64,000 nucleotides of DNA from Candidatus Bathyarchaeota archaeon (lineage in GTDB: Archaea > Thermoproteota > Bathyarchaeia > TCS64). Shown one piece after another: positions 1 through 64,000 of this stretch; the stretch's first letter is position 1, and each line of letters opens with the position of its first letter. The stretch is taken from positions 6,819 through 70,818 of the forward strand of contig JAOZHP010000077.1 in NCBI GenBank assembly GCA_026014815.1, written 5' to 3'. The notes beneath the pieces were generated by a model. That model had not been told where the DNA came from, searched no databases, and saw nothing but the letters and a program-made list of their open reading frames with translations. The position numbers and the translations under genes are program-made.

Positions 1-206
1 TGTACATCGTGTATCAGGCGCCCTTGAGGCTCGTCGTGGCTTGGGCCGCCTCCCAGACGGGTGACCTCGGTGGAGCCGTTATCGTCGGCGTAGGCTTTGC
101 ACTGATATTGATTGTGTTCATGTTCATCGGGTTAGCGGTATACGTCCTTGCCTCACTGTACGTTACGCTCCGGAGGCGTGGAGAGGCAAGCCAATCTGAT
201 AGCTAA
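1..206 (+). CDS. C-terminal fragment of a membrane protein whose start lies before the window (one hydrophobic helix, ends TAA)
   Basis: Frame is open from the window edge. It contains the hydrophobic segment VIVGVGFALILIVFMFIGLAVYVLASLYV followed by a basic tail. Confidence 0.3.
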   Translation, partial: YIVYQAPLRLVVAWAASQTGDLGGAVIVGVGFALILIVFMFIGLAVYVLASLYVTLRRRGEASQSDS

Positions 207-209
207 TTG

Positions 210-1202
210 TTAATCGTTCTGTATCACAGCTGATGCAATTACTAAAATGGGGCCTATCAACACTCCAGCCCACACAAACATGCCAAGTAAACCGGAGCCC
301 ACAACAACTGCCCTGCTCTTCAGATCCGTTCTCCTCCGATCTATCAACGCTTTTCTGATCACTATGTATCCTAGCCCTGCCTGTAACGCGATGAATATTA
401 TGGTCAGCAACGATGCGCTGGTGTACCCCGACGCAGCCATGGCGATAACCATCTGGACAAACGTATTCACCGCTGTGCCTGTGAAGAGGAGCCCTCCTGT
501 GAGGCTCAGCCACATCGATACACCGATGATCACATCTCTCTTGTTGATGTACCAGAAACCGGCTGCCACCGCCACTAGGAGTGGCCCAAACACTATGAGC
601 GGACTCTGGCCTTCCCATAGATGGATCTCAAACAAGTTCACGGGGATTATAAGCCACTCGTACATGGTGAACACCTCCCTGTACCCCAATGCAAGCCCGT
701 AACTGCCTACATTATCTGGCTCATAGACCACAACATAGTATGTGCCCTCCGATACCTCCCCCCTGAACTCAGCGTAGAAAAAGTAGCTTGACGGCGTGAA
801 GGGGTCATACTCTGGGGCCTCGGGGCGTGTACTGTCAACAACATGCACACTGTATCCCGGCGGGGACTCGATGAACTCAGGTGCCATGCCTCTAGGCTCA
901 ACTCCTTCCCCCAGCACTACTAACCGAGGGGTGAACTTTGGGTCCTCCTGTAGTGAAGTAAACAGGCTCACCACCAGTCGTTCACCCTCCCGGATGTGAA
1001 GCTCATAGAATTTTGGCTCACCTGTCTCATGGACCTCATGGTACAGTGTCCATGTCTTCGTGGGGTATGGAACCTTGATAGCGGTCTCCAAGGTGGAACC
1101 ATTACCATCGATGTCAAGGGGCGTATGACCAGACACATGAACTATTGAAAAGACAATGGCAAACAGAAAAAACGCTAACGTGAGAACCCTGTGCTTCCTC
1201 AT
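210..1202 (-). CDS. Hypothetical secreted or membrane-anchored protein: N-terminal signal peptide, about 190-aa extracytoplasmic domain, four C-terminal TM helices
   Basis: N-terminus MRKHRVLTLAFFLFAIVFSIVHVSG looks like a signal peptide. The C-terminal third is hydrophobic with helical segments. TAA stop. Its ATG overlaps a TGA (ATGA) of the frame read through from the upstream gene. Confidence 0.5.
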   Translation of the reverse strand: MRKHRVLTLAFFLFAIVFSIVHVSGHTPLDIDGNGSTLETAIKVPYPTKTWTLYHEVHETGEPKFYELHIREGERLVVSLFTSLQEDPKFTPRLVVLGEGVEPRGMAPEFIESPPGYSVHVVDSTRPEAPEYDPFTPSSYFFYAEFRGEVSEGTYYVVVYEPDNVGSYGLALGYREVFTMYEWLIIPVNLFEIHLWEGQSPLIVFGPLLVAVAAGFWYINKRDVIIGVSMWLSLTGGLLFTGTAVNTFVQMVIAMAASGYTSASLLTIIFIALQAGLGYIVIRKALIDRRRTDLKSRAVVVGSGLLGMFVWAGVLIGPILVIASAVIQND

Positions 1203-1243
1203 TGCTCCACATGTAGAACGGGGTAGATTAAACGTAGCGGAAC

Positions 1244-1768
1244 CTAGAGGTTTGAAAGGAAAGCCTTCAAGGCGTCAACCTCGAAGACTCCAACATGAGC
1301 CCTAATAATCTTGCCCTCCTCATCAAGGACAAAGTCTGCTGGGCTCTGGGTCTCCCTTCCCTCATAGTCACCATGAAGGACACCGGCTTTCTTTGCTTCC
1401 TGTGCTCTCCTGAGCAGCTTAATCCCTGTGCCTAAACCGAAGTTACCGACGCCGAAGTCATGATACACCTTGTATTTGCCGTTCTCGTTGAGCACCGTTA
1501 CGACGGGGAAACCCACATCCCGGTCACCGAGATACTCCCTCACGTTCTCGGGACTTGACTGGGTGAAGTAAACCACCTTCACCTCCGGGTAAGTCTCTGC
1601 TATTTCCACAAGGCTCTCGAAGTCAACCTGACAGACGGGGCACCCAAAGTACCTCCCGAAGACAAGTAACACATTACTGCCCAGATAATCACCGAGTTCC
1701 AATTTTCCCTTGTTCACTGACTCCGCGCTGATCTTTGGAGCGGCATCACCCAAATGAAGCTTGACCAT
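1244..1768 (-). CDS. Thioredoxin-fold redoxin (AhpC/TSA/TlpA-like) with a CPVC active-site motif
   Basis: VLLVFGRYFGCPVCQ is a thioredoxin-like CxxC context, and the length is right at 174 aa. It ends in TAG. Fourteen further sense codons then reach a TGA that overlaps the next ATG. Confidence 0.6.
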   Translation of the reverse strand: MVKLHLGDAAPKISAESVNKGKLELGDYLGSNVLLVFGRYFGCPVCQVDFESLVEIAETYPEVKVVYFTQSSPENVREYLGDRDVGFPVVTVLNENGKYKVYHDFGVGNFGLGTGIKLLRRAQEAKKAGVLHGDYEGRETQSPADFVLDEEGKIIRAHVGVFEVDALKAFLSNL

Positions 1769-1921
1769 AACACTAGATGTAATAAATTGTTATTTGAAGC
1801 CATGCAGCATAAATTCATCAATAAATCGAACCGGAATAACTTGAAACCACCCGGTCTTGTAGTGTTTGAGTCTAGAGGATTAACTCATAATGTTTTTTTT
1901 AACTAATCCTTACAAAATACT

Positions 1922-2065
1922 ATGAGATTATCAAAGAAACATTCACTCGTTTTAATGATAATCTCGTTAATCGCATCCATAATTTCGCCTATTCTACACA
2001 TATATGGAGCCGAAAACTCAGTTTTGACTCCCTCCGCCTCCAATTATACCTTGAAGGAAGCGTGA
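1922..2065 (+). CDS. Small ORF encoding a signal-peptide-like sequence; possibly the N-terminal part of a frameshifted secreted protein continuing in 2062..2379
   Basis: MRLSKKHSLVLMIISLIASIISPILHIYGA is a typical signal peptide. The ORF stops at TGA and overlaps the next ORF by GTGA. Confidence 0.25.
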   Translation: MRLSKKHSLVLMIISLIASIISPILHIYGAENSVLTPSASNYTLKEA

Positions 2066-2379
2066 AACTCGATTACCCGCTCGAAGTAGACTCTACAGTC
2101 GCCAGGATAAACGTGACTCTACTCGGTGAAATCTTCGAGAACATGATAATCTTGGATCAGGATGGCGTATTACTTGATTACACTATCGACGGATCGACGG
2201 TTATTGACGTATTGGGCTCCCAGCGGGTCAACATCAGCTACTACACGACGGGTCTATCCAATAAGACAAGTGTCCTCTGGACTTTACGCTTCAACACACT
2301 AATCGAAACCCTAACCCCTCTTTCTTTTTCCTTTAACTGTAACGTTTTTTACTTGCATCCCCTGTGGGGTGGGGTATGA
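2062..2379 (+). CDS. Hypothetical protein (possible body of a secreted protein, see previous ORF)
   Basis: 105-aa ORF with a GTG start, and the frame is open upstream of the GTG. I recognise no motifs. Confidence 0.25.
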   Translation: MKLDYPLEVDSTVARINVTLLGEIFENMIILDQDGVLLDYTIDGSTVIDVLGSQRVNISYYTTGLSNKTSVLWTLRFNTLIETLTPLSFSFNCNVFYLHPLWGGV

Positions 2380-2621
2380 TTGGCTTACACCTCGTCGTTG
2401 ACGGCGTCACAGAGGAACAAGTGAACAGAGGCACAGTGGATCACATACTCAGGGAACTCCCAGAAGTCATTGACCTGAACGTACTCTCGGTGCCCCACGT
2501 TGTCGAGGGCGTCCCTGAGAACCCTGGATGGACAAGCTTCGTCATCATAGACAAGAGCCACATAGCTATACACACTTTCAGTGAAACAGACACAACCTCC
2601 ATAGATATCTACAGTTGTTAG
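2376..2621 (+). CDS. speH: Pyruvoyl-dependent S-adenosylmethionine (or arginine) decarboxylase proenzyme, SpeH-like, apparently interrupted by an in-frame TAG (homology continues to TGA at 2702)
   Basis: MIGLHLVVDGV...IIDKSHIAIHTFSETDTTSIDIYSC matches the class-1 AdoMetDC pattern GRHLxxD...ESHIxIHTWPE...IDVFTCG. The TAG sits where the conserved Gly or Trp after TC is expected. The next 26 codons (PFHTKNAVNYLKQYIQFKEI...) resemble the SpeH C-terminal helix. Confidence 0.6.
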   Translation: MIGLHLVVDGVTEEQVNRGTVDHILRELPEVIDLNVLSVPHVVEGVPENPGWTSFVIIDKSHIAIHTFSETDTTSIDIYSC

Positions 2622-3005
2622 CCCTTTCACACAAAGAACGCAGTAAACTATCTTAAACAATATATCCAGTTCAAGGAAATAACCACTCGAACAATAACCT
2701 GAGAAATGATGTAATAATGGGTTTTAAAACCACGTTATTACTTTAATTCTTATTATAACCCGAAATACGGTCTTTTTATTTATTAAACAATGAAATAAAT
2801 GGTTTTTATCATTTGAACCAGTTTTTACACGTCATTCACGTAATGTAGGCTCGTTAACAATGAAAAAAAGGATTTAGCATCTATACTCGTGGTTAATACC
2901 TGTTTTAACTCATTTTTCAAGGGTATCTCGATTAGTGGTTCAAAAACATGGAATAATACGGGGTATAGCTTTTATTTCTGGTCTCTTTACAATCATAGAA
3001 GGCTT

Positions 3006-4241
3006 ATGGAAGGTGGGTTCGGCCAGTTCGATGCGGTTTACAACATCCTCATCATGGTCGTAGTTATCACCCTCATAGCAAGGCAGATGAACTTCCCCTC
3101 CACCATCGCTTTCATCTTCGCGGGTCTCCTAGCAGCCTACGTGCCCCGTTTCCCATTACCTGAGATCTCCCCAGCCATCTTCCTGAGCTTGCTCCTACCT
3201 CCTATCCTGTTTACGGAGTCCCTCACTCTGGACATAGAGGGCCTAATAGACGACAGCGACACGATTCTCAGTTACGCCATATTGGGAACTGCGCTCATGG
3301 TCACGGCGGTAGGCACCTATACACACTACATCCTAGGACTGACTTGGATCGAGGCCTTCATGCTAGGCATAATCATAGCTCCCACAGACCCTGTCTCGGT
3401 CATCGCCACTTTCAAGCAGCTAGGTGTGATCAAACGTTTTCAGCTCATCGTAGCCGGTGAGAGCTTGTTCAACGATGGCTTCGCCATCGTCGTTTATAGT
3501 ATACTTGCTATCATTATCGAGGCGGGTGCAATCACTGGAGGAGAGGTGCTCTGGTTAAGCTTGATCAAGATGGTAGGTGGGGTGTTTTTAGGATATATCG
3601 CAGGATACATTGTCCACCTCATCTTCTGCTGGACGGATGACCCCTTCATAGAGATGCTTCTCACATTCATCGTCGCGTTCGGAGTCTTCAGGCTAGCCGA
3701 ACAATTCCACTCCAGTGGGGTCATAGCGGTAGTCATCGCCGGATTAATAATTAATTACCGGAGCAGGTCCATCGGCGGATTATCCACTCAAGGCGAGACC
3801 TCTCTCCATATCATATGGGAGTTCATCGGTTTTATAGCCTCCAGCTTCGCGTTCATATTTATCGGTGTATCAATTGAACCTAACCTCCTGCGAGAATTCC
3901 TACTCCCCATCGTTGGGCTGTCACTTTTTACGGTGGTTTTCCGGTACATAATGGTGGATCTGGTGGCTAGAATACTGGAAAGATACCGAGGCAAAAGAAT
4001 CCCAAGGAACTGGAAAATGGGAATGACCTGGAGCGGCCTCAGGGGCGCTGTATCAGTTGTGCTTGTCTTAGGCATCGCGGGTCTAGGACTCCCCAACTTC
4101 AACATCCTGCTAGCACTCACATACGGTGTTGTATTAGGCTCTAACCTGTTCCAAGGATTATCCATGCCCATCGTCGTCAACAGGCTGCGACTATTCAGCA
4201 CAAGACCCGGACCTGAACTCCAGAAAGAGAGCTCAGAGTAA
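3006..4241 (+). CDS. Na+/H+ antiporter, CPA1 family (NhaP-type)
   Basis: About 11 TM helices with CPA1 motifs LLPPILFTESLTLD and IIAPTDPVSV. Start moved to the internal ATG at 3006, since the upstream 39 codons are non-hydrophobic junk. TAA stop. Confidence 0.8.
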   Translation: MEGGFGQFDAVYNILIMVVVITLIARQMNFPSTIAFIFAGLLAAYVPRFPLPEISPAIFLSLLLPPILFTESLTLDIEGLIDDSDTILSYAILGTALMVTAVGTYTHYILGLTWIEAFMLGIIIAPTDPVSVIATFKQLGVIKRFQLIVAGESLFNDGFAIVVYSILAIIIEAGAITGGEVLWLSLIKMVGGVFLGYIAGYIVHLIFCWTDDPFIEMLLTFIVAFGVFRLAEQFHSSGVIAVVIAGLIINYRSRSIGGLSTQGETSLHIIWEFIGFIASSFAFIFIGVSIEPNLLREFLLPIVGLSLFTVVFRYIMVDLVARILERYRGKRIPRNWKMGMTWSGLRGAVSVVLVLGIAGLGLPNFNILLALTYGVVLGSNLFQGLSMPIVVNRLRLFSTRPGPELQKESSE

Positions 4242-4311
4242 ACACATGCAGTTAACTGATTTTAGTTGAAATGTTTCTAACAGATGCTTCAAACGCCACC
4301 CATGGATTATC

Positions 4312-4806
4312 ATGTCAGTCGCCGAGAGATTAATAATGCTCTCAGAGTTGATAGAGAAGTACGTTTTAGAACTCGAAAAAGAGTACAGGGGTTACGGTAA
4401 CGAGGTGGTCAGAGAGCTACTCGCCTCAATAACTGTGGACAGCATGAAACACGCAGGACTCTACAAGGCAGCCGCATACATAGTCGAGGGAAAAAGCCTT
4501 AGCATCACGGACTAGGAGTACGAGGAACTTGAGAAGAAACTCAAGCTCCATATACAGAACGAACAGGAGATGCTAGACGCCGCGAAGACGCTAATGGATG
4601 AAGTCAAGGACGAACGCGTCAAAAAGATCCTCCTCAAGATATATGAAGACGAGTTGATGCACTACCCATTCCTCACCAGTTTCTAGGAAATCTTCCTCAA
4701 ACGTGAGCTCATCACGGAGCAGGATATATGGGACATGCTTTTCAGGGACCTGCCCACACACGGACATGTGGCCGACCCATACGTTGGAAAAGACTATGGA
4801 GACTAA
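4312..4806 (+). CDS. Four-helix-bundle metal-binding protein (ferritin/hemerythrin-like), single 165-codon frame interrupted by two in-frame TAG codons (4513-4515, 4684-4686)
   Basis: One frame of 165 codons ending TAA. Segment 1 carries DSMKH. Segment 2 carries EQEMLDAAKTLMDEVKDERVKKILLKIYEDELMHYPFL, an ExxH/HHE-like motif. Segments 2 and 3 have no start codon or RBS of their own. Confidence 0.45.
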
Positions 4807-4938
4807 CTCCAGTTAACTAAAATACCCTAAACCAGCCTCTCGTTACCCTATTTTAGTAGTCATAACCCAAAAAAAGGGAAGTAAATATTTATTCACCTTT
4901 CTCCTCAGTTTCATCATAGCCCTAGGGCGTGTGTAGTC

Positions 4939-5649
4939 GTGGGCAAGGGAATCAATATTATCGCAATAGATACAGATACAGATCACGGGAAAACCATTGA
5001 ATTAATTATAGAGTCACTGGACCCTAAGATCCAAGTCACCGTTGTCACATCTAACGCTTCAGTAAAACCACTGATCGACTCTGGGACATACGACTGTGTT
5101 GTTGTAAACCGTACGGATCCTCAACAAGATGAATTCCTGTGCATTCAAGAAATCAGAGGTTACTGTGAGTTACCCATCATCTTATGCGTTAACACTGAAC
5201 TACCACAAAACGCCATTGAAGCTATCAACGAAGGGGTCACGTATTTCTCAAATGTTCCAGTGGGAAATGGACTCTACCTTAAACTCGCTGAGAAGATCAG
5301 GCATGTTGTCTCAATCCACAGGTCCGAGCAAAGAATCATGACGCTGAAACAAAAAAAGAGTCCTCGCGTCCTTGTCCGAGGGGAAAACCTCTATATCATG
5401 GATCATAATGGGGAAGCGTTGTGGGGATTAGAGGAACAATTAACGGATGACGTCGCGAGGCTGATGGAACTAGAGCTCAAGGCCATTGACTTCGTGCGTG
5501 ATAATCTCGCTGACGAGGTAACTGACTTGTCCGAGGTCCTATTGGAGTCTGGGGTTCCGGTCGAGAATATTCCTGATATTATCTATGAGGGTTACAGGAA
5601 ACTCTTTTCTTGGTTTAAGGATCTTGATTCATCTCTTGGTCAAAGGTAG
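4939..5649 (+). CDS. Receiver-like (REC) domain protein, atypical (phospho-acceptor Asp position is Asn), with a C-terminal domain of unknown function
   Basis: IIAIDTDTD...DCVVVN...ILCVNT follows the CheY-like beta-alpha pattern, but DCVVVN replaces DxxxxD. TAG stop. Confidence 0.4.
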   Translation: MGKGINIIAIDTDTDHGKTIELIIESLDPKIQVTVVTSNASVKPLIDSGTYDCVVVNRTDPQQDEFLCIQEIRGYCELPIILCVNTELPQNAIEAINEGVTYFSNVPVGNGLYLKLAEKIRHVVSIHRSEQRIMTLKQKKSPRVLVRGENLYIMDHNGEALWGLEEQLTDDVARLMELELKAIDFVRDNLADEVTDLSEVLLESGVPVENIPDIIYEGYRKLFSWFKDLDSSLGQR

Positions 5650-5813
5650 CTTTTATTGTTCACTGTTTTCTTAGTTTTTTTCATGGAAAATTTATGATCC
5701 ACTATAAAATAGTAATATTTAACAATATTTCAGGCTAAATTTAGCTGTGTATTCGTTATATTTGCCTTAATAAATAAAGGTTTTTAAACTAAAATGTTCT
5801 GAAATTTATTAGG

Positions 5814-5978
5814 ATGGCTGAAAGAAAGTATAAATATCACACGGTAAACCTCCCCGAGAGCCTCGCAAAGAAAATCGAGGAAGTCATAGAGAGCGGTAAC
5901 CATGGATATACCAGCATCCCTGACTTCGTAAAGTCGGCAGTACGCCGATACCTAAGAGATCTTGGATACCTAGTGTAA
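5814..5978 (+). CDS. Ribbon-helix-helix (CopG/Arc/MetJ family) DNA-binding protein, 54 aa
   Basis: KYKYHTVNLPESLAKKIEEVIESGNHGYTSIPDFVKSAVRRYL is a canonical RHH: beta-strand, helix A, G, helix B. It is below the ORF-track size cutoff. ATG 5814, TAA 5976-5978. Confidence 0.6.
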   Translation: MAERKYKYHTVNLPESLAKKIEEVIESGNHGYTSIPDFVKSAVRRYLRDLGYLV

Positions 5979-6125
5979 GATACCGTACAACAGAGCCATG
6001 AGCTCAACAAGATGGAGGATGCAACCTCAAAGTGTTGTAGATATAGGGGAATCTATCACAATACCCTGTCACGATAGATAGCAAACTTTATTGTAACTTT
6101 ACGATAATCATGGATCTGAGGAGCA

Positions 6126-6404
6126 ATGGATGAAAAACCGGTCTTCGACGAGGTATGGACCAGGATAAAGAAGAGGTCCGGAGAGGTTTTCTTCACGAAA
6201 ACCGGTCTCAGGTTCACCTACAAGATCAAGGGTGACAAGATCCTTCTCAGCCGAATCCATTACTCTTTATCGAAGACAGACCTCATGAAGGCGTACACGA
6301 AAGTACCGCTAGGGGGCCCAAGCGAGTTGACTTCCATTGTAAGAGGGCCTTCCTATGTCTGGGCGATTCTTCAGGACGCCAGAGTTTCTCTAAGACAATG
6401 GTGA
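6126..6404 (+). CDS. Hypothetical protein, 92 aa
   Basis: ORF with ATG start and TGA stop. No recognisable motif. Confidence 0.35.
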   Translation: MDEKPVFDEVWTRIKKRSGEVFFTKTGLRFTYKIKGDKILLSRIHYSLSKTDLMKAYTKVPLGGPSELTSIVRGPSYVWAILQDARVSLRQW

Positions 6405-6455
6405 GCCCAGCTGGAAACCACAACATAATTATATCGCTAGCGATAATCTCGTCTT

Positions 6456-6815
6456 ATGGTAAACTGTAGAGGCTGCGGCGACGAGTTGGCCCCCATAGCA
6501 AACTTTTGCCCCAAATGCGGACTTAGAACCGAGAAAGGCGAAGAGGAAGGAGTGAAAACACCGATTGGCACCCGTCCCGGATGGGAAAAAGACATCGAGA
6601 CCGCGTTAAACAACGCAACCAAACTCATGGAGGAAGCATTCGACGCTGCAAGGCGAGGACTCCAGACAGCCGCTGACGAGATTGGAGTAGAGATAGAGAA
6701 AGCGAAAACCTGGAGAGCGACAAAAGCAAACCCCGTGTACTGCCCAAAATGCGGAAAAAAGAACCCAAACGACGCACTTTACTGTACAACATGTGGGAAA
6801 GAACTCCCACAGTAA
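6456..6815 (+). CDS. Double zinc-ribbon protein
   Basis: CRGCGDELAPIANFCPKCG at the N-terminus and CPKCGKKNPNDALYCTTCG at the C-terminus (two Cys4 zinc ribbons), with a charged helical linker. TAA stop followed by an oligo-T run. Confidence 0.55.
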   Translation: MVNCRGCGDELAPIANFCPKCGLRTEKGEEEGVKTPIGTRPGWEKDIETALNNATKLMEEAFDAARRGLQTAADEIGVEIEKAKTWRATKANPVYCPKCGKKNPNDALYCTTCGKELPQ

Positions 6816-6830
6816 CCCTTTTTTCTATTC
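6816..6830. terminator. Oligo-T/oligo-A tract between convergent genes (archaeal intrinsic terminator candidate, serves both strands)
   Basis: CCCTTTTTTCTATTC lies immediately after the TAA of 6456..6815 and the TAG of 6825..7433. Confidence 0.4.
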
Positions 6831-7433
6831 GATCGTGGCGTGTCTTTTCTTCATGACTTCCTCAGTGGCGCCGAGTCTGTTCATCAACTCAGCGATGATA
6901 CTGTCCAAGAATATCATGCAAGTATCCTCAAATATGGTGCCCATGGGAGCAAGTGACTCGTGTTCGCCACTCAATTGACGGCTGATATACTCTTCCTCCG
7001 CCCCCATAATCTCTCTTCCAGGCAAGAGCACAACGCCGTCACTTGTCCGGGCCAAAGGTGACTTAGACTGGCTTGTGACTGCCTGAACAAAGGCCCCGAG
7101 GGTCTTCGCCTTCTCCGCCACCATCAGGGGCAGCGTGGTGCTCCCTGAACCCGAGATGACTAACACCAAGTCCCCCTCGCCCACGTTCGGGGTGATTGTC
7201 TCCCCTAGGACATAAACGTTGAACCCCAAGTGCATAAGCCTCATAGCAAAAGCCTTACCCACGAGACCGCTTCGACCTGCCCCCACGATCATGATCTTGC
7301 TGCCCCTTGTTCGCACGTCGATGAGCGTCTGGATCACCCCTGAAATCTGGTTCTGATCAAGCTCTCGTAGCGCCATCGAGATTCCTGAGAGAAGCTCCTC
7401 GTATGCCTGAACCCAAAACTCCATACGAATCAA
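6825..7433 (-). CDS. SIS-domain sugar isomerase, 6-phospho-3-hexuloisomerase (PHI/HxlB)-like
   Basis: MIVGAGRSGLVGKAFAMRLMHLGF...LVLVISGSGST is an SIS-domain phosphosugar-binding pattern, and about 200 aa is typical of PHI. Confidence 0.6.
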   Translation of the reverse strand: MIRMEFWVQAYEELLSGISMALRELDQNQISGVIQTLIDVRTRGSKIMIVGAGRSGLVGKAFAMRLMHLGFNVYVLGETITPNVGEGDLVLVISGSGSTTLPLMVAEKAKTLGAFVQAVTSQSKSPLARTSDGVVLLPGREIMGAEEEYISRQLSGEHESLAPMGTIFEDTCMIFLDSIIAELMNRLGATEEVMKKRHATIE

Positions 7434-7663
7434 TGAATGGTTTAACTTTAAAGATATTAAAATGAGTGGAAGCGACTAGACCTGGTTCATAACATTAAGG
7501 AACATAAGCAATTGGAGAAATGTTGTAAAGGACCAGCTTCACCGTTTTCCAGACACCTACAAACAGCCAAAGACCCGTACCAAAATTAAGAAACAGTGTC
7601 ATAACACGTTCGATACGTAGTAGAGGAGAAGAACCTAAAACACGCGAGAAGACATTCCACCAT

Positions 7664-8653
7664 ATGAGCGTCCTCTGCAGCGGCAGCTACCTCGCTGACA
7701 TTCTCATACCCGGCCTCAATGGAATAGGCCCCCCGGGTAGCCTGACGTACGCCCCCAAAGGAATCCATTTATCAACTGGTGGCCACTCAGCAAACGTAGC
7801 CATCGACCTTGTGAAACTTGGGCAAAGTGATGTCCACTCAGTGGGCTGTGTAGGAGACGACAACGTCGGTGACTACGTCATTACTGAATTGAAGCGGCAT
7901 GGAGTTAACACTCACCCACAGATAGCCCCGGGCACACCAACAGCCAAGAATGTCGCACTCATTGTAAAGGATCAGGATAGAAGATTCATCGCCGAGCTGA
8001 CCGCCAACACCCTCCTAAAACCAGAACACGTGAAAAATAAGGTAAAAACCCTCAAGCCAGTGCTCCTATACCAAGGCACCGTAGGGGGGTTGAAGTACAT
8101 CGATCCCACACTCACAGATATACTAAGAACAGCTCACGAGGTACAGGCCATCACGCTGGTGGACGCCATCATGCCCACAGAGGGTTGGGGGCACCTCAGG
8201 GAAGCGTTCCACGAGATTGATATTCTTCATGTTAACCTTGACGAGGCAGAGAGCATCACAGGGCAAAAACAACCCAAAAAAATCATCGGACACTTTCTTG
8301 ACAAGGGAGTCAAGCTAGCAATAATATCCATTGGTGACCAAGGGCTGACAGCGGGAACCAGCAAGGTTCAGCTAAGGATGCCTGCATTCAATGTGGCTGA
8401 AATTGACCCCACTGGAGCCGGGGATGCATTATGTGCGGGTGTCATCAATGCGTTCATGAATCAAAATGATTCGCTTATGTCCATCGAGAACACCACATTT
8501 GAAGCCTTAACTCAGCTCCTTCTCAAGGGGCAGGCAGCCGGGGCCGCATGTGTGACGGGTATAGGAGCCACCACAAGTGTCTCACAGGGTCTTCAAGAAA
8601 ACCTAATACGCGAACAGGGACAAGGAATCCTCAAGGCCACAGCGATTCTGTAG
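7664..8653 (+). CDS. PfkB-family carbohydrate/nucleoside kinase (ribokinase-like)
   Basis: N-terminal TGGHSANVAIDLVKLG and C-terminal DPTGAGDALCAG match the ribokinase/PfkB signatures (GG motif, DTxGAGD). TAG stop. Confidence 0.7.
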   Translation: MSVLCSGSYLADILIPGLNGIGPPGSLTYAPKGIHLSTGGHSANVAIDLVKLGQSDVHSVGCVGDDNVGDYVITELKRHGVNTHPQIAPGTPTAKNVALIVKDQDRRFIAELTANTLLKPEHVKNKVKTLKPVLLYQGTVGGLKYIDPTLTDILRTAHEVQAITLVDAIMPTEGWGHLREAFHEIDILHVNLDEAESITGQKQPKKIIGHFLDKGVKLAIISIGDQGLTAGTSKVQLRMPAFNVAEIDPTGAGDALCAGVINAFMNQNDSLMSIENTTFEALTQLLLKGQAAGAACVTGIGATTSVSQGLQENLIREQGQGILKATAIL

Positions 8654-8662
8654 AGGAAGCTT

Positions 8663-9355
8663 ATGTCCACCCCCAGAAACCCTCGTATAAGTTCAGGCGT
8701 GCAAAGTTTGGATCATCTCATGGGTGGTGGCTTCATGGCTGGAGCAATCAACCTTGTCTACGGGGAGGCAACGTCTGGGAAGACCACTCTCGCCGTAACA
8801 ACGATCTTGAGTCACCTCAAAGCGAACCGTGCCTCCAAGGCGTTCATCATTGACTCCGATAACAAGTTAAACACGGCTAGGCTCACTCAGATGGCGGAGT
8901 CTAGGGGACTGGGTCTTCTGAAGAGAATTCACACTTACATCCCAGCTAGTTTCAAGGATCAGGAGGAGACCTTGGAGAGCTTACCGGTGTTGGAGCCACT
9001 GGACATTGTTGTACTTGATAGCGTCACAGGGCTCTATCGTGGTGAGACAGGGGATGAGACTCAGACGTATCAGATCAACAAAGAGCTTAACCGTCAGCTA
9101 GGGTACATTACGGAGGTGGCGAACAAGACGGGTGCCGCATTTATACTCACAGGGCAGGTCCGTAGCATCCTTGACACCAGCCTGATTGAGCCTGTCGCCA
9201 CACGTCTTCTTGGCTACTGGAGTAGTATGGTTCTTAAACTCGATAAAACACCTACACCCGGGTTCAAGCAAGTGACCCTTGAGAAGCCAACCGTTAAGCC
9301 AAACACAATCAAGGTAGCAATAACCGAGACAGGAGTAACGGAGGCAGAGATCTGA
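8663..9355 (+). CDS. RecA-superfamily ATPase, RadB/KaiC-like
   Basis: Walker A GEATSGKTTLA, a Walker B-like IVVLDSVTGLY, 230 aa. TGA stop overlaps the CTG/ATA start region of carS. Confidence 0.6.
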   Translation: MSTPRNPRISSGVQSLDHLMGGGFMAGAINLVYGEATSGKTTLAVTTILSHLKANRASKAFIIDSDNKLNTARLTQMAESRGLGLLKRIHTYIPASFKDQEETLESLPVLEPLDIVVLDSVTGLYRGETGDETQTYQINKELNRQLGYITEVANKTGAAFILTGQVRSILDTSLIEPVATRLLGYWSSMVLKLDKTPTPGFKQVTLEKPTVKPNTIKVAITETGVTEAEI

Positions 9356-9828
9356 TACTAGAGACGATTATATCTGCTCTCTACACGTATCTTCCCGCCT
9401 ACTTCGCCAACGCGAGCCCTGTGGTGCTGGGAGGCGGGCCACCACTGGATGGTGGTAGCAGATGGAGTGATGGGCGGCCACTGCTGGGGGACCATAAAAC
9501 CATAAAAGGCACCTTCTACGGCATCCTCGTCGGCATCATAGTAGGTGTCCTTCAGGGAAACATAGTCGGGGGTTCGATGCAGGCGGTGGGAGCTATTGCA
9601 GGGGATATAATCGTCAGTTTCCTCAAGCGGAGAATAGACCTTGTACCGGGTGAGAGTTTCCCAGTTGGCGACCAACTTGATTTTATTGTTTTCGCGGTTA
9701 TCTTGAGTTACCCATTCCAGAACACTTCATGGGGTCAGATCGTGACGATTCTTCTCATCACGCTTCCCATTCATTACGCTGTGAACTATATCGCGTGGTT
9801 GACAAAGCTCAAAGAGCATCCCTGGTAG
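9352..9828 (+). CDS. carS: CDP-archaeol synthase (CarS, DUF46); start is non-canonical (CTG 9352 or ATA 9355), as no ATG/GTG/TTG is available
   Basis: LILETIISALYTYLPAYFANASPVVLGGGPPLDGGSRWSDGRPLLGDHKTIKG matches the CarS N-terminal signature (LPAYxANxSPVL..GGG.P.D). GGAGG sits 7 nt upstream of the CTG. The frame is closed by TAA at 9295, and the first GTG (9421) falls inside the conserved motif. Confidence 0.7.
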   Translation: MILETIISALYTYLPAYFANASPVVLGGGPPLDGGSRWSDGRPLLGDHKTIKGTFYGILVGIIVGVLQGNIVGGSMQAVGAIAGDIIVSFLKRRIDLVPGESFPVGDQLDFIVFAVILSYPFQNTSWGQIVTILLITLPIHYAVNYIAWLTKLKEHPW

Positions 9829-10000
9829 CCGCAAAGACAACTTGTTTCCATTATTGAGCAGTGTTAGATATAATGTTCTATGACTTTGAACAACCGTTCG
9901 ATACAATGGTATTAAAACTGAAATCATAACTTATATGAGAGACAGACTAAAAAGAATTGTAAACGTTTGACAGGTGACACAGATGGGGGTGTGGGTGTAG

Positions 10001-10573
10001 ATGTCTAGTACAAGCAGACGTAAGATGCTGGCAGCACAAGAAGACATCGCCAACCAGATCGTGGAACTCGCCAAACGAAAAGACATGACCGTTTACCAGA
10101 CAGTCAACGACATCCTCGAACAAGCCATGAGAGTTGAAGGCATCGGGTTAAGCCTCAAACAGGTAGTAGACGAACGATGGATGCTTGAGCGGGCCAAGGA
10201 GATCGGTTTCACCTTCACCATCGAGCAGCTTCTAATCCAGATCGTCGATGGCGCTTTCGTAGAAAACAAGGAAAAGTTCACCGTGATCTTGCGTGAAATA
10301 GGTCACTGGTACGGTAAATACTTTGATGCCAAACACGATGAACCCCTGCAAGCGTTCAGGGATGCCATGGAGCTCTTTTGCTTGGGGGACATGGAGTACA
10401 GCCTTGAGCAGGGAAACAGAGAGCTTTCACTTACATTGATAGGTGAGAAACTCACCCCAGGTTACACCGAGCTGTTCAGTGTGATGACGGAGGAGCTTCT
10501 CACTGTGCTTGGGTACAAGCTGAAGGACAAGGAACTCAGGAAAGGCATGCTCAAGCTTGAGATGAAGCGGTGA
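10001..10573 (+). CDS. RHH-domain protein with uncharacterised C-terminal domain (paralog A of tandem pair)
   Basis: N-terminal DIANQIVELAKRKDMTVYQTVNDILEQAM is RHH-like. The C-terminal domain shares WYGKYF and LIGEKL blocks with the next gene. Confidence 0.45.
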   Translation: MSSTSRRKMLAAQEDIANQIVELAKRKDMTVYQTVNDILEQAMRVEGIGLSLKQVVDERWMLERAKEIGFTFTIEQLLIQIVDGAFVENKEKFTVILREIGHWYGKYFDAKHDEPLQAFRDAMELFCLGDMEYSLEQGNRELSLTLIGEKLTPGYTELFSVMTEELLTVLGYKLKDKELRKGMLKLEMKR

Positions 10574-10577
10574 TAAT

Positions 10578-11168
10578 ATGGTCGAGGAGCTACTGGACGA
10601 TAAAAAGTTCATAGTTGTCCCTAAACGACTCGCTGATAGGGTTAAGCTTGTCTCAGGTCGGCTTGGTGGTAGTGTGACGGATTATGCCATTGAGGTGTTC
10701 ACTCAGGCTCTTCGTGTCGATGAGATGGGCTCAAACCTCAAGGAAGCCGTGGATGTATATCATCTTGTCACCGTTCAGCAGGGTGCAGGCAAAATCAACG
10801 TCACAAAAGCTAACATGGGGGAGATTCTCAGTAAGTTATCGTCCGATAAGGAGGGTGTCTTATCGCAGATATGGTACGAGTCAGGGAAGTGGTATGGAGC
10901 CTACCTCAGTGTCAAGCTGAAAGACGAGGATATTCTCGGTTTCCTTGAGACGGATCTGTTGTTGACGTGGAACCTTGACGAGGTGGAGATAAGGAAACAG
11001 GACTTGATGGTCACGATAAGGTGTACCTCGTTCACTATGTCTATGGAGTTAACTGATTTACTTGTGAATTATCTTGTTGGGTTGATGGAGGAACTTGGGT
11101 TCATTGAGAATGAGCGAGATGTTCTCAGAGGATTAGTTACTCTCAAGTTTTTAGGACAACTGAAGTAA
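10578..11168 (+). CDS. RHH-domain protein with uncharacterised C-terminal domain (paralog B of tandem pair)
   Basis: KFIVVPKRLADRVKLVSGRLGGSVTDYAIEVFTQAL is RHH-like. The C-terminal domain contains WYGAYL and related blocks aligned with paralog A. Confidence 0.45.
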   Translation: MVEELLDDKKFIVVPKRLADRVKLVSGRLGGSVTDYAIEVFTQALRVDEMGSNLKEAVDVYHLVTVQQGAGKINVTKANMGEILSKLSSDKEGVLSQIWYESGKWYGAYLSVKLKDEDILGFLETDLLLTWNLDEVEIRKQDLMVTIRCTSFTMSMELTDLLVNYLVGLMEELGFIENERDVLRGLVTLKFLGQLK

Positions 11169-11483
11169 TTTATTTATACGTATCAATATGTATTAAAGAA
11201 TTCATACATTTTAACTTTATTATGTAATTGAAGCTTGATGAAATATTGTTAAAATGTTAGTTCTTTTCTTTTTTCATGGATTTTAATGATATATTAGTGT
11301 TTCATTTTATTATCATACACTAGTTATACTTATTTTTGTCTCATTTCTGTATACATTATCTGCCTCATTGTAGACATACCTTTAAGTATTAAACTACGTT
11401 TTTTGACATTAATCGTAGAACAAGGTAGATTTAGTTAGCATTCATGCTTCGGTCTCCTTGTTTGCGATAGAAAAAGGTGAATA
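11169..11483 (+). promoter_or_regulatory. 315-bp AT-rich intergenic region upstream of the large surface-protein gene, with multiple TATA-like elements and a purine-rich RBS (AAAGGTGA) before the ATG
   Basis: The base composition shifts sharply to under 30% GC. It contains TTTATATACG and TTAAAGAATT-type boxes. AAGGTGA lies at 11473-11480. Confidence 0.4.
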
Positions 11484-14321
11484 ATGAAAATGAATAGTAA
11501 AAAAGCGATAACGCTACTAGTATTAACAACAATTCTGCTATCAATGATGCCTTTAACTGGTGTTAAAGGTATAAACATACCTCTCAATACCCCTGGAACT
11601 GGTGACTATGGTGATACCATTGTGGTTACCGGTTCAGGCGTAACTGCTGGTAAAGACGTAGAGCTATACTGGGACCTAGTTCAGCCATGGAGCGCTGTAG
11701 ATGGTGCTGGCCTAGTAAACACAACGAAGGCCGAGTCTGCTGGTACCTATGAGGTTTGGTTCGATATTCCTGAGGCTACACTCGGAAATCACTACCTATG
11801 GGTACGTGACACAGAGACAGGCGACACAGCAGTATCAGTTGCATTCGTAGTCTATGAAAGAGTGAAGCTGTCAGCTTCGTCAGGCCTTGAGGGTGATAAA
11901 GTAGATGTCAAGATCTATGGTTTCGAAGATGAGACCGATGTAGCAATTCTACTGACAACTGCTGGTCAACCAGCAACAGCGGCAGCTGTACTTCCAGAAT
12001 CACTTGGAGCTCTTGATGCTACGAATACTGATTACTCGTTTACTCTAGATGAGACTCTAGTTGAACCCGGTTCTGTAACCCTTCTCGACACTCTTGCTAA
12101 CACTTTCGCTGACGCTGGCGATGGGACTCTCACTTCTGCTGCTGGTTCTGGGACGATCGATTATCTCACAGGAGAGATCGATCTGACTTATACAGTAGCC
12201 CCTGGTGCAGGAACCATCTCTGCGACATTATACGACACTTATACAGTTACACAAGACACGAGATGGGTCTTTACATCTGCTGTAGAAACAGATGATTTTG
12301 GCTCTTTGGTAAAAGCAGTGACTATTCCCGATGAGGCTACCGAGATGGCTTATGGATCCTATGAGGTCTATGCATACGATGGTGATGGTAACAGCCAAAT
12401 AGCAGCTTTCGCAATTGGTGCTGTAATCACTCTTGATGTTGACGAGGGTCCTGTTGGGACTGTCGTTGAGATTAGAGGCAGTGGATTTGATCCAGGTGAA
12501 TTCATTGGTGATGTATTAAGTGAGGTTGTTATAACAGACGGTGTAACGCCTGTAGATTGTTACATCGTAGACCTACCTGTTGCAGGTGTTGATATCGACG
12601 CAGCTGGGGACTTTAAACTCGAAGTTGTAATCCCATCCGTCGATATGGATGACTACGACACGATTACTGTAACAGACGGTTTTATTCCTCCAAATACAGC
12701 TAGCGCTGACTTTGAGGTACTTGGTGAGTCTGGCATAGAGATATCACCAGGATACGGTGTACAAGGTTCATCGATTACTATCGATGGGTACAACTTCTCT
12801 CAGATCGATGGTGAAAAGGTGACATTAGCACTCTATACAGATGTTGCTACTCCCGTCCACATCGTTGATATAAAAGACTTCGAGACTGACAACGACGGAG
12901 AGTTCAGCGGAACATTCACTGTTCCTGCAAGAACTTCCGACACATATGTACTACGTGCTGAACAGAGCGATTGGGATACCGAATCAGACGAGGACTTTAG
13001 AATTGGCATGATGATTGTCATTCTATCTCCAAGCGAGGGTCCTGCTGGTACTCTTGTCACAATCACTGGAACTGGGTTCACAGAAGATGATGAGTGGAAC
13101 GCAACTTTCGGTGATGCTGACTTGGTAACAGACGGTGATGTTGACTCATCAGGTAACCTTGGTGTTGGCACTGTTCCAACATTCTATGTACCATCAAGTG
13201 CAGCGGGAGTTTATCCCATTAGTGTCCTTGACATTGGTACAGAGATCACGGTAGATGTTGAGTACACAATAACCGACAATACCATGGTTACATCAGATCC
13301 GACACAAGGACCACAGGATTACAACGTAACAATTGAAGGTAAATACTTTGCAGCAGACGACGACGACCTTGCAGATGTAGCTCTAGAATTCGTACTCTAC
13401 AACGAGACAGAGGACTGGGACATCGACGTCCTACAGATGTGGGACCACGACGCTAATCCACTCACTGTAAGCGTTGAAAGAGCTACGATAGTCGACGATG
13501 AAGGTAACTTCACAGCATGGTGGGACTTCAACGACGGAGACATAGAACTCAGTGTTGGAACATACACGGTAAACGTAACTGACAGTGAGGATCTATTCAT
13601 GCAGTTCCCGTTCAGCGTAGTGCCCAAGACAGTCGACATCGTGTCAAGAAAGGCATCGTTCAATATCGGCGACACAGTTGCTTTCGACGTCGTGAGTAGT
13701 TTCGCGATGGAAGACTCATACATCAAGATCTACGATCCAAGTGAAGATCTGTACTGGAAGACCGAACTATTTACCGGTATCTGGATCAAAGTAGGAACAA
13801 CAGAGCTTGTTCCATACTACCAACAGACAGCCGGCGGTAACCCAATGGTACTTCTCGACGATGCTCCACTCGGTACGTGGACTTGGACCATGTATGATGA
13901 TGAAGGCGACGTGGTTGACGACGGAAGCTTCACAGTTCAAGCTGCTGCCGCTGATATCCTCGGTGAGCAGATCGACGACCTCAACACTGCGATCAGTGAC
14001 CTGACCTCAGACATCTCTGATGTCAGTGACGAGGTAGCGAGCCTAAGCTCTGATCTAAGCAGCGACATCAACGACGCCATCGCCGCAGCTAACGCAGCGG
14101 TAGACGCAGCCAACGCAGCGACCACAGCCGTAAACGCAGTTACAGCAGTCTCCAGCGAAGCCGCACAGGCAGCCGCTGACGCAGCTGAAGCAGCCGCAGA
14201 GGCAAAGGACGCAGCAAACGGTCTAACCACACTGGTCTACGGAGCAATCGGCGCAAGCCTAGTAGCAGCACTCGCAGCAATCGTATCACTTATGCAGATA
14301 AGCAAAAGGATCGCAGGCTAA
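11484..14321 (+). CDS. Cell-surface (S-layer-like) protein: signal peptide, repeated Ig-like/beta-sandwich domains, Ala/Asp/Ser-rich coiled-coil stalk, C-terminal TM anchor
   Basis: Signal peptide MKMNSKKAITLLVLTTILLSMMPLTG. The 945-aa sequence is rich in Thr, Asp, Gly and Val, with repeated G(S/T)GF motifs (VEIRGSGFDPGEF, VTITGTGFTEDDEW). The Ala/Asp-rich stretch AISDLTSDISDVSDE...AAAEAKDAANG is followed by the hydrophobic LVYGAIGASLVAALAAIVSL and a basic tail. Confidence 0.6.
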   Translation: MKMNSKKAITLLVLTTILLSMMPLTGVKGINIPLNTPGTGDYGDTIVVTGSGVTAGKDVELYWDLVQPWSAVDGAGLVNTTKAESAGTYEVWFDIPEATLGNHYLWVRDTETGDTAVSVAFVVYERVKLSASSGLEGDKVDVKIYGFEDETDVAILLTTAGQPATAAAVLPESLGALDATNTDYSFTLDETLVEPGSVTLLDTLANTFADAGDGTLTSAAGSGTIDYLTGEIDLTYTVAPGAGTISATLYDTYTVTQDTRWVFTSAVETDDFGSLVKAVTIPDEATEMAYGSYEVYAYDGDGNSQIAAFAIGAVITLDVDEGPVGTVVEIRGSGFDPGEFIGDVLSEVVITDGVTPVDCYIVDLPVAGVDIDAAGDFKLEVVIPSVDMDDYDTITVTDGFIPPNTASADFEVLGESGIEISPGYGVQGSSITIDGYNFSQIDGEKVTLALYTDVATPVHIVDIKDFETDNDGEFSGTFTVPARTSDTYVLRAEQSDWDTESDEDFRIGMMIVILSPSEGPAGTLVTITGTGFTEDDEWNATFGDADLVTDGDVDSSGNLGVGTVPTFYVPSSAAGVYPISVLDIGTEITVDVEYTITDNTMVTSDPTQGPQDYNVTIEGKYFAADDDDLADVALEFVLYNETEDWDIDVLQMWDHDANPLTVSVERATIVDDEGNFTAWWDFNDGDIELSVGTYTVNVTDSEDLFMQFPFSVVPKTVDIVSRKASFNIGDTVAFDVVSSFAMEDSYIKIYDPSEDLYWKTELFTGIWIKVGTTELVPYYQQTAGGNPMVLLDDAPLGTWTWTMYDDEGDVVDDGSFTVQAAAADILGEQIDDLNTAISDLTSDISDVSDEVASLSSDLSSDINDAIAAANAAVDAANAATTAVNAVTAVSSEAAQAAADAAEAAAEAKDAANGLTTLVYGAIGASLVAALAAIVSLMQISKRIAG

Positions 14322-14333
14322 ACAGCCAAACAA

Positions 14334-14360
14334 CCCTTTTCTTTTTTTATTTTTATTCTC
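14334..14360. terminator. Oligo-T terminator between convergent genes
   Basis: CCCTTTTCTTTTTTTATTTTTATTCTC directly follows the TAA of the surface-protein gene. Confidence 0.45.
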
Positions 14361-14365
14361 AAAAA

Positions 14366-15298
14366 CTAGTGAACATACTGCACACTGAAAGGTATGTTCA
14401 ATAAAACATCGATGTACACATAGAGAGTACTCCGAACTCTCGTGTATGAAAGATCTTCCAGAGACTCTAATACCGGCAGTTCCTGCTCTTCAACCAGATC
14501 TTGTTCGACTCTATCCCTAACAGTCTCAAGCGATTGCCAGAGCCTTTCATTGGTGTCTGCGTCAGTCAACCCAGTAATTGACTCAAGTTCCCTCTCCCAT
14601 ACCGTAAGAAGCACCTTGAGAAATTGGTACCCATAATCCGAGCTTATCCATTCTGAAGTATGCTTCGCTGTTTCAGCTACACTATGGAATATTATATCAA
14701 TGGACTCGGAGGCTTCTCTCTTAATTTCCTCGATCTGCCGGGTCTCAATCATTAAATCGAGGTTATCTAAAGGAACTTTTCCCGCCGTTACAAGGGAGAT
14801 GAGGTGTCTCTCGTTCTCTATCTTTTTTGCCTGCTGTATGGTTGCTTTTACCTGTCTCCAATCCACTATTCCATCCAGTTGGCTTATTATTTCTAAGAAC
14901 TTTTCGACAAGCTCCAAGTTCAAGGTAACTTGGTTCAAGTAGGCGTTCCTGTAATCATGGAATTCTCTGGTTGCCTTCTCGAACTCACTTCTCCGTCGTT
15001 CAATATCCTCATCGATCAGTGATTTTATCTCTGTGAGCTTTTCAGCGGTTCTGGTGAAGAAAACGATCTCCTCCTCAACCTCATCAGTCATGATTTTTAT
15101 CACCAATCTACGCGATTTTGCGTACGGCTTGTGGCCAGTGCTGAGCTCAGTGCTGATTGTGTCAGTTAGCGGTTTCTCAATCTGAATTATTCTTTTTTTC
15201 CCCAGAAATCCCTTCTCAACTTCAACCTTCACAGAGTCCTCTGATACCGATAAGTAAGCGACCTTTCCTTGGGGGAGCTTCCCTATTACCTCAGGCAT
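14366..15298 (-). CDS. Hypothetical alpha-helical/coiled-coil protein, translationally coupled to the upstream 778-aa membrane protein
   Basis: 310 aa, charged and Glu/Leu/Ile-rich. Its ATG overlaps the upstream TGA (ATGCCTGA). Confidence 0.5.
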   Translation of the reverse strand: MPEVIGKLPQGKVAYLSVSEDSVKVEVEKGFLGKKRIIQIEKPLTDTISTELSTGHKPYAKSRRLVIKIMTDEVEEEIVFFTRTAEKLTEIKSLIDEDIERRRSEFEKATREFHDYRNAYLNQVTLNLELVEKFLEIISQLDGIVDWRQVKATIQQAKKIENERHLISLVTAGKVPLDNLDLMIETRQIEEIKREASESIDIIFHSVAETAKHTSEWISSDYGYQFLKVLLTVWERELESITGLTDADTNERLWQSLETVRDRVEQDLVEEQELPVLESLEDLSYTRVRSTLYVYIDVLLNIPFSVQYVH

Positions 15299-17627
15299 CC
15301 GGGTTCCTCCTCAATGAGTTCGTTGTCTCCTCAAGGGTTAACGGTGAGTACGTGGTCCTCTGGTACATTTTGAGGTACTCTCTGCCATAATTCTCGGCGA
15401 CACCCAGCTCATCAAGTTTGACCTCTTCCTTTAGGTCAAGTATCCTTGATATCTTCTTTGAGAATACTGGGTAGTTTAGCAGCATCTCCTTTCTCTCGTT
15501 ATAGTACTCGATGGTGTCTACTGCTTCGTCGATATAGCTTAGTACTCTGTAAAGGTGGTTGATTATTTCGTCTATTCCGTATTTCTCATAGTTGTTTATG
15601 ACCTCAAGGCTGTGGTTCATTCGCTCTGTGAGAGTTATGTTACGGTTCCACTCATAGTCTTCACGTGGTAGAAGCAGATTGATGTTAAACTCCAAGTCTT
15701 GTAGATGGTAGTATAGGAGCCCAATGATCCTTCCAACAACCGTAACAGTGGAGAGAATCGTATCTCTGATAAGTATGACCTTCAAGACCTTGAGGTTCTC
15801 ATCTCCTTCAGTAAAGTCCCTCTTAGAGACTTTCTCAGAGAGACTTTGTATGAGCTCAAACTTGTCTCCAAGTAGTGGCAATAGACTGCTCTTACGTTTA
15901 CTCAGAGTGACAATGGTCTCCACGCTATCGTTGATTGGCCTTGTTGCATTCACGATATCCGCCGAATACTGTTTCTCCCAGTTCTTCAATGAAACCAAAA
16001 TAGCCTTGATGATTACCCATGGCTCATCCTCATCCTGTTTCTGACGGGAGATCTGGAGAGTTGCACTGTCTCTTGGTAGATTAGGCTCAAAGAGACTGCT
16101 GATGATCTCATAGATCTTGTCTGAGGTCTCGATGAGTCGCTCCACTAGTATCCTGCCGAACTTCACGATGTTCTTGATATGCTCCACTTTTTCTTCAAGA
16201 GGTGCATCTACTGCGAGATCGGGTACCTCCGGGGCATCGACTTCTAACCCAAGTTCCTTGATCTCACCCGCCGCTTCCAAGTACTCGAACTTGATCTTGA
16301 TGTAATGATCACGGAGAGCCACATCTAGTTGAGTTTCAAATGAAAGGGCTTCCTCTCTGAGTTCATTGTATATTCTTCTTATCCTCATATCTATGTCATC
16401 TAATTCAAGGACGGTGGTCTTGGCACTGCGGTTGATCTCTCTCAGCTCATCCTCAACGATATTCATCCTCGATACAATATCCATAAAGTTGTCAGGGGTG
16501 GGATTACCCATGCTTTCAGCGATCTCCCTGTACCCTACAATTAGCTCAATCAACGCATCGGTTTCCGTGATAAGAGCATCAGACCTTTTCTCTCTGACCT
16601 CCTTCAGGTCTCCCACATACTTGGCTAAAGCAACAGGCGCAGAGAATAATATTGTGAAAGTTGTTGAACTGATCAGGATCGGTCGATCTACCATTGCTTG
16701 AAAAGCTAATGGAGCTTGCAGATAATCGATTGCCACGAAGAAGACGATATTGGTTAATGCGGCCGCGAATATTGGGAGAACGTAGACCATCGCGTCCACG
16801 TACATCCCGGGCATATTGGCTTTTTTGATTGGGTCAGGCATGTTCATGTTCAGTATAGCTATAGCCGAGATGAGCCCAGACATGATAATGAAGAAAAAGA
16901 CCATTCCCGGTAACGAGTTAATGAAGCTTTCAAAGGCCAATCTTTCCCCATTGAATATAATTTCTGATGGCGTGATGCCTGTGATTGTATTGAACACTTT
17001 TTTCAGGGTCTCAAGGCTAATAGTTGGGAGAGATGCCTGGATATCTGAATAAATAGTGTCTAGGGGCGTGTACAATGGCGGCATCATTTCTACCTCATAA
17101 GTCTTGAGGAACTGCATCACCTGTAGAGGGATGCTTATTGCCGCGTAGTAGATGAACGTGTACGCGATACCTTTCCCCTTGTAGATGGTAGCAAAGACCA
17201 GTATCAGGGGAATAGCCAGATAGAACGTCGACCTGAAGAACAGTAAGGACACGGCGATTATCCCCATATCCATAGCGATTATCTGGAGGTTGTTATTAGC
17301 GATCACTGGGCAGATAACAAATGGAGCTATCATCAATGCCATGAGGATGGTGTTTCTTAAAGGACTCTCAATGAGTTGAAAAAACCCGATTCTTGAAAGA
17401 TGATAAAATAGTCCTAGAACGATTATGAGGCTACCTGACATCGCACCATAGGGCATGTCCTTATAGATGGAGTAAGCCACGAGGAACGCTACAACTATTG
17501 GTAAAGGAGAAGGAAGTAAGGGTATCAGCGTGAACCCGGCGGCCATACTGATCATGGTTACTATAAAGGTGATTAGCTTCCCCGTCTGTTCGCTGAAGTC
17601 CCCGTCCATGAAGAGTCCGAAACTCAT
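15291..17627 (-). CDS. Large polytopic membrane protein (about 9 TM helices, roughly 360 aa) fused to a cytoplasmic coiled-coil domain of about 400 aa; function unknown
   Basis: The N-terminal half is strongly hydrophobic with multiple helices. The C-terminal half is rich in Glu, Lys, Leu, Ile and Arg with heptad-like periodicity. Likely leaderless: a TATA-like box sits about 27 nt from the ATG. Confidence 0.55.
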   Translation of the reverse strand: MSFGLFMDGDFSEQTGKLITFIVTMISMAAGFTLIPLLPSPLPIVVAFLVAYSIYKDMPYGAMSGSLIIVLGLFYHLSRIGFFQLIESPLRNTILMALMIAPFVICPVIANNNLQIIAMDMGIIAVSLLFFRSTFYLAIPLILVFATIYKGKGIAYTFIYYAAISIPLQVMQFLKTYEVEMMPPLYTPLDTIYSDIQASLPTISLETLKKVFNTITGITPSEIIFNGERLAFESFINSLPGMVFFFIIMSGLISAIAILNMNMPDPIKKANMPGMYVDAMVYVLPIFAAALTNIVFFVAIDYLQAPLAFQAMVDRPILISSTTFTILFSAPVALAKYVGDLKEVREKRSDALITETDALIELIVGYREIAESMGNPTPDNFMDIVSRMNIVEDELREINRSAKTTVLELDDIDMRIRRIYNELREEALSFETQLDVALRDHYIKIKFEYLEAAGEIKELGLEVDAPEVPDLAVDAPLEEKVEHIKNIVKFGRILVERLIETSDKIYEIISSLFEPNLPRDSATLQISRQKQDEDEPWVIIKAILVSLKNWEKQYSADIVNATRPINDSVETIVTLSKRKSSLLPLLGDKFELIQSLSEKVSKRDFTEGDENLKVLKVILIRDTILSTVTVVGRIIGLLYYHLQDLEFNINLLLPREDYEWNRNITLTERMNHSLEVINNYEKYGIDEIINHLYRVLSYIDEAVDTIEYYNERKEMLLNYPVFSKKISRILDLKEEVKLDELGVAENYGREYLKMYQRTTYSPLTLEETTNSLRRNPDA

Positions 17628-17639
17628 ATCCCCAACCTC

Positions 17640-17665
17640 AGTACCTTGATATTATATAACCCTAA
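17640..17665. promoter_or_regulatory. Palindromic TATA-like element (TTGATATTATATAAC) in the 49-bp divergent intergenic region; candidate shared promoter for two leaderless divergent transcripts
   Basis: ATATTATATAA is centred about 26-27 nt from both the minus-strand ATG (17627) and the plus-strand GTG/ATG (17677/17680). Confidence 0.45.
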
Positions 17666-17676
17666 GTGCGTGATCT

Positions 17677-18801
17677 GTGATGAGCCTAAGCGAATCTGAC
17701 TTAAAACTGCTTGTAGCTTTAAAAAAACACATTAACGCAATCACACCAGATCTCCCTGACCGGGCAGTCATCACTGTAGGCCAGTACACCCTAGATTCCC
17801 TTCTTGACTCTCCTTCATTGCAGGAGGAGGGCATAACTGATCTCATCCGGGTACATCATAAGAAGGATTTGGAACATAAAACAGTAGAAATTGATCCCGA
17901 GTACAGCATCGAGGTTGATACTCTATACGAGCCACATTACTGGTTTGACCTCCAAGAGAACCTTGACAGCGATTCCTTCGAAGAGCACGTGAACAAGCGT
18001 ATTTACGATTACCACGACGAGATACTCACCCTCGTAAACGTCTCTGAGGGTTCATCCTCGGGACTATTTCCAATATTACACAAGATTCTCGCCGAGAAGG
18101 GGAAGAACGCACTCGGCGTCGCCGTGTTTCCATCAATGGGCCATAGCAGCGACGCATTATTCAACGCGTTTGCATCCGTGGGTATGATGAACCTTAACAA
18201 TTCAGCTCCCGTACTGCTGCTTGATCAGGGAAAGCTAGAGGATTTCTCGGGGGTGCACCGGGAGGGCGAGCCCCTGCGAGACATGGAAGTTATTGACTAC
18301 ATGGTTGAGCTGCTTCTCGATAAGAGAGGATTCGTTAGGGATATCTACAAGATCTCAAAGAACTTTAATATCAAGACCTTCTCGGCGTTGATGGCCACTG
18401 GTTGCAGCCTTGGCATCTACGAGAATTTCCGAAATATTCTCGAGATCACCCTTGAGCAGCCATTGATGGACTTTGATATCAGCACCGCCACTATGATCTA
18501 TGTACTGGTCAAGGCGCCCATCTATTACCGGGACGAGTTAACGAAAGGGGACATCGAGTTTGAGGTCTCCCAGTGGCTAATGGACTCCCTCGGGGTTGAT
18601 ATTCCCCAGATATGTGAACCCATCTTTGTGGACGAGTTCGGTGACAGGATAGACATCATGATCCTTGTTGGAGGGTTCGATACAAAGAAGATCTACGGGG
18701 ACATCTACCGGAGGATCGAGAGGTTCAGCAACATGAACCTAGAGCAGGGACTCTACGATAAGGAACTTTGGGAAAAAATTAAGAAAGAGTTACTTGGTTA
18801 A
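17677..18801 (+). CDS. Degenerate FtsZ/tubulin-superfamily protein (GTP-binding motifs lost, T7-like loop retained)
   Basis: AVITVGQYTLDSL sits at the G-box position. VAVFPSMGHSSDALFNAFASV aligns with the FtsZ T4 signature (FIAAGMGGGTGTGAAP) but with Gly replaced. QPLMDFDISTATMIYVL aligns with the T7 loop (NVDFADVRTVM). Convergent with the intact FtsZ-like gene, stop codons overlapping. Confidence 0.45.
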   Translation: MMSLSESDLKLLVALKKHINAITPDLPDRAVITVGQYTLDSLLDSPSLQEEGITDLIRVHHKKDLEHKTVEIDPEYSIEVDTLYEPHYWFDLQENLDSDSFEEHVNKRIYDYHDEILTLVNVSEGSSSGLFPILHKILAEKGKNALGVAVFPSMGHSSDALFNAFASVGMMNLNNSAPVLLLDQGKLEDFSGVHREGEPLRDMEVIDYMVELLLDKRGFVRDIYKISKNFNIKTFSALMATGCSLGIYENFRNILEITLEQPLMDFDISTATMIYVLVKAPIYYRDELTKGDIEFEVSQWLMDSLGVDIPQICEPIFVDEFGDRIDIMILVGGFDTKKIYGDIYRRIERFSNMNLEQGLYDKELWEKIKKELLG

Positions 18802-21467
18802 CTACTGGCTTCCCTTTGTAGCTCGGCGAGGACCTCATTTATGTCTCCCTTGTGCTCAACGAGGAAGCTTCTGCTTAGGCCGCTCTCGAACTCGCTGGCC
18901 TTTCGGTTGAGGCGCTCCATCTCATCGTAGGGCACCAAGTCCTCCATAGTTCCACGACCAGCGACTACCACGATCCTGATTACCCATGGATCACGGCACT
19001 CGACTATCCTGACGGTGATAGTTTTAGATACGTCGCCTGTTACGTAAGCCGCTAGAGCCGTGTTTAGCTCCTGAGTCAAGTCCTCGTCCCAGAGACCAGA
19101 GGGTGTTTGGACGGTGACCCAGAGGTAGTCGCTGCGGTACGTGCTCTTCATTCCCATGATGTTGGGGGTTCTATAGATCCTAATGATGCTTCGCATATAG
19201 TCCTTGAAGTGGTCAACGTCAAGGATCTCTGTGAGGATGCCTTCTCTGTTTAGTTGGTCCTCCTGTTCTGCTAGGATCTTGTAGATGATCTTGCCCTGCT
19301 CATCGCCTGTAAGCTCCGTGGTTCGCTCGTAGAACCTGTTGGACTTTATGATTCGTTGAAGCTTTTCTTGGTAGACTTCACTGAGCTCCAGCACGGTGTT
19401 GAGCTTTTTTCTGTACTCGCTTGTGACCTCTAGCTTCTTGGTGAGTTCCTGATAGAACTCGACTATTGTGTCGGTGCTTCCTATCTGGACGTTGAAGTGC
19501 ATCTCTTCCTCGGTGATGGTCCTGAGTTCACGCTCTACGTCCCTGAGCTTTTCTTTGGCGTACTTTTTCTTACCGAAGAGGCTGAATCCCTTGGACTCTT
19601 TCTCATACTTGTTCCTATCGAATTCCTTGCGCTTCTTCTTCTCCTCAAGCCGTATTAGCTCGTTCTCTAGGTTCTCCCTCCTGTTACGGAACTTTATGAT
19701 GAGTGCCTGAAGGTATGTGAGATGCTCATCGATCATCTTGATCTCGTCGCTGCTAGGCTTGATCATGAGCTGTAGCAGGTGATAGATGGTTGTAAGCTCA
19801 GCCTTCATGTCTTTGAAGTTGACGTTAAGCTTCTCTTCCTCCGGCAATATCTCGTAGCGTCTCATGATGGCATCGATAAAGTGCCTGTTCTCGTTGTAGA
19901 GCCGAAGGATGGTGAGTGCCGTCTCTGTGATCTCAGTGATGTTCATAAAGTCATCGATAAGCTTCTTCTGACGGATTGTGAGCTGCTGGCTGCTAGGCAC
20001 AAGCTGTTCAAGCCGTTCAAATATGGCTGTCTTACGCTCTATGAACTCGGGGTGGGTCCTAGACACGTTCCTGAGTAGACCTTCAAGGCTATCATAGGGG
20101 GTCACCTCGTCTCTGTGAAGGATGAGCTTCGTAACACTGTCTTCGATGGTTCCTTCCGTTGAAACGAGCTTGATGGTATTGATGAACTGCTGACTCTCGT
20201 CGATCCATTTATTAATCTGATCTTCGATGCCCCTGACGTAGAGGCTATAATCCTCGTCGAATCTTGGGCTACTGTGGATGAGAGACTCTATTTTGTCCTC
20301 GAACTCCTCGGCGTTGTAGGCGTTGGTCTTGATGAGGTAGTCCATATAGATCTCGCTGACTTTCACACGTTTCAACTCGAGGACGCTCTGCAGCTTCTCC
20401 AATACCTCTAGTTTCTCTTTCCTTATCTCTGCCAGTTGCTGCATCTTCTCTAGGTTGGACTGGAATGCCTCGACGTACGCGTCCACAGGGTAGTTGACTT
20501 TGATCATGCTGAGTGTGTGGATGGTATTATCGGTGAGTCCTACCTCTGTGCCTATTCCGCTCATGAGATCGGCCATGTCAAAGTCCATGAGTACATAGAT
20601 CATCTCAACGATCATCTTATCGATCTCGTCACGGGCCGCGAGAATGTTCCCTGTCTTACTGTACGCTGGCATTAGCGGTAGGAACATTACGCTGTTGAAC
20701 GGGTTCCTGTAGACTTCTCCTAGTCCATTTGTGATGACCTCGTTCTTCTCCCTGTTGATAAGCAGGCTTAACTCGTTGATGCCGTTGAAAGCTGAGTAGC
20801 CTTTGGCTGGCGGATCGTCTCCCGGGCATGGTAGGATACAAAGTCCCATGATGGGTACGCCGCTGCCAACAGACTGTCGGAGATGCCTAGCGAAGTCCAT
20901 GATCATCCCTGAACCTGTTCCCCCTCCGAGGCCGAACACGATCATGATGATAGGGCTATTTATGCTGCTCAGGGCGTTGTCCTTGAACATGTTGGTGAAG
21001 CTCTTGATTATGCCCAGCTGGTAGTAGTTGAGGTTGTAGATGGCCTTGGCGAGGCTCCTGCGTCTGCCTGCACCTCCTGCTAATGGCGGGATGGCCACGG
21101 TGTTTGGCAGCCACGCGTTATACTCTTTGAGCTTTATGTCCTCGTTTTCAAGGTGTTCCTTGAACTTGTTCTGGACGAAGTCGAACATGGCTTCCGCGGA
21201 GGGGAACTTTACGCTTTTCGCGATTACGCTTAGGCGTTCCTGTGGAATGCCTTTACGCCTCATCTGTTCTAGGATCCGGTTGTAGGTGTCGTTTAGGTTT
21301 TTAATGTCTGGATCCGCGATGTCCATGGCTAACATGCTGAGCCTTGTGGCTCCGCTGTTCAGTAGCTCCATGGTTTTATCTGTTTTTAGGAAGGTTTCCA
21401 CTACGTTGGTTCCTGCTCCTCCGAGGCCAACGAGGTGGATGACGCTTGAGTATCCAAGTTCCGACAT
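18798..21467 (-). CDS. Divergent FtsZ-like GTPase (N-terminal about 320 aa) with a roughly 570-aa C-terminal coiled-coil extension (889 aa)
   Basis: T1 loop HLVGLGGAGTNVVE, T3 loop GGAGRRR, T4 loop IVFGLGGGTGSGM, T5 loop PIMGLCILPCP, T7 loop LMDFDMADLMSGIG, in FtsZ order. The remainder is Glu/Lys/Leu-rich heptad sequence. Its ATG abuts the TAA of the upstream gene (TAAATG). Confidence 0.7.
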   Translation of the reverse strand: MSELGYSSVIHLVGLGGAGTNVVETFLKTDKTMELLNSGATRLSMLAMDIADPDIKNLNDTYNRILEQMRRKGIPQERLSVIAKSVKFPSAEAMFDFVQNKFKEHLENEDIKLKEYNAWLPNTVAIPPLAGGAGRRRSLAKAIYNLNYYQLGIIKSFTNMFKDNALSSINSPIIMIVFGLGGGTGSGMIMDFARHLRQSVGSGVPIMGLCILPCPGDDPPAKGYSAFNGINELSLLINREKNEVITNGLGEVYRNPFNSVMFLPLMPAYSKTGNILAARDEIDKMIVEMIYVLMDFDMADLMSGIGTEVGLTDNTIHTLSMIKVNYPVDAYVEAFQSNLEKMQQLAEIRKEKLEVLEKLQSVLELKRVKVSEIYMDYLIKTNAYNAEEFEDKIESLIHSSPRFDEDYSLYVRGIEDQINKWIDESQQFINTIKLVSTEGTIEDSVTKLILHRDEVTPYDSLEGLLRNVSRTHPEFIERKTAIFERLEQLVPSSQQLTIRQKKLIDDFMNITEITETALTILRLYNENRHFIDAIMRRYEILPEEEKLNVNFKDMKAELTTIYHLLQLMIKPSSDEIKMIDEHLTYLQALIIKFRNRRENLENELIRLEEKKKRKEFDRNKYEKESKGFSLFGKKKYAKEKLRDVERELRTITEEEMHFNVQIGSTDTIVEFYQELTKKLEVTSEYRKKLNTVLELSEVYQEKLQRIIKSNRFYERTTELTGDEQGKIIYKILAEQEDQLNREGILTEILDVDHFKDYMRSIIRIYRTPNIMGMKSTYRSDYLWVTVQTPSGLWDEDLTQELNTALAAYVTGDVSKTITVRIVECRDPWVIRIVVVAGRGTMEDLVPYDEMERLNRKASEFESGLSRSFLVEHKGDINEVLAELQREASS

Positions 21468-22442
21468 TTAGCTTCTCTCCGCCTCTTTAAGTCGATCATT
21501 TATCTCTTGCAGTCTTAAAGCTAGGTTTCTGTCTATACGGGAGGCCCTTGACTGGAGTGCCTCCAGTTCTCTGATCTGGTCCTCCATGATCATTGTGATG
21601 AATCCTGCTCTGGTTCTGGTCCTCATGAATAACACAAGTGAGAGGATAAATAGGACCAGTAGTCCTCCCACCGCTGGAATGAAGTATTTCTCTTGGAAGC
21701 TTGGCCCGGTCTGTATAGGCGGGGCCTCTACTTCCAGTGTGTTCAGAAGATCCATGGCTGAGTCCACTAGTCCAAACTCTGCCTCGTCTTTGGCTAATGC
21801 AACAAAGTTCTCGTATAGCTGGATGTACGCAGGGTCTACATCGCTTTCTATATAGTCCTGCAGCTCCACTTCCTTCTGGCTGAGTATGAACTGGTAGTCA
21901 TCTATTTTGCTGTCTATGACATGTATCTCTATCTCGTCATAGATGCTATCAGCTGGGCCTATGAGCATCAGTATCGTCAGGTCCACGGGCCTGTGGAGAG
22001 CCACCGTTGTCCCCGCCGACGTTGTGAGGTCCTTGTCTATCTTTCCGATGATCGAGATCTCGTAGACCCCCATTGTGTGATTAAACATGATTCTTCGTTC
22101 TGATGGGTTAAAGTCATCAGTGAGTGGTAGGTCGATGGTCTCTATCTCCCAGAAGACCTCCTCTGACTGCTTCTCAATGGAGTTTGAGAGAATTAGTTCA
22201 AGGACGGCGTTGTCTACTGTTTGCCTCACGTTCAGGGTGAAGGTGAGGATATACTCGTCTCCCGCGAGTACCGGCGCGTTTTGAAGTAACTGACCGGTGT
22301 CTGATTGCCATGCCAGAACCATCTGGTTTGTGGCGTAGTTCTTCATGGTGAACTCCTCTATCCATGGTAGAGTCTGTCCCCTGACACCCATCGTTGGTGT
22401 GAGAAGAACAACTATGATTATGACAACGCAAAGTTTTCTCAC
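21468..22442 (-). CDS. Single-pass membrane protein: signal peptide, roughly 240-aa extracytoplasmic domain, TM helix, cytoplasmic coiled-coil tail; first gene of the operon with the FtsZ-like GTPase
   Basis: MRKLCVVIIIVVLLTPTMGVRG is signal-peptide-like. AVGGLLVLFILSLVLFM is a TM helix. The tail IMEDQIRELEALQSRASRIDRNLALRLQEINDRLKEAERS is coiled-coil-like. TAA immediately followed by ATG of the next gene. Confidence 0.55.
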   Translation of the reverse strand: MRKLCVVIIIVVLLTPTMGVRGQTLPWIEEFTMKNYATNQMVLAWQSDTGQLLQNAPVLAGDEYILTFTLNVRQTVDNAVLELILSNSIEKQSEEVFWEIETIDLPLTDDFNPSERRIMFNHTMGVYEISIIGKIDKDLTTSAGTTVALHRPVDLTILMLIGPADSIYDEIEIHVIDSKIDDYQFILSQKEVELQDYIESDVDPAYIQLYENFVALAKDEAEFGLVDSAMDLLNTLEVEAPPIQTGPSFQEKYFIPAVGGLLVLFILSLVLFMRTRTRAGFITMIMEDQIRELEALQSRASRIDRNLALRLQEINDRLKEAERS

Positions 22443-22725
22443 TGCTCTAGCCCCTGTATTCTACTCTGGATTAACTTTACCATTTAAATTGTCCTGTATG
22501 GTGCACTAGCTACTTACAATCTATGTTTCAAGAATATATTGATTGTCTCCAATATAATTCCGGTAAATCACCGGTCTATTCGCCTATTTATGAATGATTT
22601 GCCGTCGCATCAGTATCTGCGTAGGAAATATGATGATTTATAACTATTTACAGGAAATTCATCGCGGGAGAAGAAAATGTTTTTGGACAGTTAGAGTTTT
22701 CAGTCGAAACTCAGGGTTTCTAATT

Positions 22726-24090
22726 ATGGTTGATTATCTGATAAAAGGCGGTTTGATTTACACCATGGATAGGGGGCGTCATGTGATAGAGGACGGTGCT
22801 GTGATGGTTGAGAATGATCATATAGTTGCAGTAGGTAAGTCCACCGAGATCGAGAGAAGCTATGAGGCTGAAACTGTAATCGAGGCTGCGGGTAAAGCGG
22901 TTCTACCTGGGTTCGTCAATGTGCACACGCATTTGCCTAGCATATTCGTTCGCGGAGTATATGGAGTCGTCCGTGAGGGACTATACCAAGTCCTGTTCCC
23001 TGTTAAAGAGTACCTGAAGCCTGAGCACTGTTATGTTCTAGGTCTTGCGAGCTGCGCTGAGGCGCTTACAAGTGGCTCGACCACTATTCAGGAGACCTAC
23101 AATTACATGGATATGTTCGCGAGGGCCGCCGAGGAATCGGGTATAAGAGCCGACCTCGGTGAGCAGATCGCTGAGGCTGACTATCAGGCAATCAAAGACG
23201 GTGTATACGAGTATCGCTCGGAGCAGGCTGAGGAAATGATCAAGAGAGCAAAATCTCTAAAGGACAAGTGGGATGGCGCCGCTGATGGACGCCTCACGGT
23301 TAGTTGGGCTCCGCTGGCGCCTGACATGTGCACTCCATGGGTCTACGAGGAGGTTATGAAGCTCCACAAGCCTGGAGAGAAGGTTAGCACTCATGTGGAG
23401 CAGAGCAGAAGAGAGGTGGACCAAGTCAGGAAGCTGTACGGTAAGACCAGCGTCGAGCACCTGAAAGACATGGGTGTTCTTGGCCCTGATCTCATCGGTG
23501 CTCACTGTATCTTCAACAGCGACAAGGATCTGCGTCTTATGAAGGAGGCAGATGCCAGTGTTCTTCACTGTCCTCGTCCTTACCTGCTGGGTGGAGCCAC
23601 CGCGCCTCTAGCCCGTTGGATAGGTATGGGGATAAAGGTTGGGCTCGGTACGGATAACGTGAATCACACCATGTGGGAGACCATGCGGGCGGCTCTTTAC
23701 GGTGCACGTCACCGTGAGACATTGGGTGAGCTGGGGAGTCCGAGTTACTATGAGGTTCTTGAACTAGCGACCATCAAGGGCGCTGAGGTGATGGGAGTCT
23801 CGGATAAGGTCGGCAGCCTTGAGCCAGGAAAGAAGGCTGACCTTCAACTCATCGACTTAAAGTGTCCACATATCATGCCTACCGCGGATGTCACTTCCAG
23901 CCTGGTTCTTTACGGTGGCACCGTGAACGTGGATACCGTGATGGTGAATGGACGGATCGTAAAGCAGAACGGTGAGATCACCATCATGGATGTCGGGAAG
24001 GTTTTGGATGAGGCTCAGGAGATCACTGATGAGATATGGAGTGGATTGTTCAGTGATCGCCCTGAACTCCGTAAGCTGGTGAAGGGCTGA
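22726..24090 (+). CDS. Amidohydrolase-superfamily deaminase (MtaD/SsnA/TrzA-like; 5'-deoxyadenosine/SAH or guanine deaminase type)
   Basis: LPGFVNVHTHLPS (metal-binding HxH) and the C-terminal GLGTDN...H motif pattern. Start set at the internal ATG 22726 (MVDYLIKGGLIYTMD). TGA stop. Confidence 0.65.
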   Translation: MVDYLIKGGLIYTMDRGRHVIEDGAVMVENDHIVAVGKSTEIERSYEAETVIEAAGKAVLPGFVNVHTHLPSIFVRGVYGVVREGLYQVLFPVKEYLKPEHCYVLGLASCAEALTSGSTTIQETYNYMDMFARAAEESGIRADLGEQIAEADYQAIKDGVYEYRSEQAEEMIKRAKSLKDKWDGAADGRLTVSWAPLAPDMCTPWVYEEVMKLHKPGEKVSTHVEQSRREVDQVRKLYGKTSVEHLKDMGVLGPDLIGAHCIFNSDKDLRLMKEADASVLHCPRPYLLGGATAPLARWIGMGIKVGLGTDNVNHTMWETMRAALYGARHRETLGELGSPSYYEVLELATIKGAEVMGVSDKVGSLEPGKKADLQLIDLKCPHIMPTADVTSSLVLYGGTVNVDTVMVNGRIVKQNGEITIMDVGKVLDEAQEITDEIWSGLFSDRPELRKLVKG

Positions 24091-24130
24091 TTATTTCACT
24101 CATTTTTTATTTCGCCGTGATAGGGGTGGT

Positions 24131-25105
24131 TTGATGAATTTAGCTATAATTACAAGTAGCATTGTCAACGTGAGTCTTCTTGTAATTCTGTGTATAGGCT
24201 TCACATTCACTTATATGATGGAAAAGTTCCCCAACTTCGCCCACACCAGCTACGCAAGCATAGGGACTATGGTGGCGTTCTACCTTGTCCGGTTTCAGGG
24301 CTTTAACCCGTATTTTACTTGGCCCGTGGCAGCTGTTATTGGCGGTTTCACGGGTATCTTGCTGTATCTGGGGATTGTTCAACCCATCAAGAATCGGAGT
24401 ATGAGGGAGATCACATTGACTTTCACTTTCTACATTATCAGCCAGATGATTACCTCGGGGTTGGCAATGTTCAGTTACTGGCTTCTAATAGAAACCGGAA
24501 CCCCGTCTTCTGGATTCATGCTCAGGACCTTCGACTTCAGAGTCTGGGGAGTCCCCGGGATCTGCTTGATGGCTCCCATTATCATGGTATTTTTGGTGCT
24601 AACGTTGAATATCTTCCTCTACTACGCCAAATATGGTATAGCCATGAGGGCAACAGCTGAGGACGAGAAGCTATCCTCGAGTCTCGGAGTCAATGTAGAT
24701 AGAATGCATCTAGCTTCCTGGTTCATCTCCGGCGCTCTCAGCGCCCTCGCAGGCGCCATACTGCCGATGTGGATGGGGACGAGCGTTAACTACAGTGACG
24801 TGTTACTGGTCAGCGTCATGGCTGGAAGCGTACTCGGGGGACTTGATAGCATCAATGGGGCTATCATTGGGGGTTTCCTAGTGGCTTCAAGTAAAAAAAT
24901 CCTCACATACTATCTTATGGGTATTCTCGGCCCATGGATAGGTGCATACGAGGAACTGATACCAACACTCATCCTGTTCTTCATCCTGGCTATAGAGCCC
25001 AACGGATTGATGGCACTAAAAGGGAAGAATGTCTCTGTCGCGGGGATCAAGGAATCACTTCTACGTTTCCGCAAGACGATCTGGAACCTGTTGACGACTG
25101 AGTAG
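24131..25105 (+). CDS. ABC transporter permease, branched-chain amino acid type (LivH/LivM family), orphan (no adjacent ATPase or binding protein)
   Basis: 324-aa polytopic protein. AMRATAEDEKLSSSLGVNVDRMHLASWFISGALSALAG matches the LivH/LivM conserved cytoplasmic loop. Confidence 0.6.
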   Translation: MMNLAIITSSIVNVSLLVILCIGFTFTYMMEKFPNFAHTSYASIGTMVAFYLVRFQGFNPYFTWPVAAVIGGFTGILLYLGIVQPIKNRSMREITLTFTFYIISQMITSGLAMFSYWLLIETGTPSSGFMLRTFDFRVWGVPGICLMAPIIMVFLVLTLNIFLYYAKYGIAMRATAEDEKLSSSLGVNVDRMHLASWFISGALSALAGAILPMWMGTSVNYSDVLLVSVMAGSVLGGLDSINGAIIGGFLVASSKKILTYYLMGILGPWIGAYEELIPTLILFFILAIEPNGLMALKGKNVSVAGIKESLLRFRKTIWNLLTTE

Positions 25106-25166
25106 TTTAGCCGTTTATCATACTTTCAGTCACCAGTGTCTCCTTTCGAGTAATCAAGCTGTTTAA

Positions 25167-27170
25167 ATGAGGATTGATTACTATGGTACTGCCATGCCCT
25201 CCGCCGTGCAGTGCCCTCGCTGTAAACGCATCTACACCGTGGAGGAGTACAAGGAAGACAGGTTCTGCAGAGACTGCGATACATTGCTGAAGATAGTTCA
25301 GGAGAGCCAGCTTCAGCCCGATGACTGGCGGCGGCTGTTTCCCTACGAGCCTTACCCACAGCAAGTTGACTTCATTAAAGACGTGGAGGAAACAGTATCT
25401 AGAGGTAAGGTCCTCATAGCAGAGGCGTGCAACGGGTTCGGTAAGACCATCAGCAGCCTCAGCTGCCTCCTAGCCCAGGGAAAAAAGATAATCTATGCAA
25501 CTAGAACTCATGAGCAGGTCCGACAGGTCCTCCTTGAGATTGAGACCATCAACAAGAAGAACAGCGAGAAATTTAAGGCTGTGAACCTCGCGAGCCGGGT
25601 CTTCCTGTGTATCAACCCTGACTGCAGGGAGCTTCCCTCAAACGAGGCGCAGGAGATGTGTCATATCCTCCGTAAATCCGATGAGTGTCCCTTCATCCAT
25701 GAACTCGAGAAGGCGCCACGGACCATCCCAGCCGTCCTGTCAAAGGAGACACTGGTCTCGGAGGGAAGGCGTCGAAAGATATGTCCATACTTTCTCGCAC
25801 GGTTCATGTCAAAGGAGAGTGATGTCGTCGTAGCTCCTTATCCCTACGTTTTCAATCCCATGATCAGGCTCGCGACAGGCTTTGACTTGTCGGGAAAGGT
25901 GCTCATATTGGACGAGGGTCACAACATCGACCAGGTAGGTCAGGGCATCATGAGCGACACACTCACTGAGCGGGGTCTCAGCGCTGCAGCGGAGGAGGTG
26001 AAGCTCGTAGGCGAGTCAGCCAGCGTTATCAATCGTCTTGGTGAGCATCTCCTCAAGAACGACAAGGAGAAACCGCGCCTTATCTCAGCGTCAAAGCTTG
26101 AGGAGACACTTGAGAAGGTTCTGAGAATGGAGATACACCAGTTCCTTGATGAGCATGCTCCTCTCGTGGAGCAGATCCGCTTAAAGAAACTGAAATCAGG
26201 TAAACCTCCGACCTCCTATCTTAACGGTTTATTGGGTTTCTTTGAGCTTCTCCAGACCAGCCGGAAGGAGAAATACGTCGCTGTCTACAAGAGGAACTAT
26301 TACGGTTCACCAATCATCGAGTACAGGTGCTTGGACCCGAGCCTCGCGGTGCTCCCGATAGTGAAGGAAGCGGACGGCGTCTTGATAATGAGCGGCACCC
26401 TCAGTCCCATAGACATCTTCGCTGAGATTATCGGTCTTAAGGACGCGACTTTGAAGGCTTACCCAAGCATCCAGAAAAGCAAGAAGATACAGATGGTAAT
26501 CGAGACCGGCGTCACCTCCACCTACAAGGAACGTAACGAGGCGATGATAGCGAGGTACGGCGAGTTAATCTCTGACGCCTTGCAGAAGGTACCTCAGGGA
26601 GCCCTTATTTTCTTCACTCAGAGAGGGTTCATGAACACATGTCTGGACACGTGGGAGCGAAAAGGCATAATGAAGAGGAACGGCGGACGCCAGTTCCTAG
26701 GCGGTAAACAGCTCTTCAGGGAGGGCAGGGACGCCCGGAACAACCGGGACGTGGTGTCCAGGTATAAACGGATGGCGGTCAGCATCGGCGGCGCGGTTCT
26801 AACTTGCGTGTTCAGGGGTAGGAACAGCGAGGGAAGTAACTTCCCAGGAGACGAGGCACGAGGAATATTCCTCGTAGGACTACCCTATGCAAACTACGGT
26901 GATCCACTGGTGAAGGCCCAGATCAAGTACTTCGACAAGGTCAAGCGGGGGCTCGGTAACAAGTGGTACACCATGGATGCTTTCAGAGCCGCCAATCAGA
27001 GCCTCGGCAGAGGCATCCGTGGCAGGGATGACTGGTGCCATTACTGGTTACTGGATCGACGGTACAAGGAGCAGAGGAACCTGATATCCAAGTGGGCGAT
27101 GGGTGACGGACCTGAGATTAACCATACTCAACGGGTGGCTCAACAAACCTTCAAGCGTCTCGGACCTTAA
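25167..27170 (+). CDS. XPD/Rad3-family (DEAD_2) DNA helicase with an N-terminal zinc ribbon
   Basis: N-terminal CPRC...CRDC. Walker A AEACNGFGKT. The 4Fe-4S Cys cluster is spaced as CINPDC...C...C. DEGH box at ILDEGHNI. C-terminal helicase motifs. 667 aa. Confidence 0.75.
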   Translation: MRIDYYGTAMPSAVQCPRCKRIYTVEEYKEDRFCRDCDTLLKIVQESQLQPDDWRRLFPYEPYPQQVDFIKDVEETVSRGKVLIAEACNGFGKTISSLSCLLAQGKKIIYATRTHEQVRQVLLEIETINKKNSEKFKAVNLASRVFLCINPDCRELPSNEAQEMCHILRKSDECPFIHELEKAPRTIPAVLSKETLVSEGRRRKICPYFLARFMSKESDVVVAPYPYVFNPMIRLATGFDLSGKVLILDEGHNIDQVGQGIMSDTLTERGLSAAAEEVKLVGESASVINRLGEHLLKNDKEKPRLISASKLEETLEKVLRMEIHQFLDEHAPLVEQIRLKKLKSGKPPTSYLNGLLGFFELLQTSRKEKYVAVYKRNYYGSPIIEYRCLDPSLAVLPIVKEADGVLIMSGTLSPIDIFAEIIGLKDATLKAYPSIQKSKKIQMVIETGVTSTYKERNEAMIARYGELISDALQKVPQGALIFFTQRGFMNTCLDTWERKGIMKRNGGRQFLGGKQLFREGRDARNNRDVVSRYKRMAVSIGGAVLTCVFRGRNSEGSNFPGDEARGIFLVGLPYANYGDPLVKAQIKYFDKVKRGLGNKWYTMDAFRAANQSLGRGIRGRDDWCHYWLLDRRYKEQRNLISKWAMGDGPEINHTQRVAQQTFKRLGP

Positions 27171-27217
27171 CTGGATTCATAATAGAGGTTTTAAGCCCAA
27201 GGTAAAGACACCTATCT

Positions 27218-28207
27218 ATGGCTATCTTGCCTGATGAGTATGTCCTAGGGGTTGATGGTGGGGGGACTTGGACTCGAAGCATCATCATGAGACTAGACGG
27301 GACAGTGTTGGGGAAAGGCAGCGCTGGGCCCTCAAACCCATTAACCATAGGAATGGATGCGGCTCTAGAGAACATCACTCAAGCAGTGGACGAAGCTAAG
27401 AGTGAAGCAGATGTAAAATCATTCAAAGCCAGCAGGCTAGGCCTCGCTGGGGGAGCCCGATCAGTCCTTGGAGACAGGATGGTGGAACGTCTCCCCGAGA
27501 ACTATGGGGATACAGGGATCATCTCTGACACTGAATCCGCGTTGGCTGGCTCCACAGGGTGTAGGCCCGGGGTCGTGGTGATAGCTGGCACGGGTTCTAA
27601 CGTGTATGGAAAGAACGCACAAGGCGAGGAGGCGAAGGCGGGGGGATGGGGATGGCGCCTCGGTGACGAGGGAAGCGGGTACACGATAGGCAAGAACGCG
27701 ATAATAGCAGCATTAGAGTATCATGATGGAAGAGGACCATACACGACGCTCAAGGAGAGCATCCTGAGATACCTCGAAATCAAAGACATTGAGGAAATCA
27801 TCGACTGGACCTATGACTCTGGACGCGAGCCCAGACACTTTGCTTCACTGGTCCCATTAGTTAAGGAAGCTGAGAAGAGTGGAGATAAGGTCGCCGCTAA
27901 GATCATGATGGAGGTTGGCGCCCAGCTAGGAGGTATCGCTCAGGTAGTAGTAAGGAGACTAGGACTAACGGGAGCTTTTCCTGTTGCGTATGTCGGCGGT
28001 GTATTCAAGCAACCCCTTTCCTACAACGTTGCATTTGAGGAGAAGGTTCGCCAAGTAGCCCCGGACTGTCAAATAATTGAGCCGTTGTTCTCTCCCACCG
28101 TTGGCTCGGCTCTTCTAGCCCTAATAGCTATGGGGATTGATGTAGATGACGACCTCCTCAACAACGTAAAGACGAGCTTCACTGGTAGAGGTGACGTGAA
28201 TGAGTAG
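27218..28207 (+). CDS. BadF/BadG/BcrA/BcrD-type ATPase sugar kinase (MurK/N-acetylglucosamine kinase-like)
   Basis: LGVDGGGTWTRS (ASKHA phosphate-1), IAGTGSNVYG (phosphate-2), GWGWRLGDEGSGYTIG. Overlaps murQ by 8 nt. Confidence 0.6.
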   Translation: MAILPDEYVLGVDGGGTWTRSIIMRLDGTVLGKGSAGPSNPLTIGMDAALENITQAVDEAKSEADVKSFKASRLGLAGGARSVLGDRMVERLPENYGDTGIISDTESALAGSTGCRPGVVVIAGTGSNVYGKNAQGEEAKAGGWGWRLGDEGSGYTIGKNAIIAALEYHDGRGPYTTLKESILRYLEIKDIEEIIDWTYDSGREPRHFASLVPLVKEAEKSGDKVAAKIMMEVGAQLGGIAQVVVRRLGLTGAFPVAYVGGVFKQPLSYNVAFEEKVRQVAPDCQIIEPLFSPTVGSALLALIAMGIDVDDDLLNNVKTSFTGRGDVNE

Positions 28208-29099
28208 AACAACTGAGCAACTGAACCCTGCATCGAAGGGGATAGACGAGAAGCCCATCAGGGAGATACTTGAAATCATCAACACCGAGGACTCCAAGAT
28301 AGCTGAAGCCATCAGAAAGGAGCTACCACAGATCGAGAAAGCGGTGGAGGCAATAGTGAACACTGTCAAGTCTGATGGAAGAGTCTTCTTAATGGGCGCA
28401 GGGACCAGTGGCAGACTGTGCATACTTGAGGCGTCCGAGATACCCCCCACCTTCGGCATCGACCCCGAGGTCATTCAGGGGGTAATAGCGGGCGGACTTG
28501 ACGCCCTACACGGGTCAGTGGAGACAGCGGAGGACCAATCCAATAAGGCTTGGAGCGATCTCCAGAGCCGAGGCTTCAACCAGCGTGACCTCCTAATGGC
28601 TCTATCAGCCTCAGGAAGTACTCCCTATGTGCTCGGCGCAGTGAAAGCCGCCAAAGAAATCAAAGCTAAGACCATAGGGGTGGCATGCAACAAGGGCACT
28701 CCACTGGGAGAGTTAGCTGACATCTCGGTCGAGCTTATAGTGGGTCCCGAGGTGGTGGCTGGCTCAACACGGATGAAGGCTGGGACTGCCCAGAAGATGG
28801 TGCTCAACATGATGAACACCTCAGCTATGGCAAAGCTGGGTCTTATCCATGATGGCTACATGGTGGGTGTTCAGGCATCCAACATTAAGCTCATGGACAG
28901 AAGCACCCGCATAGTGTCCAATATCGCTGAGATTAGCTATGAAGAAGCTCGAAAAGCCCTTGAGATCACCAAATATGACGTACGTGTTGCTTTACTCTAT
29001 GTCATGACAGGAATGACGATAGACGAGGCGAGAACCGCACTGAGCGACTGGAGGTCAGTAAGAGATGTTCTCAGGAAGAAAGGTGGCAATGTTGAGTAA
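28200..29099 (+). CDS. murQ: N-acetylmuramic acid 6-phosphate etherase (MurQ, SIS domain)
   Basis: GRVFLMGAGTSGRLCILEASEIPPTFG and SASGSTPYVLGAVKAAKE match MurQ-conserved blocks. About 300 aa. Confidence 0.85.
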   Translation: MSRTTEQLNPASKGIDEKPIREILEIINTEDSKIAEAIRKELPQIEKAVEAIVNTVKSDGRVFLMGAGTSGRLCILEASEIPPTFGIDPEVIQGVIAGGLDALHGSVETAEDQSNKAWSDLQSRGFNQRDLLMALSASGSTPYVLGAVKAAKEIKAKTIGVACNKGTPLGELADISVELIVGPEVVAGSTRMKAGTAQKMVLNMMNTSAMAKLGLIHDGYMVGVQASNIKLMDRSTRIVSNIAEISYEEARKALEITKYDVRVALLYVMTGMTIDEARTALSDWRSVRDVLRKKGGNVE

Positions 29100-29147
29100 C
29101 GTGAGGGGATATTATTATTTCTACAAGGCAGAAAGGAGGCATCTGCC

Positions 29148-30314
29148 CTGAGAGTCACGCCCGGAATAGATGTACTTCTAAAGGACCCGGATAAGCACCT
29201 CGGGCAAGCTAACATAGGTCTCGTCACCAATCCGACTGGTGTGACCAACGGGCTTGAGTCCACCATCGACGCGTTGCACAGATGCTCCAAGGTAAATCTT
29301 AGAGCCGTGTTTGGGCCTGAGCATGGAGCGAGAGGCGACGCGCAGGACGCTCTCAAGGTGTCTGGCCACGTGGACGCGTACACAGGGCTCCCTGTTCATA
29401 GCCTGTATGGTGATCACGAGAAGCCTACCGTTGAGATGCTGGAAGGCCTCGAAGCTCTGGTTTTTGATATACAGGATTGTGGCGCCCGGTTCTATACCTA
29501 TGTTTCAACTCTCACTCATTGCATGGAGGCTTCAGCAGAGCATGGCATACGTGTTGTTGTCCTTGATAGGCCCAACCCTTTGAACGGAGACGCGACCGAA
29601 GGCAACATATTGAAACCCGGTTTCAGGTCCTTCATCGGGTTACACCCAGTCCCTATCCGTCACGGCCTAACTGTCGGTGAGCTTGCCCAGTTCATCAATC
29701 AAGGTATCCAGTGTGATCTTCACGTGGTCGAGATGGAGGGATGGAGACGCGGAATGTGGTACGACGAGACCAGTTTACCGTGGATTCAGCCCAGCCCTAA
29801 CCTGCCCTCCCTTGACACAGCGACAGTGTACCCCGGCACATGCTTCTTCGAGGGAGTGAACGTCTCCGAGGGTAGAGGAACAACGCGGCCCTTCGAGTAC
29901 ATCGGTGCTCCATGGATCGATGGCAGAAGCTGGGCAGAGACCCTCAACAACACAGGTCTCCCCGGGGTGTGTTTCCGGAGCAGCCACTTCACCCCCACCT
30001 TCTGGAAATTCAAGGATGAAAGATGCGGAGGCGTACAGGTCCACGTAGTTGACAGGAAGTGTTTCAGACCAATGGAGACGGGTCTCCACCTTTTAACGAC
30101 GTTAATTCAGCTCTACCCGGACACTTTTAGCTTCAACGAGTCATCCTACGATAAGCGGCGCCACTTTGATCTCCTAGCAGGTACAGACACTCTAAGAGCA
30201 GACCTAATGGCCGGTGTCTCAGTCGAGGAGATCATGGCCTCCTGGATGCCTGAACTGGAGGAATACCGGGAGAAACGTAAAGAGCATCTGCTCTATGGAG
30301 GCGACGATGAATGA
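29148..30314 (+). CDS. namZ: DUF1343-family exo-beta-N-acetylmuramidase (NamZ/YbbC-like); start is non-canonical (CTG 29148 with AGGAGG 8 nt upstream, or ATA), as no ATG/GTG/TTG is available
   Basis: GIDVLL...IGLVTNPTGV, FGPEHGARGDAQDA, FDIQDCGARFYTYVST, LDRPNP and GRGTTRPFEYIGAP are all DUF1343 blocks in order. The frame is closed by the murQ TAA 16 codons upstream, and the first GTG (29241) lies inside a conserved block. Confidence 0.75.
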   Translation: MRVTPGIDVLLKDPDKHLGQANIGLVTNPTGVTNGLESTIDALHRCSKVNLRAVFGPEHGARGDAQDALKVSGHVDAYTGLPVHSLYGDHEKPTVEMLEGLEALVFDIQDCGARFYTYVSTLTHCMEASAEHGIRVVVLDRPNPLNGDATEGNILKPGFRSFIGLHPVPIRHGLTVGELAQFINQGIQCDLHVVEMEGWRRGMWYDETSLPWIQPSPNLPSLDTATVYPGTCFFEGVNVSEGRGTTRPFEYIGAPWIDGRSWAETLNNTGLPGVCFRSSHFTPTFWKFKDERCGGVQVHVVDRKCFRPMETGLHLLTTLIQLYPDTFSFNESSYDKRRHFDLLAGTDTLRADLMAGVSVEEIMASWMPELEEYREKRKEHLLYGGDDE

Positions 30315-31465
30315 GTGATAAAAAAACTTTCAGGGGAACCCTGGTGACACCCTTCAAAGTCATAAACGATGGGCAACTGGAGTTAGAAGGAGTCACCATA
30401 ACCTACGCTGGGCCCAGAAGAACGACATCAGGCAAGGTAAAAGATTACGGTGACAACATCATCACACCGGGGTTCATCGATATCCATATCCACGGCGGAG
30501 CCGGGTACGACGCAATGGACCCTGAACAAGAAGCCCTAAACAAGATCTCAGAGTACCTAGCAGGTGGGGGAGTGACAGGTTTCCTCGCCACAACCCAGAC
30601 CGCCCCACTCATCCAGACCCTAAATGCACTCAGAAGGATACGTGACGCAGTAAAAGCCGGAACCACCGGCGCTAAGCTTCTTGGGGCACATATGGAAGGA
30701 CCGTTTATCAGCCCTGTGAAAAAGGGGGCACAGCGAGAGTCTTCCATACGTTCACCTACAATCAATGAAATCGCTGAGGTGCTCCAAGTCTCAGATGGGG
30801 CGCTCAAGATTGTGACTCTCGCCCCCGAGGTAGAGGGAGCCGTCGAGGTTATCAGATGGCTCGCGGATCATGCTGTCGTTGTCTCCGCTGGGCACACTGA
30901 GTCGTCATACGAGGAGGCGTGTGAGGCGATCGATGCAGGTCTATCTCATATGAGTCACTTCTTTAACGGTATGCGGGGCTTCCATCACCGTGAACCCGGT
31001 GTAGTGGGTGCAGGCCTCATCGATGACAGAGTTACGGTAGAGCTGGTTGCCGACGGGCTTCACGTCCACCCCGCCGTACTCAGGCTCGCAGCTGTAGCCA
31101 AGGGGCCAAGCATGGTCGCCCTTGTCTCTGATTCAATAAAACCCGCTGGTCTACCTGACGGTGAGTATCAGATAGATGGCAGAACTTTGATTTTAGGGGG
31201 TGGATTAGTCAAGCTTCCCTCTGGGGTGATAGCCGGTAGCTCAATTCGACTGAACGACGCCGTGAGGAACATGGTGAACGTGGGGCTCCCATTATCGGAT
31301 GCTGTTCAGATGGCCACCGACACCCCTGCGAGGATTCTTGGGCTCACACCAAGAATGGGAAGACTTGAACCGGGAAGCGACGCCGATATCGTTGTCATGG
31401 ACCAGACTTACCGGGTTCTAGAGACCTTGGTGGACGGTGAAACCGTTTACAGGCTGAGTGACTAG
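30311..31465 (+). CDS. nagA: N-acetylglucosamine-6-phosphate deacetylase (NagA)
   Basis: GFIDIHIHGGAG, GAHMEGPF, SAGHTESSYEE, SHFFNGM, ALVSDS. ATGA overlap with namZ. TAG stop. Confidence 0.85.
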   Translation: MSDKKTFRGTLVTPFKVINDGQLELEGVTITYAGPRRTTSGKVKDYGDNIITPGFIDIHIHGGAGYDAMDPEQEALNKISEYLAGGGVTGFLATTQTAPLIQTLNALRRIRDAVKAGTTGAKLLGAHMEGPFISPVKKGAQRESSIRSPTINEIAEVLQVSDGALKIVTLAPEVEGAVEVIRWLADHAVVVSAGHTESSYEEACEAIDAGLSHMSHFFNGMRGFHHREPGVVGAGLIDDRVTVELVADGLHVHPAVLRLAAVAKGPSMVALVSDSIKPAGLPDGEYQIDGRTLILGGGLVKLPSGVIAGSSIRLNDAVRNMVNVGLPLSDAVQMATDTPARILGLTPRMGRLEPGSDADIVVMDQTYRVLETLVDGETVYRLSD

Positions 31466-31468
31466 GAG

Positions 31469-32659
31469 ATGAGAGACACTTATCGTAAGGTCACGGAGCT
31501 CCGAGAAAGAGAAACCAGAAGAATAATAGGGCTTATGTCAGGGACATCGGCGGACGGAGTCACCGCTGCACTCACAAGGATCACCGGAGCAGGGGAGCAA
31601 GCAACCATCAAACTCGAAGGATACAAGACATACCCCTACCATGACGAGGTACAACAACGCCTATTTACTCTATTCAACCCTAAGACAGGAACCGTAAGAG
31701 ACGCCTGTGAGCTGAACTTCGTCATCGGGGAAGCATTCGCGGACTCCGTTGAACGCATCTTGGCGGACACAGGGATCAATGTTAGCGACGTAGACCTTAT
31801 CGGCAGTCACGGTCAAACGATATGGCATCAACCAAAAACTAACCTAGTCGCAGGGCACAGTACACGTTCCACGCTTCAGATAGGTGAACCAGCAGTCATC
31901 TCATTCAAAACAGGTCTCCCAGTTATCGCTGACTTCAGGAAAGCAGACATCGTGGCTGGGGGCGAAGGCGCACCACTAACACCCTACCTCGACTACGTTC
32001 TCCATAGAGACCCCAAGGCAAATAGGGTACTGCAGAACATCGGGGGAATCGCTAACCTGACATACCTACCCAGCGGTGGATCACTTGACGACATAGTTGC
32101 ATTCGACACTGGACCGGGGAATATGATCATCGACGCAGTCGTGAAGAGGTACACGGGAGGCAGTCACGATGTTGATGGGGCTATCGCGAGACGCGGCGAG
32201 GTCCACCCTGTTCTTTTGGACAAACTATTGTCTCATATCTATTTCGCGTCGCGTGCTCCAAAGACCACTGGCAGGGAGATGTTCGGGGAGCATTATGCTG
32301 ATGAGATCATAAAGCAGGCCAAGAAGATGAGGGTATCCATGGAAGACGTGGTTGCCACTATCACGGCGCTGACCTTTGAATCAATAGCTCAGGCATACGA
32401 GACCCATCTACCCGGAGATGTTGACGAGATATACGTCTCAGGTGGTGGAGCGAGAAACCCTGTGCTCATGGAAGGCCTCAGGGATCGACTTGAGGCTCCC
32501 GTATACGAATACTCAGCCCTAGGGTTCCCTAGTGAGGCGAAGGAGGCGGTTCTCATGGCGTTGCTGGCGAACGAGCACGTGATGGGGGTCCCATGTAACG
32601 TACCTTCGGCTACCGGAGCCCAATCGAGAGTTGTTCTAGGTTGCTTAACATGGGTCTAA
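31469..32659 (+). CDS. anmK: Anhydro-N-acetylmuramic acid kinase (AnmK)
   Basis: IGLMSGTSADGV, DLIGSHGQTIWH, ADFRKADIVAGGEGAPL, FDTGPGNMIID. 396 aa. Confidence 0.85.
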   Translation: MRDTYRKVTELRERETRRIIGLMSGTSADGVTAALTRITGAGEQATIKLEGYKTYPYHDEVQQRLFTLFNPKTGTVRDACELNFVIGEAFADSVERILADTGINVSDVDLIGSHGQTIWHQPKTNLVAGHSTRSTLQIGEPAVISFKTGLPVIADFRKADIVAGGEGAPLTPYLDYVLHRDPKANRVLQNIGGIANLTYLPSGGSLDDIVAFDTGPGNMIIDAVVKRYTGGSHDVDGAIARRGEVHPVLLDKLLSHIYFASRAPKTTGREMFGEHYADEIIKQAKKMRVSMEDVVATITALTFESIAQAYETHLPGDVDEIYVSGGGARNPVLMEGLRDRLEAPVYEYSALGFPSEAKEAVLMALLANEHVMGVPCNVPSATGAQSRVVLGCLTWV

Positions 32660-32692
32660 CCGTTAAATCCTGAATGCACACATATTCTCTAG

Positions 32693-33898
32693 GTGAATGT
32701 TTTGGATAGTGCAGCTCTCAAAGAGGCCATCAAGAGGATCGATGAGAACAGGATAATCGACCTCGCGAAGCAACTCGTCAGTATCCCCAGCGTATCTGGA
32801 GACGAGAAAGCGGTGATGCATAAAGCTCGTGAGATACTTGAGGAGGCCGGGATCACAGTAGAGTTCCATGGCTCAGAGGAACGCCCAGTGATCAACGCCG
32901 TGATAAACCCGGACGCAGACAAGCTCCTTATATTCAATGGGCATCTCGACGTAGTACCCATTGCTAGGCCAGAAGCGTGGACCAAGAAGCCCTGGGACCC
33001 TGTAGTCGAGGATGGACGTATCTATGGAAGAGGTGCAAGCGACATGAAGAGCAGCTGCGCCGTGATGATCCACATCCTAGAGATTCTAAAAGACATGGAC
33101 CTACCAATCGCGGTTGGTGTACACCTTGTCCCCGACGAGGAAAGAGGAGCCAACGCAGGCTCAAAGATTCTGGTCGAAAAGATCAAGAATGCTGAGATGA
33201 GGCGACCAGACTACGTGGTCATCGGTGAGCAGAGCAACCTCAAGGTCAGGGTCGCTGAGAGAGGTATGTTCGGTTTTCAGGTCAAGTTCTATGGAAGAGC
33301 GGCTCATACAGCCGCGTCTAGGACCACAGGGATCAACGCCATCGCTAAGGCAAGCAAAGGAGTCCTCGCTCTTGAACACCACATCGACAAGTTCCATGAA
33401 TGGATAGGGCACCCCATGCAGAGCGTCAACATCATCGAAGCAGGGCTCGTCAGCAACCAAGTACCCGCAGAGTGCACCATCACCGTGGACAGGCGCCTCA
33501 TCATAGGTGAGACCGCAGACGACGCCGTCGCAGAGGTCAAGGCGGACCTCGATAAAGCAGGTGAAGGAGACCCTGACTGGAATTGGGAGATCGTCGCCGA
33601 CAAGGACGAGAAAGGGAACTGGGTCTACACGCCAGCCAACTACACTCCACCCGACAGTCCTCTAGGCCAAGCCTTCATGAAGGCGGTCCCAGCTGCTTTG
33701 GGCATTAAACCGGAGATCTACGTAGAGTGGGCGGGCAGCACAGACGGACGCCTCTACAGACATGAAGGCATCCAGACAGTGGGCTTCGGCCCCATCGGGA
33801 AAGGAGCCCACGGACCAGACGAGTTCGTCTACGTGGACAGCCTCATCAAGGCAGCTAAGGTGTATCTTTCCCTCGCCTTGGAGCTTTCCGGGGCGTAA
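32693..33898 (+). CDS. M20-family metallopeptidase/deacylase (ArgE/DapE-like), last gene of the amino-sugar cluster
   Basis: GHLDVVP, GRGASDMKSS and the EERGANAGS metal-ligand blocks of M20. GTG start immediately after GGTGA. Confidence 0.7.
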   Translation: MNVLDSAALKEAIKRIDENRIIDLAKQLVSIPSVSGDEKAVMHKAREILEEAGITVEFHGSEERPVINAVINPDADKLLIFNGHLDVVPIARPEAWTKKPWDPVVEDGRIYGRGASDMKSSCAVMIHILEILKDMDLPIAVGVHLVPDEERGANAGSKILVEKIKNAEMRRPDYVVIGEQSNLKVRVAERGMFGFQVKFYGRAAHTAASRTTGINAIAKASKGVLALEHHIDKFHEWIGHPMQSVNIIEAGLVSNQVPAECTITVDRRLIIGETADDAVAEVKADLDKAGEGDPDWNWEIVADKDEKGNWVYTPANYTPPDSPLGQAFMKAVPAALGIKPEIYVEWAGSTDGRLYRHEGIQTVGFGPIGKGAHGPDEFVYVDSLIKAAKVYLSLALELSGA

Positions 33899-34039
33899 CC
33901 CGCCTCATATCCTTATTTCCAATGTCTCAGCTACTTTCTCAGGAACTCAATGTACTCGGTGTTAACCGAGTCAAGGGTTTTCAAGAGCTCAAAGACCTGA
34001 TAAAAATCGATTCCATGGCTGCTCATAAGCTCCTCATGG

Positions 34040-34333
34040 TCATTCACCCAACGCCTTTTCCCTTCTCTGCTTGATTCTGAGGTACTCTTCAGCTAGCTGC
34101 CTCATCTGATCGATGTTGAACTCTGGGTGTTTCGCTTTGACGTGTTTCTTGGCTTCCATGAACTTGGCGGTGAAGTTTTCAAGGCTCTCCTCTGGGTCCC
34201 TTGTGATTATTCCCTTGGCGGTTCTGCTGAAATAGGCTACTTTATGCTTGCCCTCGGTAATTCTTTTGATGATAGATGCTGTAAGGCGTGGCTTGAATGC
34301 ATAACGGTGGATCAAGTGGATACAGGTGATCAC
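34040..34333 (-). CDS. Hypothetical small basic protein
   Basis: 97-aa ORF with a charged C-terminus (QMRQLAEEYLRIKQRREKALGE). Confidence 0.3.
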   Translation of the reverse strand: MITCIHLIHRYAFKPRLTASIIKRITEGKHKVAYFSRTAKGIITRDPEESLENFTAKFMEAKKHVKAKHPEFNIDQMRQLAEEYLRIKQRREKALGE

Positions 34334-34431
34334 TCACTCTTCACAGGTGAAATAGTCTCGTCCAGAAGAGACGAGTCAAAGAAGAAACAGGTTCTTGACA
34401 TAAAGGTTTACTATGGATGAGGAAAGAGGCT

Positions 34432-36054
34432 TCACTCCTCTGGAGTGCTTTTCTCCGCGATAGCCTCCACTAGGTTCATGGCTAGCTGCCGGTTGTCCTC
34501 TACACTTATCCATGGTTCCATGAGCCACGTGATGTCCGCGATGGCCACAACGGTGGTGTTTCCTTTCTCCAGCATCGCCACTGTGGGGTACAGGCCCACT
34601 TTCTCAGAGACGCTGTTCTGGGTTCCCCAGATTGCATACGCGGCGTCGCTGTCGGTGATGCTTATGTGGCCTGCGGTGAAGAATATCAGTTTCTCAAGGT
34701 CCTCTGTGAGCCACGAGTCCTCGAACTGGATTATCTCTATGTTTCTATAGAAACCGTAGTATCTATCCACATTGTAGAGGTAACCCTTACCGAAATGGAG
34801 TCCCCAGTGGTTGGCGAGGCTATTAATGGGTCCCAACATAGCGGAGGTGCTGAGGAACTCGACGCTGGCGTCGCTCAAGAAGACAAGCATGTTACCGTTA
34901 TCCACGAACTCCTTGATGGTCTGGTACTCCTCATAGCTATAGCTCTCAGTGGGCGCCACTATGAAGAGGCATGTTGCATAGTCAAGTGCTTTCTCGATGT
35001 TTTCCCACTCTGATCCATATCCAACGAACACGTTTCTCTTGGATAATTCTTCTGTTATTGAGTCCAGTATCCATGGACTCACCTTGTTACCATGGCTCAG
35101 ATCCACCACGACTTGTCCAAGTCTCTCCATTGTATCTGTCTCGTTTTCCTCGGAATCGTACAATGTCGGTATGGGTTCCCCGTTCTCCATGTAGATGACG
35201 TTGGGCATGTAAAGGAAATAGAGGGCTGGTGGTGGGTTCGCCTCATTAAGCTCGTTGATGGATGGGTATTTTTCGCTTATGCTTACGAAGTCGTCAGCTA
35301 CCCGTGCTACAAGGCTCTCAACCTCGTAGGACTCTAGCCCCGTCAAATTCGCCGCGTAGCTTAACGCGTTCTGGCGGCTGCCTATTTCATCTACGATCCC
35401 ATGGTTCACCGCCTCGGCTCCCAGAAAGATCGAGCCTCGCTTCAGGTCATTTAATTCGATGTTCAACCGGTCACCCCTACCCTCCACTACTGCTCCAGCG
35501 AAGCTGTCGAGGGCGCTAGTGATATTGAATGGGAACAGCGCTGGGCTGAACCCTGTGATCTTATGAGGACCTGTCTCGAATGTGGACTCGCTGGGTACTA
35601 GGAACCCTGGACCCACGCCTATCACGCCAACGTTCCCCACCATGGCCGCTGGTAACGCAAAGATTTGATCAGCGGACACAGCCAAGTAGTATCCTCCTGA
35701 CAATGCGAGGTGTGCAGAGGCGACTACTGGCTTCGTTTCCTTGAGTTTAAGGATGTCTAGGTACACCTGCTCTATCAAGTAAGCTGAACCACCGGGTGAA
35801 TCGATCTCTAGCACCACCGCTTTTACGTCGTCATCGTCTATTGCTTCCTGCACGGCGGCTGAGAGTATCGATGCGTACTCGGAGTCCTCTATGACTCCAT
35901 GTATCTCGATGACTCCGATGATTCCTTTCTTAGTTGTAAGGATGATGTTGGACTCTGGTTCCCAGAAGTAAAGTGACGCCATGCTGACTATCATTATTAC
36001 CGAGATCAAAGCGAAAGCGACGGTGCCTTTGTTGCTCTTAACCTTCTCCATCAT
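34432..36054 (-). CDS. sppA: Signal peptide peptidase SppA-like (S49 family) with N-terminal membrane anchor and an extra C-terminal domain of about 250 aa
   Basis: N-terminal TM helix. VKAVVLEIDSPGGSAY and ASAHLALSGGYYLAVSADQIFALPAAMVGNVGVIG are the S49/ClpP-fold core blocks. 540 aa. Confidence 0.65.
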   Translation of the reverse strand: MMEKVKSNKGTVAFALISVIMIVSMASLYFWEPESNIILTTKKGIIGVIEIHGVIEDSEYASILSAAVQEAIDDDDVKAVVLEIDSPGGSAYLIEQVYLDILKLKETKPVVASAHLALSGGYYLAVSADQIFALPAAMVGNVGVIGVGPGFLVPSESTFETGPHKITGFSPALFPFNITSALDSFAGAVVEGRGDRLNIELNDLKRGSIFLGAEAVNHGIVDEIGSRQNALSYAANLTGLESYEVESLVARVADDFVSISEKYPSINELNEANPPPALYFLYMPNVIYMENGEPIPTLYDSEENETDTMERLGQVVVDLSHGNKVSPWILDSITEELSKRNVFVGYGSEWENIEKALDYATCLFIVAPTESYSYEEYQTIKEFVDNGNMLVFLSDASVEFLSTSAMLGPINSLANHWGLHFGKGYLYNVDRYYGFYRNIEIIQFEDSWLTEDLEKLIFFTAGHISITDSDAAYAIWGTQNSVSEKVGLYPTVAMLEKGNTTVVAIADITWLMEPWISVEDNRQLAMNLVEAIAEKSTPEE

Positions 36055-36159
36055 ATACCCTCGTTACCTTCAAGCATGCTTGTGGCGTTTAAAGATGTTT
36101 CACCTCGATGACAAGTTTTTAACCCTTGCATCGTGATACAGTCTTGTTCTGGTGAATAA

Positions 36160-37047
36160 ATGACTATTAATATTTTACCCGGTGAACCGGAGGCGTTCAG
36201 CCTCTTCGGAGAGCCGTTATACCGGCTGCCTCTCCGACCTGAGGTCTTTGAACAGCAGGAGAAGCTCTACGTTGAAGCCCTCAAGAACTGGGAAGCAGAC
36301 CCCGAGGACCCTAATAACATCATCTGGTTAGGTAGACGTACAGCTTACCTTGGTAGGTACCGTGAGGCTATCGCTATCTTCACCCACGGAATAGAGAAAC
36401 ACCCTAAAGATCCAAAATTCCCAAGGCACAGAGGCCACAGGTTCATCACAATAAGACACTTTGAGAGAGCCGTCGAAGACTTTGAGAAAGCCGAGGAACT
36501 CATGTTGAAGAAACCCGACGAGATAGAACCGGACGGCCTACCCAACCCGAGGGACATACCGGTGAGCACACTCTACTTCAACGTGTACTATCATCTTGCC
36601 CTCGGACACTACCTATTAGGAGACTTCGAGAAGGCGTTAGACGCCTACTTGAAATGCCTCAAGGTAAGTGACATCGACGACAAGTATGTGGCTACAGCTC
36701 ACTGGACCTATATGACTCGCAGGATACTCGGCGACAAGGCAGAGGCAGAGAAGCTGCTACCAAGGGTCACCCCGGAGATGGATATAATCGAGAACCATCA
36801 CTACCATAGCTGCCTCCTCATGTACAAGGGAGAGAAAACTCCCGAGAAGCTCATAGAGGAAGCATGTGTGGAGGGCGCTCTCGGTTTAGTAACCACGGGC
36901 TACGGCGTCGCAAACTGGTACAACTACAATGGGGAGAAGGACAAGGCAGTTGAGATCCTTCGTGAGATCGTTGCCTTGGAGGGGTGGGCAGGGTTCGGTT
37001 ACCTAGCAGCCGAGGCTGACTTGAAGCGCCTAGGCGTATCCCCTTAA
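36160..37047 (+). CDS. TPR-like helical repeat protein
   Basis: Repeated 34-residue-like units, for example AYLGRYREAIAIFTHGIEKHPKDP and ALGHYLLGDFEKALDAYLKCLKV. Confidence 0.4.
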   Translation: MTINILPGEPEAFSLFGEPLYRLPLRPEVFEQQEKLYVEALKNWEADPEDPNNIIWLGRRTAYLGRYREAIAIFTHGIEKHPKDPKFPRHRGHRFITIRHFERAVEDFEKAEELMLKKPDEIEPDGLPNPRDIPVSTLYFNVYYHLALGHYLLGDFEKALDAYLKCLKVSDIDDKYVATAHWTYMTRRILGDKAEAEKLLPRVTPEMDIIENHHYHSCLLMYKGEKTPEKLIEEACVEGALGLVTTGYGVANWYNYNGEKDKAVEILREIVALEGWAGFGYLAAEADLKRLGVSP

Positions 37048-37060
37048 CCCATTTTTCGTA
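37048..37060. terminator. Short T-run between convergent genes
   Basis: CCCATTTTTCGTA sits between the TAA of 36160..37047 and the TAA of the minus-strand MFS gene. Confidence 0.3.
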
Positions 37061-38302
37061 TTATTCTCTGATGAAGACCATCAGCCCAAGTATCGCAAAG
37101 CTAGCTAATGCACCGCTGTAGATGCTGCTAGCCCAAAGCCCCTGATTCTGCCAGAGGATACCCACAAGAGTGTTGGACACGAAGAAAGCTGAGCCCACCA
37201 CAAGGTAGTAGACGCCATAAGCGGTGCCCCTGAGGCTGCTGTCAACATATCCGGGTATAAGGGCGCGTTGAACCGTCTCAACAATTCCCATGTATACACC
37301 GAAAACAGCCGCGATGAAATAGGCCGATGCCACTGAACCCGGAATCAGTGCTAAGAACAGAGTCGTCACGAGGAAAACCCCGTACCCCGCTACCAGAACC
37401 TTCTCTTTCCCGATCCTATCTGAGAGTCTCCCAGCGGGAATAGCAATGATGGTATGTGTCACATTCACAACTGCATATACCACTGGTATTAACGCGTCGC
37501 CCACCCCCATCTCCCTCGCGTTCAACAAGATGAAGCTGAAGTTGAACGCCCCTAGACTGAACAAACCAACAAAGCAAATTAGTCGCAGGAAACGACCTCT
37601 GACCACATCTTGAAGACCTTCAAGGAACCTGAACTCACCGCCTTCTCCTCCTATGATCTCTTTGACGCCGAACAATATGATGAGGAGGGCTATGCTTCCG
37701 GGGAGCAGTGATAGCCAGAACACATCCCTGACTGTCCAGCCCAGAAACACCATGACTGCTGTCGCCATCATAGGTCCAATGATGGCGCCCGTCTGGTCCA
37801 GGGTCCTGTGAAGCCCGAAGGCTTCGCCCCTACGTGCCTCGGAGACCGAGTCACTGATCAAGGCGTCTCTGGGGGCGGTCCTAATGCCTTTCCCGACTCT
37901 ATCAGTGACGCGGATCACGAGTGCATGTGCCACCGTTGAGGCTGCGGCGAAGAAGGGTTTAGCGATATTTGAGATACCGTATCCAACGATGATGAAGACC
38001 TTTCTCTTCCGGAATTTGTCGCTCATTATCCCGGAGACGGCTCTCAGCATGTAGCTCAATGCCTCAGCGATGCCCTCGATGAGTCCAAGGGTGGCCACTG
38101 AACCACCTGGCAGTCCAAGTATGAACATGGGGAGTATACTGAACACCATTTCACTGGACACATCGGTGAAGAAGCTTACGAGGCCCAGCCTTACAACGTT
38201 CTTGAACTCGCCCTCATCCTTCGTCATACCACTCACTTTATCATTGGATGAGATAAGGTTTCGACCGGTTTCAGATGGTCTTAAACATTCAAATCCATAC
38301 AC
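37061..38302 (-). CDS. Major facilitator superfamily (MFS) transporter
   Basis: 413 aa with about 12 TM helices. MFS loop motif GxxSDRxGRR-like: GRLSDRIGKEKV. Confidence 0.7.
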   Translation of the reverse strand: MYGFECLRPSETGRNLISSNDKVSGMTKDEGEFKNVVRLGLVSFFTDVSSEMVFSILPMFILGLPGGSVATLGLIEGIAEALSYMLRAVSGIMSDKFRKRKVFIIVGYGISNIAKPFFAAASTVAHALVIRVTDRVGKGIRTAPRDALISDSVSEARRGEAFGLHRTLDQTGAIIGPMMATAVMVFLGWTVRDVFWLSLLPGSIALLIILFGVKEIIGGEGGEFRFLEGLQDVVRGRFLRLICFVGLFSLGAFNFSFILLNAREMGVGDALIPVVYAVVNVTHTIIAIPAGRLSDRIGKEKVLVAGYGVFLVTTLFLALIPGSVASAYFIAAVFGVYMGIVETVQRALIPGYVDSSLRGTAYGVYYLVVGSAFFVSNTLVGILWQNQGLWASSIYSGALASFAILGLMVFIRE

Positions 38303-38318
38303 ATATCCAAGTGATTTT

Positions 38319-39467
38319 ATGAGTGAAATAATCTACAACTTTCCCCCTTCAATACATTTCGGGTGGGGTGAGCTGGCAAACCTCGCTCAATACGTGAAAA
38401 CCCTCAACGGGAAGCACGTTTTCATAGTCACCGATCAAGGGCTCGTGATGACGGGTATCCTTGGCATTGTAGAGGAACGCCTCCAAGAGGTAGAGATCGA
38501 GTACACCATATTCGACGGGGTACAGCCCAACCCCACGTACAAGAACGTCCATGAAGGCCTAACCAAGTACAGAGAACATGAATGTGATCTGGTCCTCGCG
38601 GTAGGCGGAGGCAGCCCAATGGACGCCGCGAAGGCTATACTAGTCATGACACGGCACCCAGGAGAACTGGCTAACTACTACAGCGGAGCAGAGAAAAAAC
38701 TCCAGATCACAGACGACCTGCCGCCATTCCTTGTGGTGCCCACAACCTCCGGCACCGGCAGCGAGGTCTCCAGAGGAGCAATAATCACTGATGACAAAAA
38801 CAGGAAACGAGCCATCGGAAGCCGTCATCTATTACCCAAGACCGTGATACTTGACCCCTCCCTGACAGTTTCAATGCCTTCTAGGCTCACAGCATTCACT
38901 GGGCTCGACGCCCTCAGCCATAACCTTGAAGCCTACGCGGTGGACAGGTACGCCCCCTTAGCTGATGCCTTCGCAAAAGAGGGGATAAACTTGGTCGCGA
39001 AGAGTCTGGTGAAGGCTCAGCGAGATGGCTCTGACCAAACCGCGAGGATGGACCTGATGATGGCGAGCACCATGGGTGCACTGGCTTTCATGAAGGGCCT
39101 TGGAGTTATCCATAGTCTAGCCCATCAGTTATCCACCCAATGTGATATTCCTCATGGAGCTGCTTGCGGAATCATGACTCCACACGCCATTAGATACAAT
39201 CTCGACGTAAAGTCCACGTGGCCCAAGTACAAAGATATGGCTAAGACCTTCACAGGTGACCCTAACGCGAAGGTCAAGGACGCACCAATGGTAATCGAGA
39301 AACTGCTTGAGAACCTTGGCGTGGAGACAAGTCTCAGCGAGTGGGGTGTCACCGACGAGGACATCGAAATCATGTCAAGTAACGCGATGCTGGACCATTG
39401 TCACCCAAGGAACCCAAGAAAGTGCACCCAAGAAACAATGAGAAACTTGTATGAGGCGGCACTGTAA
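38319..39467 (+). CDS. Iron-containing (group III) alcohol dehydrogenase
   Basis: GGGSPMDAAKA and the later histidine blocks (SLAHQLS...HG) typical of Fe-ADH. Start set at the internal ATG 38319 (MSEIIYNFPPSIHFGWG). Confidence 0.75.
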   Translation: MSEIIYNFPPSIHFGWGELANLAQYVKTLNGKHVFIVTDQGLVMTGILGIVEERLQEVEIEYTIFDGVQPNPTYKNVHEGLTKYREHECDLVLAVGGGSPMDAAKAILVMTRHPGELANYYSGAEKKLQITDDLPPFLVVPTTSGTGSEVSRGAIITDDKNRKRAIGSRHLLPKTVILDPSLTVSMPSRLTAFTGLDALSHNLEAYAVDRYAPLADAFAKEGINLVAKSLVKAQRDGSDQTARMDLMMASTMGALAFMKGLGVIHSLAHQLSTQCDIPHGAACGIMTPHAIRYNLDVKSTWPKYKDMAKTFTGDPNAKVKDAPMVIEKLLENLGVETSLSEWGVTDEDIEIMSSNAMLDHCHPRNPRKCTQETMRNLYEAAL

Positions 39468-39494
39468 AATCAAAGTATAGATAAACTTTACAAG

Positions 39495-39695
39495 GTGGAA
39501 AGGTTGAGCGACGACGCCGAGAAGGATTACGTCCACATGGTCATGGAGACCGCGAAAGGTATGTGGGGAGCCGAAGAGGCTCAAAGGATCAAGGATCACG
39601 TGGAACGAACAGCCAAGGCCGTTTACGCTGTTAGCAACTATCCCCTTGAGCCAGAGATCGAACCTGTCACCAAGATGAGGCCGGGGGAGCAGTAA
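39495..39695 (+). CDS. Small protein co-transcribed with the amidase; weakly GatC-like
   Basis: 66 aa. TAATG overlap with the amidase start. The C-terminal EPEIEPVTKMRPGE resembles the GatC tail. Weak. Confidence 0.3.
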   Translation: MERLSDDAEKDYVHMVMETAKGMWGAEEAQRIKDHVERTAKAVYAVSNYPLEPEIEPVTKMRPGEQ

Positions 39696-41011
39696 TGGAG
39701 CCATACAAGCTCTCTCTAAGCGAAGCCTCACAGATGATCCACGAAGGAACCTTGACGCCAACCAAGCTCGCGGAGTCTCTTATGGACAGGATCGATAAAC
39801 TTGAATCGGTACTGGAAGCCTGGGTCACGGTTGAGCGGGACCAAGTCACCCAAGCAGCCGAGGCCGCTACGAGGGAAGCTGAGGAAGGCGTGTTCAAGAG
39901 TGCACTGCACGGCATCCCTGTAGGCGTTAAGGACATCTATTACACTCAAGGCATGAGGACCACCATGGGGTCAAGCATCTACGTAGGCTTTGTCCCAGAG
40001 TATGATGCTGACACCGTTGCCTCCCTGAAGGAAGCGGGGGCAATCATCCTCGGGAAGACCGAGACAACGGAGTTCGCGCTTCATGACCCAGCGTCCACAA
40101 GAAACCCTTGGAACACTCTCCACACGCCTGGAGGCAGCAGTAGCGGCTCAGCTGCAGCCGTGTCAAGCGGCATGACACAGATGGCCCTCGGGAGCCAGAC
40201 CGGGGGCAGTGTCGTTAGACCTGCCAGTTACTGCGGCATTGTAGGATTCAAGGGAACTTATGACCTTCTCAGTAGGGGAGGAGTGTTCCCCCTCAGCTGG
40301 AGTCTCGACCACATCGGCTTCCTTGTGAGAACAGTCCAGGACGCCGTTATCACTCTGAAAACCATGAACAAAGACGTGGAGTCGCCGTCGGAGACCGAGG
40401 AAAACCCTCGGATAGGGCTACTTAGTGGTTACTTCAAGGAAAACGCCGATGACGATGTATGGCTTGGCTTCGAGAGAGCCGTAGGGAAGCTCTGGGGGGA
40501 AGGCGCCGAGTTCGTAGACGTGGAGCTGCCTAAGAGCTTTAGTATGGTCCTCGATGTTCACAGGGTCATCATGAGCGTTGAGACCGCCGCTGCCCACGAG
40601 GACCACTTCAGGCAGTCAACAGACGAGTACAGGGAATATCTACGGGGCTTCATATCCAGCGGACTCATGGTACCCGCCACCGCTTACCTGAGAGCCCAGC
40701 GGATACGTGGCCAGATCATAAACGACATGATCAATTTACTCAGGGACTATGACTGCTTGGCTTCCCCCTCATCCGTTGACACAGCGCCCAAGGGTCTGGA
40801 GTGGACAGGCAGTCCCGTCTTCAACGCGCCATGGAGTCTCACAGGGTTACCCTCCGTCACTGTGCCTTCAGGCCTCAGCGAGAACGGGATGCCCATCGGG
40901 CTCCAGTTAATCGGTGAGCCCTACGCGGACATGAAGCTGCTAAACGTGGCTTCATGGTGCGAGGCAAAGCTAGAGTTCCCCCACGAACCCAAAGACCCCT
41001 ACACCCCTTAG
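39695..41011 (+). CDS. Amidase-signature enzyme, GatA-like (Asp/Glu-tRNA amidotransferase subunit A family)
   Basis: GIPVGVKD and the amidase signature GGSSSGSAAAVSSGM. The N-terminus resembles GatA (LSLSEASQMIHEGTLTPTKLAESLMDRI). Confidence 0.65.
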   Translation: MEPYKLSLSEASQMIHEGTLTPTKLAESLMDRIDKLESVLEAWVTVERDQVTQAAEAATREAEEGVFKSALHGIPVGVKDIYYTQGMRTTMGSSIYVGFVPEYDADTVASLKEAGAIILGKTETTEFALHDPASTRNPWNTLHTPGGSSSGSAAAVSSGMTQMALGSQTGGSVVRPASYCGIVGFKGTYDLLSRGGVFPLSWSLDHIGFLVRTVQDAVITLKTMNKDVESPSETEENPRIGLLSGYFKENADDDVWLGFERAVGKLWGEGAEFVDVELPKSFSMVLDVHRVIMSVETAAAHEDHFRQSTDEYREYLRGFISSGLMVPATAYLRAQRIRGQIINDMINLLRDYDCLASPSSVDTAPKGLEWTGSPVFNAPWSLTGLPSVTVPSGLSENGMPIGLQLIGEPYADMKLLNVASWCEAKLEFPHEPKDPYTP

Positions 41012-41463
41012 TCAGGCGTGTATTCTCGCCAGTATGCCTTCTCCCAGAGCTCAGGCGGACCATCAATCACATCGAAGATAGGGTGAGCCTCGACCAACTC
41101 AACATCCATGTTTTCACTGTGCTTCACGGGGGTTCTTTTCGCAAGTCTCTCCATGAGAATCTCGAACTCGTAGTCCAGTTGCCCTCGGTTGAGAGTGATC
41201 TTCTCTACTTCCTTCACAGGGTAGAGTATCTTCTCGTAGTTGTACTTGTATCCCCTGCATAGGCTCTCTCTGTGAACCTCCATCAGGAAGTACCCTACTG
41301 CTTTCATCGGGTCAGGGTGGTTCTTGAACCTGTCAAGCTGAGGGTGATTAACCCATCCCTTGGTGCCTCCCTGCAGCACCTTCTGGACCAGCAGAGTCTC
41401 CCTCCACTGGGCGCCGAGCCCCTTCCAGTCAAGGTACCTTGGGTGAATCGACCAGATCCGCAT
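41008..41463 (-). CDS. Pyrimidine dimer DNA glycosylase/AP lyase family protein (T4 endoV-like, Pyr_excise)
   Basis: MRIWSIHPRYLDWKGLGAQWRETLLVQKVLQGGTKGWVNHPQLDRF matches the conserved N-terminus of this family as recalled (MRxWSLHPKYLD..GL.A.WRE.LLA). Confidence 0.5.
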   Translation of the reverse strand: MRIWSIHPRYLDWKGLGAQWRETLLVQKVLQGGTKGWVNHPQLDRFKNHPDPMKAVGYFLMEVHRESLCRGYKYNYEKILYPVKEVEKITLNRGQLDYEFEILMERLAKRTPVKHSENMDVELVEAHPIFDVIDGPPELWEKAYWREYTPD

Positions 41464-41472
41464 ATGAGTCGC

Positions 41473-42252
41473 CTATAGGGTCTTGACCTGTCTGCCGTTC
41501 ATGATAGCGGTGACGTCTATGAGGTCGATGAGTCCGCTTGTTTTCATTTTTTTGCCCATTACTTCTTCTATCTGGAAGATTCCTGCCGGGTTCTCCATGT
41601 GGACCTTGATGTCAACGGGCTTTGTGTCTCCTTGTTCGATGTCCACTCTCTTGATGGCGAGGGCTGAGATCGAGTGAATATCGTTCTTACCTCCTTGGTA
41701 TGGGGCTCTGGAGCGTCCGCCTGCCATATCTGTTCCATCAGCCACAGTGACAACGCCTGCCTCAACGCTGAGGCACTTAACGATGTCATCACTCGCGTAC
41801 AACGCGTGAAGTATCTCAGACTTTATCCTGTACATTATGTTGATGTCACGGTACACTTGCCCCAGAACCCTGTCCAGAATAGGTGACGCAAGGACTACGC
41901 TGTTAGCCTCATGGTTTACCCTGTGGATGGCGTTCCCAATGTCGTGCAAATATGCGCCGCAGAGCACTATGATCTTTGCTCCTTCATGGTCACAGACGCC
42001 GTTGGTCACGCTGCTGGGTTCTACGACTTGTGTGACTCTGCTCAGAATCTCTAAGGCGCTGCCCGACACTATCTTAGCGTGTACGGGACCATGATCATTA
42101 TATCCAAGCCGCTTCACCGCCATTATGTTGGCCATGCGTAGATAGCTCTGTACCTCAGAGTCGTTCTCTAGGAGCCTGAATATCTCGGAAACACCTGACT
42201 CTTGGAGATGTTCATGGATAAGACGATTAGATACTGTTACCATGATGACCAC
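41473..42252 (-). CDS. HD-domain metal-dependent phosphohydrolase
   Basis: HGPVHAKIV...GAYLHDIGNAIHR carries the H...HD...H motif set. Confidence 0.6.
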   Translation of the reverse strand: MVIMVTVSNRLIHEHLQESGVSEIFRLLENDSEVQSYLRMANIMAVKRLGYNDHGPVHAKIVSGSALEILSRVTQVVEPSSVTNGVCDHEGAKIIVLCGAYLHDIGNAIHRVNHEANSVVLASPILDRVLGQVYRDINIMYRIKSEILHALYASDDIVKCLSVEAGVVTVADGTDMAGGRSRAPYQGGKNDIHSISALAIKRVDIEQGDTKPVDIKVHMENPAGIFQIEEVMGKKMKTSGLIDLIDVTAIMNGRQVKTL

Positions 42253-42286
42253 TCAGAAATGAAAGGGACCCGATGGTCATAAATGG

Positions 42287-42979
42287 TTAGCTCTTAGGGA
42301 GGGTAAAAGTGAAGGTTGTGCCCTCACCCTCAGCTGTCTCAAAGCTCAGGGTGCCGCCGTGACTCTCGATGATCCTTTTACATGCGGGAATGCCTAAACC
42401 GTTCCCCCGCTTGAGCTTGGTCTCGAAGGGCTTGTAGATTACTTCCTGAACCTCCTTATCGATACCTGGGCCGTTATCCGAGACACTCACCACAATGTTG
42501 TCTTCGTCTTCATATGCCTCGATGGTGATCTCTCCACCTTCCTCCATGATCTCTATGCTGTTGTTGATTAGTTTCTGGAAAACCAGAGACAACTTTCCTG
42601 GGTCCATGGTGATTGAGCCCACATTGTCGAGGGCAGTCTTAATGGTGACGTTGCCAGGGATAGGCATCTCGCTTACCGCTAGCTCATAGACTTTGGAGAT
42701 ATCTGACTCCACTAGTTTCAATATGTGACCCTTGTAAAAGTCCCGGAAATTATCCAGAATATCAGTGGCTTGCCTCAGGCTGTCCCTGATCATCCCGTAG
42801 AACAGGGGGTTCTCTGGGCCTCGTTCAAGCAAAAACACGGCGTTTTGTATGGTTTGGAGTGGGCTCCGTAGGTCATGAGCCAGATCAGAGGATATAGTGC
42901 CCATCTGCTCTATCAGGCGTCTCTTCAGCTCTATTTCGTCATACGTTTCCTTGGTCTGCTTCGCATCTTCTATCGCCAT
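42287..42979 (-). CDS. Cytoplasmic histidine kinase (HisKA + HATPase_c only, no sensor domain)
   Basis: H-box LAHDLRSPLQTIQN, N-box KLINNSIEIM, G1 DNGPGI, G2 GNGLGI. 230 aa. Confidence 0.7.
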   Translation of the reverse strand: MAIEDAKQTKETYDEIELKRRLIEQMGTISSDLAHDLRSPLQTIQNAVFLLERGPENPLFYGMIRDSLRQATDILDNFRDFYKGHILKLVESDISKVYELAVSEMPIPGNVTIKTALDNVGSITMDPGKLSLVFQKLINNSIEIMEEGGEITIEAYEDEDNIVVSVSDNGPGIDKEVQEVIYKPFETKLKRGNGLGIPACKRIIESHGGTLSFETAEGEGTTFTFTLPKS

Positions 42980-43127
42980 GCCGCTGCCTCAACTCTACAT
43001 TTACGAGGGTGATACATAATTCATTTTATGGAATCATCGTTGTTTAGAGGTTCTGAACAGAGTTTGCATACTTGCAGCGTCTCAGGAACCCTTAACAGTG
43101 GTATGACTCCCTTTCAAGAGACGAAAA

Positions 43128-44351
43128 TTGACGCAACCTGAGTATTGGTTCCATAGACCCGAATCCGATGAAGACATCGAGCAGCTTTACGAGTTGATGA
43201 ATATTGTCTTCAAGGGTGAGGACGTTGACAAGATAGTCAAGATGCTCTTGGATCATTACCCAGAGTCCAATAGGCGTCACCTTCTCGCAGTTAAACACGG
43301 CGACGAGACAGTTGCAGGTCTAATAATAATTCCCCAGACATGGGTACTTGACGGATTTGATCTCAGGGTAGCCGAGATGGGCTGCGTCGCAACCCACCCC
43401 GACCATAGGAGGAAAAGACTGCAACACATACTCAACGAGAAATTCGATGAGCAGGTAAAGAAAGAGGGACTCGACCTCTGTGCTTTGGCTGGTGTACCCT
43501 TCTTCTACAGGCAGTTCGGGTACGAGTACACGGTCGAGCTGGATCACAGTACGAGACTTCCGTTGAGCAATATCCCTGACTACCCTAAGGCAGAGGCGGT
43601 GCCATTCAGTGAGAACGATATCCCTGCTGCGAAGGTAATATTCGAGGCGTCACAAGGCAAGTATCCCATCCACGAGAAAAGAACCTTGGATGTCTGGAGA
43701 GCACACCGAAAGACGGGATTATATTACGGTGGTCCAGTTGAAACAGTCAGCCTCTTCAAGGATAACATACTTATTGCCTACCTCAAGTACTCGTGTTCTC
43801 AGAAAGAGAAAACCATCACACTCAAGGAAGCTGCGGTAGCCTCACCAGCGGCAGTTGAATCAGCTCTGGCTTATCTGAAAGACTATGGGAAACGCAAAGG
43901 GCTTGAGAAACTGGTCAGCGGGCTTGGTTATCTTGACGAGATATCTATGAGGCTCGCAGAACTCGGTGGCGAGCAAAGCCATCCATACGCGTGGCAGGTC
44001 AAAATCCTAGATTATCTAGAGTTATTCCGGAAGCTTACTCCCTTACTGGAGTCTAGACTAAGGGAATCAAAGTTCAGTGGCTTGAGCGAGACACTTAACT
44101 TTAACTTCAGGAAGTTCAACATCGTCGTCACATTCAAGGATGGAGTCGTTGAGAGCACAGAGCTAGGATACGACAACTCGGATAGAACCATCGGTTTGAA
44201 CCCGACCGTGTTCCCTCAGCTTCTCCTCGGGTACAGAAGCAGGGAAGAGCTAGAGTACGTGTACCCCGACTTTAAGATACAGGAGACCCATAAAGAACTC
44301 ACTGATGTGCTGTTCCCTAAGCGAGCTGGGTACATTCACTTCGTCTACTGA
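43128..44351 (+). CDS. GNAT-family N-acetyltransferase, Eis-like architecture (tandem GNAT plus a C-terminal SCP2-like region)
   Basis: VAEMGCVATHPDHRRKRLQHIL...FFYRQFGYEY resembles the Eis motif pattern (V.V.P.HRRRG...G..YGRFGY). About 400 aa. Confidence 0.55.
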   Translation: MTQPEYWFHRPESDEDIEQLYELMNIVFKGEDVDKIVKMLLDHYPESNRRHLLAVKHGDETVAGLIIIPQTWVLDGFDLRVAEMGCVATHPDHRRKRLQHILNEKFDEQVKKEGLDLCALAGVPFFYRQFGYEYTVELDHSTRLPLSNIPDYPKAEAVPFSENDIPAAKVIFEASQGKYPIHEKRTLDVWRAHRKTGLYYGGPVETVSLFKDNILIAYLKYSCSQKEKTITLKEAAVASPAAVESALAYLKDYGKRKGLEKLVSGLGYLDEISMRLAELGGEQSHPYAWQVKILDYLELFRKLTPLLESRLRESKFSGLSETLNFNFRKFNIVVTFKDGVVESTELGYDNSDRTIGLNPTVFPQLLLGYRSREELEYVYPDFKIQETHKELTDVLFPKRAGYIHFVY

Positions 44352-44409
44352 CCGATCACACTATATTGCACCCCCCGTGAATAGACAGCACCCAAAAGGA
44401 GATCACACC

Positions 44410-45528
44410 ATGGAACCCACGCAGTTCACCGACCTGAAGCTGAGCCCTGAGCTTCAACGAGGACTGCGTAGGATGAGGTTCCATGAGCTATCACCCATAC
44501 AGGCTGCGTCTATACCCATCCTGCTTCAGGGAAGAGACGTGATGGGGCAGGCCCAGACTGGCACAGGGAAAACAGGGGCCTTCGGTGTCCCCTTGTTGAT
44601 GAAAATCGACCCAGAGGCTCAACACACCCAAGCCATCATTCTTGCCCCTACCCGTGAGCTAAGCGACCAGATCTCAGAACACATCAGGGGGTTTTCCCGT
44701 TATATGGATCTGAGGATTGTAACCCTCCACGGAGGCTCCAATGTCCACAGGCAGATGGAGGTCCTCGTGAAGCCAGCACAGGTTATCGTTGGGACGCCTG
44801 GAAGGATTATCGACCTCATCAAGAAGCGACGCGCTTTAGATCTTTCACGGGTCAAGACCGTGGTTTTGGACGAGGCGGACAAAATGCTTGAGATGGGGTT
44901 CATCAGAGACATCGAGTACATCCTCAGCAAGACCCCATACGTTCGTCAAACGAGTTTATGGTCAGCCACACTTAGCCCCGCGGTCCTCAGCTTATCCACA
45001 CGGTACATGAGGCATCCACGAAAGGTGCTGGTCAGCCGCGACGAGGTAGCTCAGATCAACGTGGATCAATACTATGTTGACGTAGAGGTAGAGACCAAGT
45101 TGGAGACACTCTACGACCTATTGAATAACTTGGATGCCGACAGAGCTATCATCTTCTGCAATACCCGTGAATCCACTGAGGCACTGGCGGAGACTCTCAT
45201 ATCGGAGGGATACCGTGTTGGCGTTCTTCACGGAAGGTTCACCCAGAAGGAGCGTGAAGATGTGGTTAGGGAATTCAAGCTCCGTAGAGTTAAATATCTA
45301 GTTTCAACGGACGTGGCGTCCCGTGGCTTGGACATCTCAGGGATAACCCACATCATCAACTATGAGGTCCCCGAGGACTCTGAAGTCTACTTCCACAGGA
45401 TAGGCCGCACCGCTAGGATGGGAGAGACTGGCGTATCCATCACCTTCGTCACACCCGAGGACGACACCTACTTCGACAAGGTAATGGATATGACGAAGAC
45501 CGAGATCAAGCATATGACCATCGGATAG
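44410..45528 (+). CDS. DEAD-box ATP-dependent RNA helicase
   Basis: Q-motif region, AQTGTGKT (motif I), PTRELSDQ, TPGR, DEAD, SAT, HGRFTQKERE, RGLD, HRIGRTAR. Start set at ATG 44410, which follows AAGGAGA. Confidence 0.85.
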   Translation: MEPTQFTDLKLSPELQRGLRRMRFHELSPIQAASIPILLQGRDVMGQAQTGTGKTGAFGVPLLMKIDPEAQHTQAIILAPTRELSDQISEHIRGFSRYMDLRIVTLHGGSNVHRQMEVLVKPAQVIVGTPGRIIDLIKKRRALDLSRVKTVVLDEADKMLEMGFIRDIEYILSKTPYVRQTSLWSATLSPAVLSLSTRYMRHPRKVLVSRDEVAQINVDQYYVDVEVETKLETLYDLLNNLDADRAIIFCNTRESTEALAETLISEGYRVGVLHGRFTQKEREDVVREFKLRRVKYLVSTDVASRGLDISGITHIINYEVPEDSEVYFHRIGRTARMGETGVSITFVTPEDDTYFDKVMDMTKTEIKHMTIG

Positions 45529-45587
45529 GGTTCACCTTATCTCTGGGAAACTTTATCCCCTGAAGTAATACTGCAATATGATTCTTC

Positions 45588-46268
45588 ATGCTTCTCGAAG
45601 GACTCAGGAGGCTCATTGAGGACTCTGAGCTGTACATCGACCAACTGAAGACTGATATCCCCATTGACATCGGGTTCAGACTGCTGGACACCGGTGAGGA
45701 GGCTGCACTCATTGTTAGTGACTCACTCACTGTCACTGAAGATGTCTCAGATTCAATCGTGGTACTCACAATGCAGTCCGATACCTTCAACAAGATACTG
45801 AAAGGTGAGGCGGACTTCGCCGCATTAATTGGGAGGTCTCGGATGTCAGATGTGAGGCTCATCAACTACGTGATACAGATCCCTGAACGGTTCGGGATGG
45901 CTTTCGAGACAGTGAAAGCCCTCATGAATGTATTCTTTACGCCGGGCAAGATCAAGGCGCGGAAACTTAGTAAGGAACTCGCTGGTAGTGCTCATGGTGC
46001 TCATCCCATTCCCATCGTTTACTGGCAAGGGCTCAGGTACGCGTGGTACCACATAGCCAGTGGCGAGGTTCTAAACGAGGATGGAGAGAAGGACCCTTAT
46101 CCTCAGGCTTTTCTACTGCTCAAAGGCAAGGGAATACTCCAACTGGAGACCGCTTCTCTTGTGCTAGAGCCAGGTAAAGTATACTATATTCCCCCGAATA
46201 GTTTGCACATGGTTCTCGCTGAAACTGACATCGAGATGACGTGGCTTGCATGGGATACGCCGCCGTAA
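45588..46268 (+). CDS. SCP2 sterol-carrier-like domain fused to a C-terminal cupin domain
   Basis: TMQSDTFNKILKGEADFAALIGRSRMSDV is SCP2-like. The C-terminus has cupin beta-strand blocks (LVLEPGKVYYIPPNSLHMV). Confidence 0.45.
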   Translation: MLLEGLRRLIEDSELYIDQLKTDIPIDIGFRLLDTGEEAALIVSDSLTVTEDVSDSIVVLTMQSDTFNKILKGEADFAALIGRSRMSDVRLINYVIQIPERFGMAFETVKALMNVFFTPGKIKARKLSKELAGSAHGAHPIPIVYWQGLRYAWYHIASGEVLNEDGEKDPYPQAFLLLKGKGILQLETASLVLEPGKVYYIPPNSLHMVLAETDIEMTWLAWDTPP

Positions 46269-46308
46269 CTTATAGATAATTTTTTACGCTTATTGAACCT
46301 AAACACTT

Positions 46309-48570
46309 ATGGGGGGTTTCATGAAAAAGCGTTTTCTACCTCTGATCCTTGTATCTCTTCTTCTCATAACAGGTCTACCAGTAGCGTTGAGTGAACCTGT
46401 GTTCGAGTCTGATTCATACGCTGATGACGTGAGTGATGGAGTTGACTTTAACACGTGCTTCACGGGGAACATGCTTGTCCCAACGCCCATGTCCATGGAT
46501 GTCGTGACGGTGACATTCACAATGGCTGAGACCCTCGATGCCCAGCCTATACTGGTGATAAGCTCCACTCTGGCTTCGCCTCCTTTACCACATGAATCTT
46601 ACACGTTCGAGTATGGTTTCGACATAGATAATGACCCAAATACAGGCGCAAACGAGTCAGAGTGCTTCTACAATGGTCTGGGTGTCGATTACGACATCGG
46701 TTTAGAAGTGTTCATGGGATCAATAGAGTACACCTGGATCGACAAGTATGAAGAAGGTGAATGGGTTAATCTAGACTCACCCGACGCATATGTTGATGAG
46801 AACACGGTAACCGTCGAGTTCCCAATTGATACCTTCGGATTACCTCTTAACACAACTGTCATGGTCTACCTCATCAATGAGGGGGGACTAGACATGGCAC
46901 CTGAATATGGGGAGCCACCACTGGTCGTTCAATTCTATCACCTCCCGGAAGCCCACGTGGAGCCAGTTACAGTTGATGAGGGAACACCCTTCGAGCTAGA
47001 TGCTTCAGCATCTGTTTCCCTCAACGGCCCTGTCGTCCTTTACGAGTGGGACCTCGACGGTGATGGCATATACGAGGAGAGCCATCAAGACTCCATCTTA
47101 CCGCTCTTATACCCGGATGACGGTGTCCACATGATCACTCTCAAGGTGACAGACGAGGAAGGTTTCAGCGATATTGATGAAACCACGATAACCATTCTAA
47201 ACACACCCCCCTATGCCACCGACATTACGTATGTTGGCGAACTGATTGAAGGAGAAGAACTCACTTTCACAGGTACCGCCATGGATCTAGGTGACGACGA
47301 GCTTACCTTTATGTGGGAATTTGGTGACGGTGAGACCGCTGAGGGACCTGAGGTAACCCATAGTTTCTCGGTTTCCGGCGAGTACAGCGTTAGACTCTCG
47401 GTAACGGACGATGATGGCGACGAGGCGACAGAGAGTAAAGTCATAAACATAGAGACACCGACAACCACAGAGGAGCCAACTACAACAGAAGACCCAACAA
47501 CTCCAACAGGGGAGACCCCCGTAGATGAGGAACCCGAGCCCGAGCCAAGAATAGATCCTTTACTCATCGTGCTTGTAGCGATATTTGGAATCGGAGGCTG
47601 GTTCATATACAACTTCATAACTAAAGGCGCGAAGAAACCACCGAAGAAGAAAGAGGAAGAGGATAAAGAGAAGGACTTCTGCGAGGAGCACCCCGAGATC
47701 GTGGAGGCAGAAGAAAAAGCCTGCTGGGACGCCCAGATGGACCTCGACTCAACTGTAGGCGATATTCAGGACCAGTACGATGATGCCCTACCCCGATGGC
47801 AAGCCAACGCCGCAGATATGGGCCGTCTCATAACCGAGTGGGACGCCAACAAGGCAATGATCAACTACTGGACAGGTGTAGAGGAGGGCATCACTGAGGA
47901 CGCTGAAAGCGTTCAGGAGATAGCGGGAATAGTTTCCAACGCAGCGGGGAAAGCAAAGACGATCCTTGAGGAGGGTGGTGAGGCAGCCCTCAAAGAGTTT
48001 GCGGAAGACAAGGCGAAGGAAATAGGCAAATCAGTACTCGGTGATATCTCAAGTACAATAGGTCAGGTACTAGAGCTAGAGGGCTGGGCTGTAAGAACCA
48101 TAGGGTTAGGCATCGCCAAAGGTCTTACAGGTGTGGACCCCAAGGGAAACGCCGTTAATCTTAGGAAGAAAGCCGACCCCCTTATGGGTGACCTGGTCAG
48201 CTGGGTAAGCCACAGCGAAGCATGGAACTCAGGCAGAAGACCTCCGGACACTGTGGACAGCTGCATCGACGAGACCACTAGAATGCTGGGAGCCCTAGAC
48301 GACGCTCTAAAGAACTTCGAGGATGCGGTTAAAGACTTCGTGTGCATCACATGCGAGATACCTGAACACATCCAGCAAGAGATAGACACCCTGCGGAAAA
48401 ACTTGGAGAAATGGAAGGATACCTTCGAAAAGCTCAAGGAAGAGATAGAGAAACGGCTTGAGGAAGCAAAGGCGTTATTCAGAAAGAAGGAGCTATACGA
48501 GTCACCTTACGAGTACTTGGACAAGGCCCAGGACAATATCGACAGGGTCAACCGGGCCTTGAACCGATAG
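46309..48570 (+). CDS. Type-I membrane protein with extracellular PKD-like domains, a Thr/Pro/Glu-rich linker, one TM helix and a cytoplasmic domain of about 330 aa
   Basis: Signal peptide. YEWDLDGDG and FMWEFGDGETAEG are PKD motifs. The linker is TPTTTEEPTTTEDPTTPTGETPVDEEPEPEP. TM helix LLIVLVAIFGIGGWFIYNFI. Confidence 0.55.
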   Translation: MGGFMKKRFLPLILVSLLLITGLPVALSEPVFESDSYADDVSDGVDFNTCFTGNMLVPTPMSMDVVTVTFTMAETLDAQPILVISSTLASPPLPHESYTFEYGFDIDNDPNTGANESECFYNGLGVDYDIGLEVFMGSIEYTWIDKYEEGEWVNLDSPDAYVDENTVTVEFPIDTFGLPLNTTVMVYLINEGGLDMAPEYGEPPLVVQFYHLPEAHVEPVTVDEGTPFELDASASVSLNGPVVLYEWDLDGDGIYEESHQDSILPLLYPDDGVHMITLKVTDEEGFSDIDETTITILNTPPYATDITYVGELIEGEELTFTGTAMDLGDDELTFMWEFGDGETAEGPEVTHSFSVSGEYSVRLSVTDDDGDEATESKVINIETPTTTEEPTTTEDPTTPTGETPVDEEPEPEPRIDPLLIVLVAIFGIGGWFIYNFITKGAKKPPKKKEEEDKEKDFCEEHPEIVEAEEKACWDAQMDLDSTVGDIQDQYDDALPRWQANAADMGRLITEWDANKAMINYWTGVEEGITEDAESVQEIAGIVSNAAGKAKTILEEGGEAALKEFAEDKAKEIGKSVLGDISSTIGQVLELEGWAVRTIGLGIAKGLTGVDPKGNAVNLRKKADPLMGDLVSWVSHSEAWNSGRRPPDTVDSCIDETTRMLGALDDALKNFEDAVKDFVCITCEIPEHIQQEIDTLRKNLEKWKDTFEKLKEEIEKRLEEAKALFRKKELYESPYEYLDKAQDNIDRVNRALNR

Positions 48571-48573
48571 GTA

Positions 48574-50337
48574 CTACTCCCTGACTAACACCTTCCCGGG
48601 CAATGCCCCTGCGTGCACCGAGTTTTTCACGACCAGCTCCCCGTTCACGATGACATAGGGAATGCCCTCGGGGTACTGACGTGGCACGATCTGGGTGCCC
48701 TTATCAGTGATGGACTCCGGGTCCCAGACCACGATGTCAGCGTACGCACCTGTCTTAAGGACACCCCGGTCGGTGAGCTTGAACTTCTGAGCCGGGCTTC
48801 CTGTGATCTTTCTGACCGCTTCCTCGATGCTCATCACCTTAGCCTCCCTTACTGTCCGTCTGAGGTAACAAGGGAACCCACCGTAGCTGTTCTGGTTTGG
48901 GTAACTGGGTGGATGATGCCAGCTCTCACGTTTATCGTCGACAGCGAAGGTGTCGATGCCTATCATCATCTCGGGGTGCTTGTAGAACTCCAGTTTCACC
49001 CAGTCGTTGTCGCCACGCCTCTCTACCTTGGTGTAGGGGTCAGCCTTCAAGACTTTGAACAAGGCATCAAGCTCATCTATGTTCTTCTCCTCAGCGATAT
49101 CCGTGATGGTCTTCTCCCTGAACTCCTCGACCTTACACTCTGCGACCACCCTTGCACTCGCCCAGTAACGGTTGATGTTCGGGTTCAATCTGTAATGCTT
49201 ACCCGCCCAGATACTCGTCTTGATCTCCTCCCTGAAATCAGGCATCCTCAACGCCTCGGCAAGCTGCTCAGGGGAGCCAGCTATCGCAAGCCATGGACGC
49301 AGACTGTGCACAAGCCATGGTGAGGTGCCGATGCCTCCTGTTAGGTGATTGGGAATCTCATCGAAGCTCACGTCGATTCCCTCAGCCCGTGCGTCATCTA
49401 TTATCTTCAGTGTTGCCATTACAGCCTCCTTCATCAGTTCTTTGTTATCGCTTGGAGTCACGTCGTACAACACTCCAAGATGGCTCACCTGTACAGACAT
49501 CTTCGCTTTCCTGCCCACATCGATAGCTTCTAGAACGCCTTTGGTCTTGACCGGAGAGAACTCACCCGGTCGACGAGGCTTTCTATGACCAGTCCTTAAG
49601 CTGTGGCTCCCATAGACGCCGCCATACTTCGCCGCAACCTTTGCGCATGCAAGTATCTCATCGAAGCTAGCCCAGATACCTGGATCATAGTCTCTGCCAA
49701 CGGTGATGCCCCTGCAGCCCTCCTCCATCGCCTGCTTAGTGTGCTTCACCATCTCTTTGATCTCCTTCCCTGTTGCGTGGCGCTTGAAGTCAGGACCCAT
49801 TACCAGGCTTCTGATGTCACCGTGGCCCACCAATGGTACATAGTTGGGGCTAAAACCCATGCCTTCAAGTCGCTTGAAGAACCCCGCCATGGTGTCCCAG
49901 TCAATCTCCCAGCCATAGACCTCCTTATGCCGCTGATTCACCTTGTCACGGGGCTGAAGCCAGCTCTTCACATACATCATTGGCGCGATATCAGTGTACA
50001 AGTCGCCGAGTACCCATGGCAACCCAATCCAGTCACCGAAGGGTCCAGGGCTGTCACCACATTGACCACCTACAAAAGTAGTGATGCCTTGTTGCAGGAA
50101 ACCTTCTGCTCTCGGGTAGTACATGATGCTGAGGTCGCCGTGGTTATGAACATCGATGAAACCAGGTGACACTACCATCCCTTTCCCGTCGATAACAGTC
50201 ACGGCGTCGCCGTCAATCTTCTTACCGAGCGCCTTGATCCTGTCGCCTTTGACGGCTACGGAGCCCTTGTAACTTGGCGCGCCTGTGCCATCAACGATCA
50301 GAGCGTCATTAACCAGAATATCATACTCTTCAGACAT
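48574..50337 (-). CDS. N-acyl-D-amino-acid deacylase (D-aminoacylase) family amidohydrolase
   Basis: N-terminal ILVNDALIVDGTG...GDRI...GFIDVHNHGD is the D-aminoacylase pattern. 587 aa. Confidence 0.65.
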   Translation of the reverse strand: MSEEYDILVNDALIVDGTGAPSYKGSVAVKGDRIKALGKKIDGDAVTVIDGKGMVVSPGFIDVHNHGDLSIMYYPRAEGFLQQGITTFVGGQCGDSPGPFGDWIGLPWVLGDLYTDIAPMMYVKSWLQPRDKVNQRHKEVYGWEIDWDTMAGFFKRLEGMGFSPNYVPLVGHGDIRSLVMGPDFKRHATGKEIKEMVKHTKQAMEEGCRGITVGRDYDPGIWASFDEILACAKVAAKYGGVYGSHSLRTGHRKPRRPGEFSPVKTKGVLEAIDVGRKAKMSVQVSHLGVLYDVTPSDNKELMKEAVMATLKIIDDARAEGIDVSFDEIPNHLTGGIGTSPWLVHSLRPWLAIAGSPEQLAEALRMPDFREEIKTSIWAGKHYRLNPNINRYWASARVVAECKVEEFREKTITDIAEEKNIDELDALFKVLKADPYTKVERRGDNDWVKLEFYKHPEMMIGIDTFAVDDKRESWHHPPSYPNQNSYGGFPCYLRRTVREAKVMSIEEAVRKITGSPAQKFKLTDRGVLKTGAYADIVVWDPESITDKGTQIVPRQYPEGIPYVIVNGELVVKNSVHAGALPGKVLVRE

Positions 50338-50437
50338 GGTTCCACGTATACTTGGGATGCTTTACGTTTTTCCACAGATACAAGGAACAAAGCAACAAGT
50401 ATCAAATAGATAACGACGGAAAGTTACCTGACTTATA

Positions 50438-51313
50438 ATGAAACTTCCATACCACATCGTTGACGTCTTCGCCGAGAACAAGCTGGAGGGAAACCAGCTA
50501 GCCGTTGTCATGGACGAACAAGGTATCAGCGGGGCTCTCATGCAGAAGATCGCGCTGGAGATGAACTTCAGCGAGACCACGTTCATCACCGCTGTAGATA
50601 ACGAGAAGCTTGTCTACAAGGTCAGGATATTCACCAAAGAGAGCGAGCTACCCTTCGCAGGTCACCCAACCCTCGGAACAGCCTACGTAATCCAGCAGAA
50701 CGTTATCGGTAAACCCGTCAAGAAGCTGACGCTGGACCTCAAGGCGGGTATGATTCCTGTCACCTTCAACTACACGGACAATAAGCCAAGCATCCTATGG
50801 ATGAAGCAACTCGATCCAGTCTTCGGTAAGACCCATGACCCGAAGGCAATAGTCGAGTTCCTAGGACTTAACCCAGAGGACATCGACACAGATTACCCCA
50901 TCCAAGAGGTAAGCACAGGCGTATACTTCTTCATGATACCTGTAAAGACAAGTGACGCCGTCAAACGTGTCAAGCTTGACACAGACAAACTAAAGGAATA
51001 CACCAACGACACCGACGCCAAATGGCCACTAATCTTCTGTAGGGAACCCGAGAAACCGGAGAACCACATAAAGTGCCGGATGATCACAACCTTCGGGGAG
51101 GACCCCGCCACAGGAAGCGCCAATGGATGCCTCGCAGGATACTTGGTGAAGCACAGATATTTCGGTGAACCTGAGATCGATGTCCGAGTCGAGCAGGGTG
51201 CCGAGATGAACAGGCCAAGCATACTCTATCTGAAGGCAAAGGAAATGGGCGAAGAGATCGAGGTCAATGTCGGCGGCAAGGTCGTAGCAGTAGCCGAGGG
51301 CCACCTCGTCTAA
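50438..51313 (+). CDS. PhzF-family phenazine-biosynthesis-like isomerase
   Basis: LPYHIVDVFAENKLEGNQLAVV...FSETTFI. About 290 aa, two-domain DapF-like fold pattern. Confidence 0.7.
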   Translation: MKLPYHIVDVFAENKLEGNQLAVVMDEQGISGALMQKIALEMNFSETTFITAVDNEKLVYKVRIFTKESELPFAGHPTLGTAYVIQQNVIGKPVKKLTLDLKAGMIPVTFNYTDNKPSILWMKQLDPVFGKTHDPKAIVEFLGLNPEDIDTDYPIQEVSTGVYFFMIPVKTSDAVKRVKLDTDKLKEYTNDTDAKWPLIFCREPEKPENHIKCRMITTFGEDPATGSANGCLAGYLVKHRYFGEPEIDVRVEQGAEMNRPSILYLKAKEMGEEIEVNVGGKVVAVAEGHLV

Positions 51314-51322
51314 CCCCTTTAT

Positions 51323-52132
51323 ATGACCCGCGTCCTTTCCTTCAATACAATGTCCACACCAGATCAAGTATCAATTGTCGGGGCTACCGAGGAGGAAATC
51401 CACTGGCTCACTGAGGTGTGCAAACGAGCATACGACAACGATCCAGAGATAACTGAACACCAGGCAGCTCCCAAAGGCTACGATAAACCCAAGAAACACA
51501 TGAACTACATGGAGTACAACGACTACCAACGCATAGTACTAGACGACTTAACCGCAGGAGCATTAATCATCGCAAACCGCGGCGAACACATCAAGGAACT
51601 TGTTCAGGTATACGTGGAACCCGAGTATCAGCGCCAAGGAGTAGCAACCAAGGCGATCCGCCTGGTCATGGAAAAGTACCCTGAGGTCAAGATATGGACC
51701 GCAGCAGCCCCCGAGTGGAGCACAGCCGCCACAGGGCTCCTTGAGAAACTAGAATTCTCACAGGAGGGAGTCGTCACAGGGAGTGACAAATGGCTCACCA
51801 ACTGGTATCAGAGAGCATCAGGTGAGGCGCCGTCAAAGCCCAAGATCGCTGAACTCAGCGAGGGAATGAAGAACATCACCGTCGAGGGCGAGATACTTGA
51901 GAAAGCCTACGCGCGTCAAGTCAGGAGCAAACGCAGATACGAAACACTCACCGTCGCCGAGACAGGGTTCAGTGACAAGTCAGGCCGACTTGTCCTAACC
52001 CTTTGGAACGAACAGATCAAACTCGTGAACGTAGGCGATAAAGTGCGAGTGATAAACGGGTACGTTACAAGCTACAGGGGCATCACACAGCTCAATGTAG
52101 GTAGATCGGGACGCCTCGTCAAGCTCATCTAA
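51323..52132 (+). CDS. GNAT acetyltransferase fused to a C-terminal RPA/SSB-like OB-fold domain
   Basis: GNAT motif A: VYVEPEYQRQGVATKAI. C-terminal NITVEGEILEKAYARQVRSKRRYETLTVAETGFSDKSGRLVLTLWNEQIKLVNVGDKVRVINGYVTSYRGITQLNVGRSGRLVKL is a typical archaeal RPA-like OB fold. Confidence 0.55.
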   Translation: MTRVLSFNTMSTPDQVSIVGATEEEIHWLTEVCKRAYDNDPEITEHQAAPKGYDKPKKHMNYMEYNDYQRIVLDDLTAGALIIANRGEHIKELVQVYVEPEYQRQGVATKAIRLVMEKYPEVKIWTAAAPEWSTAATGLLEKLEFSQEGVVTGSDKWLTNWYQRASGEAPSKPKIAELSEGMKNITVEGEILEKAYARQVRSKRRYETLTVAETGFSDKSGRLVLTLWNEQIKLVNVGDKVRVINGYVTSYRGITQLNVGRSGRLVKLI

Positions 52133-52213
52133 CCAATTATTAGCCAAACAGGCATCCATGAGGGCACACAAACCTCTACCCTCACCTCGTGACATGTCAA
52201 TCGGGTACCTGAG

Positions 52214-53383
52214 ATAAACATCGCGATAATCCACATGGGCTTTTTCTACAACGGAGGCGGAGAACGCACCGTCCTGAGTCAAGCGATAGAGCTCCAACGA
52301 CGAGGCCATAAGGTTCACGTCTACGCGCCCACGATCCAGCCCAACTGCTTCCCCGAGCTAATTAAACAAGTAAAGACCACAGAGCTTGCGGGGTTTCTAC
52401 CTCAAGGCACGCCCATCAGAAACGCGTCAGGCATGATTCTGTCCAGCCTCAGGGTTCCCATCAAACGTTTCAAGGACTTCGATGTGGTGCTTGCTCACGG
52501 TCAGCCCAGTAACTGGATCGCTTCAAGGATCAAACACCGCCTCCAAACACCATATGTCTCATATCTACACCAGGTCAACAGATTTTTCCAGCCACGGGAA
52601 GTGGACAAACAAACAGGATGGAAAACAGACGGAAATCTACAGTTCTTAGAGTTCCTCCATAGAGGCAACCTAGTCGTAAAGGAGCTGGATATGCGCTCGA
52701 TACGCCAAGCCGATTACGTACTCACAAACTCCCACTGGATAAAAGAAAAGATACAGGACTATTACGGCGTCGAGCCCACTGTATGCCACCCCGGAGTAGA
52801 CACAAAAACATTCACACAAACCCAACACCAAGAAGAGCAGGGACGCTACATATTATCCACCAACAGGCACTACCCCCAGAAACGGCTTGACTACCTAGTA
52901 GACATCATGCGAATATTAACCAGAAGTCACCCGGGCATCAAATGCATCATAACAGGACAGTACACTCCATACACCAACACGCTACAGAAACTAGTCACAA
53001 AAGCAGGCTTGAGCCAAAGTATCCATCTCACAGGCAACCTAACCTCGGAAAAACTCCTAGACACCTACACCGGCTCCTACATCTACACCTTCACGTCACC
53101 AGAGGAGGACTTTGGCCTAGGACCCTTGGAGGCAGCAGCCTGTGGTGTACCCTCCGTCGTCTGGGATCACGCGGGGCCCAGAGAAACAGTTGTAGACGGC
53201 GTAACAGGGTACCGCGTTACCCCCTACTCGGTAACTGAGATGGCTGAGAGACACTTGGAACTTTTGGCGAACCCCCCGCTCCGAGACACGATGGGGAAAG
53301 CGGCAAGGAGCCACGTCATGGACCATTTCACGTGGGAAATACACGTGGATAAGCTGGAAAAGACGCTTCTAACAGCCTGCTAG
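52214..53383 (+). CDS. GT4-family glycosyltransferase; conserved N-terminus (NIAIIHMGFFYNGGGER) lies upstream of the first ATG, implying an ATA or ATC start
   Basis: C-terminal EEDFGLGPLEAAACGVPSV is the GT4 E-x7-E motif. The beta1 strand IAIIH and the GGGER loop precede ATG 52235. In-frame TGA at 52190, and no ATG, GTG or TTG between it and 52235. Confidence 0.6.
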   Translation: MNIAIIHMGFFYNGGGERTVLSQAIELQRRGHKVHVYAPTIQPNCFPELIKQVKTTELAGFLPQGTPIRNASGMILSSLRVPIKRFKDFDVVLAHGQPSNWIASRIKHRLQTPYVSYLHQVNRFFQPREVDKQTGWKTDGNLQFLEFLHRGNLVVKELDMRSIRQADYVLTNSHWIKEKIQDYYGVEPTVCHPGVDTKTFTQTQHQEEQGRYILSTNRHYPQKRLDYLVDIMRILTRSHPGIKCIITGQYTPYTNTLQKLVTKAGLSQSIHLTGNLTSEKLLDTYTGSYIYTFTSPEEDFGLGPLEAAACGVPSVVWDHAGPRETVVDGVTGYRVTPYSVTEMAERHLELLANPPLRDTMGKAARSHVMDHFTWEIHVDKLEKTLLTAC

Positions 53384-53490
53384 GCATTTGGGATCGGTGA
53401 TCCACTTAACTGAACTGTCCCTTTGATGATGAAGATTGGTACGCTTATTGTTTATTAAACATTACAAACCCAATTTTTCTGGGAAACGCA

Positions 53491-56400
53491 ATGAGAACAA
53501 CGAGAAAATTACCCATTACTAAGCGAGTTATATCAATCATAGTGATAGGAATCTTACTCCTATCCTCAATCATACCAATAGCATTCGCGGCAACACCCCC
53601 AACTATACCCGGAAACGAGACTTACATGACCGTTGACGGCGTTCTCGATACAGACAGCTACATACTCTATCCCTACGAGGAAGAAAGCCTCAACATAGGC
53701 TTCTCCAAGTACGGCGAGATGATCAACCCCGATGCCGGGGTTGGACTAGAGTACAAAGGAATAGATGTCTTCGCCAACCCCAACGTTGTTCCAATGTCCA
53801 AATGGAGCAGCGGCTGGATAATGGACATACACTATATACAGCAGGGACACCTGCGGAACGTATGGGCGTACGCGCTTTTCAGCGACTTAGATCTATCAGC
53901 TGGACCCGCTGCCTTCGATGAGGGCTGGAAGGTCCTGCAGCAAACCAAGGACGCGGACACAAGCATCCCCGGCGAGCAGCACGGAGGACAACGAACCAAC
54001 GGAATCGCCGAGACTGACCCGATCCGTCTAATCTACGACGGACCAAGGAGATCTATTTACTTACTCAGGACCGTGATCAGCACTCCCGAGGATGAAGCTC
54101 TCATCGAGCTGACCATACAGCTGGTCTTCAATAAGGTCAAAAAGTACGTCATGGAGATCAAGGACATCAAACGAGTCGCAGACGACAAGTTCGAAGGCCC
54201 CTTCCAGATAGAGTTCAGCCAAAGAGGTCAATGGGACCTCGGCGACGAGGCAAACAGCCTCAGCTACGCAGAGTTCTACAACGGCCTAGAGACAAAGTAC
54301 AACAAACACCCATTCTACACGGTTGACACCGAGCTACCCGAAGGACAGGAACATGAGGTAACATACGACCTTGTCCAGATAATCGCAGACGACGAGGACT
54401 TGGTCGGCTTCGCGGCTTTCTGGCCTCAACTCATAAGCAAATGGGTGACCAACATCGACAGCGGCATAACGAGAATAGGCCGCGACAAGGAACCCAACTA
54501 CTTGACCACAATGGAAACCAAGGAACTAGTAGTCGATATATTAGAGCTACCCGACCTGAAGAAAGAAGAGGATAACTATTACTACATCTGGACAGACGCA
54601 GCGCCGACGGGACCAGACTCACTAGAGATAAGGTTCCCTGACGATACGTTGGTGGAGTACCCACGAGGCTTAGGGGAGTGGAGTGACCAGCCCTGGGTCT
54701 TCAAATGGGACGAAATAGCCGCCGACTGGATGGTGTTATACAGCCCAACCGACTGGATATGGGATGATGGACCCAACAAGGTTTACTTCCCATTCGGACA
54801 CTGGGAGCCAGGAGACAGCTTCAAACTAGTATACAAACGAACGATGATGGGCCACATAGAGCATGAGCCAGTTCCGCTATCTTGTATGGACGGCCTCTTT
54901 GAGGACGATGAAGTTGGGCTCTCCTTCGGGATGTTCGACGAGCCCAAGGTACCATACGTGTTCGCTGAATGGGACTTTGACCTAGATGTCTACGACCCGG
55001 ACAAGGCCTCAGGTCATTTCAGATGCATGTCACTGTACGGAATCACCGATAACAACGACGCAGTGGACCCTGATATGAACACCGACAACGAGTTCAAGAT
55101 CGACAAAGAGGTCATCTATCAACTCAACGAGGTCTTCAACCCATGGGACCTAAAGGACGCAGCCCACAAGGACACCTTCAGGTGGGCCCAGAAAGGTGAT
55201 AGCGACCCTATCACCCTCAAAGCACACTTGATGGACAAGTACGGCAACCTACGAGACTGCCTCGAAGGGAAGCACGTCCTATGTAAACCCGAGAAATGGG
55301 GAGAATACTGCGAAGACAGCGAGAAAGTGCTAATCTGGGACAGTCAAGGCGAGAGACTCCTCAAGAGAGACACAGAGTACACCTTTGACCCGGAGACGGG
55401 CGTGATAGATATCTTTGTACCCTTCTACGAGTACAAGGTACTCTACTCAACGATCCTGTTACCACCGCCAATGACATGGGACGAGACAGACTTTGGGCTC
55501 AGAACCATCAACACCACCACATATGGAATCGACCTGACAAGAGAGTTCACTAGAGACTATGTAGTCTGGACATTCGATTACGACCCAGCGACGATCCCCG
55601 TCCACAGCATGACCGCGGTGGACATCATCTTCAAGAGATGCGACGGCTCCGTGGTGCAGATCGGGTTCGCACCCGGCGAAACCGGTGGAGACATCCCCAT
55701 CATGAAGATATGGGATGGAAGCTGGAGCGGTATAATGGAACTGCCCGACGACATCATAGTAACCCCAGGCACCCTCAACGAAGAGCACTACGAGATAATG
55801 ATCCCGTACAAGTACTTCCTGGACCGTAAATGCCTAAGATGGGCCGCATACGTGCAGGCCGACTTCGACGAGCCTTACGGTGGATCACAGCAGATGGTGT
55901 TCCCATACGGATGGGGCAAGGCACCTCACGAGGACCCATGGAGCAATCCTCTACACAACCTCTACAACGATGGAGTATGCTGGCACAATGGAAGATGGGA
56001 GTGGCTGGTGATAGGCGAGCCATCCCTAGCCTCTGACTCCAGCGGCTCCGCGATGCTAACCGCTACGTGGGCCGACTGGAAGAACAAGGAGACATGGCTA
56101 AGCGCCCTGGACACCCAGTCACTGGATTGGGGACCCACCATACCCTACGTGTTGAGACCCATGGACGGCGACTTCAGAGACGACCTTGGAAGAGCACACC
56201 TCAAGGACGACTGGTGCACACCAGACAACTGGAACGGCGAGGAGATATACCCCTACGCCATCAGCAGCAGCAACATACTCGTCGTGGGTGGACCCATAGT
56301 CAACCTCGCGGCCGAGTACTTCAACGACTTCACAGACGCCTTCGTCTACAGCCAGTACGGTGATGGGTTCTACGCGCCTGGATGTTGGGCACGAACCACA

Positions 56401-56874
56401 CAACCATACTGGTCAGAGGACGTCTTCAACGACGTAACACCCGACGAACTATGGTACGACAGCGTGGACATACACGACGACATCGGGTACGCCATAATAT
56501 CCACATACAAGGACCTAAACGAGACAATCGGCTTCATCGTCTACGGCTACACAGCCGAGGACACCTACTACACATGCTACGCCCTCCGAGGAGGAGGACT
56601 ACCGTGGCTACAGGAGATACAGCCGGGAGTCACAACGGTACTCGTGGAGATGGACTATAAAGACCCCGACCTACACCCGGTAAGGTTCCACGTCAAGGAG
56701 TTCCTGGGACCCTTCACGGAGTGCACAGGAGCATACACCAGCTTCAAAGACGGAATCTACCATGACATGATCCTCTGCGGCACCGAGAACATAGAGTTCG
56801 AGGCAGAGTGCCTAGGCCTATGCTACAAACTCGTGGATATCGACTTCTGCGGACAGGTACACCCAGACCCATAA
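53491..56874 (+). CDS. Very large secreted protein (1127 aa) of unknown function, rich in Trp, Asp and Tyr with scattered Cys
   Basis: N-terminal signal peptide or TM segment VISIIVIGILLLSSIIPIAFAATPP. No further TM segment. No family recognised. Followed by a T9 terminator. Confidence 0.5.
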   Translation: MRTTRKLPITKRVISIIVIGILLLSSIIPIAFAATPPTIPGNETYMTVDGVLDTDSYILYPYEEESLNIGFSKYGEMINPDAGVGLEYKGIDVFANPNVVPMSKWSSGWIMDIHYIQQGHLRNVWAYALFSDLDLSAGPAAFDEGWKVLQQTKDADTSIPGEQHGGQRTNGIAETDPIRLIYDGPRRSIYLLRTVISTPEDEALIELTIQLVFNKVKKYVMEIKDIKRVADDKFEGPFQIEFSQRGQWDLGDEANSLSYAEFYNGLETKYNKHPFYTVDTELPEGQEHEVTYDLVQIIADDEDLVGFAAFWPQLISKWVTNIDSGITRIGRDKEPNYLTTMETKELVVDILELPDLKKEEDNYYYIWTDAAPTGPDSLEIRFPDDTLVEYPRGLGEWSDQPWVFKWDEIAADWMVLYSPTDWIWDDGPNKVYFPFGHWEPGDSFKLVYKRTMMGHIEHEPVPLSCMDGLFEDDEVGLSFGMFDEPKVPYVFAEWDFDLDVYDPDKASGHFRCMSLYGITDNNDAVDPDMNTDNEFKIDKEVIYQLNEVFNPWDLKDAAHKDTFRWAQKGDSDPITLKAHLMDKYGNLRDCLEGKHVLCKPEKWGEYCEDSEKVLIWDSQGERLLKRDTEYTFDPETGVIDIFVPFYEYKVLYSTILLPPPMTWDETDFGLRTINTTTYGIDLTREFTRDYVVWTFDYDPATIPVHSMTAVDIIFKRCDGSVVQIGFAPGETGGDIPIMKIWDGSWSGIMELPDDIIVTPGTLNEEHYEIMIPYKYFLDRKCLRWAAYVQADFDEPYGGSQQMVFPYGWGKAPHEDPWSNPLHNLYNDGVCWHNGRWEWLVIGEPSLASDSSGSAMLTATWADWKNKETWLSALDTQSLDWGPTIPYVLRPMDGDFRDDLGRAHLKDDWCTPDNWNGEEIYPYAISSSNILVVGGPIVNLAAEYFNDFTDAFVYSQYGDGFYAPGCWARTTQPYWSEDVFNDVTPDELWYDSVDIHDDIGYAIISTYKDLNETIGFIVYGYTAEDTYYTCYALRGGGLPWLQEIQPGVTTVLVEMDYKDPDLHPVRFHVKEFLGPFTECTGAYTSFKDGIYHDMILCGTENIEFEAECLGLCYKLVDIDFCGQVHPDP

Positions 56875-56900
56875 CCCTCTCCCCTTTTTTTTTATATTCG
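56875..56900. terminator. Oligo-T terminator (CCCCTTTTTTTTTAT)
   Basis: A 9-T run immediately follows the TAA of the 1127-aa gene. Confidence 0.5.
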
Positions 56901-56944
56901 GAACATTTTTCAGCCACACTGATGCGATTCATACGGGAACTCAT

Positions 56945-58171
56945 TTGTCTGAAAGGCAACTGCTGGTAAGCAAGATAGAGAACGGAATAGTAATCGACCA
57001 CATCCCGGCGGGTAAAGCCTTCCAAGTACTCAAGCTACTCAAACTCCCAGATGACGCAAGGGCACTGGTAGCCCAGAACGTAGACAGCGAAAGCATGGAA
57101 GCCAAGGACCTCATCAAGATCGAGGGAAGCTACCTCACAAGCAGCGAGATAGACATCATAGCCTTCGTGGCCCCCAACGCCACACTCAACAACATCGAGA
57201 ACTGGCAGGTCAAGGAGAAACGCGTCATCACCCTCCCCGAGAAGATCGAGGGCGCGTTCAACTGCCCAAACACTCTTTGCCCCACCAACACCAGATACAC
57301 GGCGCCAAACACCAGCTTCACAGTCGAGGCAGGGAAACAACTAGAGGAGACCAAGCTCCACTGCATCTACTGCGGAAGCATCACCTACTATGGCACCATC
57401 CAGGAGAACATACAGAGCGAGAGCTTCAGGATCGAGCGCAGAGGCCTCGTAAGCAAGGAAAAGATCGAGGAAGTCTTCCTAGACATGTTAATCCAAGGGG
57501 GAGCCCTCAGGTTCTCCCGGAGCCCCGAGGAGCCATTCATCCTCAAGAGTGGCAGACCAAGCCCATACTTCATCAACCTAGGCGCCCTCACCGACGGAGA
57601 GAGCCTTGCCAAACTAAAATGGGCGTTCGCAAGCTACATCGCCCTCCTCAGGGAGCAGGGCAAGATAACCGACTTCGACTACGTGTTCGGGCCAAGCTAC
57701 AAGGGCATCAGCCTCGCCGCCCTCACATGCGAAGGACTCAACGAGCTATACGGAATGGATATGAGGTACATGTACGACCGCAAGGAGGCCAAGGAGTACG
57801 GCGACATGAGCTCAGACAAAGTGCTGGTAGGCGCCAACTACTTCCAGCCAGGGCAACGCCTCCTCGTGGTGGACGACACCATAACCACGGGACTAACCAA
57901 AGTAGAGACCCTCGAGAAACTCAGGTTACTCGGGGACCACGAGGTAGTGGGAATGGTGATAGCGGTGGACAGGCAGGAGGCGCTGGGCGACAAGGACAAT
58001 GTCGAGGAGCAGAGCGCCGTCCAGTACCTGGAAGAGGAGCTAGGCATACCCGTTTTCAGTATTCAGAACATCCAAAGCATCTTCAACCTCATAAAGGACA
58101 GCATCGGAGACGACATCAAAAAACTCTGGGTCGATTATTACAGCAAGTACGGTATCGTGGACTTGGATTAA
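56945..58171 (+). CDS. Fusion of aspartate carbamoyltransferase regulatory chain (PyrI) with orotate phosphoribosyltransferase (PyrE)
   Basis: N-terminus: IENGIVIDHIPAG, KDLIKIEGS, APNATLNNI, CPNTLCPTN...CIYCGS (PyrI allosteric and Zn domains). C-terminus: FILKSGRPSPYFINLG, FGPSYKGISLAA, YDRKEAKEYGD, LLVVDDTITTG, VDRQEALG (PyrE). TTG start. Confidence 0.8.
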   Translation: MSERQLLVSKIENGIVIDHIPAGKAFQVLKLLKLPDDARALVAQNVDSESMEAKDLIKIEGSYLTSSEIDIIAFVAPNATLNNIENWQVKEKRVITLPEKIEGAFNCPNTLCPTNTRYTAPNTSFTVEAGKQLEETKLHCIYCGSITYYGTIQENIQSESFRIERRGLVSKEKIEEVFLDMLIQGGALRFSRSPEEPFILKSGRPSPYFINLGALTDGESLAKLKWAFASYIALLREQGKITDFDYVFGPSYKGISLAALTCEGLNELYGMDMRYMYDRKEAKEYGDMSSDKVLVGANYFQPGQRLLVVDDTITTGLTKVETLEKLRLLGDHEVVGMVIAVDRQEALGDKDNVEEQSAVQYLEEELGIPVFSIQNIQSIFNLIKDSIGDDIKKLWVDYYSKYGIVDLD

Positions 58172-58190
58172 GTCCCCCTTTTTATTCATC
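58172..58190. terminator. T-rich terminator candidate
   Basis: GTCCCCCTTTTTATTCATC follows the TAA of the pyrI-pyrE fusion. Confidence 0.35.
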
Positions 58191-58207
58191 CCTTCAAGAG
58201 TCAACTC

Positions 58208-59590
58208 ATGGAGAATTTTGACGTCCTCGTGGTGGGCAGCGGCTCAGGGATGATGATAGCCAACGCCGCCGTCAACGCGGGCATGAAAGTGGCCTTGGTG
58301 GAGAAAGGCCTCATGGGAGGTACCTGCCTCAACACCGGGTGCATCCCAAGCAAGATGGTCATCTACCCAGCCGACATTGTCAACCAGATCAAGCACGCCG
58401 AGAGGCTAGGCATCCACGCAAAGATAGAAAGGATTGACTTCGCCGGAATCATGCGGAGGACAAGGGAGTTCGTGGCACACGACCGTAAAACCATGGAAGA
58501 CGCCGTCCCCCACATAGATGGACTCACCTTCTATCCAGAGCAAGGAGAGTTCATCGACGATTACACCATGAAAGTCGGGAATAAGACCATCAAAGCAGAA
58601 AACATTTTCCTCGCATCAGGGTCCCGGCCCCATATACCACCCACAAAAGGTCTCAGCGATGTGGATTATCTCACAAACAGGAACGTCTGGGACCTAGATG
58701 AGGCACCCGAGAGCATGATCATTGTCGGAGGCGGCTTCATCGCCGCTGAGATGGCTCACTTCTTCAGCAGCATGGGCGTCGAGGTCACAGTCCTCAGCAG
58801 AAGCCCACGGCTCCTCAAGCACAGTGAACCCGAGGTCTCAGAGATACTCACTGCCTCCCTCAGACAACGAATACACATAGAGACAGGCATCGAGATGACA
58901 GAGGTCAAAAAGAAAGACAGAGGCATAGAGGTCACCGCGGTCCGAGACGGGCAACCCCACAAGTATCAGGCGGAACAACTCTTCGTTGCCACCGGCAGGG
59001 TAAGCAACGCTGACATCCTCAAGGTGGAGAAGACGGGAGTCGAGGTCGATGAAAGAGGATACATCAAGGTCGACAAGAGCTACCAGACCACGAAGCAGCG
59101 GATATGGGCCTTCGGTGACGCCATAGGAAAGGCAATGTTCAGGCATGTGGCAAACCAGGAGGCACAGCTAGTCTGGCAAGAGTTCAGTGGAGGCCACCCA
59201 CACACAATGGACTACGACAAGGTGCCTTACGCGGTGTTCAGTTGGCCCCAGGTAGCGTCGGTAGGGCTCACGGAGGCCGAAGCGACGCGTCGAGGACTAA
59301 GTTTCAGGATAGGAGAGTACAACTACATTGACACGGCGAAGGGCGCCGCGATGAACGAGGAGGACGGATACGTGAAGATAGTCTTGGAAGCCGAGACATA
59401 CAGGATACTGGGAGCCAGCATCATCGGTCCCTACTCGCCGATACTGATACAGGAAGTCATCAACGTAATGTACGCCGGAGATGGCTCAGTGTACCCCATC
59501 GCTGAGGCGATGCACATCCACCCCGCGCTTCCCGAAGTCGTCCAGAGAGCCATCTACAACCTCAGGGACACTGGGCATCACCACGCGTGA
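58208..59590 (+). CDS. Class-I FAD-dependent pyridine nucleotide-disulfide oxidoreductase (dihydrolipoyl dehydrogenase/glutathione-reductase family)
   Basis: VVGSGSGMM is the FAD-binding GxGxxG, GGTCLNTGCIPSK is the redox-active CxxxxC, and HIHPALPE the C-terminal dimerisation motif. Confidence 0.75.
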   Translation: MENFDVLVVGSGSGMMIANAAVNAGMKVALVEKGLMGGTCLNTGCIPSKMVIYPADIVNQIKHAERLGIHAKIERIDFAGIMRRTREFVAHDRKTMEDAVPHIDGLTFYPEQGEFIDDYTMKVGNKTIKAENIFLASGSRPHIPPTKGLSDVDYLTNRNVWDLDEAPESMIIVGGGFIAAEMAHFFSSMGVEVTVLSRSPRLLKHSEPEVSEILTASLRQRIHIETGIEMTEVKKKDRGIEVTAVRDGQPHKYQAEQLFVATGRVSNADILKVEKTGVEVDERGYIKVDKSYQTTKQRIWAFGDAIGKAMFRHVANQEAQLVWQEFSGGHPHTMDYDKVPYAVFSWPQVASVGLTEAEATRRGLSFRIGEYNYIDTAKGAAMNEEDGYVKIVLEAETYRILGASIIGPYSPILIQEVINVMYAGDGSVYPIAEAMHIHPALPEVVQRAIYNLRDTGHHHA

Positions 59591-59630
59591 TGCTTAAATA
59601 AACTCCTTCAACTGGTTCTCACAGATTCTG

Positions 59631-60113
59631 GTGAGCCAATTGACGACATTAAAGATAGGCGACGACGCCCCCGAGTTCTGCCTCCCTGACGCTGAGAAGG
59701 GGGAGGTCTGTCTGAAGGACCTGAAAGGAAAATGGATTGTCCTCTACTTTTACCCAAAGGACAACACCAAGGGATGCACACTTGAAGCCCTGGACTTCAC
59801 GGCGGCCGAGGACGAGTTCAACGAGAGAGGAACCGTTATTCTCGGCGTGAGCCCAGACTCCCCAGAAAGCCACACCAAGTTCATCGAGAAACATGAACTC
59901 GGGATAACCCTCCTCAGCGACACAGAGAAAAAGATACTTGAGAGCTACGGCGCCTGGCAGCTCAAGAAGATGTATGGACGCGAGTTCATGGGGGTCGTGA
60001 GGAGCACATACCTAATCGACCCGGAAGGCAAGATAGCGTACATCTGGCCCAAAGTCAGGGTCAAGGAACACGCGGATAAGGTGATGGCGAAGCTGGTGGA
60101 GCTTCAGGGTTGA
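59631..60113 (+). CDS. Peroxiredoxin, Bcp/PrxQ type
   Basis: LYFYPKDNTKGCTLEA resembles the Bcp active-site context. 160 aa. GTG start. Confidence 0.7.
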   Translation: MSQLTTLKIGDDAPEFCLPDAEKGEVCLKDLKGKWIVLYFYPKDNTKGCTLEALDFTAAEDEFNERGTVILGVSPDSPESHTKFIEKHELGITLLSDTEKKILESYGAWQLKKMYGREFMGVVRSTYLIDPEGKIAYIWPKVRVKEHADKVMAKLVELQG

Positions 60114-60117
60114 TTAC

Positions 60118-60674
60118 ATGAACGTCACTGATGCCATCCATGAACGAAGAGCCTACCGGAGCCTTGAGCCGGCTGAGATCAACCCGAGCTTGTGAACGAC
60201 CTAGCGACACACGCAGCCCTCGCGGCGTCATGCAACAACTACCAGCCATGGCGTTACGTTTTCGTCTACGAGAAAGATCAGTTAGAGAAGATGTGGACCG
60301 CCCTCAGCAGGGGCAACAAGTGGGTCGAGCTGGCATCCATGATCATAGCTGTGTTCAGTCGCGAGGAAGATGATTGCGTCATCCGGAGTAGAGTGTACCA
60401 TCACTTCGATGTTGGTATGGCTACGGCTCATCTTATTCTACGTGCCACAGAGCTTGGGCTTGTCGCTCACCCCATCGCTGGTTTCAAGCCGAAACGTGTC
60501 AGGGAGGTGCTTGGAATACCTGATGAGTACCAGGTTATCACGTTGGTCAACGTAGGGAAGAAGTCACCTGAGATACATCCATACCTCACCGAGGAACAGG
60601 CGGGTAGGGAAAAAGAGCGACCTAAACGGAAACCCCTTAACGAGTTTGCGTTCCACAACAAGTACTCAGGATAG
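60118..60674 (+). pseudogene. Nitroreductase-family protein with an apparent 1-nt frameshift in a C-run (about 60183-60187) splitting the N-terminal 25 codons from the body
   Basis: Frame 1 from ATG 60118 gives MNVTDAIHERRAYRSLEPAEINPSL then stops. Frame 0 continues (D)QPELVNDLATHAALAASCNNYQPWRYVFV, the nitroreductase N-terminal pattern (R..R.F....I....L...L.AA..APS..N.QPW.F.V). Confidence 0.55.
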
Positions 60675-60783
60675 CAAACCCCAATTTTTTAAGGGTAACC
60701 AATACCCCATTTAATCACGTTATTGAATAACCTAATCTTTAGTATATGATGGACGACCGTGATATGAATAAGAAAAAGTGGGG

Positions 60784-61170
60784 TTATTTTGTAGTTAGGG
60801 TGTACTTGACTCCAATAGGTTCCAAGGCTTCATCTATCTTGTTTATGAGGTTCTCGATCTGTGCCATGTTAGGCTTCTGGAACCACTCGAAGTAAAAATC
60901 GAATTCTCCGACGCTCTCACCTGACTTGCTGATGATAGTGTCGCAACGCTCCTCACTGATGTCTCCGACATCTGTGAAGAAGGTCATCACTTCTTCGGGT
61001 GAGTCAAGGGCAAACCCTGGGCCTCCCATGGAAGGTCCCGCTGTAGGGATGCTTGCCGCCTCGATTGTGGTATCCATTATACATACCTCGGGCATACCGA
61101 TAGCGATCTTCTGCAACGTTTTTAACGCCTTCATCATAGGAGGTCCGTAGATCTTGACGTAGCTTTTCAT
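60784..61170 (-). CDS. Hypothetical protein, 128 aa
   Basis: Clean ORF. No family recognised. Confidence 0.35.
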   Translation of the reverse strand: MKSYVKIYGPPMMKALKTLQKIAIGMPEVCIMDTTIEAASIPTAGPSMGGPGFALDSPEEVMTFFTDVGDISEERCDTIISKSGESVGEFDFYFEWFQKPNMAQIENLINKIDEALEPIGVKYTLTTK

Positions 61171-61255
61171 CTAAATCTCCAATAACTCGACTTAAAGGAC
61201 GATTAATAAACCTTTATTTCGTGTTCAAAGTTAGCTAAAACCCTGGAAAATGGGG

Positions 61256-61729
61256 TTAGATCTCAGAAAGAGCCCTCTGAACCTCATCATAAGGAGGCTC
61301 CACGCCCGGGTTCTCCGACACCCACTTGTACCTGATGACTCCATTCTCATCGAGAATGAATACACTCCGCTTGGCTGCTGTATATCCAGTCAAACCCGCA
61401 AAGTTCTCATGATACACATCATACGCCCTCACTGTCTCCCTGTTGTAGTCGCAAAGCAGTTGAAAGTTCAGGACATTATCCTCATGGAATGCTTTGTTAC
61501 TGAAAGGATCATTGATACTGATTCCAAGAATCGTCGCGTCCAAGTCCTCAAGGTTGGCTATACCATCCCTCAAAGTGCATAGCTCTTTCTTACATGCGCT
61601 GGTGAATGCGCCTGGGTAGAACGCAAGTACAACCTTACTTCCAATATAATCCTTAAGAGTTACAGGCTTCATATTCTGGTTCACTAAGGTGAATCCGGGA
61701 GCATTGTCACCGATATTGAGTTTGCTCAT
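61256..61729 (-). CDS. Peroxiredoxin, Bcp/PrxQ type (second copy)
   Basis: VVLAFYPGAFTSACKKELC carries CxxxxC in the Bcp context. 157 aa. Confidence 0.7.
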   Translation of the reverse strand: MSKLNIGDNAPGFTLVNQNMKPVTLKDYIGSKVVLAFYPGAFTSACKKELCTLRDGIANLEDLDATILGISINDPFSNKAFHEDNVLNFQLLCDYNRETVRAYDVYHENFAGLTGYTAAKRSVFILDENGVIRYKWVSENPGVEPPYDEVQRALSEI

Positions 61730-61905
61730 GTTATTCCCTTGGACATCGCGGGCTTTATAGATTCACAAAAACGAGAATTTTATGAGCTATACACGGTGAA
61801 CCGTAACAATACACGTGAATGAACACAAAAGAATCGAGAAATAAGGTTATTATATCTACTCTGGTCTTGGAAACCGCTATATGTTCACTTTGTCCACTGA
61901 AAACC

Positions 61906-62289
61906 ATGTCATACCCGAAGGCAAATGGAGTTTTAACATTCTTTTATTACAAGGACCTAGCCAAGGCAGGAAATTTTTACGAGGAAATAATGGGCTTTCA
62001 GTTGGTTCAGGATCAGAAATGGGCCAAGATATTCAAGATAAACGATAATGCGTACATGGGCTGCGTAGACGGAAACATCGGTTACCACAAGCCCAGTGAG
62101 AAGAAGCCTGTGATGTTAACAGTTATCGTGGGTGACCCCGATGCTTGGTACGTTCACTTCAAGAAGCATGGAGTAGAGACTTTGAATGAGCCCCACGACG
62201 ACGAGGAGCTTAACTTGAGGATTTTTCTGCTTGAGGACCCGGAGGGCTACGTGATCGAGATTCAAAAGTTCTATAAGCCGCTTCCTTGA
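61906..62289 (+). CDS. Glyoxalase/bleomycin-resistance (VOC) family protein
   Basis: Beta-alpha-beta-beta-beta VOC pattern with FYEEIMGFQLV and YVIEIQ. Start set at the internal ATG 61906. Confidence 0.55.
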   Translation: MSYPKANGVLTFFYYKDLAKAGNFYEEIMGFQLVQDQKWAKIFKINDNAYMGCVDGNIGYHKPSEKKPVMLTVIVGDPDAWYVHFKKHGVETLNEPHDDEELNLRIFLLEDPEGYVIEIQKFYKPLP

Positions 62290-62444
62290 CCATCGAAAAC
62301 TCACTTTTCTTCTTGAAACCGTTGTGGAAGGTAAACACGTATATAAATTTTCAGGATCATTCATCGAAAACCGCTTATACTTGGTACAAGTCACCTTTTT
62401 TAGTCAATCAACAGGATTCTATACATTAATAGGAGTATCCAAAC

Positions 62445-63602
62445 ATGGATCAACTTGAAGCAAAGATCAAGACAGCCATCGAGGAATGTGACTGTGACGC
62501 GGTCTTGGCGTTCGGGGTGGACAACTTCAACTATCTGACAAGAACCGTCCTCCCCTTCGCAGAGCATTATCCAACAAGGAAAGCCGTCGCCCTTTTCCCA
62601 AAGGACGGTGCCCCCGTGGTCGTGTGCCCATATGACTGGTCCGAGGCAGTGATGGATCAGGGATGGAGAGGAGAAGTAGTGGTGTACGACGAGAACGAGG
62701 CAATGGGAGACGAGACCATCGTCAAGAGCCTTGAGCAGCTCTTGGTAAGCTTGGGACTTGACAAGAAGAAGATTGGCATAGACGCCACTAGAGTCACCAA
62801 GGGATTGATAGACTCCGTATCCAAGAAACTACCGGGAGCACAGTTTGAGCCAGTAGACCCTATGATCAACGATTTACGGATCATCAAGACTCCGGGCGAG
62901 ATCAGTTTCATCGAGCAAGTTTGTAAAAAGACTGATAGAGGCATCATCTACGCGCTGATGCACTTGGAGGGAGTCGTCGAGAACCCTGGTTACACTATCG
63001 CGGAGTTCACTGAACGTATCCGTGTCCACGTCAACGAAAACGGAGCAAGCGGAGTAGGACTACTTAACTCTGCCCCAGGCAGCGACGGACAGATATACTA
63101 CACGCCCCAGAGGGGATGGATCAAGAACGGCGACCTGCTCAGGATGGATATCAGTGCTCATTACATGGGTTACTGGACCAACATAGGCAGGATGGCTGTC
63201 ACAGGTAGACCCACATCCGAGCAGGAGTCTGCCTACGAGGACAACCTCAAGCTCAAGAAAGCCGCGTTGGAGATGCTCAAGCCAGAAGTCACTTGCAACG
63301 AGGTCTACGCTCACGTCGTAAGAGCCGCCGAGAAACAGGCAATTGGTTTCTGGAAAGAGGCAGGCATTGGACACGGCGTCGGCGCAAGCCACCATGAGCC
63401 ACCATACCTAAACCTCACATGCAGCACTGAGCTCAAGCCAGGCATGGTGCTGGCACTGGATATCTACACGTATGGACCTAGGCAGGAACTCATTCACAGC
63501 AAGGACATCTACGTGATCACAGAAGAAGGAAACAGGAAGCTAAGCTGGTACAGGAGCTGGGACAAGCTATATGCAGTCACGGGCTTCAGGGCCACCCACT
63601 AG
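62445..63602 (+). CDS. M24-family metallopeptidase (Xaa-Pro aminopeptidase/prolidase/creatinase-like), paralog 1
   Basis: N-terminal creatinase-N-like domain. C-terminal HGVGASHHEPPY (the HGxGHxxHE block) and LALDIYTY. Confidence 0.7.
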   Translation: MDQLEAKIKTAIEECDCDAVLAFGVDNFNYLTRTVLPFAEHYPTRKAVALFPKDGAPVVVCPYDWSEAVMDQGWRGEVVVYDENEAMGDETIVKSLEQLLVSLGLDKKKIGIDATRVTKGLIDSVSKKLPGAQFEPVDPMINDLRIIKTPGEISFIEQVCKKTDRGIIYALMHLEGVVENPGYTIAEFTERIRVHVNENGASGVGLLNSAPGSDGQIYYTPQRGWIKNGDLLRMDISAHYMGYWTNIGRMAVTGRPTSEQESAYEDNLKLKKAALEMLKPEVTCNEVYAHVVRAAEKQAIGFWKEAGIGHGVGASHHEPPYLNLTCSTELKPGMVLALDIYTYGPRQELIHSKDIYVITEEGNRKLSWYRSWDKLYAVTGFRATH

Positions 63603-63614
63603 GAGGATGATGAG

Positions 63615-64000
63615 ATGAAAGACGAGATAATGAACAAGGTCAACGAGAGCCTCCAGACAAGCCAGTACGACGCCGTGCTGGTCTTCGGGTCAGACAACGT
63701 ACAGTACCTCACTGGAGCGTACCTCCACTACCCTGCAAGCTTCCCCGACAGATATATGGCGGTATTCTGGCCTAAGGAAGAAGACCCTGTCTGCATCGTC
63801 CCCCTGGAGTGGGAGAGCAGCTACCTCAACCTGGCGTGGGTGAACAAGACGAGGGCATACACGGAGAAACCTGGCAGCCCAAGCGGCATAGCCGAGGCGT
63901 CCGCGAACCTCGCCAAGAACACTGTCAGGAAGACAGGGAAGATCGGCTTAGACTTGGAGAGGATTCCCCTGCATCTCTACCAGAGGCTTGAGTCCTCATT
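63615..64000 (+). CDS. M24-family metallopeptidase, paralog 2 (N-terminal part; continues beyond the window)
   Basis: MKDEIMNKVNESLQTSQYDAVLVFGSDNVQYLTG parallels the N-terminus of the preceding gene. AGGAGG lies 8 nt upstream of the ATG. Confidence 0.6.
   Translation, partial: MKDEIMNKVNESLQTSQYDAVLVFGSDNVQYLTGAYLHYPASFPDRYMAVFWPKEEDPVCIVPLEWESSYLNLAWVNKTRAYTEKPGSPSGIAEASANLAKNTVRKTGKIGLDLERIPLHLYQRLESS

Follow-up and report, generated by a model that had tools for sequence, protein, structure and literature searches.

A clade-conserved CTG codon as the likely start of namZ at a stop/start overlap in Bathyarchaeia

The namZ gene and its start region

The DNA analyzed here, hereafter called the window, is a stretch of 64,000 nucleotides in a MAG contig of an uncultured Bathyarchaeia archaeon. 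It includes a murQ-nagA-anmK operon within which lies namZ, a gene whose product is, by its predicted domains, a NamZ exo-beta-N-acetylmuramidase. The features of this locus that are needed first are as follows.

28200..29099, + strand: murQ (MurNAc-6-phosphate etherase), above the cut-offs of TIGR00274 and NF003915; its TAA (29097-29099) is in the namZ frame
29134..29139, + strand: AGGAGG, putative Shine-Dalgarno (SD) of namZ, read from the sequence, 8 nt before the CTG
29148..29150, + strand: CTG, proposed namZ initiation codon, aligned to the homolog consensus start and situated where the coding frame switches
29148..30314, + strand: namZ as proposed, 388 aa with a CTG start, containing NamZ_N and NamZ_C
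29214..29216, + strand: ATA, the GenBank start of namZ (MCW4049844.1, 366 aa); rejected
29241..29243, + strand: GTG, first canonical in-frame start of namZ; rejected, at a cost of 31 residues
30311..30314, + strand: ATGA, where the namZ stop and the nagA start overlap; a tight stop/start junction of the kind from which the operon is built

Both Pfam domains of the family were found in the predicted protein, NamZ_N (E 3.6e-86, 288 bits against a cut-off of 26.9) and NamZ_C (E 1.5e-59, 202 bits against a cut-off of 25), and it has the full two-domain architecture of the NamZ/YbbC exo-beta-N-acetylmuramidases (PF07075, PF20732; PDB 4k05, 4jja). Most of its orthologs are 387-388 aa long, and PDB 4k05_A aligns with residues 1-383 of the protein that would be started at the CTG (310 bits). 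The characterized bacterial NamZ proteins are exported, and the depositors of 4k05 label it an "exported protein". In contrast, the present NamZ has an archaeal host and no signal peptide; since it would also begin right at the mature domain, it is presumably cytoplasmic. The original prediction had matched this N-terminus to the start of the mature domain in homologs. The comparison was apt, with the qualifier that here a signal peptide is entirely absent.

From 29100 to 29241 the namZ frame contains no in-frame ATG, GTG or TTG, as had been claimed beforehand and as is borne out both by the sequence and by the reading of the ORF. The open frame reads REGILLFLQGRKEASA-L(CTG 29148)-RVTPGIDVLLKDPDKHLGQANIGLVTNPTG-V(GTG 29241), and its first residues are REG, not SEG as first reported. 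The CTG is situated 16 codons past the murQ TAA at 29097 and 31 codons ahead of GTG 29241, and the spacer that separates it from the AGGAGG is CATCTGCC, 8 nt in length; this geometry is the one originally described. The other near-cognate codons within the open stretch are ATA 29109, ACG 29157, ATA 29166 and ATA 29214. Initiation at ATA 29166 was considered and rejected: this codon has neither an SD nor positional conservation, and its use would sacrifice conserved structured residues. In this genome the genes inside operons are preceded by SDs, that of namZ being the strongest in its operon, and the other junctions of the operon measure -8, -4 and +3 nt.

Viewed in isolation, the motif is weak evidence, because AGGAGG is common in the window (64 matches on both strands, mostly inside genes) and the enrichment of GGAGG-N6-9-CTGA is modest, with 8 observed against 3.5 expected and 8 being reached in 3 of 100 shuffles. 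Of the six other matches to the latter pattern, three are on the + strand (two overlapping SDs with a common CTG at 17837, and one match at 47894), and a reading by hand placed their CTG out of frame with the ORF around it. Searches of the namZ junction revealed no tRNA, no Rfam family and no significant RNA structure (z = -0.28), and hence no structure that would enforce coupling; the orthologs do not share a local 6-bp hairpin whose loop contains the SD. It is the comparative evidence, rather than the local motif, that raises the CTG observation above chance.

Orthologs and the aligned start codon

The informative ortholog DNA came from exact-protein look-ups; pattern scans of metagenomes and genomes gave for the most part NamZ loci of distant bacteria, which said little about the start codon. 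Counted back from the [LV][VI]TN motif, about 85% of 120 homolog clusters have their start exactly 24 residues upstream, at the position of the CTG, and this supports the initiation at CTG that the original prediction had put forward. Its suggested comparison of orthologs, when carried out, likewise favored the CTG start: the aligned codon is ATG (locus L062), GTG (L060), TTG (L001, L002, L024 and L025) or CTG (L053/L055, L054, L056, L057, L058, L059 and L063). Besides the window there are thus seven distinct orthologous loci, 65-70% identical to it, in which a 6-nt G-rich SD is followed after 8 nt by CTG. The SD is AGGAGG in L053, L054, L056-L059 and L060, AGGGGG in L063 and GGAGG in L062; its spacing is 8 nt in nine loci other than the window, and the spacer sequences vary.

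All eight of the loci with a non-canonical start, the window included, have CTG at the start column. Leu occupies 25 columns in all eight genes, yet only the start column is CTG throughout, the codons of the other 24 being variable, and fourfold-degenerate sites are invariant across these genes at just 2 of 86 positions. The first base of the CTG, which is also the third base of the last codon of an upstream ORF, is C in 8/8 genes. The nucleotide conservation of the start codon exceeds what the amino acid would need, a comparison that is partly confounded by the overlapping TGA of the upstream ORF, since this stop constrains the T and the G of the CTG. The conservation of AGGAGG can also be explained in another way, because the same bases form Arg-Arg codons of the upstream ORF.

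The pattern of substitution changes at the same point. Variable sites upstream of the CTG peak at the third positions of the +1 frame (15/30), and directly after it the substitutions adopt the third-position pattern of namZ: all eight variable sites in codons 2-12 are at namZ third positions, as are the three (3/3) between the CTG and the first downstream GTG. In a phylogeny of NamZ, constructed by neighbor-joining alone, the CTG clade was recovered in 98 of 100 bootstrap replicates, while neither the window nor the protein of L063 joined it in a single one of the 100. Because both fall outside this clade in all replicates, we count three separate CTG lineages. Among the protein clusters of the CTG clade in public databases, 17 of 18 are truncated or over-extended. 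Several orthologs of this clade have a GTG 6-8 codons downstream of the CTG at which translation might possibly start; no such codon is present in the window. On these comparisons we consider it quite likely that CTG 29148 is the start of namZ.

The upstream ORF and a second CTGA junction

Immediately ahead of namZ there is a short open reading frame whose stop codon extends into the proposed start.

29050..29055, + strand: GGAGGT, possible Shine-Dalgarno of the mini-ORF, 9 nt before ATG 29065; its function is presumed
29065..29151, + strand: +1-frame mini-ORF, MFSGRKVAMLSNVRGYYYFYKAERRHLP and a stop; it overlaps the 3' end of murQ, and its stop falls within the namZ start codon
29149..29151, + strand: TGA at which the mini-ORF ends; it overlaps the CTG in a CTGA junction

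The mini-ORF has 28 codons when counted from ATG 29065, and ATG 29089 (20 codons) and GTG 29101 (16 codons) are alternative starts. In relatives, the interval between murQ and namZ carries a 332-aa gene that ends at the TGA of the namZ start and evolves as a coding sequence, with a third-position peak; a curated family search gave no match for it. The locus in the window is ~0.9 kb shorter than that of L060, a deletion. ATG 29089 is situated 11 nt before the murQ stop, the same distance at which the 332-aa gene starts in L060, and the C-terminus of the mini-ORF (AERRHLP) resembles that of the 332-aa gene (EAYRRHRA), a conserved terminus in which AGGAGG doubles as Arg-Arg codons. The mini-ORF looks like an in-frame deletion remnant of this gene, the matches between the two being short. 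In favor of its putative translation are its open frame, its possible SD and the parallel mini-ORFs of 13-30 codons in four other loci (L001, L002, L024 and L025). Of 14 loci, 13 have a TGA at +1 of the namZ start, and among the orthologs the junction is NTGA, where N can be A, G, T or C; the exception is L001, where the mini-ORF stops at +7, without exact overlap.

The same architecture recurs ~20 kb away in the window.

9340..9344, + strand: GGAGG, putative Shine-Dalgarno of carS, 7 nt before the CTG
9352..9828, + strand: carS (CDP-archaeol synthase) as proposed, with CTG 9352 as its start

Here CTG 9352 overlaps the TGA (9353-9355) of a RadB/Rad51-like gene (8663-9355), giving the layout GGAGG-N7-CTGA. 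The Pfam CarS profile begins at residue 3 of the protein counted from this CTG; of 120 ortholog clusters, 76 have the 158-aa length that a start at CTG 9352 gives, and the N-termini align (MNLETVL versus (L)ILETII). The first canonical start of carS, a gene taken as essential in archaea, is GTG 9421, and GenBank (MCW4049830.1) starts it at ATT 9367. The GenBank starts of NamZ (ATA) and CarS (ATT) are probably both wrong. A Pfam scan of 10 other stop-to-stop ORFs of the window revealed no further CTG starts. The original prediction mentioned neither the CTGA overlap, the Arg-Arg double use and the deleted-gene remnant nor the carS CTG.

Proposed initiation at the CTGA junction

We regard it as likely that namZ is started at CTG 29148 by the SD together with reinitiation at the CTGA junction. 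The CTG would be read as an initiator, presumably by Met-tRNAi pairing with a mismatch at the first base, as happens at GUG and UUG, although this decoding of CUG by the initiator tRNA is a step that we infer. The product would be a 388-aa cytoplasmic NamZ beginning (M)RVTPGIDVLL, and the N-terminal peptide expected from such a start is MRVTPGIDVLLK versus LRVTPGIDVLLK (Met or Leu at position 1). The AGGAGG situated 8 nt upstream would assist initiation. In E. coli reporter studies, initiation at CUG is very poor. Ribosomes finishing the +1-frame upstream ORF, which is here a 20-28 codon remnant overlapping the murQ 3' end and in relatives the 332-aa gene, would stop at a TGA whose first two bases also belong to the CTG, and we propose that this overlap delivers them straight onto the weak start. 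Seemingly any NUG is acceptable at such a junction, which would explain the occurrence of ATGA, GTGA, TTGA and CTGA in the orthologs. The gene carS would start at 9352 by the same arrangement. We likewise infer that the ribosomes come from coupling and not from SD-led de novo initiation, and the chances that termination-reinitiation is the main route to the namZ start appear to us evenly balanced.

The alternative that survives best retains the CTG start and attributes it to ordinary SD-led de novo initiation, the stop overlap being a mere consequence of operon compaction. It is favored by the quality of the SD, a perfect 6-mer at optimal spacing and without equal in the operon, by reports that SD contributions to coupling are widely variable (PMC6728339), and by L001, whose inexact overlap was described above. 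On the other hand, the NTGA junction has been kept almost everywhere, even in the two lineages that lost the 332-aa gene by deletion; TTG and CTG dominate at the namZ junction, whereas ATG dominates elsewhere in the window; and carS repeats the CTGA overlap. We consider de novo initiation alone unlikely, though by no means negligible.

An N-terminally shortened NamZ would result from a start at ATA 29214 (366 aa), where the deposited MCW4049844.1 begins, or at GTG 29241 (357 aa). Translation table 11 permits an ATA start, and position 1 of the Pfam NamZ_N profile coincides with the residue encoded by ATA 29214. Neither codon, however, is preceded by an SD, and in the orthologs the aligned codons are ordinary Val or Ile and never starts. 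The ATA would remove 22 residues and the GTG 31, including 9 positions of the NamZ_N profile; these residues are conserved in archaeal and bacterial homologs and aligned to 4k05_A, and the codons just past the CTG evolve as coding in orthologs. Such a shortened protein seems quite improbable. It is also very improbable that namZ is start-less in this genome, silent or decaying, with the CTG a leftover of the damage caused by deletion of the upstream gene. The lack of a canonical start and the ~0.9 kb deletion relative to L060 would agree with decay, but the 388-codon frame is intact and 66-70% identical to its orthologs over its full length, intact genes throughout a clade keep the CTG, the ATGA overlap of nagA with the end of namZ persists, and the start of carS is of the same kind.

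NamZ might finally be made as a fusion, by readthrough of the murQ TAA to yield MurQ-NamZ or, at the CTGA, by a -1 frameshift out of the upstream ORF, given that the murQ TAA and namZ share a frame in the window and that the upstream ORF ends exactly at the junction. Readthrough is rejected because the window alone has this frame relation; in the orthologs the frames differ, another gene intervenes, or in-frame stops lie 4-9 codons ahead of the start (a TAG 4 codons upstream of the CTG in L056 and L058, a TGA 7 codons upstream in L053 and L063); a MurQ-NamZ fusion occurs in no database homolog, the 706-aa protein P0002 being a tandem NamZ. The frameshift is rejected because the orthologs share no slippery sequence: before its stop, the upstream ORF ends in CCC, TCC, GTC, ATC or GCC, and the bases just before the CTG vary freely (GCC, GTC, CGT, TAT, AGC, ATC). 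The probability of a fusion is accordingly very small. A sequencing or assembly error, the C at 29148 standing for T, A or G, might be imagined from single-MAG data and a protein database that lacks a near-identical second copy, but its probability is practically nil, being excluded by the CTG at the same codon in seven further distinct loci that come from various projects and assemblers (JGI, ENA, Logan, NCBI) and by the second CTG start, that of carS, in the same contig.

The CTG-started namZ, with its SD and its proposed reinitiation, has several relatives among known systems. The CTG start codons of E. coli hda and yfjD have been experimentally confirmed (EcoGene 3.0, PMC3531124). Like these, namZ is a chromosomal gene for which CTG is the sole plausible start, predicted from conservation and a ribosome-binding site, and overlooked by standard gene finders. 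Unlike these isolated bacterial cases, namZ belongs to an archaeon with aIF1/aIF2-type initiation machinery, and its CTG is clade-conserved, present in three lineages and, within one genome, at two genes, and always overlaps an upstream stop. Coupling by termination-reinitiation at ATGA and TGATG overlaps is known in archaea and bacteria (Huber et al. 2019, PMC6728339; PMC10666635; review PMC12548453), and at overlapping gene pairs with the SD within the upstream gene it has been demonstrated in an archaeon (PMC6728339; PMC10666635). The namZ junction resembles such pairs in being co-directional, with a 4-nt overlap and an SD embedded in the upstream ORF. It differs in that the described cases restart at ATG (or GTG), whereas the namZ junction has CTG or TTG, and in that the upstream partner in the window is only a 20-28 codon ORF whose coupling to namZ is presumed.

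In E. coli infC, an AUU start within the IF3 autoregulatory loop acts as a weak start that sets expression. As in infC, the non-canonical start of namZ seems to have been retained by selection instead of being repaired, and this retention suggests that weak or conditional initiation is functional; unlike infC, no regulator is implicated for namZ, and both the codon and the domain of life are different. Eukaryotic CUG initiation, including a proposed Leu-tRNA/eIF2A route (reviewed in PMC4705826), similarly employs CUG as a near-cognate start, and aIF1, aIF1A and aIF2 are homologous to its stringency-setting factors. It depends on scanning and Kozak context, whereas here the SD and the stop-codon overlap would define the start, and nothing in the present data points to Leu over Met at the NamZ N-terminus.

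Reviews of archaeal initiation list AUG, GUG and UUG as the sole start codons (PMC7531240). A wider reading, which we offer as speculative and somewhat improbable, is that Bathyarchaeia ribosomes restart on any NUG, CUG being a fourth start codon at CUGA junctions. The CUG would be kept by selection because it makes downstream synthesis strictly conditional on upstream translation, and the relay ORF would be retained solely for the hand-over. The background rate of switching to CUG is ~1e-4 or lower per start codon (PMC5622118), and at such a rate three CUG lineages in one gene family are far from the norm. If the CTG start is real, a clade-conserved CUG, in three lineages and two genes, would extend the archaeal start repertoire of AUG, GUG and UUG, and it would offer a natural system for first-base discrimination by the aIF1/aIF2-type machinery, particularly in reinitiating ribosomes. 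Weak start codons would be tied to stop/start overlaps, the four NTGA variants at one orthologous junction constituting a clean natural experiment for models of termination-reinitiation. Gene finders limited to ATG, GTG and TTG will mis-call such genes throughout the Bathyarchaeia, and should the arrangement prove general, a few per cent of genes (2 of ~50 here) would be CTG-started and systematically mis-annotated.

Position of the namZ start codon

In the reading frame of namZ, a putative NamZ/YbbC exo-beta-N-acetylmuramidase gene, the murQ stop is followed by 47 codons without an ATG, GTG or TTG until GTG 29241. Between a perfect AGGAGG (29134-29139) and an in-frame CTG at 29148 lies an 8-nt spacer, CATCTGCC. 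Both observations agree with the layout on which the original prediction was based; only the residues opening the stretch, which it gave as SEG, read REG. The first position of the Pfam NamZ_N profile falls nine codons 5' of that GTG. The Shine-Dalgarno (SD)-CTG motif alone is weak evidence for a start, because the window contains 64 copies of AGGAGG, and GGAGG-N6-9-CTGA occurs 8 times versus 3.5 expected.

28200-29099, + strand: murQ; its TAA stop (29097-29099) shares the namZ frame
29127-29147, + strand: perfect 6-bp inverted repeat GGCAGA...TCTGCC, with AGGAGG in its 9-nt loop, right before the CTG

The repeat is not a conserved feature of the orthologs and the folding energy there is unremarkable (z = -0.28); a search for a tRNA, an Rfam element or RNA structure at the namZ junction found none involved.

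In roughly 85% of the best 120 homologous protein clusters the start lies exactly 24 residues ahead of the [LV][VI]TN motif, where CTG 29148 stands in the window. The lengths of some 20 clusters are odd (cut at VLLDD, VDVLL or GLVTN, or over-extended), as expected of gene callers where a canonical start is absent. The second-best match, P0002 (706 aa, ENA), is of bacterial type and carries a signal peptide and two tandem NamZ units, the second truncated by the contig end; it is no MurQ-NamZ fusion. A comparison of orthologous start regions, which the original prediction had proposed, places TTG, GTG, ATG or CTG at the aligned codon.

Start codons and SD sequences of namZ ortholog loci
TTG: L001, L002, L024, L025 (TTG clade); SD GGGGGT
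GTG: L060; SD AGGAGG
ATG: L062; SD GGAGG
CTG: L053 (= L055), L054, L056, L057, L058, L059; SD AGGAGG at 8 nt
CTG: L063; SD AGGGGG at 8 nt

DNA sequence confirms the CTG for the window plus 7 other distinct loci; for the remaining clade members it was deduced from truncated gene calls. The spacers differ in sequence at every ortholog locus, and in-frame stops lie 5' of the CTG by 4 codons (TAG; L056 and L058) or 7 codons (TGA; L053 and L063). A base-call error is excluded because the CTG loci stem from different projects and assemblers.

A tree, built by neighbor-joining only from proteins with trimmed N-termini (100 bootstraps), groups 18 clusters in one clade (98/100). Seventeen of these are anomalous gene calls; the remaining one, P0028 (L062), has reverted to ATG. 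The window joins this clade in 0/100 bootstraps, pairing weakly (30/100) with the GTG-starting P0044 (L060), and the L063 protein also falls outside it (0/100). Since both lie outside, CTG occupies this codon in three separate lineages. Measured switches to CUG number 2/61,358 for AUG, 1/5,080 for GUG and 1/2,468 for UUG (PMC5622118).

The upstream reading frame and constraint on the CTG

In 13 of 14 loci the TGA of a +1-frame ORF lies one base into the namZ start, forming NTGA in which N is A, G, T or C. The upstream ORF in L060 (2006-3004), L058, L059, L053 and others, including L061 and L056, is a 332-aa gene, which many Bathyarchaeia carry between murQ and namZ. The C-terminus of its product is conserved (..VW.TIGEAYRR[HLI]xx*), the Arg-Arg codons being AGGAGG. 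The protein matches no curated family, giving only a weak GHL6 match (E 0.0096); it contains an FLDEPHY motif and may be a TIM-barrel glycosidase. Both murQ and this gene are broken into two ORFs in L056 (1093-2980; contig_135677, long-read-style), probably by indel errors, and yet the AGGAGG-N8-CTG junction there is unbroken.

The window lacks the 332-aa gene, and a +1-frame mini-ORF ending at TGA 29149-29151 bridges murQ and namZ. It has three possible starts:

ATG 29065, + strand: 28 codons, GGAGGT 9 nt before
ATG 29089, + strand: 20 codons, 11 nt before the murQ stop
GTG 29101, + strand: 16 codons

The position of ATG 29089 relative to the murQ stop is that of the 332-aa gene start in L060. 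The mini-ORF would encode M..LSNVRGYYYFYKAERRHLP, resembling both ends of the 332-aa protein (MIPERGVSY...EAYRRHRA), short matches by which it would be what remains of that gene. The TTG clade also lacks the gene and keeps a mini-ORF of 13-30 codons. In L002, L024 and L025 this overlaps the murQ stop (as ATGA or GTGA if the shortest reading is taken) and, with its TGA, the TTG start; in L001 its stop is instead a TAG located 7 nt into namZ. The 332-aa gene has been deleted in both the window and the TTG clade.

Eight CTG-start genes (pairwise identity 65-93%) share 25 invariant-Leu alignment columns, among which the start column alone reads CTG throughout; codons vary in each of the remaining 24, where CTG accounts for 31%. 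Since the overlapping TGA fixes the T and G as well, it is the C that is informative. This C is the third base of the last sense codon of the upstream ORF (CCC, TCC, GTC, ATC or GCC), for which it should be nearly neutral; it is conserved 8/8, versus 2/86 invariant fourfold sites in the same genes. Variation 5' of the CTG is highest at +1-frame third positions (15/30), and the variable sites just 3' are all namZ third positions (8/8 in codons 2-12; 3/3 ahead of the first GTG that follows), which puts the change of coding frame exactly at the CTG. Some CTG-clade genes carry a GTG 6-8 codons downstream; none such exists in the window. The frame switch argues against initiation at those GTGs. On comparative grounds CTG 29148 is the only plausible namZ start, and a codon under nucleotide-level constraint.

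Probable initiation on CTG in namZ and carS

CTG 29148 is preceded at 8 nt by a full SD and overlaps the upstream stop codon. De novo initiation driven by the SD alone is plausible but less likely than coupling to the upstream ORF. We infer a termination-reinitiation process, in which post-termination ribosomes from the upstream ORF would reinitiate on CUG, decoding it with Met-tRNAi. Three observations support reinitiation: N takes all four bases at a single orthologous junction (NTGA), the codons that prevail at this junction are weak ones (TTG, CTG), and a relay mini-ORF persists in two lineages where the upstream gene was deleted. Haloferax and E. coli provide demonstrated examples of such coupling between overlapping genes (PMC6728339, PMC10666635; reviewed in PMC12548453).

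CTG starts are confirmed for hda and yfjD of E. coli (PMC3531124), and among eukaryotic near-cognate starts CUG is the most frequent (PMC4705826). The standard archaeal start codons are AUG, GUG and UUG (PMC7531240). A ribosome-profiling study of Haloferax placed about 30% of putative alternative initiation sites on near-cognate codons and set them aside (PMC7261190). Our literature search turned up no conserved CUG start in archaea. Because CTG starts and coupling are known elsewhere, the namZ case combines known phenomena, non-AUG initiation and stop/start coupling, and is not a new kind of system.

A scan for long ORFs of the window in which a near-cognate codon with an SD precedes the first canonical start revealed a second case, carS (CDP-archaeol synthase); ten other ORFs tested had no such start problem.

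9340-9828, + strand: carS with its SD; GGAGG 9340-9344, 7 nt, CTG 9352

This CTG overlaps the TGA of a RadB/Rad51-like gene (8663-9355). No canonical start is suitable, the first (GTG 9421) deleting 23 residues; GenBank MCW4049830.1 starts at ATT 9367. Counted from the CTG, the CarS Pfam profile begins at residue 3 and the length is 158 aa, that of 76/120 ortholog clusters, whose N-termini (MNLETVLAAVYLFLPAYFAN) align with (L)ILETIISALYTYLPAYFAN of the window protein. In a related genome P0192, a 135-aa homolog (68% identical), is cut at the VLGGG position, the window's first canonical GTG, and may likewise have a non-canonical start. GGTGAT-N8-CTG(A) at 53410 (+) lies right where the open frame of a 1127-aa ORF begins, 27 codons before its first ATG (53491), and may mark an N-terminal extension; the protein has no Pfam domain. 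The ORF at 56945-58171 (+) encodes PyrI domains (residues 7-147) followed by about 260 residues with a weak, below-cut-off phosphoribosyltransferase match (E 2e-4), and may be a PyrI-PRTase fusion, or else a stop or frameshift may have been missed; the 314-aa ORF that overlaps it (57277-58221) matches no Pfam family.

The murQ-namZ operon

The genes lie in the order kinase, murQ, namZ, nagA, anmK, M20 deacylase (27218-33898, +).

27218-28207, + strand: NagK-like BadF/BadG kinase
30311-31465, + strand: nagA
31469-32659, + strand: anmK
32693-33898, + strand: M20 deacylase (DapE/ArgE-type)

The kinase has no SD, and a TTTTAA box (27189-27194, +) about 27 nt 5' of its ATG 27218 resembles an archaeal TATA box, from which a leaderless operon mRNA would be transcribed. 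SDs precede the internal genes (murQ GAGGTGA, nagA GGAGG), and junctions are tight (-8, -4, +3 nt). By gene content the operon is a complete set for MurNAc/anhydro-MurNAc catabolism, and its NamZ has no signal peptide, which suggests that imported bacterial cell-wall fragments are processed in the cytoplasm.

What the first reader, a model, noticed from the sequence alone, without database searches (positions are those of the whole stretch)
52190..52240. GT4 glycosyltransferase: the essential beta1 strand and Gly-loop precede the first ATG, and only ATA/ATC codons are available as starts
The in-frame sequence after TGA 52190 is HVNRVPEINIAIIHMGFFYNGGGER. The GT4 Rossmann beta1 (IAIIH) and the GGGER loop are universally conserved and required. 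Starting at ATG 52235 would delete them. ATA 52214 gives MNIAIIHMGFFYNGGGER, a textbook GT4 N-terminus. With carS and namZ, this makes three conserved genes in one 64-kb window that seem to need ATA/CTG initiation.
Basis: seen in the sequence. Interest (0 to 1): 0.55.

Follow-up and report, generated by a model that had tools for sequence, protein, structure and literature searches.

The report
Glycosyltransferase gene starting at ATA
An archaeal (Bathyarchaeia) sugar-transferase gene almost certainly begins at the rare start codon ATA rather than at the annotated ATG, and about half of its relatives in public data also start at ATA/ATC/ATT, so databases routinely cut off the protein's first structural strand.

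Summary
After TGA 52190-52192 the frame reads HVNRVPEINIAIIH before the first ATG (52235), with no ATG/GTG/TTG in between. The gene is an intact GT4 (GT-B) glycosyltransferase of a Bathyarchaeia MAG, and NCBI annotates it from the internal ATG.

Across 77 non-redundant archaeal orthologous loci, coding constraint begins at exactly the column of ATA 52214. Upstream columns contain stop codons and unconstrained codons. That column holds only ATT (19), ATA (14), ATG (11), ATC (8), CTG (8), TTG (8), TTA (8) and CTC (1). The next six codons (R/K/N-I-A-I-I-H) are conserved with synonymous variation.

In 38 of the 77 loci no canonical start can include the strand. In some, a stop lies zero or one codon upstream of the ATH codon (ATA, ATC or ATT). 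A Shine-Dalgarno peak sits 6-14 nt upstream of this column. It is stronger for ATH and CTG than for ATG and TTG, and there is none before the internal ATG.

The two neighbouring genes use canonical starts in the same loci, so the trait is gene-specific. carS and namZ in the window likewise need CTG starts.

Verdict: real; a new, family-wide example of a known phenomenon (near-cognate initiation) and a systematic annotation error. The window's own Shine-Dalgarno is weak, and no read or peptide data are available.

The parts
52190..52192 (+). In-frame TGA that closes the frame 7 codons upstream of the proposed start. A second in-frame stop (TAA 52130-52132) ends the upstream gene.
52203..52207 (+). 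Weak Shine-Dalgarno-like GGGTA, 6 nt (cctgag) upstream of ATA.
   Evidence: The same GGG(T/A/G) element lies at the same spacing in the clade relatives L007, L092, L161, L088 and L002. The family-wide SD energy peak is at -14..-6. The window duplex energy is only -3.9 kcal/mol.
52214..52216 (+). ATA, the proposed initiation codon, presumably decoded as Met by initiator tRNA.
   Evidence: It lies in the alignment column where coding constraint begins in 77 unique orthologous loci. That column contains only ATT/ATA/ATC/ATG/CTG/TTG/TTA/CTC. 38 of 77 loci have no canonical alternative.
52214..53383 (+). Corrected GT4 glycosyltransferase CDS (389 aa plus stop). The public annotation starts at 52235 (382 aa, P0001).
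52217..52234 (+). Codons for N-I-A-I-I-H. Residues 3-7 (IAIIH) form beta1 of the N-terminal Rossmann domain.
   Evidence: AF2 strand E3-7, pLDDT about 97. Conserved with synonymous variation in orthologs.
52235..52237 (+). Internal conserved Met codon, which NCBI and most gene callers take as the start.
   Evidence: There is no SD upstream of it (mean -2.9, window -1.5 kcal/mol). It is replaced by Leu, Ile or Phe in 12 of 77 loci.
52253..52267 (+). GGGER glycine-rich loop, where the Pfam Glyco_transf_4 match begins.
52194..52217 (+). Out-of-frame mini-ORF ATG TCA ATC GGG TAC CTG AGA TAA (MSIGYLR*). Its stop overlaps the ATA start. It is probably fortuitous, but it is the basis of the indel rival.
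   Evidence: It is not conserved in L161, L007 or L088.
52164..52171 (+). GCACACAA, a copy of a conserved upstream motif G[GCA]ACA[GC]AA found 50-43 nt before the initiator in the whole clade. Its function is unknown.
   Evidence: invariant A, C, A, A columns. No consensus RNA fold. No Rfam hit.
9352..9828 (+). carS read from CTG 9352, with GGAGG at 9340-9344 and a 7-nt spacer. This is the second non-canonical start in the window.
   Evidence: The Met of 158-aa orthologs aligns with this CTG.
29148..30314 (+). namZ read from CTG 29148, with AAGGAGG at 29133-29139 and an 8-nt spacer. This is the third non-canonical start in the window.

Best explanation
The GT4 glycosyltransferase gene is intact and is translated from ATA 52214, giving (M)NIAIIHMGFFYNGGGER..., 389 aa. 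The small ribosomal subunit would be positioned by a short Shine-Dalgarno contact (GGGTA, 6 nt upstream), and initiator Met-tRNA would pair with AUA despite the third-position mismatch.

This is not peculiar to this genome. In Bathyarchaeia the orthologous gene family starts at the same alignment column with AUU/AUA/AUC in about half of the lineages. In the others it uses CUG, UUG or AUG there. The weaker start codons are paired with stronger Shine-Dalgarno sequences.

The likely consequence is a low, throttled rate of initiation for this enzyme.

Shown: the coding onset, the codon spectrum, the SD position and strength, and the canonical starts of neighbouring genes. Inferred: that Met-tRNAi is the initiating tRNA, and that low expression is the selected property.
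For:: of the 120 best database homologs, 52 are called from the internal Met (MG[FL][FM]Y) and 51 carry the extension x-[IVL]-[AG]-x-x-H.

161 loci were fetched.

(77 unique archaeal loci): columns -10..-1 contain stops (1-21%) and 14-20 residue types. Column 0 holds only ATT19/ATA14/ATG11/ATC8/CTG8/TTG8/TTA8/CTC1. There are no stops from column 0 onward. Columns +1..+6 are R/K/N, I/V/L, A/G, I/V/L, I/F/V, H(100%), each with several synonymous codons. 38/77 loci have no ATG/GTG/TTG between the upstream stop and +1.

decisive loci:
- L122: TGA lies immediately before ATT, and there is no Met in the beta1-loop region.
- L099: TGA lies one codon upstream of ATT.
- L009-L012, L094, L096, L097, L114, L116: TAG lies one codon upstream of ATC or ATT.
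- L013: TAA lies one codon upstream of ATA.
- L161: this is the closest homolog (62% identity), with TAG at the fifth codon upstream of ATT.

the SD hybridisation energy peaks at -14..-6 (mean -6.0 against a background of about -1 kcal/mol). By start codon the means are ATH -7.8, CTG -8.6, ATG -4.25, TTG -4.0 and control -3.6. There is no SD before the internal ATG (-2.9).

ATH is clade-structured. It is retained through the window's whole subtree (47-72% aa identity) and in two other deep clades.

the divergent GT2 neighbour uses ATG/GTG/TTG in all 31 unique loci in which its start column is present. The downstream secreted-protein gene uses ATG in every locus examined that contains its 5' end.

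a confident GT-B model in which IAIIH is strand 1, matching solved GT4 enzymes.
Against: The window's own SD is weak (-3.9 kcal/mol, no better than the control region). The case for this particular gene therefore rests mainly on orthology.

No reads, transcripts or peptides are available. Only one assembly carries the sequence (1 member, 1 contig).

ATC 52220 (+2) cannot be formally excluded as the actual start.

In Sulfolobus, aIF1 discriminates against AUU in vitro (Asano 2014, PMC4705826), so efficient AUH initiation in an archaeon is not the default expectation.

The TTA-containing clade shows that the column-0 rule is not perfect. There, an in-frame ATC at -7 may be the start.

A crude SD-anchored test for genome-wide near-cognate starts was not significant.
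Confidence: 0.8

Rival explanations
1. The public annotation is right. Translation starts at ATG 52235, and the protein lacks beta1. The upstream similarity to orthologs is untranslated.
For: ATG 52235 is the first canonical start. NCBI and most pipelines call it so. The Met is conserved in 65/77 loci.
Against: Amino-acid-level conservation with synonymous codon variation extends 6 codons upstream of this Met in every locus. The Met is replaced by Leu, Ile or Phe in 12/77 loci, which then have no start at that position. There is no SD upstream of it. The model puts IAIIH as the first strand of the N-terminal Rossmann domain.
Confidence: 0.04
2. There is an assembly error or a very recent mutation in this MAG. 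Either the true codon at 52214 is ATG, or one base is missing between 52197 and 52213. In the second case ATG 52194 would be the in-frame start (MSIGVPEINIAIIH...), the same length as the MISWEPEIRIAILH extension of the L002/P0003 clade.
For:: ATG 52194 is one base out of frame. Adding one base, for example in GGG 52203-52205, gives an N-terminal extension of exactly the length seen in L002, L089 and L091, which have ATG at -7. Only one assembly exists.
Against: The nearest relatives (L161, L007, L092, L093, L088) have ATH at column 0 and no ATG in any frame nearby. L161 has a stop at -5. Apart from the ATG itself, the nucleotides upstream of GGG do not align with the L002 extension (reading). 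An ATG in one of two off-frames within about 20 nt is expected about 20% of the time by chance (own estimate). No error needs to be invoked, because ATH is the ancestral state of the subtree.
Confidence: 0.07
3. Initiation occurs at another near-cognate codon just downstream (ATC 52220, ATA 52226 or ATC 52229), giving a slightly shorter beta1.
For: These codons are in frame and are single-mismatch near-cognates. Ile at +2 is conserved, so ATH is nearly always available there.
Against: Column +1 (R/K/N) is conserved with synonymous Arg codons AGG, AGA, CGA, CGC and CGG, which implies it is translated. The SD spacing fits column 0 (5-8 nt), whereas +2 would be at 11-14 nt. Canonical ATG/TTG clades place their start at column 0, not +2.
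Confidence: 0.07
4. The gene is decaying into a pseudogene after losing its start.
For: It combines a weak SD with a weak start codon.
Against: The ORF is full length. All 52 invariant family residues are retained. The model is confident. The same start type is maintained across clades down to 42-51% identity.
Confidence: 0.02

Closest known systems
Asgard archaeal tubulin AtubA with an inferred rare ATT start (Sci Adv 2026, PMC13394414)
   Same: The logic and the situation are the same. The deposited archaeal protein lacked the first beta strand of a Rossmann-like sheet. An upstream ATT restores it and sits at a plausible distance from an RBS.
   Different: That is a single gene in a single genome. 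Here the same column is ATH in 41 of 77 non-redundant orthologs across several deep clades, with SD compensation and neighbour-gene controls.
Enterococcus faecalis ebpA ATT start (mBio 2015, PMC4447247)
   Same: The annotated downstream ATG is wrong, and a rare ATT start attenuates expression.
   Different: That case is bacterial, was experimentally proven by mutagenesis and reporters, and involves IF3-type discrimination. Here there is no experiment, and the archaeal factors aIF1 and aIF2 apply.
Bacterial infC (IF3) AUU start codon (reviewed in Asano 2014, PMC4705826)
   Same: A non-canonical AUU start is conserved across orthologs over long evolutionary distances.
   Different: For infC, the AUU is part of a demonstrated autoregulatory loop through IF3 fidelity. 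No such loop is known or tested for this glycosyltransferase, and the codon here drifts among AUU, AUA and AUC and alternates with CUG, UUG and AUG between clades.
GT4 retaining glycosyltransferases of known structure (BshA 3mbo/5d00, MshA 3c4q, PimA 2gej, WaaG 2iv7)
   Same: GT-B fold with full-length structural match (TM 0.72-0.79). Pfam Glyco_transf_4 plus Glycos_transf_1. N-terminal strand followed by a Gly-rich loop. E-x7-E motif (PEEDFGLGPLE).
   Different: Sequence identity is only 16-22%. No NCBIfam equivalog reaches its cutoff. Donor and acceptor are unknown.

Membership tests
GT4 (GT-B fold, retaining) glycosyltransferases | N-terminal Glyco_transf_4-type and C-terminal Glycos_transf_1-type domains | tested here: met
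   PF13439 77.9 bits (cutoff 28.5) and PF00534 111.5 bits (cutoff 26.4).
GT4 (GT-B fold, retaining) glycosyltransferases | Two Rossmann-like domains (GT-B) superposable on solved GT4 enzymes | tested here: met
   AF2 pLDDT 94.1, pTM 0.91. Foldseek E about 1e-20 and TM 0.72-0.79 to BshA, MshA, PimA and WaaG.
GT4 (GT-B fold, retaining) glycosyltransferases | First beta strand followed by a glycine-rich loop at the N-terminus | tested here: met
   This holds only if translation starts at or before 52217. Strand E3-7 = IAIIH. His+6 and GGG(E) are invariant in 77 loci.
GT4 (GT-B fold, retaining) glycosyltransferases | E-x7-E motif in the C-terminal domain | tested here: met
   invariant E299 and E307 within PEEDFGLGPLE (sequence reading).
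GT4 (GT-B fold, retaining) glycosyltransferases | Glycosyl transfer with retention; defined donor and acceptor | not testable with these tools
   No NCBIfam equivalog passes its cutoff.
Genes initiated at a near-cognate (non ATG/GTG/TTG) codon | Conserved, translated protein sequence extends upstream of the first canonical start | tested here: met
   (synonymous variation at +1..+6).
Genes initiated at a near-cognate (non ATG/GTG/TTG) codon | No canonical start in frame between the upstream stop and the conserved region | tested here: met
   Window. Orthologs: 38/77 loci.
Genes initiated at a near-cognate (non ATG/GTG/TTG) codon | Orthologs place a canonical start in the same alignment column | tested here: met
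   ATG in 11 and TTG in 8 of 77 loci at column 0.
Genes initiated at a near-cognate (non ATG/GTG/TTG) codon | Ribosome-binding site at a functional distance from the proposed codon | tested here: inconclusive
   Family-wide it is clearly met (peak at -14..-6, ATH mean -7.8 kcal/mol). In the window itself there is only GGGTA at 6 nt, with -3.9 kcal/mol, which equals the control level.
Genes initiated at a near-cognate (non ATG/GTG/TTG) codon | Direct evidence of the N-terminus (peptide, ribosome profiling, toeprint, mutagenesis) | not testable with these tools
   The organism is an uncultured MAG, and no such data are reachable here.
infC-type regulatory non-AUG start | Expression responds to the level or fidelity of the start-codon proofreading factor | not testable with these tools
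   There are only indirect hints: no ATH-to-ATG reversion among 7 ATH-to-ATH changes (p about 0.06) and SD compensation.

The most novel reading that the evidence does not exclude
The AUH start (and possibly UUA in one clade) is actively maintained in this Bathyarchaeia glycosyltransferase family as a translational throttle or sensor. Its output would depend on the stringency of archaeal start-codon proofreading (aIF1), making it an archaeal counterpart of bacterial infC AUU. In addition, Bathyarchaeia ribosomes would accept AUH and CUG starts far more readily than the model archaea studied so far, as suggested by three such genes in one 64-kb window.
Probability: 0.25. Interest if true: 0.7.

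Novelty: new member of a known kind. Interest (0 to 1): 0.5.

Why it matters
There are three reasons.

(1) Annotation. At least 52 of the 120 closest database entries of this family, including the NCBI entry for this gene, are truncated at an internal Met and lack the first strand of the fold. Several others are truncated further, or are extended to spurious upstream GTG/ATG codons. Anyone who expresses or models these proteins from the deposited sequences will be working with a defective N-terminus.

(2) Biology. Archaeal initiation is usually described as AUG/GUG/UUG only, and Sulfolobus aIF1 rejects AUU in vitro. This family shows a conserved, SD-compensated use of AUU/AUA/AUC and CUG in one orthologous gene across a whole archaeal class. 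It is a natural data set for studying how stringent archaeal start selection really is.

(3) Gene prediction. Callers restricted to ATG/GTG/TTG will systematically miss such starts in uncultured archaea. Alignment-column analysis with SD profiling, as done here, can find them.

Tried and rejected
- **Genome-wide SD-anchored enrichment test.** This looked for near-cognate codons in the pre-start regions of 232 ORFs from the window and loci. It gave 11/269 for near-cognates against 80/3566 for other codons, which is not significant. Only 16 of 228 first canonical starts carried a strict SD, so the test is underpowered and says little either way.
- **Automatic clustering of all ORFs in the loci to find further non-canonical families.** Spurious antisense and off-frame ORFs dominated the clusters. 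Among the real-gene clusters I relied on two as controls, the GT2 neighbour and the large secreted protein; one further real-looking cluster (193 aa) was ATG in 11/11 members.
- **Rfam search of the window and the leader.** No hits.
- **RNAalifold on the 5' leader of 21 clade members.** No consensus structure. Single-sequence folds suggested SD-sequestering hairpins in some loci, but the pattern is not consistent, so I dropped that idea.
- **Sequence search of the PDB.** It aligned only the C-terminal domain. I used structure prediction and Foldseek instead.
- **CTG 53410 with GGTGATC upstream as a start for the downstream 1127-aa gene.** Rejected, because all orthologs share a conserved promoter-like box and GGGAAACGCA-ATG.
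- **Readthrough from the upstream gene.** Rejected, because two in-frame stops (TAA 52130, TGA 52190) lie in between, and the upstream gene is different in other loci.
- **Literature searches for non-canonical starts in Bathyarchaeota.** I found no report on this lineage or this family.

Full report
**Observation.** The sequence is as described. TGA 52190-52192 is followed in frame by CAT GTC AAT CGG GTA CCT GAG ATA AAC ATC GCG ATA ATC CAC ATG, which reads HVNRVPEINIAIIH-M. The first ATG/GTG/TTG of the open frame is ATG 52235. The ORF is a GT4 glycosyltransferase. Pfam Glyco_transf_4 matches from the GGGER loop onward, and Glycos_transf_1 covers the C-terminal half. The identical 382-aa protein (P0001) is deposited at NCBI from a Candidatus Bathyarchaeota MAG and is annotated from the internal ATG.

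**Database homologs.** Among the 120 best homologs, 52 begin exactly at the internal Met (MG[FL][FM]Y...). Another 51 carry an N-terminal extension containing x-[IVL]-[AG]-x-x-H directly before that Met. Several are truncated even further. Such a split suggests a start-calling problem rather than two protein forms.

**Comparative DNA evidence.**
- I fetched 80 genome loci, 80 metagenome loci and the contig of the closest homolog P0002. All were anchored on the invariant His of the strand.
- Codons are numbered so that the codon aligned with ATA 52214 is column 0.
- In 77 non-redundant archaeal loci, columns -10 to -1 contain stop codons in 1-21% of loci and 14-20 different residue types. They are not coding.
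- Column 0 contains only ATT (19), ATA (14), ATG (11), ATC (8), CTG (8), TTG (8), TTA (8) and CTC (1).
- From column 0 onward there is no stop.
- Columns +1 to +6 are R/K/N, I/V/L, A/G, I/V/L, I/F/V and His (100%), each encoded by several synonymous codons. That is the signature of purifying selection on a translated sequence.
- In 38 of the 77 loci no ATG/GTG/TTG exists between the upstream in-frame stop and +1.

The most decisive individual loci are these:
- L122 has TGA immediately before ATT, and Leu replaces the internal Met.
- L099 has TGA one codon upstream of ATT, with HLG in place of HMG.
- L009-L012, L094, L096, L097, L114 and L116 have TAG one codon upstream of ATC or ATT.
- L013 has TAA one codon upstream of ATA.
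- L161, the closest homolog at 62% identity, has TAG at the fifth codon upstream of ATT.

Independent assemblies from many samples show the same pattern, so sequencing error is not a general explanation.

**Ribosome-binding site.**
- I scanned hybridisation energy to the archaeal 16S 3' tail (GAUCACCUCCU) along the loci. There is a single sharp peak for 8-mers starting at -14/-13, with a mean of -6.0 kcal/mol against a background of about -1.
- The motifs are GGAGG(C/T), GGGGTG(A) and GGTG, placed 5-8 nt before column 0 whatever the codon there.
- The SD is stronger where the start codon is weaker. Means are ATH -7.8, CTG -8.6, ATG -4.25 and TTG -4.0, against -3.6 for a control region.
- There is no SD in front of the internal ATG (-2.9).
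- For the window itself the element is only GGGTA (52203-52207, 6 nt spacer, -3.9 kcal/mol). The same GGG(T/A) element at the same spacing occurs in its nearest relatives L007, L092, L161, L088 and L002.
- A similar GGGAAAC precedes the ATG of the neighbouring, presumably highly expressed, secreted-protein gene.

**Structure.** An AlphaFold2 model built on the family alignment (pLDDT 94.1, pTM 0.91) makes residues 3-7 (IAIIH) the first beta strand, followed by the Gly-rich loop and helix 16-30. The model superposes over its full length on solved GT4 enzymes (BshA, MshA, PimA, WaaG; TM 0.72-0.79). Starting at ATG 52235 would remove this strand.

**Is it gene-specific?**
- The divergently transcribed GT2 gene next to the GT4 uses ATG (20), GTG (5) or TTG (4) in the same loci. 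Two more loci have ATG/TTG offset by one column, so all 31 are canonical.
- The downstream large secreted-protein gene has a conserved TTATTGTTTATTAAA box and CTGGGAAACGCA-ATG in all loci.
- The non-canonical start is therefore a property of this gene family, not general sloppiness.
- On an NJ tree the start type is clade-structured. The window's entire subtree (47-72% amino-acid identity) is ATH, except for one subclade with TTA. Two other deep clades are also ATH.
- Parsimony gives 7 ATH-to-ATH changes, 3 ATG-to-ATH changes and no ATH-to-ATG change. This hints that ATG is avoided, but (2/3)^7 is about 0.06, so it is only a hint.

**The other two genes.**
- In carS, the Pfam domain starts at residue 21 of the open frame, while the first canonical start is codon 42. 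CTG 9352 lies 7 nt after GGAGG. It aligns with the Met of 158-aa orthologs, of which 104 of 120 start with M. NCBI's own entry for this MAG (P0121, 153 aa, MISALY...) uses ATT 9367, so PGAP itself accepted a non-canonical start there, though probably the wrong one.
- In namZ, NamZ_N profile position 1 is residue 39, and the first canonical start is codon 48. CTG 29148 lies 8 nt after AAGGAGG.
- At least 3 of 53 long ORFs in the window therefore need non-canonical starts. For carS this is a lineage-specific change. For the GT4 it is the family norm.

**Alternatives for the window gene.**
- *Start at ATG 52235.* The evidence above contradicts this.
- *Assembly error or recent indel.* ATG 52194 is one base out of frame, and one added base would give MSIGVPEINIAIIH. 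That has the same length as the MISWEPEIRIAILH extension of the L002 clade, which has ATG at -7. However, the nearest relatives have ATH at column 0 with no ATG nearby, and the flanking nucleotides do not align. It cannot be excluded without reads.
- *Start at ATC 52220 (+2).* This is disfavoured by the conservation of +1 with synonymous Arg codons and by the SD spacing.
- *Readthrough from the upstream gene.* This is excluded by two in-frame stops.

**Comparison with known cases.** Table 11 lists ATA, ATC, ATT and CTG as rare prokaryotic starts. infC (AUU) and E. faecalis ebpA (ATT, which attenuates expression; PMC4447247) are bacterial examples. An Asgard tubulin was recently corrected to an ATT start by the same missing-first-strand argument (PMC13394414). 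Reviews describe archaeal initiation as AUG/GUG/UUG and report that Sulfolobus aIF1 discriminates against AUU (PMC4705826). I found no report of non-canonical starts in Bathyarchaeia or in this family.

**Unexplained.**
- A linear motif G[GCA]ACA[GC]AA is conserved 50-43 nt upstream of column 0 throughout the window's clade (window 52164-52171). It has no consensus fold and no Rfam match.
- One clade has TTA at column 0 with GGGGA 6 nt upstream. An in-frame ATC at -7, with period-3 variation between the two, may be its real start.

**Verdict.** The case extends to a family-wide, SD-compensated use of AUH and CUG starts in one archaeal gene family, which has led to systematic N-terminal truncation in the databases. 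It is a new member of a known kind and is moderately interesting.

Noticed in passing
window 9298-9828 (+): carS needs a non-canonical start. CTG 9352 (7 nt after GGAGG) aligns with the Met of 158-aa orthologs. The NCBI entry for this MAG (P0121, 153 aa) instead starts at ATT 9367, so the pipeline accepted a non-canonical start but probably chose the wrong codon.
   Followed up: yes
window 29100-30314 (+): namZ (NamZ_N + NamZ_C). The Pfam domain begins 9 codons before the first canonical start (GTG 29241). CTG 29148 lies 8 nt after AAGGAGG and is the likely start.
   Followed up: partly
window 52164-52171; loci L001-L019, L088-L119, L161 at -50..-43 from the GT4 start: A linear motif G[GCA]ACA[GC]AA is conserved at a fixed distance upstream of the GT4 initiator across the clade, even though the upstream gene differs in the window. 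It has no consensus RNA structure and no Rfam match, and it is not repeated elsewhere in the window beyond chance. It may be a promoter or TSS element, or a regulator site.
   Followed up: partly
L001, L003-L006, L008, L024, L029, L081-L087, L102 (also L113, L136): One subclade has TTA at the initiator column with GGGGA 6 nt upstream. UUA differs from AUG at two positions. An in-frame ATC at -7, with third-position variation between it and column 0, may be the real start there.
   Followed up: partly
window 53445-53493 and 53491-56874 (+): The downstream 1127-aa secreted protein has a signal-peptide-like N-terminus and no Pfam or NCBIfam match. Its upstream region is strongly conserved (TTATTGTTTATTAAA, then CTGGGAAACGCA-ATG) in every related locus that contains the gene's 5' end. 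It is syntenic with the GT4 and is possibly a glycosylated surface-layer protein.
   Followed up: partly
window 51323-52132 (+): The upstream gene fuses a GNAT acetyltransferase domain (residues about 77-146) to an SSB/RPA-like OB fold (residues about 171-268). This is an unusual domain combination.
   Followed up: no
loci L030-L080 (Dormibacterota and Chloroflexota MAGs): In the bacterial homologs (about 37% identity, RRIAVFHCGFTYSGGGER) the frame stays open for 330-525 codons upstream, with conserved in-frame ATG/GTG codons. There the GT4 module appears to be the C-terminal part of a much longer protein.
   Followed up: no
L113 vs L122, at the start region: These two close relatives differ by one A in a homopolymer (gaATTaaaata vs gaaTTAaaaata). 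In L113 this puts the ATT start out of frame. It is either an assembly error in L113 or a real shift to another start.
   Followed up: no
L098/L154 (protein P0024) and L015/L117 (protein P0070): Some database entries are over-extended rather than truncated. Gene callers chose an upstream in-frame GTG or a far-upstream start, although the strong SD (for example GAGGTGA) sits 6 nt before the ATC at column 0.
   Followed up: partly

What the first reader, a model, noticed from the sequence alone, without database searches (positions are those of the whole stretch)
56945..58171. Fusion of PyrI (ATCase regulatory chain) to PyrE (orotate phosphoribosyltransferase) with no pyrB nearby
Both halves carry their full signature sets: the PyrI allosteric domain and Cys4 zinc domain, and the PyrE PRPP-binding loop and flexible loop. 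PyrI normally exists only as a non-covalent partner of PyrB. Covalent fusion to a different pyrimidine-pathway enzyme suggests either nucleotide (CTP/ATP) allosteric control grafted onto OPRTase or a bridging scaffold between ATCase and OPRTase. I am not aware of this architecture being described.
Basis: partly seen in the sequence, partly recalled or inferred. Interest (0 to 1): 0.65.

Follow-up and report, generated by a model that had tools for sequence, protein, structure and literature searches.

The report
ATCase regulatory chain fused to OPRTase
An uncultured sediment archaeon (Bathyarchaeia) encodes one protein joining the nucleotide-sensing regulatory subunit of aspartate carbamoyltransferase to a complete orotate phosphoribosyltransferase; hundreds of relatives share this real, conserved, undescribed architecture, which may couple two steps of pyrimidine synthesis.

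Summary
Window 56945-58171 (+) is one uninterrupted 408-aa ORF. Residues 1-147 are a complete PyrI (allosteric domain plus Cys4 zinc domain). About 22 residues of linker follow, then a complete long-type PyrE (171-408). It is not a frameshift artefact: more than 80 independent contigs carry the same continuous ORF, and both halves are under purifying selection (dN/dS about 0.2).

The architecture is abundant but narrow. There are at least 548 clusters at 90% identity, and the named ones are all Bathyarchaeota or Thermoproteota. A search of 1.84 billion cluster representatives found only one full-length representative. I found no paper and no curated model for it, and databases label it as PyrI or as PyrE.

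No pyrB or other pyr gene lies in the window or in about 0.98 Mb of related flanks. In the main clade every canonical PyrI position and every OPRTase catalytic residue is invariant. Divergent clades have a decaying PyrI half, and a neighbouring short PyrE paralogue has lost its catalytic lysines.

My best reading (about 0.5) is an active OPRTase that also still serves as the ATCase regulatory chain. The main rival (about 0.3) is a nucleotide-regulated OPRTase acting without PyrB. I could not determine whether pyrB or a separate pyrI exists in these genomes. This is a new variant of known kinds, of moderate interest.

The parts
56945..58171 (+). Complete CDS of the PyrI-PyrE fusion protein (408 aa, TTG start, TAA stop)
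   Evidence: ORF and sequence. (120 best homologues, all about 408 aa at 100% coverage). (80 loci matching residues 1-408).
56945..57241 (+). PyrI allosteric (nucleotide-binding) domain, aa 1-99. The equivalents of E. coli I12, D19, H20, K56, K60, T82, N84, V91 and K94 are present; Y89 is replaced by W.
   Evidence: PF01948, E 6.5e-29. (alignment to E. coli 1d09_B). (77 of 77 sequences invariant at D18, H19, K54, K58, N82 and K92). (dN/dS 0.17).
57242..57385 (+). PyrI zinc domain, aa 100-147. The Cys4 site is C107, C112, C140 and C143, with the surface motif CPNxLCPTN.
   Evidence: PF02748 above cutoff. (all four Cys 77 of 77; N109 and N115 77 of 77; T114 76 of 77; P108 76 of 77). (every position conserved in standalone PyrI is kept). 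(dN/dS 0.35).
57386..57454 (+). Linker, aa 148-170. It has a short predicted helix (149-157) followed by a low-confidence stretch, and it is the least conserved part.
   Evidence: pLDDT below 50 at residues 164-168. (61% identity within the clade, 27% between clades). (dN/dS 0.39).
57455..58168 (+). Long-type (E. coli/yeast-like) orotate phosphoribosyltransferase domain, aa 171-408
   Evidence: yeast Ura5, 7e-33, residues 172-403. (TIGR00336, 106.1 bits). (TM 0.85 to 2prz). (52% identity, no gaps, to a standalone 241-aa PyrE inside a pyr operon). (dN/dS 0.21).
57779..57838 (+). OPRTase flexible catalytic loop, aa 279-298 (RKEAKEYGD...). It carries the equivalents of E. coli R99, K100 and K103.
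   Evidence: alignment. (R279, K280 and K283 in 77 of 77). (pLDDT below 50 at 281-298, as expected for a mobile loop).
57860..57898 (+). PRPP-binding loop LLVVDDTITTGLT, aa 306-318
   Evidence: motif hit at 57860. (D310, D311, T314 and T315 in 77 of 77; G316 in 76 of 77).
56891..56898 (+). TTTATATT, a possible archaeal TATA box about 50 nt upstream of the start codon. It follows the T-run that ends the upstream gene. This is inferred from the sequence only.
   Evidence: sequence read directly. No tool here models archaeal promoters.
58208..60674 (+). Conserved downstream neighbours on the same strand: a pyridine-nucleotide-disulphide oxidoreductase (58208-59590), a Bcp/AhpC-type peroxiredoxin (59631-60113) and a nitroreductase (60192-60674). 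These are context, not shown to be functionally linked.
   Evidence: Pfam. (same order in L001 and L101). (present in 33, 27 and 34 of the 40 loci that have enough downstream sequence).

Best explanation
The gene encodes a genuine bifunctional protein that is specific to Bathyarchaeia.

Shown: it is a single ORF kept intact on many independent contigs, with both halves under purifying selection.

Strongly inferred: the C-terminal half is a catalytically competent OPRTase that converts orotate and PRPP to OMP. It is of the long E. coli/yeast type and should dimerise like other OPRTases. In the divergent clades it is the only PyrE at the locus with intact catalytic lysines.

Inferred: in the main clade, which includes this window, the N-terminal half is a fully canonical ATCase regulatory chain. 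It should bind CTP, UTP or ATP in the allosteric pocket and hold a structural zinc.

Weakly inferred, but my preferred mechanism: the zinc-domain surface that docks standalone PyrI onto PyrB is conserved residue for residue. I therefore think the protein still serves as the regulatory subunit of an ATCase encoded elsewhere in the genome. An ATCase holoenzyme would then carry OPRTase domains tethered by linkers of about 22 residues. Step 2 and step 5 of UMP synthesis would share one complex and one nucleotide signal.
For: The fusion is real: 80 of 80 loci full length; dN/dS 0.17 and 0.21 for the two halves.

The OPRTase half looks competent. K201, R204, Y252, K253, R279, K280, K283, D310, D311, T314, T315 and R343 are invariant in 77 of 77 sequences, and G316 is kept in 76 of 77. 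They are also kept in the 49%-identical clades. The fold matches yeast OPRTase at TM 0.85. Its nearest standalone relative (52% identity, no gaps) lies in a complete pyrF/pyrE-pyrB-pyrI/pyrC-pyrD operon.

The PyrI half is canonical. All 13 standalone PyrI sequences I compared, including E. coli, share a set of conserved positions. The main clade keeps every one of them with the same or a conservatively replaced residue. These include the nucleotide site (D18, H19, K54, K58, T80, N82, K92), the Cys4 site and the zinc-domain surface (P108, N109, T114, N115, F125, Y142); the substitutions are I to P at 113, L to F at 74 and V to I at 95. The only established role of the zinc domain is to dock onto PyrB (established knowledge of E. 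coli ATCase).

No closer standalone PyrI was seen. In a search of 1.84 billion representatives the best PyrI-only hits are at most 50% identical. The four I traced sit in pyrB-pyrI operons of other archaea: one is related to Staphylothermus and three are unidentified.

The neighbouring short PyrE in the divergent clades has lost its catalytic lysines and its SGK motif. This points to the fused PyrE as the working enzyme there.
Against: I never saw a pyrB gene from a fusion-bearing genome. None lies within 10 kb either side in more than 84 loci, about 0.98 Mb in total. Whether these genomes have pyrB, or a separate pyrI, is therefore unknown.

One clade (L096/L097) has lost three of the four zinc cysteines and five nucleotide-site residues yet keeps the fusion. 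PyrB docking therefore cannot be the reason the fusion persists everywhere.

The zinc domain and linker evolve faster than the rest (dN/dS 0.35-0.39).

Bathyarchaeia also have a separate short PyrE, so the fused PyrE may not be the only OPRTase in main-clade genomes.

The AlphaFold2 model gives no confident arrangement between the domains (pTM 0.58). I could not model a complex with PyrB.
Confidence: 0.5

Rival explanations
1. The protein is a self-contained, nucleotide-regulated OPRTase. The PyrI module has been re-used in cis. CTP, UTP or ATP binding to the allosteric domain is passed through the zinc domain and linker to the fused OPRTase dimer, and the protein never touches PyrB.
For: The gene is never linked to pyrB in more than 84 loci. 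In ordinary archaeal relatives pyrI directly follows pyrB. The nucleotide pocket is invariant in the main clade. The fusion persists in a clade that has lost the zinc ligands. PyrI and PyrE are each homodimeric (established knowledge), so a closed dimer is plausible.
Against: This model gives no reason for the zinc-domain surface residues that standalone PyrI uses against PyrB (N109, T114, N115, P108, Y142) to stay identical to those of standalone PyrI. AlphaFold2 predicts no confident contact between the PyrI and PyrE halves (pTM 0.58, low pLDDT in the linker). To my knowledge no OPRTase is known to be allosterically controlled by pyrimidine nucleotides.
Confidence: 0.3
2. The protein is simply an OPRTase with a vestigial N-terminal domain derived from PyrI. 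That domain serves only for folding or dimerisation and has no regulatory role.
For: In the L096/L097 clade the PyrI half has lost three cysteines and D18, K54, K58, N82 and K92, while the PyrE half stays intact. In the P0121 clade K58 is replaced by alanine.
Against: In the main clade, which includes this window, the PyrI half has the lowest dN/dS of all regions (0.17). Every ligand-binding residue is invariant in 77 of 77 sequences. That pattern does not fit a vestigial domain.
Confidence: 0.1
3. The protein is an ATCase regulatory chain with an added sensor. The PyrE-like half binds PRPP, orotate or OMP as a signal that modulates ATCase and is not the cell's OPRTase. That role belongs to the separate short PyrE.
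For: Bathyarchaeia carry a separate short-type PyrE. PRTase folds have been re-used as ligand sensors or regulators elsewhere, for example in PyrR and GfcR (PMC10838023; weak hit to NF045507).
Against: All OPRTase catalytic residues, including the loop lysines that binding alone would not need, are invariant in every fusion clade. It is the short PyrE that degenerates when the two genes are neighbours. The closest standalone relative sits in a biosynthetic pyr operon.
Confidence: 0.05
4. The fusion is an assembly or sequencing artefact, in which two adjacent genes (pyrI and pyrE) were merged by a missed stop codon or frameshift.
For: None was found.
Against: The same continuous frame appears in 80 of 80 metagenome loci from many samples, on NCBI, ENA, JGI and Logan contigs, and in two clades only 49% identical to the window protein. 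The linker contains conserved residues (L168, S170, I174, E175).
Confidence: 0.01

Closest known systems
Standalone PyrI, the regulatory (r) chain of class B ATCase (E. coli, Sulfolobus acidocaldarius 1PG5_B, M. jannaschii 2YWW)
   Same: It has the same two-domain layout (allosteric domain plus Cys4 zinc domain), the same nucleotide-site residues and the same zinc-domain surface motif. Identity is 36-43% and TM is 0.79.
   Different: The fusion carries a 260-residue C-terminal extension containing a whole enzyme. Its gene is not next to pyrB. It scores below the TIGR00240 equivalog cutoff (131 against 148.6 bits).
Long-type OPRTase (S. cerevisiae Ura5 2PRZ/2PS1, E. coli and Salmonella PyrE 1ORO/1LH0)
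   Same: It has the same fold (TM 0.85-0.86) and the same catalytic set: K26, Y72/K73, R99/K100/K103, D124/D125 and R156 in E. coli numbering. The C-terminal helices are also shared.
   Different: A PyrI module is fused at the N terminus. E. coli H105 is replaced by Tyr. The score sits 0.7 bits under the TIGR00336 cutoff.
Bifunctional PyrB-PyrI proteins (NCBIfam NF009916 / PRK13376)
   Same: They set the precedent that PyrI can be covalently fused to another pyrimidine-pathway protein. The fusion's PyrI half matches the C-terminal part of this model (residues 8-152, E 1e-13).
   Different: In those proteins the partner is PyrB itself and PyrI is the C-terminal part. Here the partner is PyrE, PyrI is N-terminal, and there is no OTCase domain.
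Multi-enzyme proteins and complexes of pyrimidine synthesis: CAD, UMP synthase (PyrE-PyrF or PyrF-PyrE, e.g. NF004034, Leishmania 3QW4), and ATCase-DHOase complexes (own knowledge)
   Same: The general logic is the same: pathway steps are joined physically. OPRTase is often the fused partner.
   Different: Those cases join consecutive steps, or join PyrB with PyrC. None joins the ATCase regulatory chain to OPRTase, and steps 2 and 5 are not consecutive, so substrate channelling is not an obvious benefit.
PRTase-fold regulators (PyrR; archaeal GfcR / 'PyrE-like protein' PRK02277)
   Same: They use a PRTase fold in a regulatory setting. The fusion gives weak hits to them (E 1e-7 to 1.6e-5).
   Different: Those proteins have a DNA- or RNA-binding function or domain and usually altered active sites. 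The fusion has neither a helix-turn-helix domain nor altered catalytic residues.

Membership tests
PyrI, ATCase regulatory chain (PF01948 + PF02748; TIGR00240) | N-terminal allosteric domain | tested here: met
   PF01948 scores 100.4 bits against a cutoff of 25. The fold matches Sulfolobus PyrI at TM 0.79.
PyrI, ATCase regulatory chain (PF01948 + PF02748; TIGR00240) | C-terminal zinc domain with four Cys ligands | tested here: met
   PF02748 scores 26.7 bits against a cutoff of 23.4. C107, C112, C140 and C143 are invariant in 77 of 77 sequences. Three of the four are lost in the L096/L097 clade.
PyrI, ATCase regulatory chain (PF01948 + PF02748; TIGR00240) | Nucleotide-site residues (E. coli D19, K56, K60, T82, N84, K94) | tested here: met
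   All are present and are invariant or nearly so in the main clade. Actual binding was not measured.
PyrI, ATCase regulatory chain (PF01948 + PF02748; TIGR00240) | Score above the curated equivalog threshold | tested here: not met
   TIGR00240 scores 131.1 bits against a cutoff of 148.55. NF002063 scores 99.8 against 171.
PyrI, ATCase regulatory chain (PF01948 + PF02748; TIGR00240) | Forms a complex with the PyrB catalytic trimers | not testable with these tools
   No PyrB from a fusion-bearing genome could be retrieved, and no multimer modelling was available. The conserved surface residues are only indirect support.
PyrE, orotate phosphoribosyltransferase (TIGR00336; PF00156) | PRPP-binding loop (acidic pair followed by T-T-G) | tested here: met
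   LLVVDDTITTG at residues 306-316. D310, D311, T314 and T315 are invariant in 77 of 77 sequences and G316 is kept in 76 of 77.
PyrE, orotate phosphoribosyltransferase (TIGR00336; PF00156) | Flexible catalytic loop with R99, K100 and K103, plus K26, K73 and R156 (E. coli numbering) | tested here: met
   R279, K280, K283, K201, K253 and R343 are present in 77 of 77 sequences and in the divergent clades.
PyrE, orotate phosphoribosyltransferase (TIGR00336; PF00156) | Type I PRTase fold with the OPRTase hood | tested here: met
   Foldseek gives TM 0.85 to 2prz_A and 0.86 to 1lh0_B.
PyrE, orotate phosphoribosyltransferase (TIGR00336; PF00156) | Score above the curated thresholds | tested here: inconclusive
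   TIGR00336 scores 106.1 bits against a cutoff of 106.8, so it is 0.7 bits short. PF00156 scores 21 against 26.3. The 49%-identical P0121 passes TIGR00336 with 117.4 bits.
PyrE, orotate phosphoribosyltransferase (TIGR00336; PF00156) | OPRTase activity | not testable with these tools
   This needs an enzyme assay or genetic complementation.
Bifunctional PyrB-PyrI (NF009916) | OTCase/ATCase catalytic domains (PF02729 + PF00185) in the same chain | tested here: not met
   There is no OTCace hit. NF009916 scores 50.7 bits against a cutoff of 800, and only its PyrI part matches.
UMP synthase-type fusions (PyrF-PyrE, NF004034) | OMP decarboxylase domain in the same chain | tested here: not met
   There is no OMPdecase hit. 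NF004034 scores 26.4 bits against a cutoff of 656.

The most novel reading that the evidence does not exclude
In Bathyarchaeia the fusion is the only ATCase regulatory chain. It docks onto PyrB trimers through its zinc domain, so the ATCase dodecamer carries six tethered OPRTase domains, probably as three dimers. This would be a previously unseen ATCase-OPRTase super-complex. One nucleotide-binding module would control both the committed step (step 2) and the PRPP-consuming step (step 5) of UMP synthesis. The resident short-type PyrE would be released to degenerate or take on another role.
Probability: 0.3. Interest if true: 0.75.

Novelty: new variant of a known kind. Interest (0 to 1): 0.55.

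Why it matters
ATCase is the textbook allosteric enzyme, and its regulatory chain has been seen only free or fused to PyrB. A natural fusion to a different pathway enzyme, conserved across a globally abundant uncultured archaeal class, points to one of two things. Either OPRTase can be placed under direct nucleotide control, which to my knowledge is not known for any OPRTase, or steps 2 and 5 of UMP synthesis are assembled into one regulated complex.

Both ideas can be tested directly by expressing a single 46-kDa protein. The finding also has a practical side. Hundreds of database entries are labelled with only one of the two functions. Pathway reconstructions for Bathyarchaeia can therefore wrongly score pyrE or pyrI as missing, or wrongly count the degenerate short PyrE as the working enzyme.

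Tried and rejected
The tool used exact 8-residue peptides and returned only two non-fusion relatives. I therefore obtained no list of GTDB species genomes with the fusion, and no second scan was allowed for pyrB.

2. I tried to reach a Bathyarchaeia PyrB through the standalone PyrI sequences closest to the fusion. L007 turned out to be a relative of Staphylothermus, and the PyrB search from it returned only Desulfurococcales, Sulfolobales and similar groups. L088, L089 and L098 also show no Bathyarchaeia affinity.

3. I tried to show co-occurrence by matching contig lengths between fusion hits and PyrB or short-PyrE hits. No lengths matched.

4. Organism names from the listing of cluster members were mostly empty.

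5. Six literature searches found nothing on this architecture. The supplement of the Bathyarchaeum tardum paper (PMC10477458) lists gaps only in the dTTP and GTP modules. It does not list the UMP module among the gaps, which is only indirect evidence that the class has de novo UMP synthesis.

6. The afdb50 fold library was not available.

7. Readings I considered and rejected: a frameshift artefact; a UMP-synthase-like or PyrB-PyrI-like protein, because the required domains are absent; and a GfcR or PyrR-like regulator, because there is no nucleic-acid-binding domain and the active site is intact.
Full report
**What is in the window.** Window 56945-58171 (+) is a single 408-aa ORF with a TTG start. 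An overlapping 314-aa ORF in another frame is Arg/Pro/Gly-rich and is an out-of-frame artefact.

- Pfam finds the PyrI allosteric domain (residues 7-94, E 6.5e-29) and the PyrI zinc domain (100-147, above its cutoff). It also gives a sub-threshold PRTase hit at 243-352.
- NCBIfam gives TIGR00240 (ATCase regulatory subunit) on 4-145 and TIGR00336 (pyrE) on 186-377, at 106.1 bits against a cutoff of 106.8.
- Against PDB sequences, residues 172-403 align to yeast OPRTase (7e-33) and residues 3-152 to PyrI of Sulfolobus, Moritella, M. jannaschii and E. coli.
- An AlphaFold2 model built on 57 homologues has mean pLDDT 78.9. Confidence is low only at the N terminus, a short zinc-domain loop (117-119), the linker (164-168) and the OPRTase mobile loop (281-298).
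- Foldseek matches the C-terminal half to yeast OPRTase (TM 0.85) and the N-terminal half to Sulfolobus PyrI (TM 0.79). No PDB chain covers both halves.

**It is not an artefact.** The 120 best homologues among 548 hits are all about 408 aa, cover 100% of the query, and are 70-81% identical. A metagenome scan found 290 relatives. The 80 loci kept all match residues 1 (or 2) to 403-408 in one frame, on contigs of up to 644 kb from many samples. Codon analysis of 77 of these genes gives dN/dS of 0.17 for the allosteric domain, 0.35 for the zinc domain, 0.39 for the linker and 0.21 for PyrE. Both halves are therefore maintained by selection.

**Distribution.** Where sources name the hits, they are Candidatus Bathyarchaeota or Thermoproteota archaeon. 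The proteins are labelled either 'aspartate carbamoyltransferase regulatory subunit' or 'orotate phosphoribosyltransferase', never both.

An exhaustive HMMER pass over 1.84 billion cluster representatives found only one full-length representative: P0121, 409 aa and 49% identical. The other hits were fragments, PyrE-only proteins or PyrI-only proteins. The architecture is thus abundant but confined to one lineage. I saw three further forms:
- the P0121 clade (L006);
- a 404-aa clade (L096/L097);
- fragmentary sequences of a fourth form (P0132 and P0140).

No NCBIfam model exists for the combination, and six literature searches found nothing.

**Residue-level state of the two halves.** In 77 main-clade sequences the equivalents of E. 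coli PyrI D19, H20, K56, K60, N84 and K94 are invariant, as are the four zinc cysteines. So are the OPRTase residues equivalent to K26, Y72/K73, R99/K100/K103, D124/D125, T128 and R156.

I compared these with 13 diverse standalone PyrI sequences, including E. coli. Every position that is at least 75% conserved in the standalone set is kept with the same or a conservatively replaced residue in the main-clade fusion. This includes the zinc-domain surface positions P108, N109, T114, N115, F125 and Y142. The substitutions are Ile to Pro at 113, Leu to Phe at 74 and Val to Ile at 95. In E. coli ATCase the zinc domain is the part of the r chain that contacts the catalytic chain (established knowledge). 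This pattern is what one expects if PyrB docking is retained.

The divergent clades differ:
- P0121 has K58A.
- L096/L097 has D18N, K54E, K58L, N82T, K92E and has lost three of the four cysteines (C107S, C112Y, C140R).
- In both, the PyrE half keeps its whole catalytic set.

**Genomic context.** The 64-kb window has no pyrB. Across about 0.98 Mb of Bathyarchaeia-like DNA around the fusion and around the short pyrE, tblastn finds no pyrB, pyrC, pyrD or pyrF. It likewise finds no pyrG and no standalone pyrI in the 0.92 Mb around the fusion.

In contrast, the standalone PyrI sequences most similar to the fusion sit directly after pyrB:
- in a Staphylothermus-like pyrG-F-E-B-I-K-C-D operon (L007);
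- in a carA-carB-pyrB-pyrI cluster (L088);
- in pyrE-pyrB-pyrI clusters of low-GC archaea (L089 and L098).

L098 is the most informative. Its 241-aa PyrE is 52% identical, without gaps, to the fusion's PyrE half. Its PyrI is 43% identical and has the same extended zinc-domain loop. The nearest free relatives of both halves therefore occur together in one complete pyr operon. This supports a biosynthetic role for this PyrE subtype and suggests where the fusion came from.

In the main clade the gene is followed at about 40 bp by a pyridine-nucleotide-disulphide oxidoreductase, then a Bcp-type peroxiredoxin and a nitroreductase. These are present in 33, 27 and 34 of 40 loci respectively. The upstream flank varies. 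A TATA-like TTTATATT lies about 50 nt upstream of the start codon (this is inference only).

**A second PyrE.** In L006 the divergent fusion lies head-to-head with a 208-aa short-type pyrE-like gene. L096 and L097 have the same arrangement. Homologues of this short PyrE are widespread and are named Candidatus Bathyarchaeia or Bathyarchaeota. They sit in a conserved LarA-MBL-pyrE-TBP-S26 locus on contigs of up to 1.5 Mb.

Their catalytic motifs vary a great deal:
- some are canonical (RKEAKTHGR);
- a large group reads RKG[VA]RLHGR, with the second loop lysine replaced by arginine;
- the copies next to the fusion are degenerate. The SGK motif is replaced by GEAW or DDRW, and the loop reads RTEATTHGR (RMEATTHGR in L006 itself) or RKEPAVRGR.

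Where the two genes are neighbours, then, the free PyrE is the one decaying and the fused PyrE is the one preserved. I could not establish whether main-clade genomes such as this one also carry a short PyrE.

**Interpretation.**

*Shown:* this is a real, selected fusion restricted to one lineage.

*Strongly inferred:* the PyrE half is an active OPRTase.

*Inferred:* in the main clade the PyrI half binds nucleotide and zinc.

The open question is what the PyrI half regulates.

I favour, at about 0.5, that it still docks on a PyrB encoded elsewhere, so that ATCase carries tethered OPRTase. The reason is that the PyrB-contacting surface is conserved exactly as in free PyrI, and no closer free PyrI was found. 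The main rival, at about 0.3, is an OPRTase regulated in cis without PyrB. It is supported by the complete lack of linkage to pyrB and by the survival of the fusion in a clade without zinc ligands.

The minor rivals are as follows.
- A vestigial N-terminal domain (about 0.1) is plausible only for the divergent clades.
- A non-catalytic PyrE sensor (about 0.05) is contradicted by the invariant catalytic lysines.
- An artefact (about 0.01) is excluded.

**What I could not do.**
- My PyrB search landed in other archaeal orders.
- I therefore never saw a pyrB, or a full gene inventory, from a fusion-bearing genome.
- The only hint that the class makes UMP de novo is that the B. tardum genome paper lists gaps in the dTTP and GTP modules but not in the UMP module (PMC10477458).
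- Multimer modelling and the AlphaFold database library were unavailable.

**Verdict.** The finding is a genuine and apparently undescribed domain architecture, built from two well-known modules in a major uncultured archaeal class. It is a new variant of known kinds rather than something categorically new. The interest is moderate and the hypotheses are cleanly testable.

Noticed in passing
window 58208-60674 (+): A pyridine-nucleotide-disulphide oxidoreductase, a Bcp/AhpC peroxiredoxin and a nitroreductase follow the fusion on the same strand, with a gap of about 40 bp. This order is kept in 33, 27 and 34 of 40 main-clade loci, although the neighbours have diverged to 52-81% identity. It could be an operon or only inherited synteny. 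The short gap contains a T-run and a TATA-like TTTTTATT, which would fit a leaderless internal promoter.
   Followed up: partly
L006 9148-9777 (-); L096 5391-6014 (+); L097 9860-10483 (+): A short-type PyrE paralogue lies head-to-head with the divergent fusion and has lost catalytic motifs. SGK is replaced by GEAW or DDRW, and the loop RKxxKxHG by RMEATTHG or RKEPAVRG. It is probably a pseudo-enzyme or has a new function.
   Followed up: partly
L091, L092 and L095, about 10001-10636 (+): Bathyarchaeia-wide short PyrE sits in a conserved RadA-fumarase-LarA-MBL-pyrE-TBP-S26 locus. The largest subgroup has RKG[VA]RLHGR, meaning the second catalytic loop lysine is arginine. Its activity is uncertain.
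   Followed up: partly
L096 3956-5170 (-); L097 8425-9639 (-) (GCA_975905455.1): This is a 404-aa variant of the fusion. Its PyrI half has lost three of the four zinc cysteines and five nucleotide-site residues, while the PyrE half is intact.
   Followed up: partly
P0132 (262 aa) and P0140 (204 aa), on short contigs: These are fragments of a further, more divergent form of the PyrI-PyrE fusion (40-46% identity). They read DHISP/DHIEP instead of DHIPAG and C(D/K)NP(T/S)C(A/S)S(R/K) instead of CPNxLCPTN.
   Followed up: no
L098 3948-7119 (+) and L099: A low-GC (about 35%) archaeal operon reads pyrF<- ->pyrE(241 aa)-OTCase-like(327 aa)-pyrB-pyrI<-pyrC<-pyrD. It holds the closest standalone relatives of both halves of the fusion, plus a second OTCase-family gene only 26% identical to PyrB. 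The organism was not identified.
   Followed up: partly
window 27218-32659 (+): This is a cluster typical of bacterial MurNAc / anhydro-MurNAc recycling. It contains a BadF/BcrAD-type ATPase, a SIS (MurQ-like) protein, the exo-beta-N-acetylmuramidase NamZ, an amidohydrolase and the AnmK kinase. It sits between the XPD-like helicase and the M20 peptidase, which are adjacent in the related locus L001. It may be an acquired route for using peptidoglycan.
   Followed up: partly
window 18798-22442 (-): An 888-aa protein has an N-terminal Tubulin_2/tubulin-FtsZ GTPase domain. It is followed by a 323-aa protein with no Pfam match. The same pair occurs in L001.
   Followed up: no
window 53491-56874 (+): A 1127-aa protein lies directly upstream of the fusion. 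It has a hydrophobic N-terminal segment and no Pfam match at E<=0.001.
   Followed up: no
window 36160-56874: About 21 kb of genes lies between the S49/NfeD peptidase gene and the fusion. The genes include TPR, MFS, Fe-ADH, amidase, GNAT, DEAD helicase, a PKD-domain protein, PhzF and GT4. In L001 the same interval holds only a 92-aa ORF. The upstream flank is therefore a variable region.
   Followed up: partly
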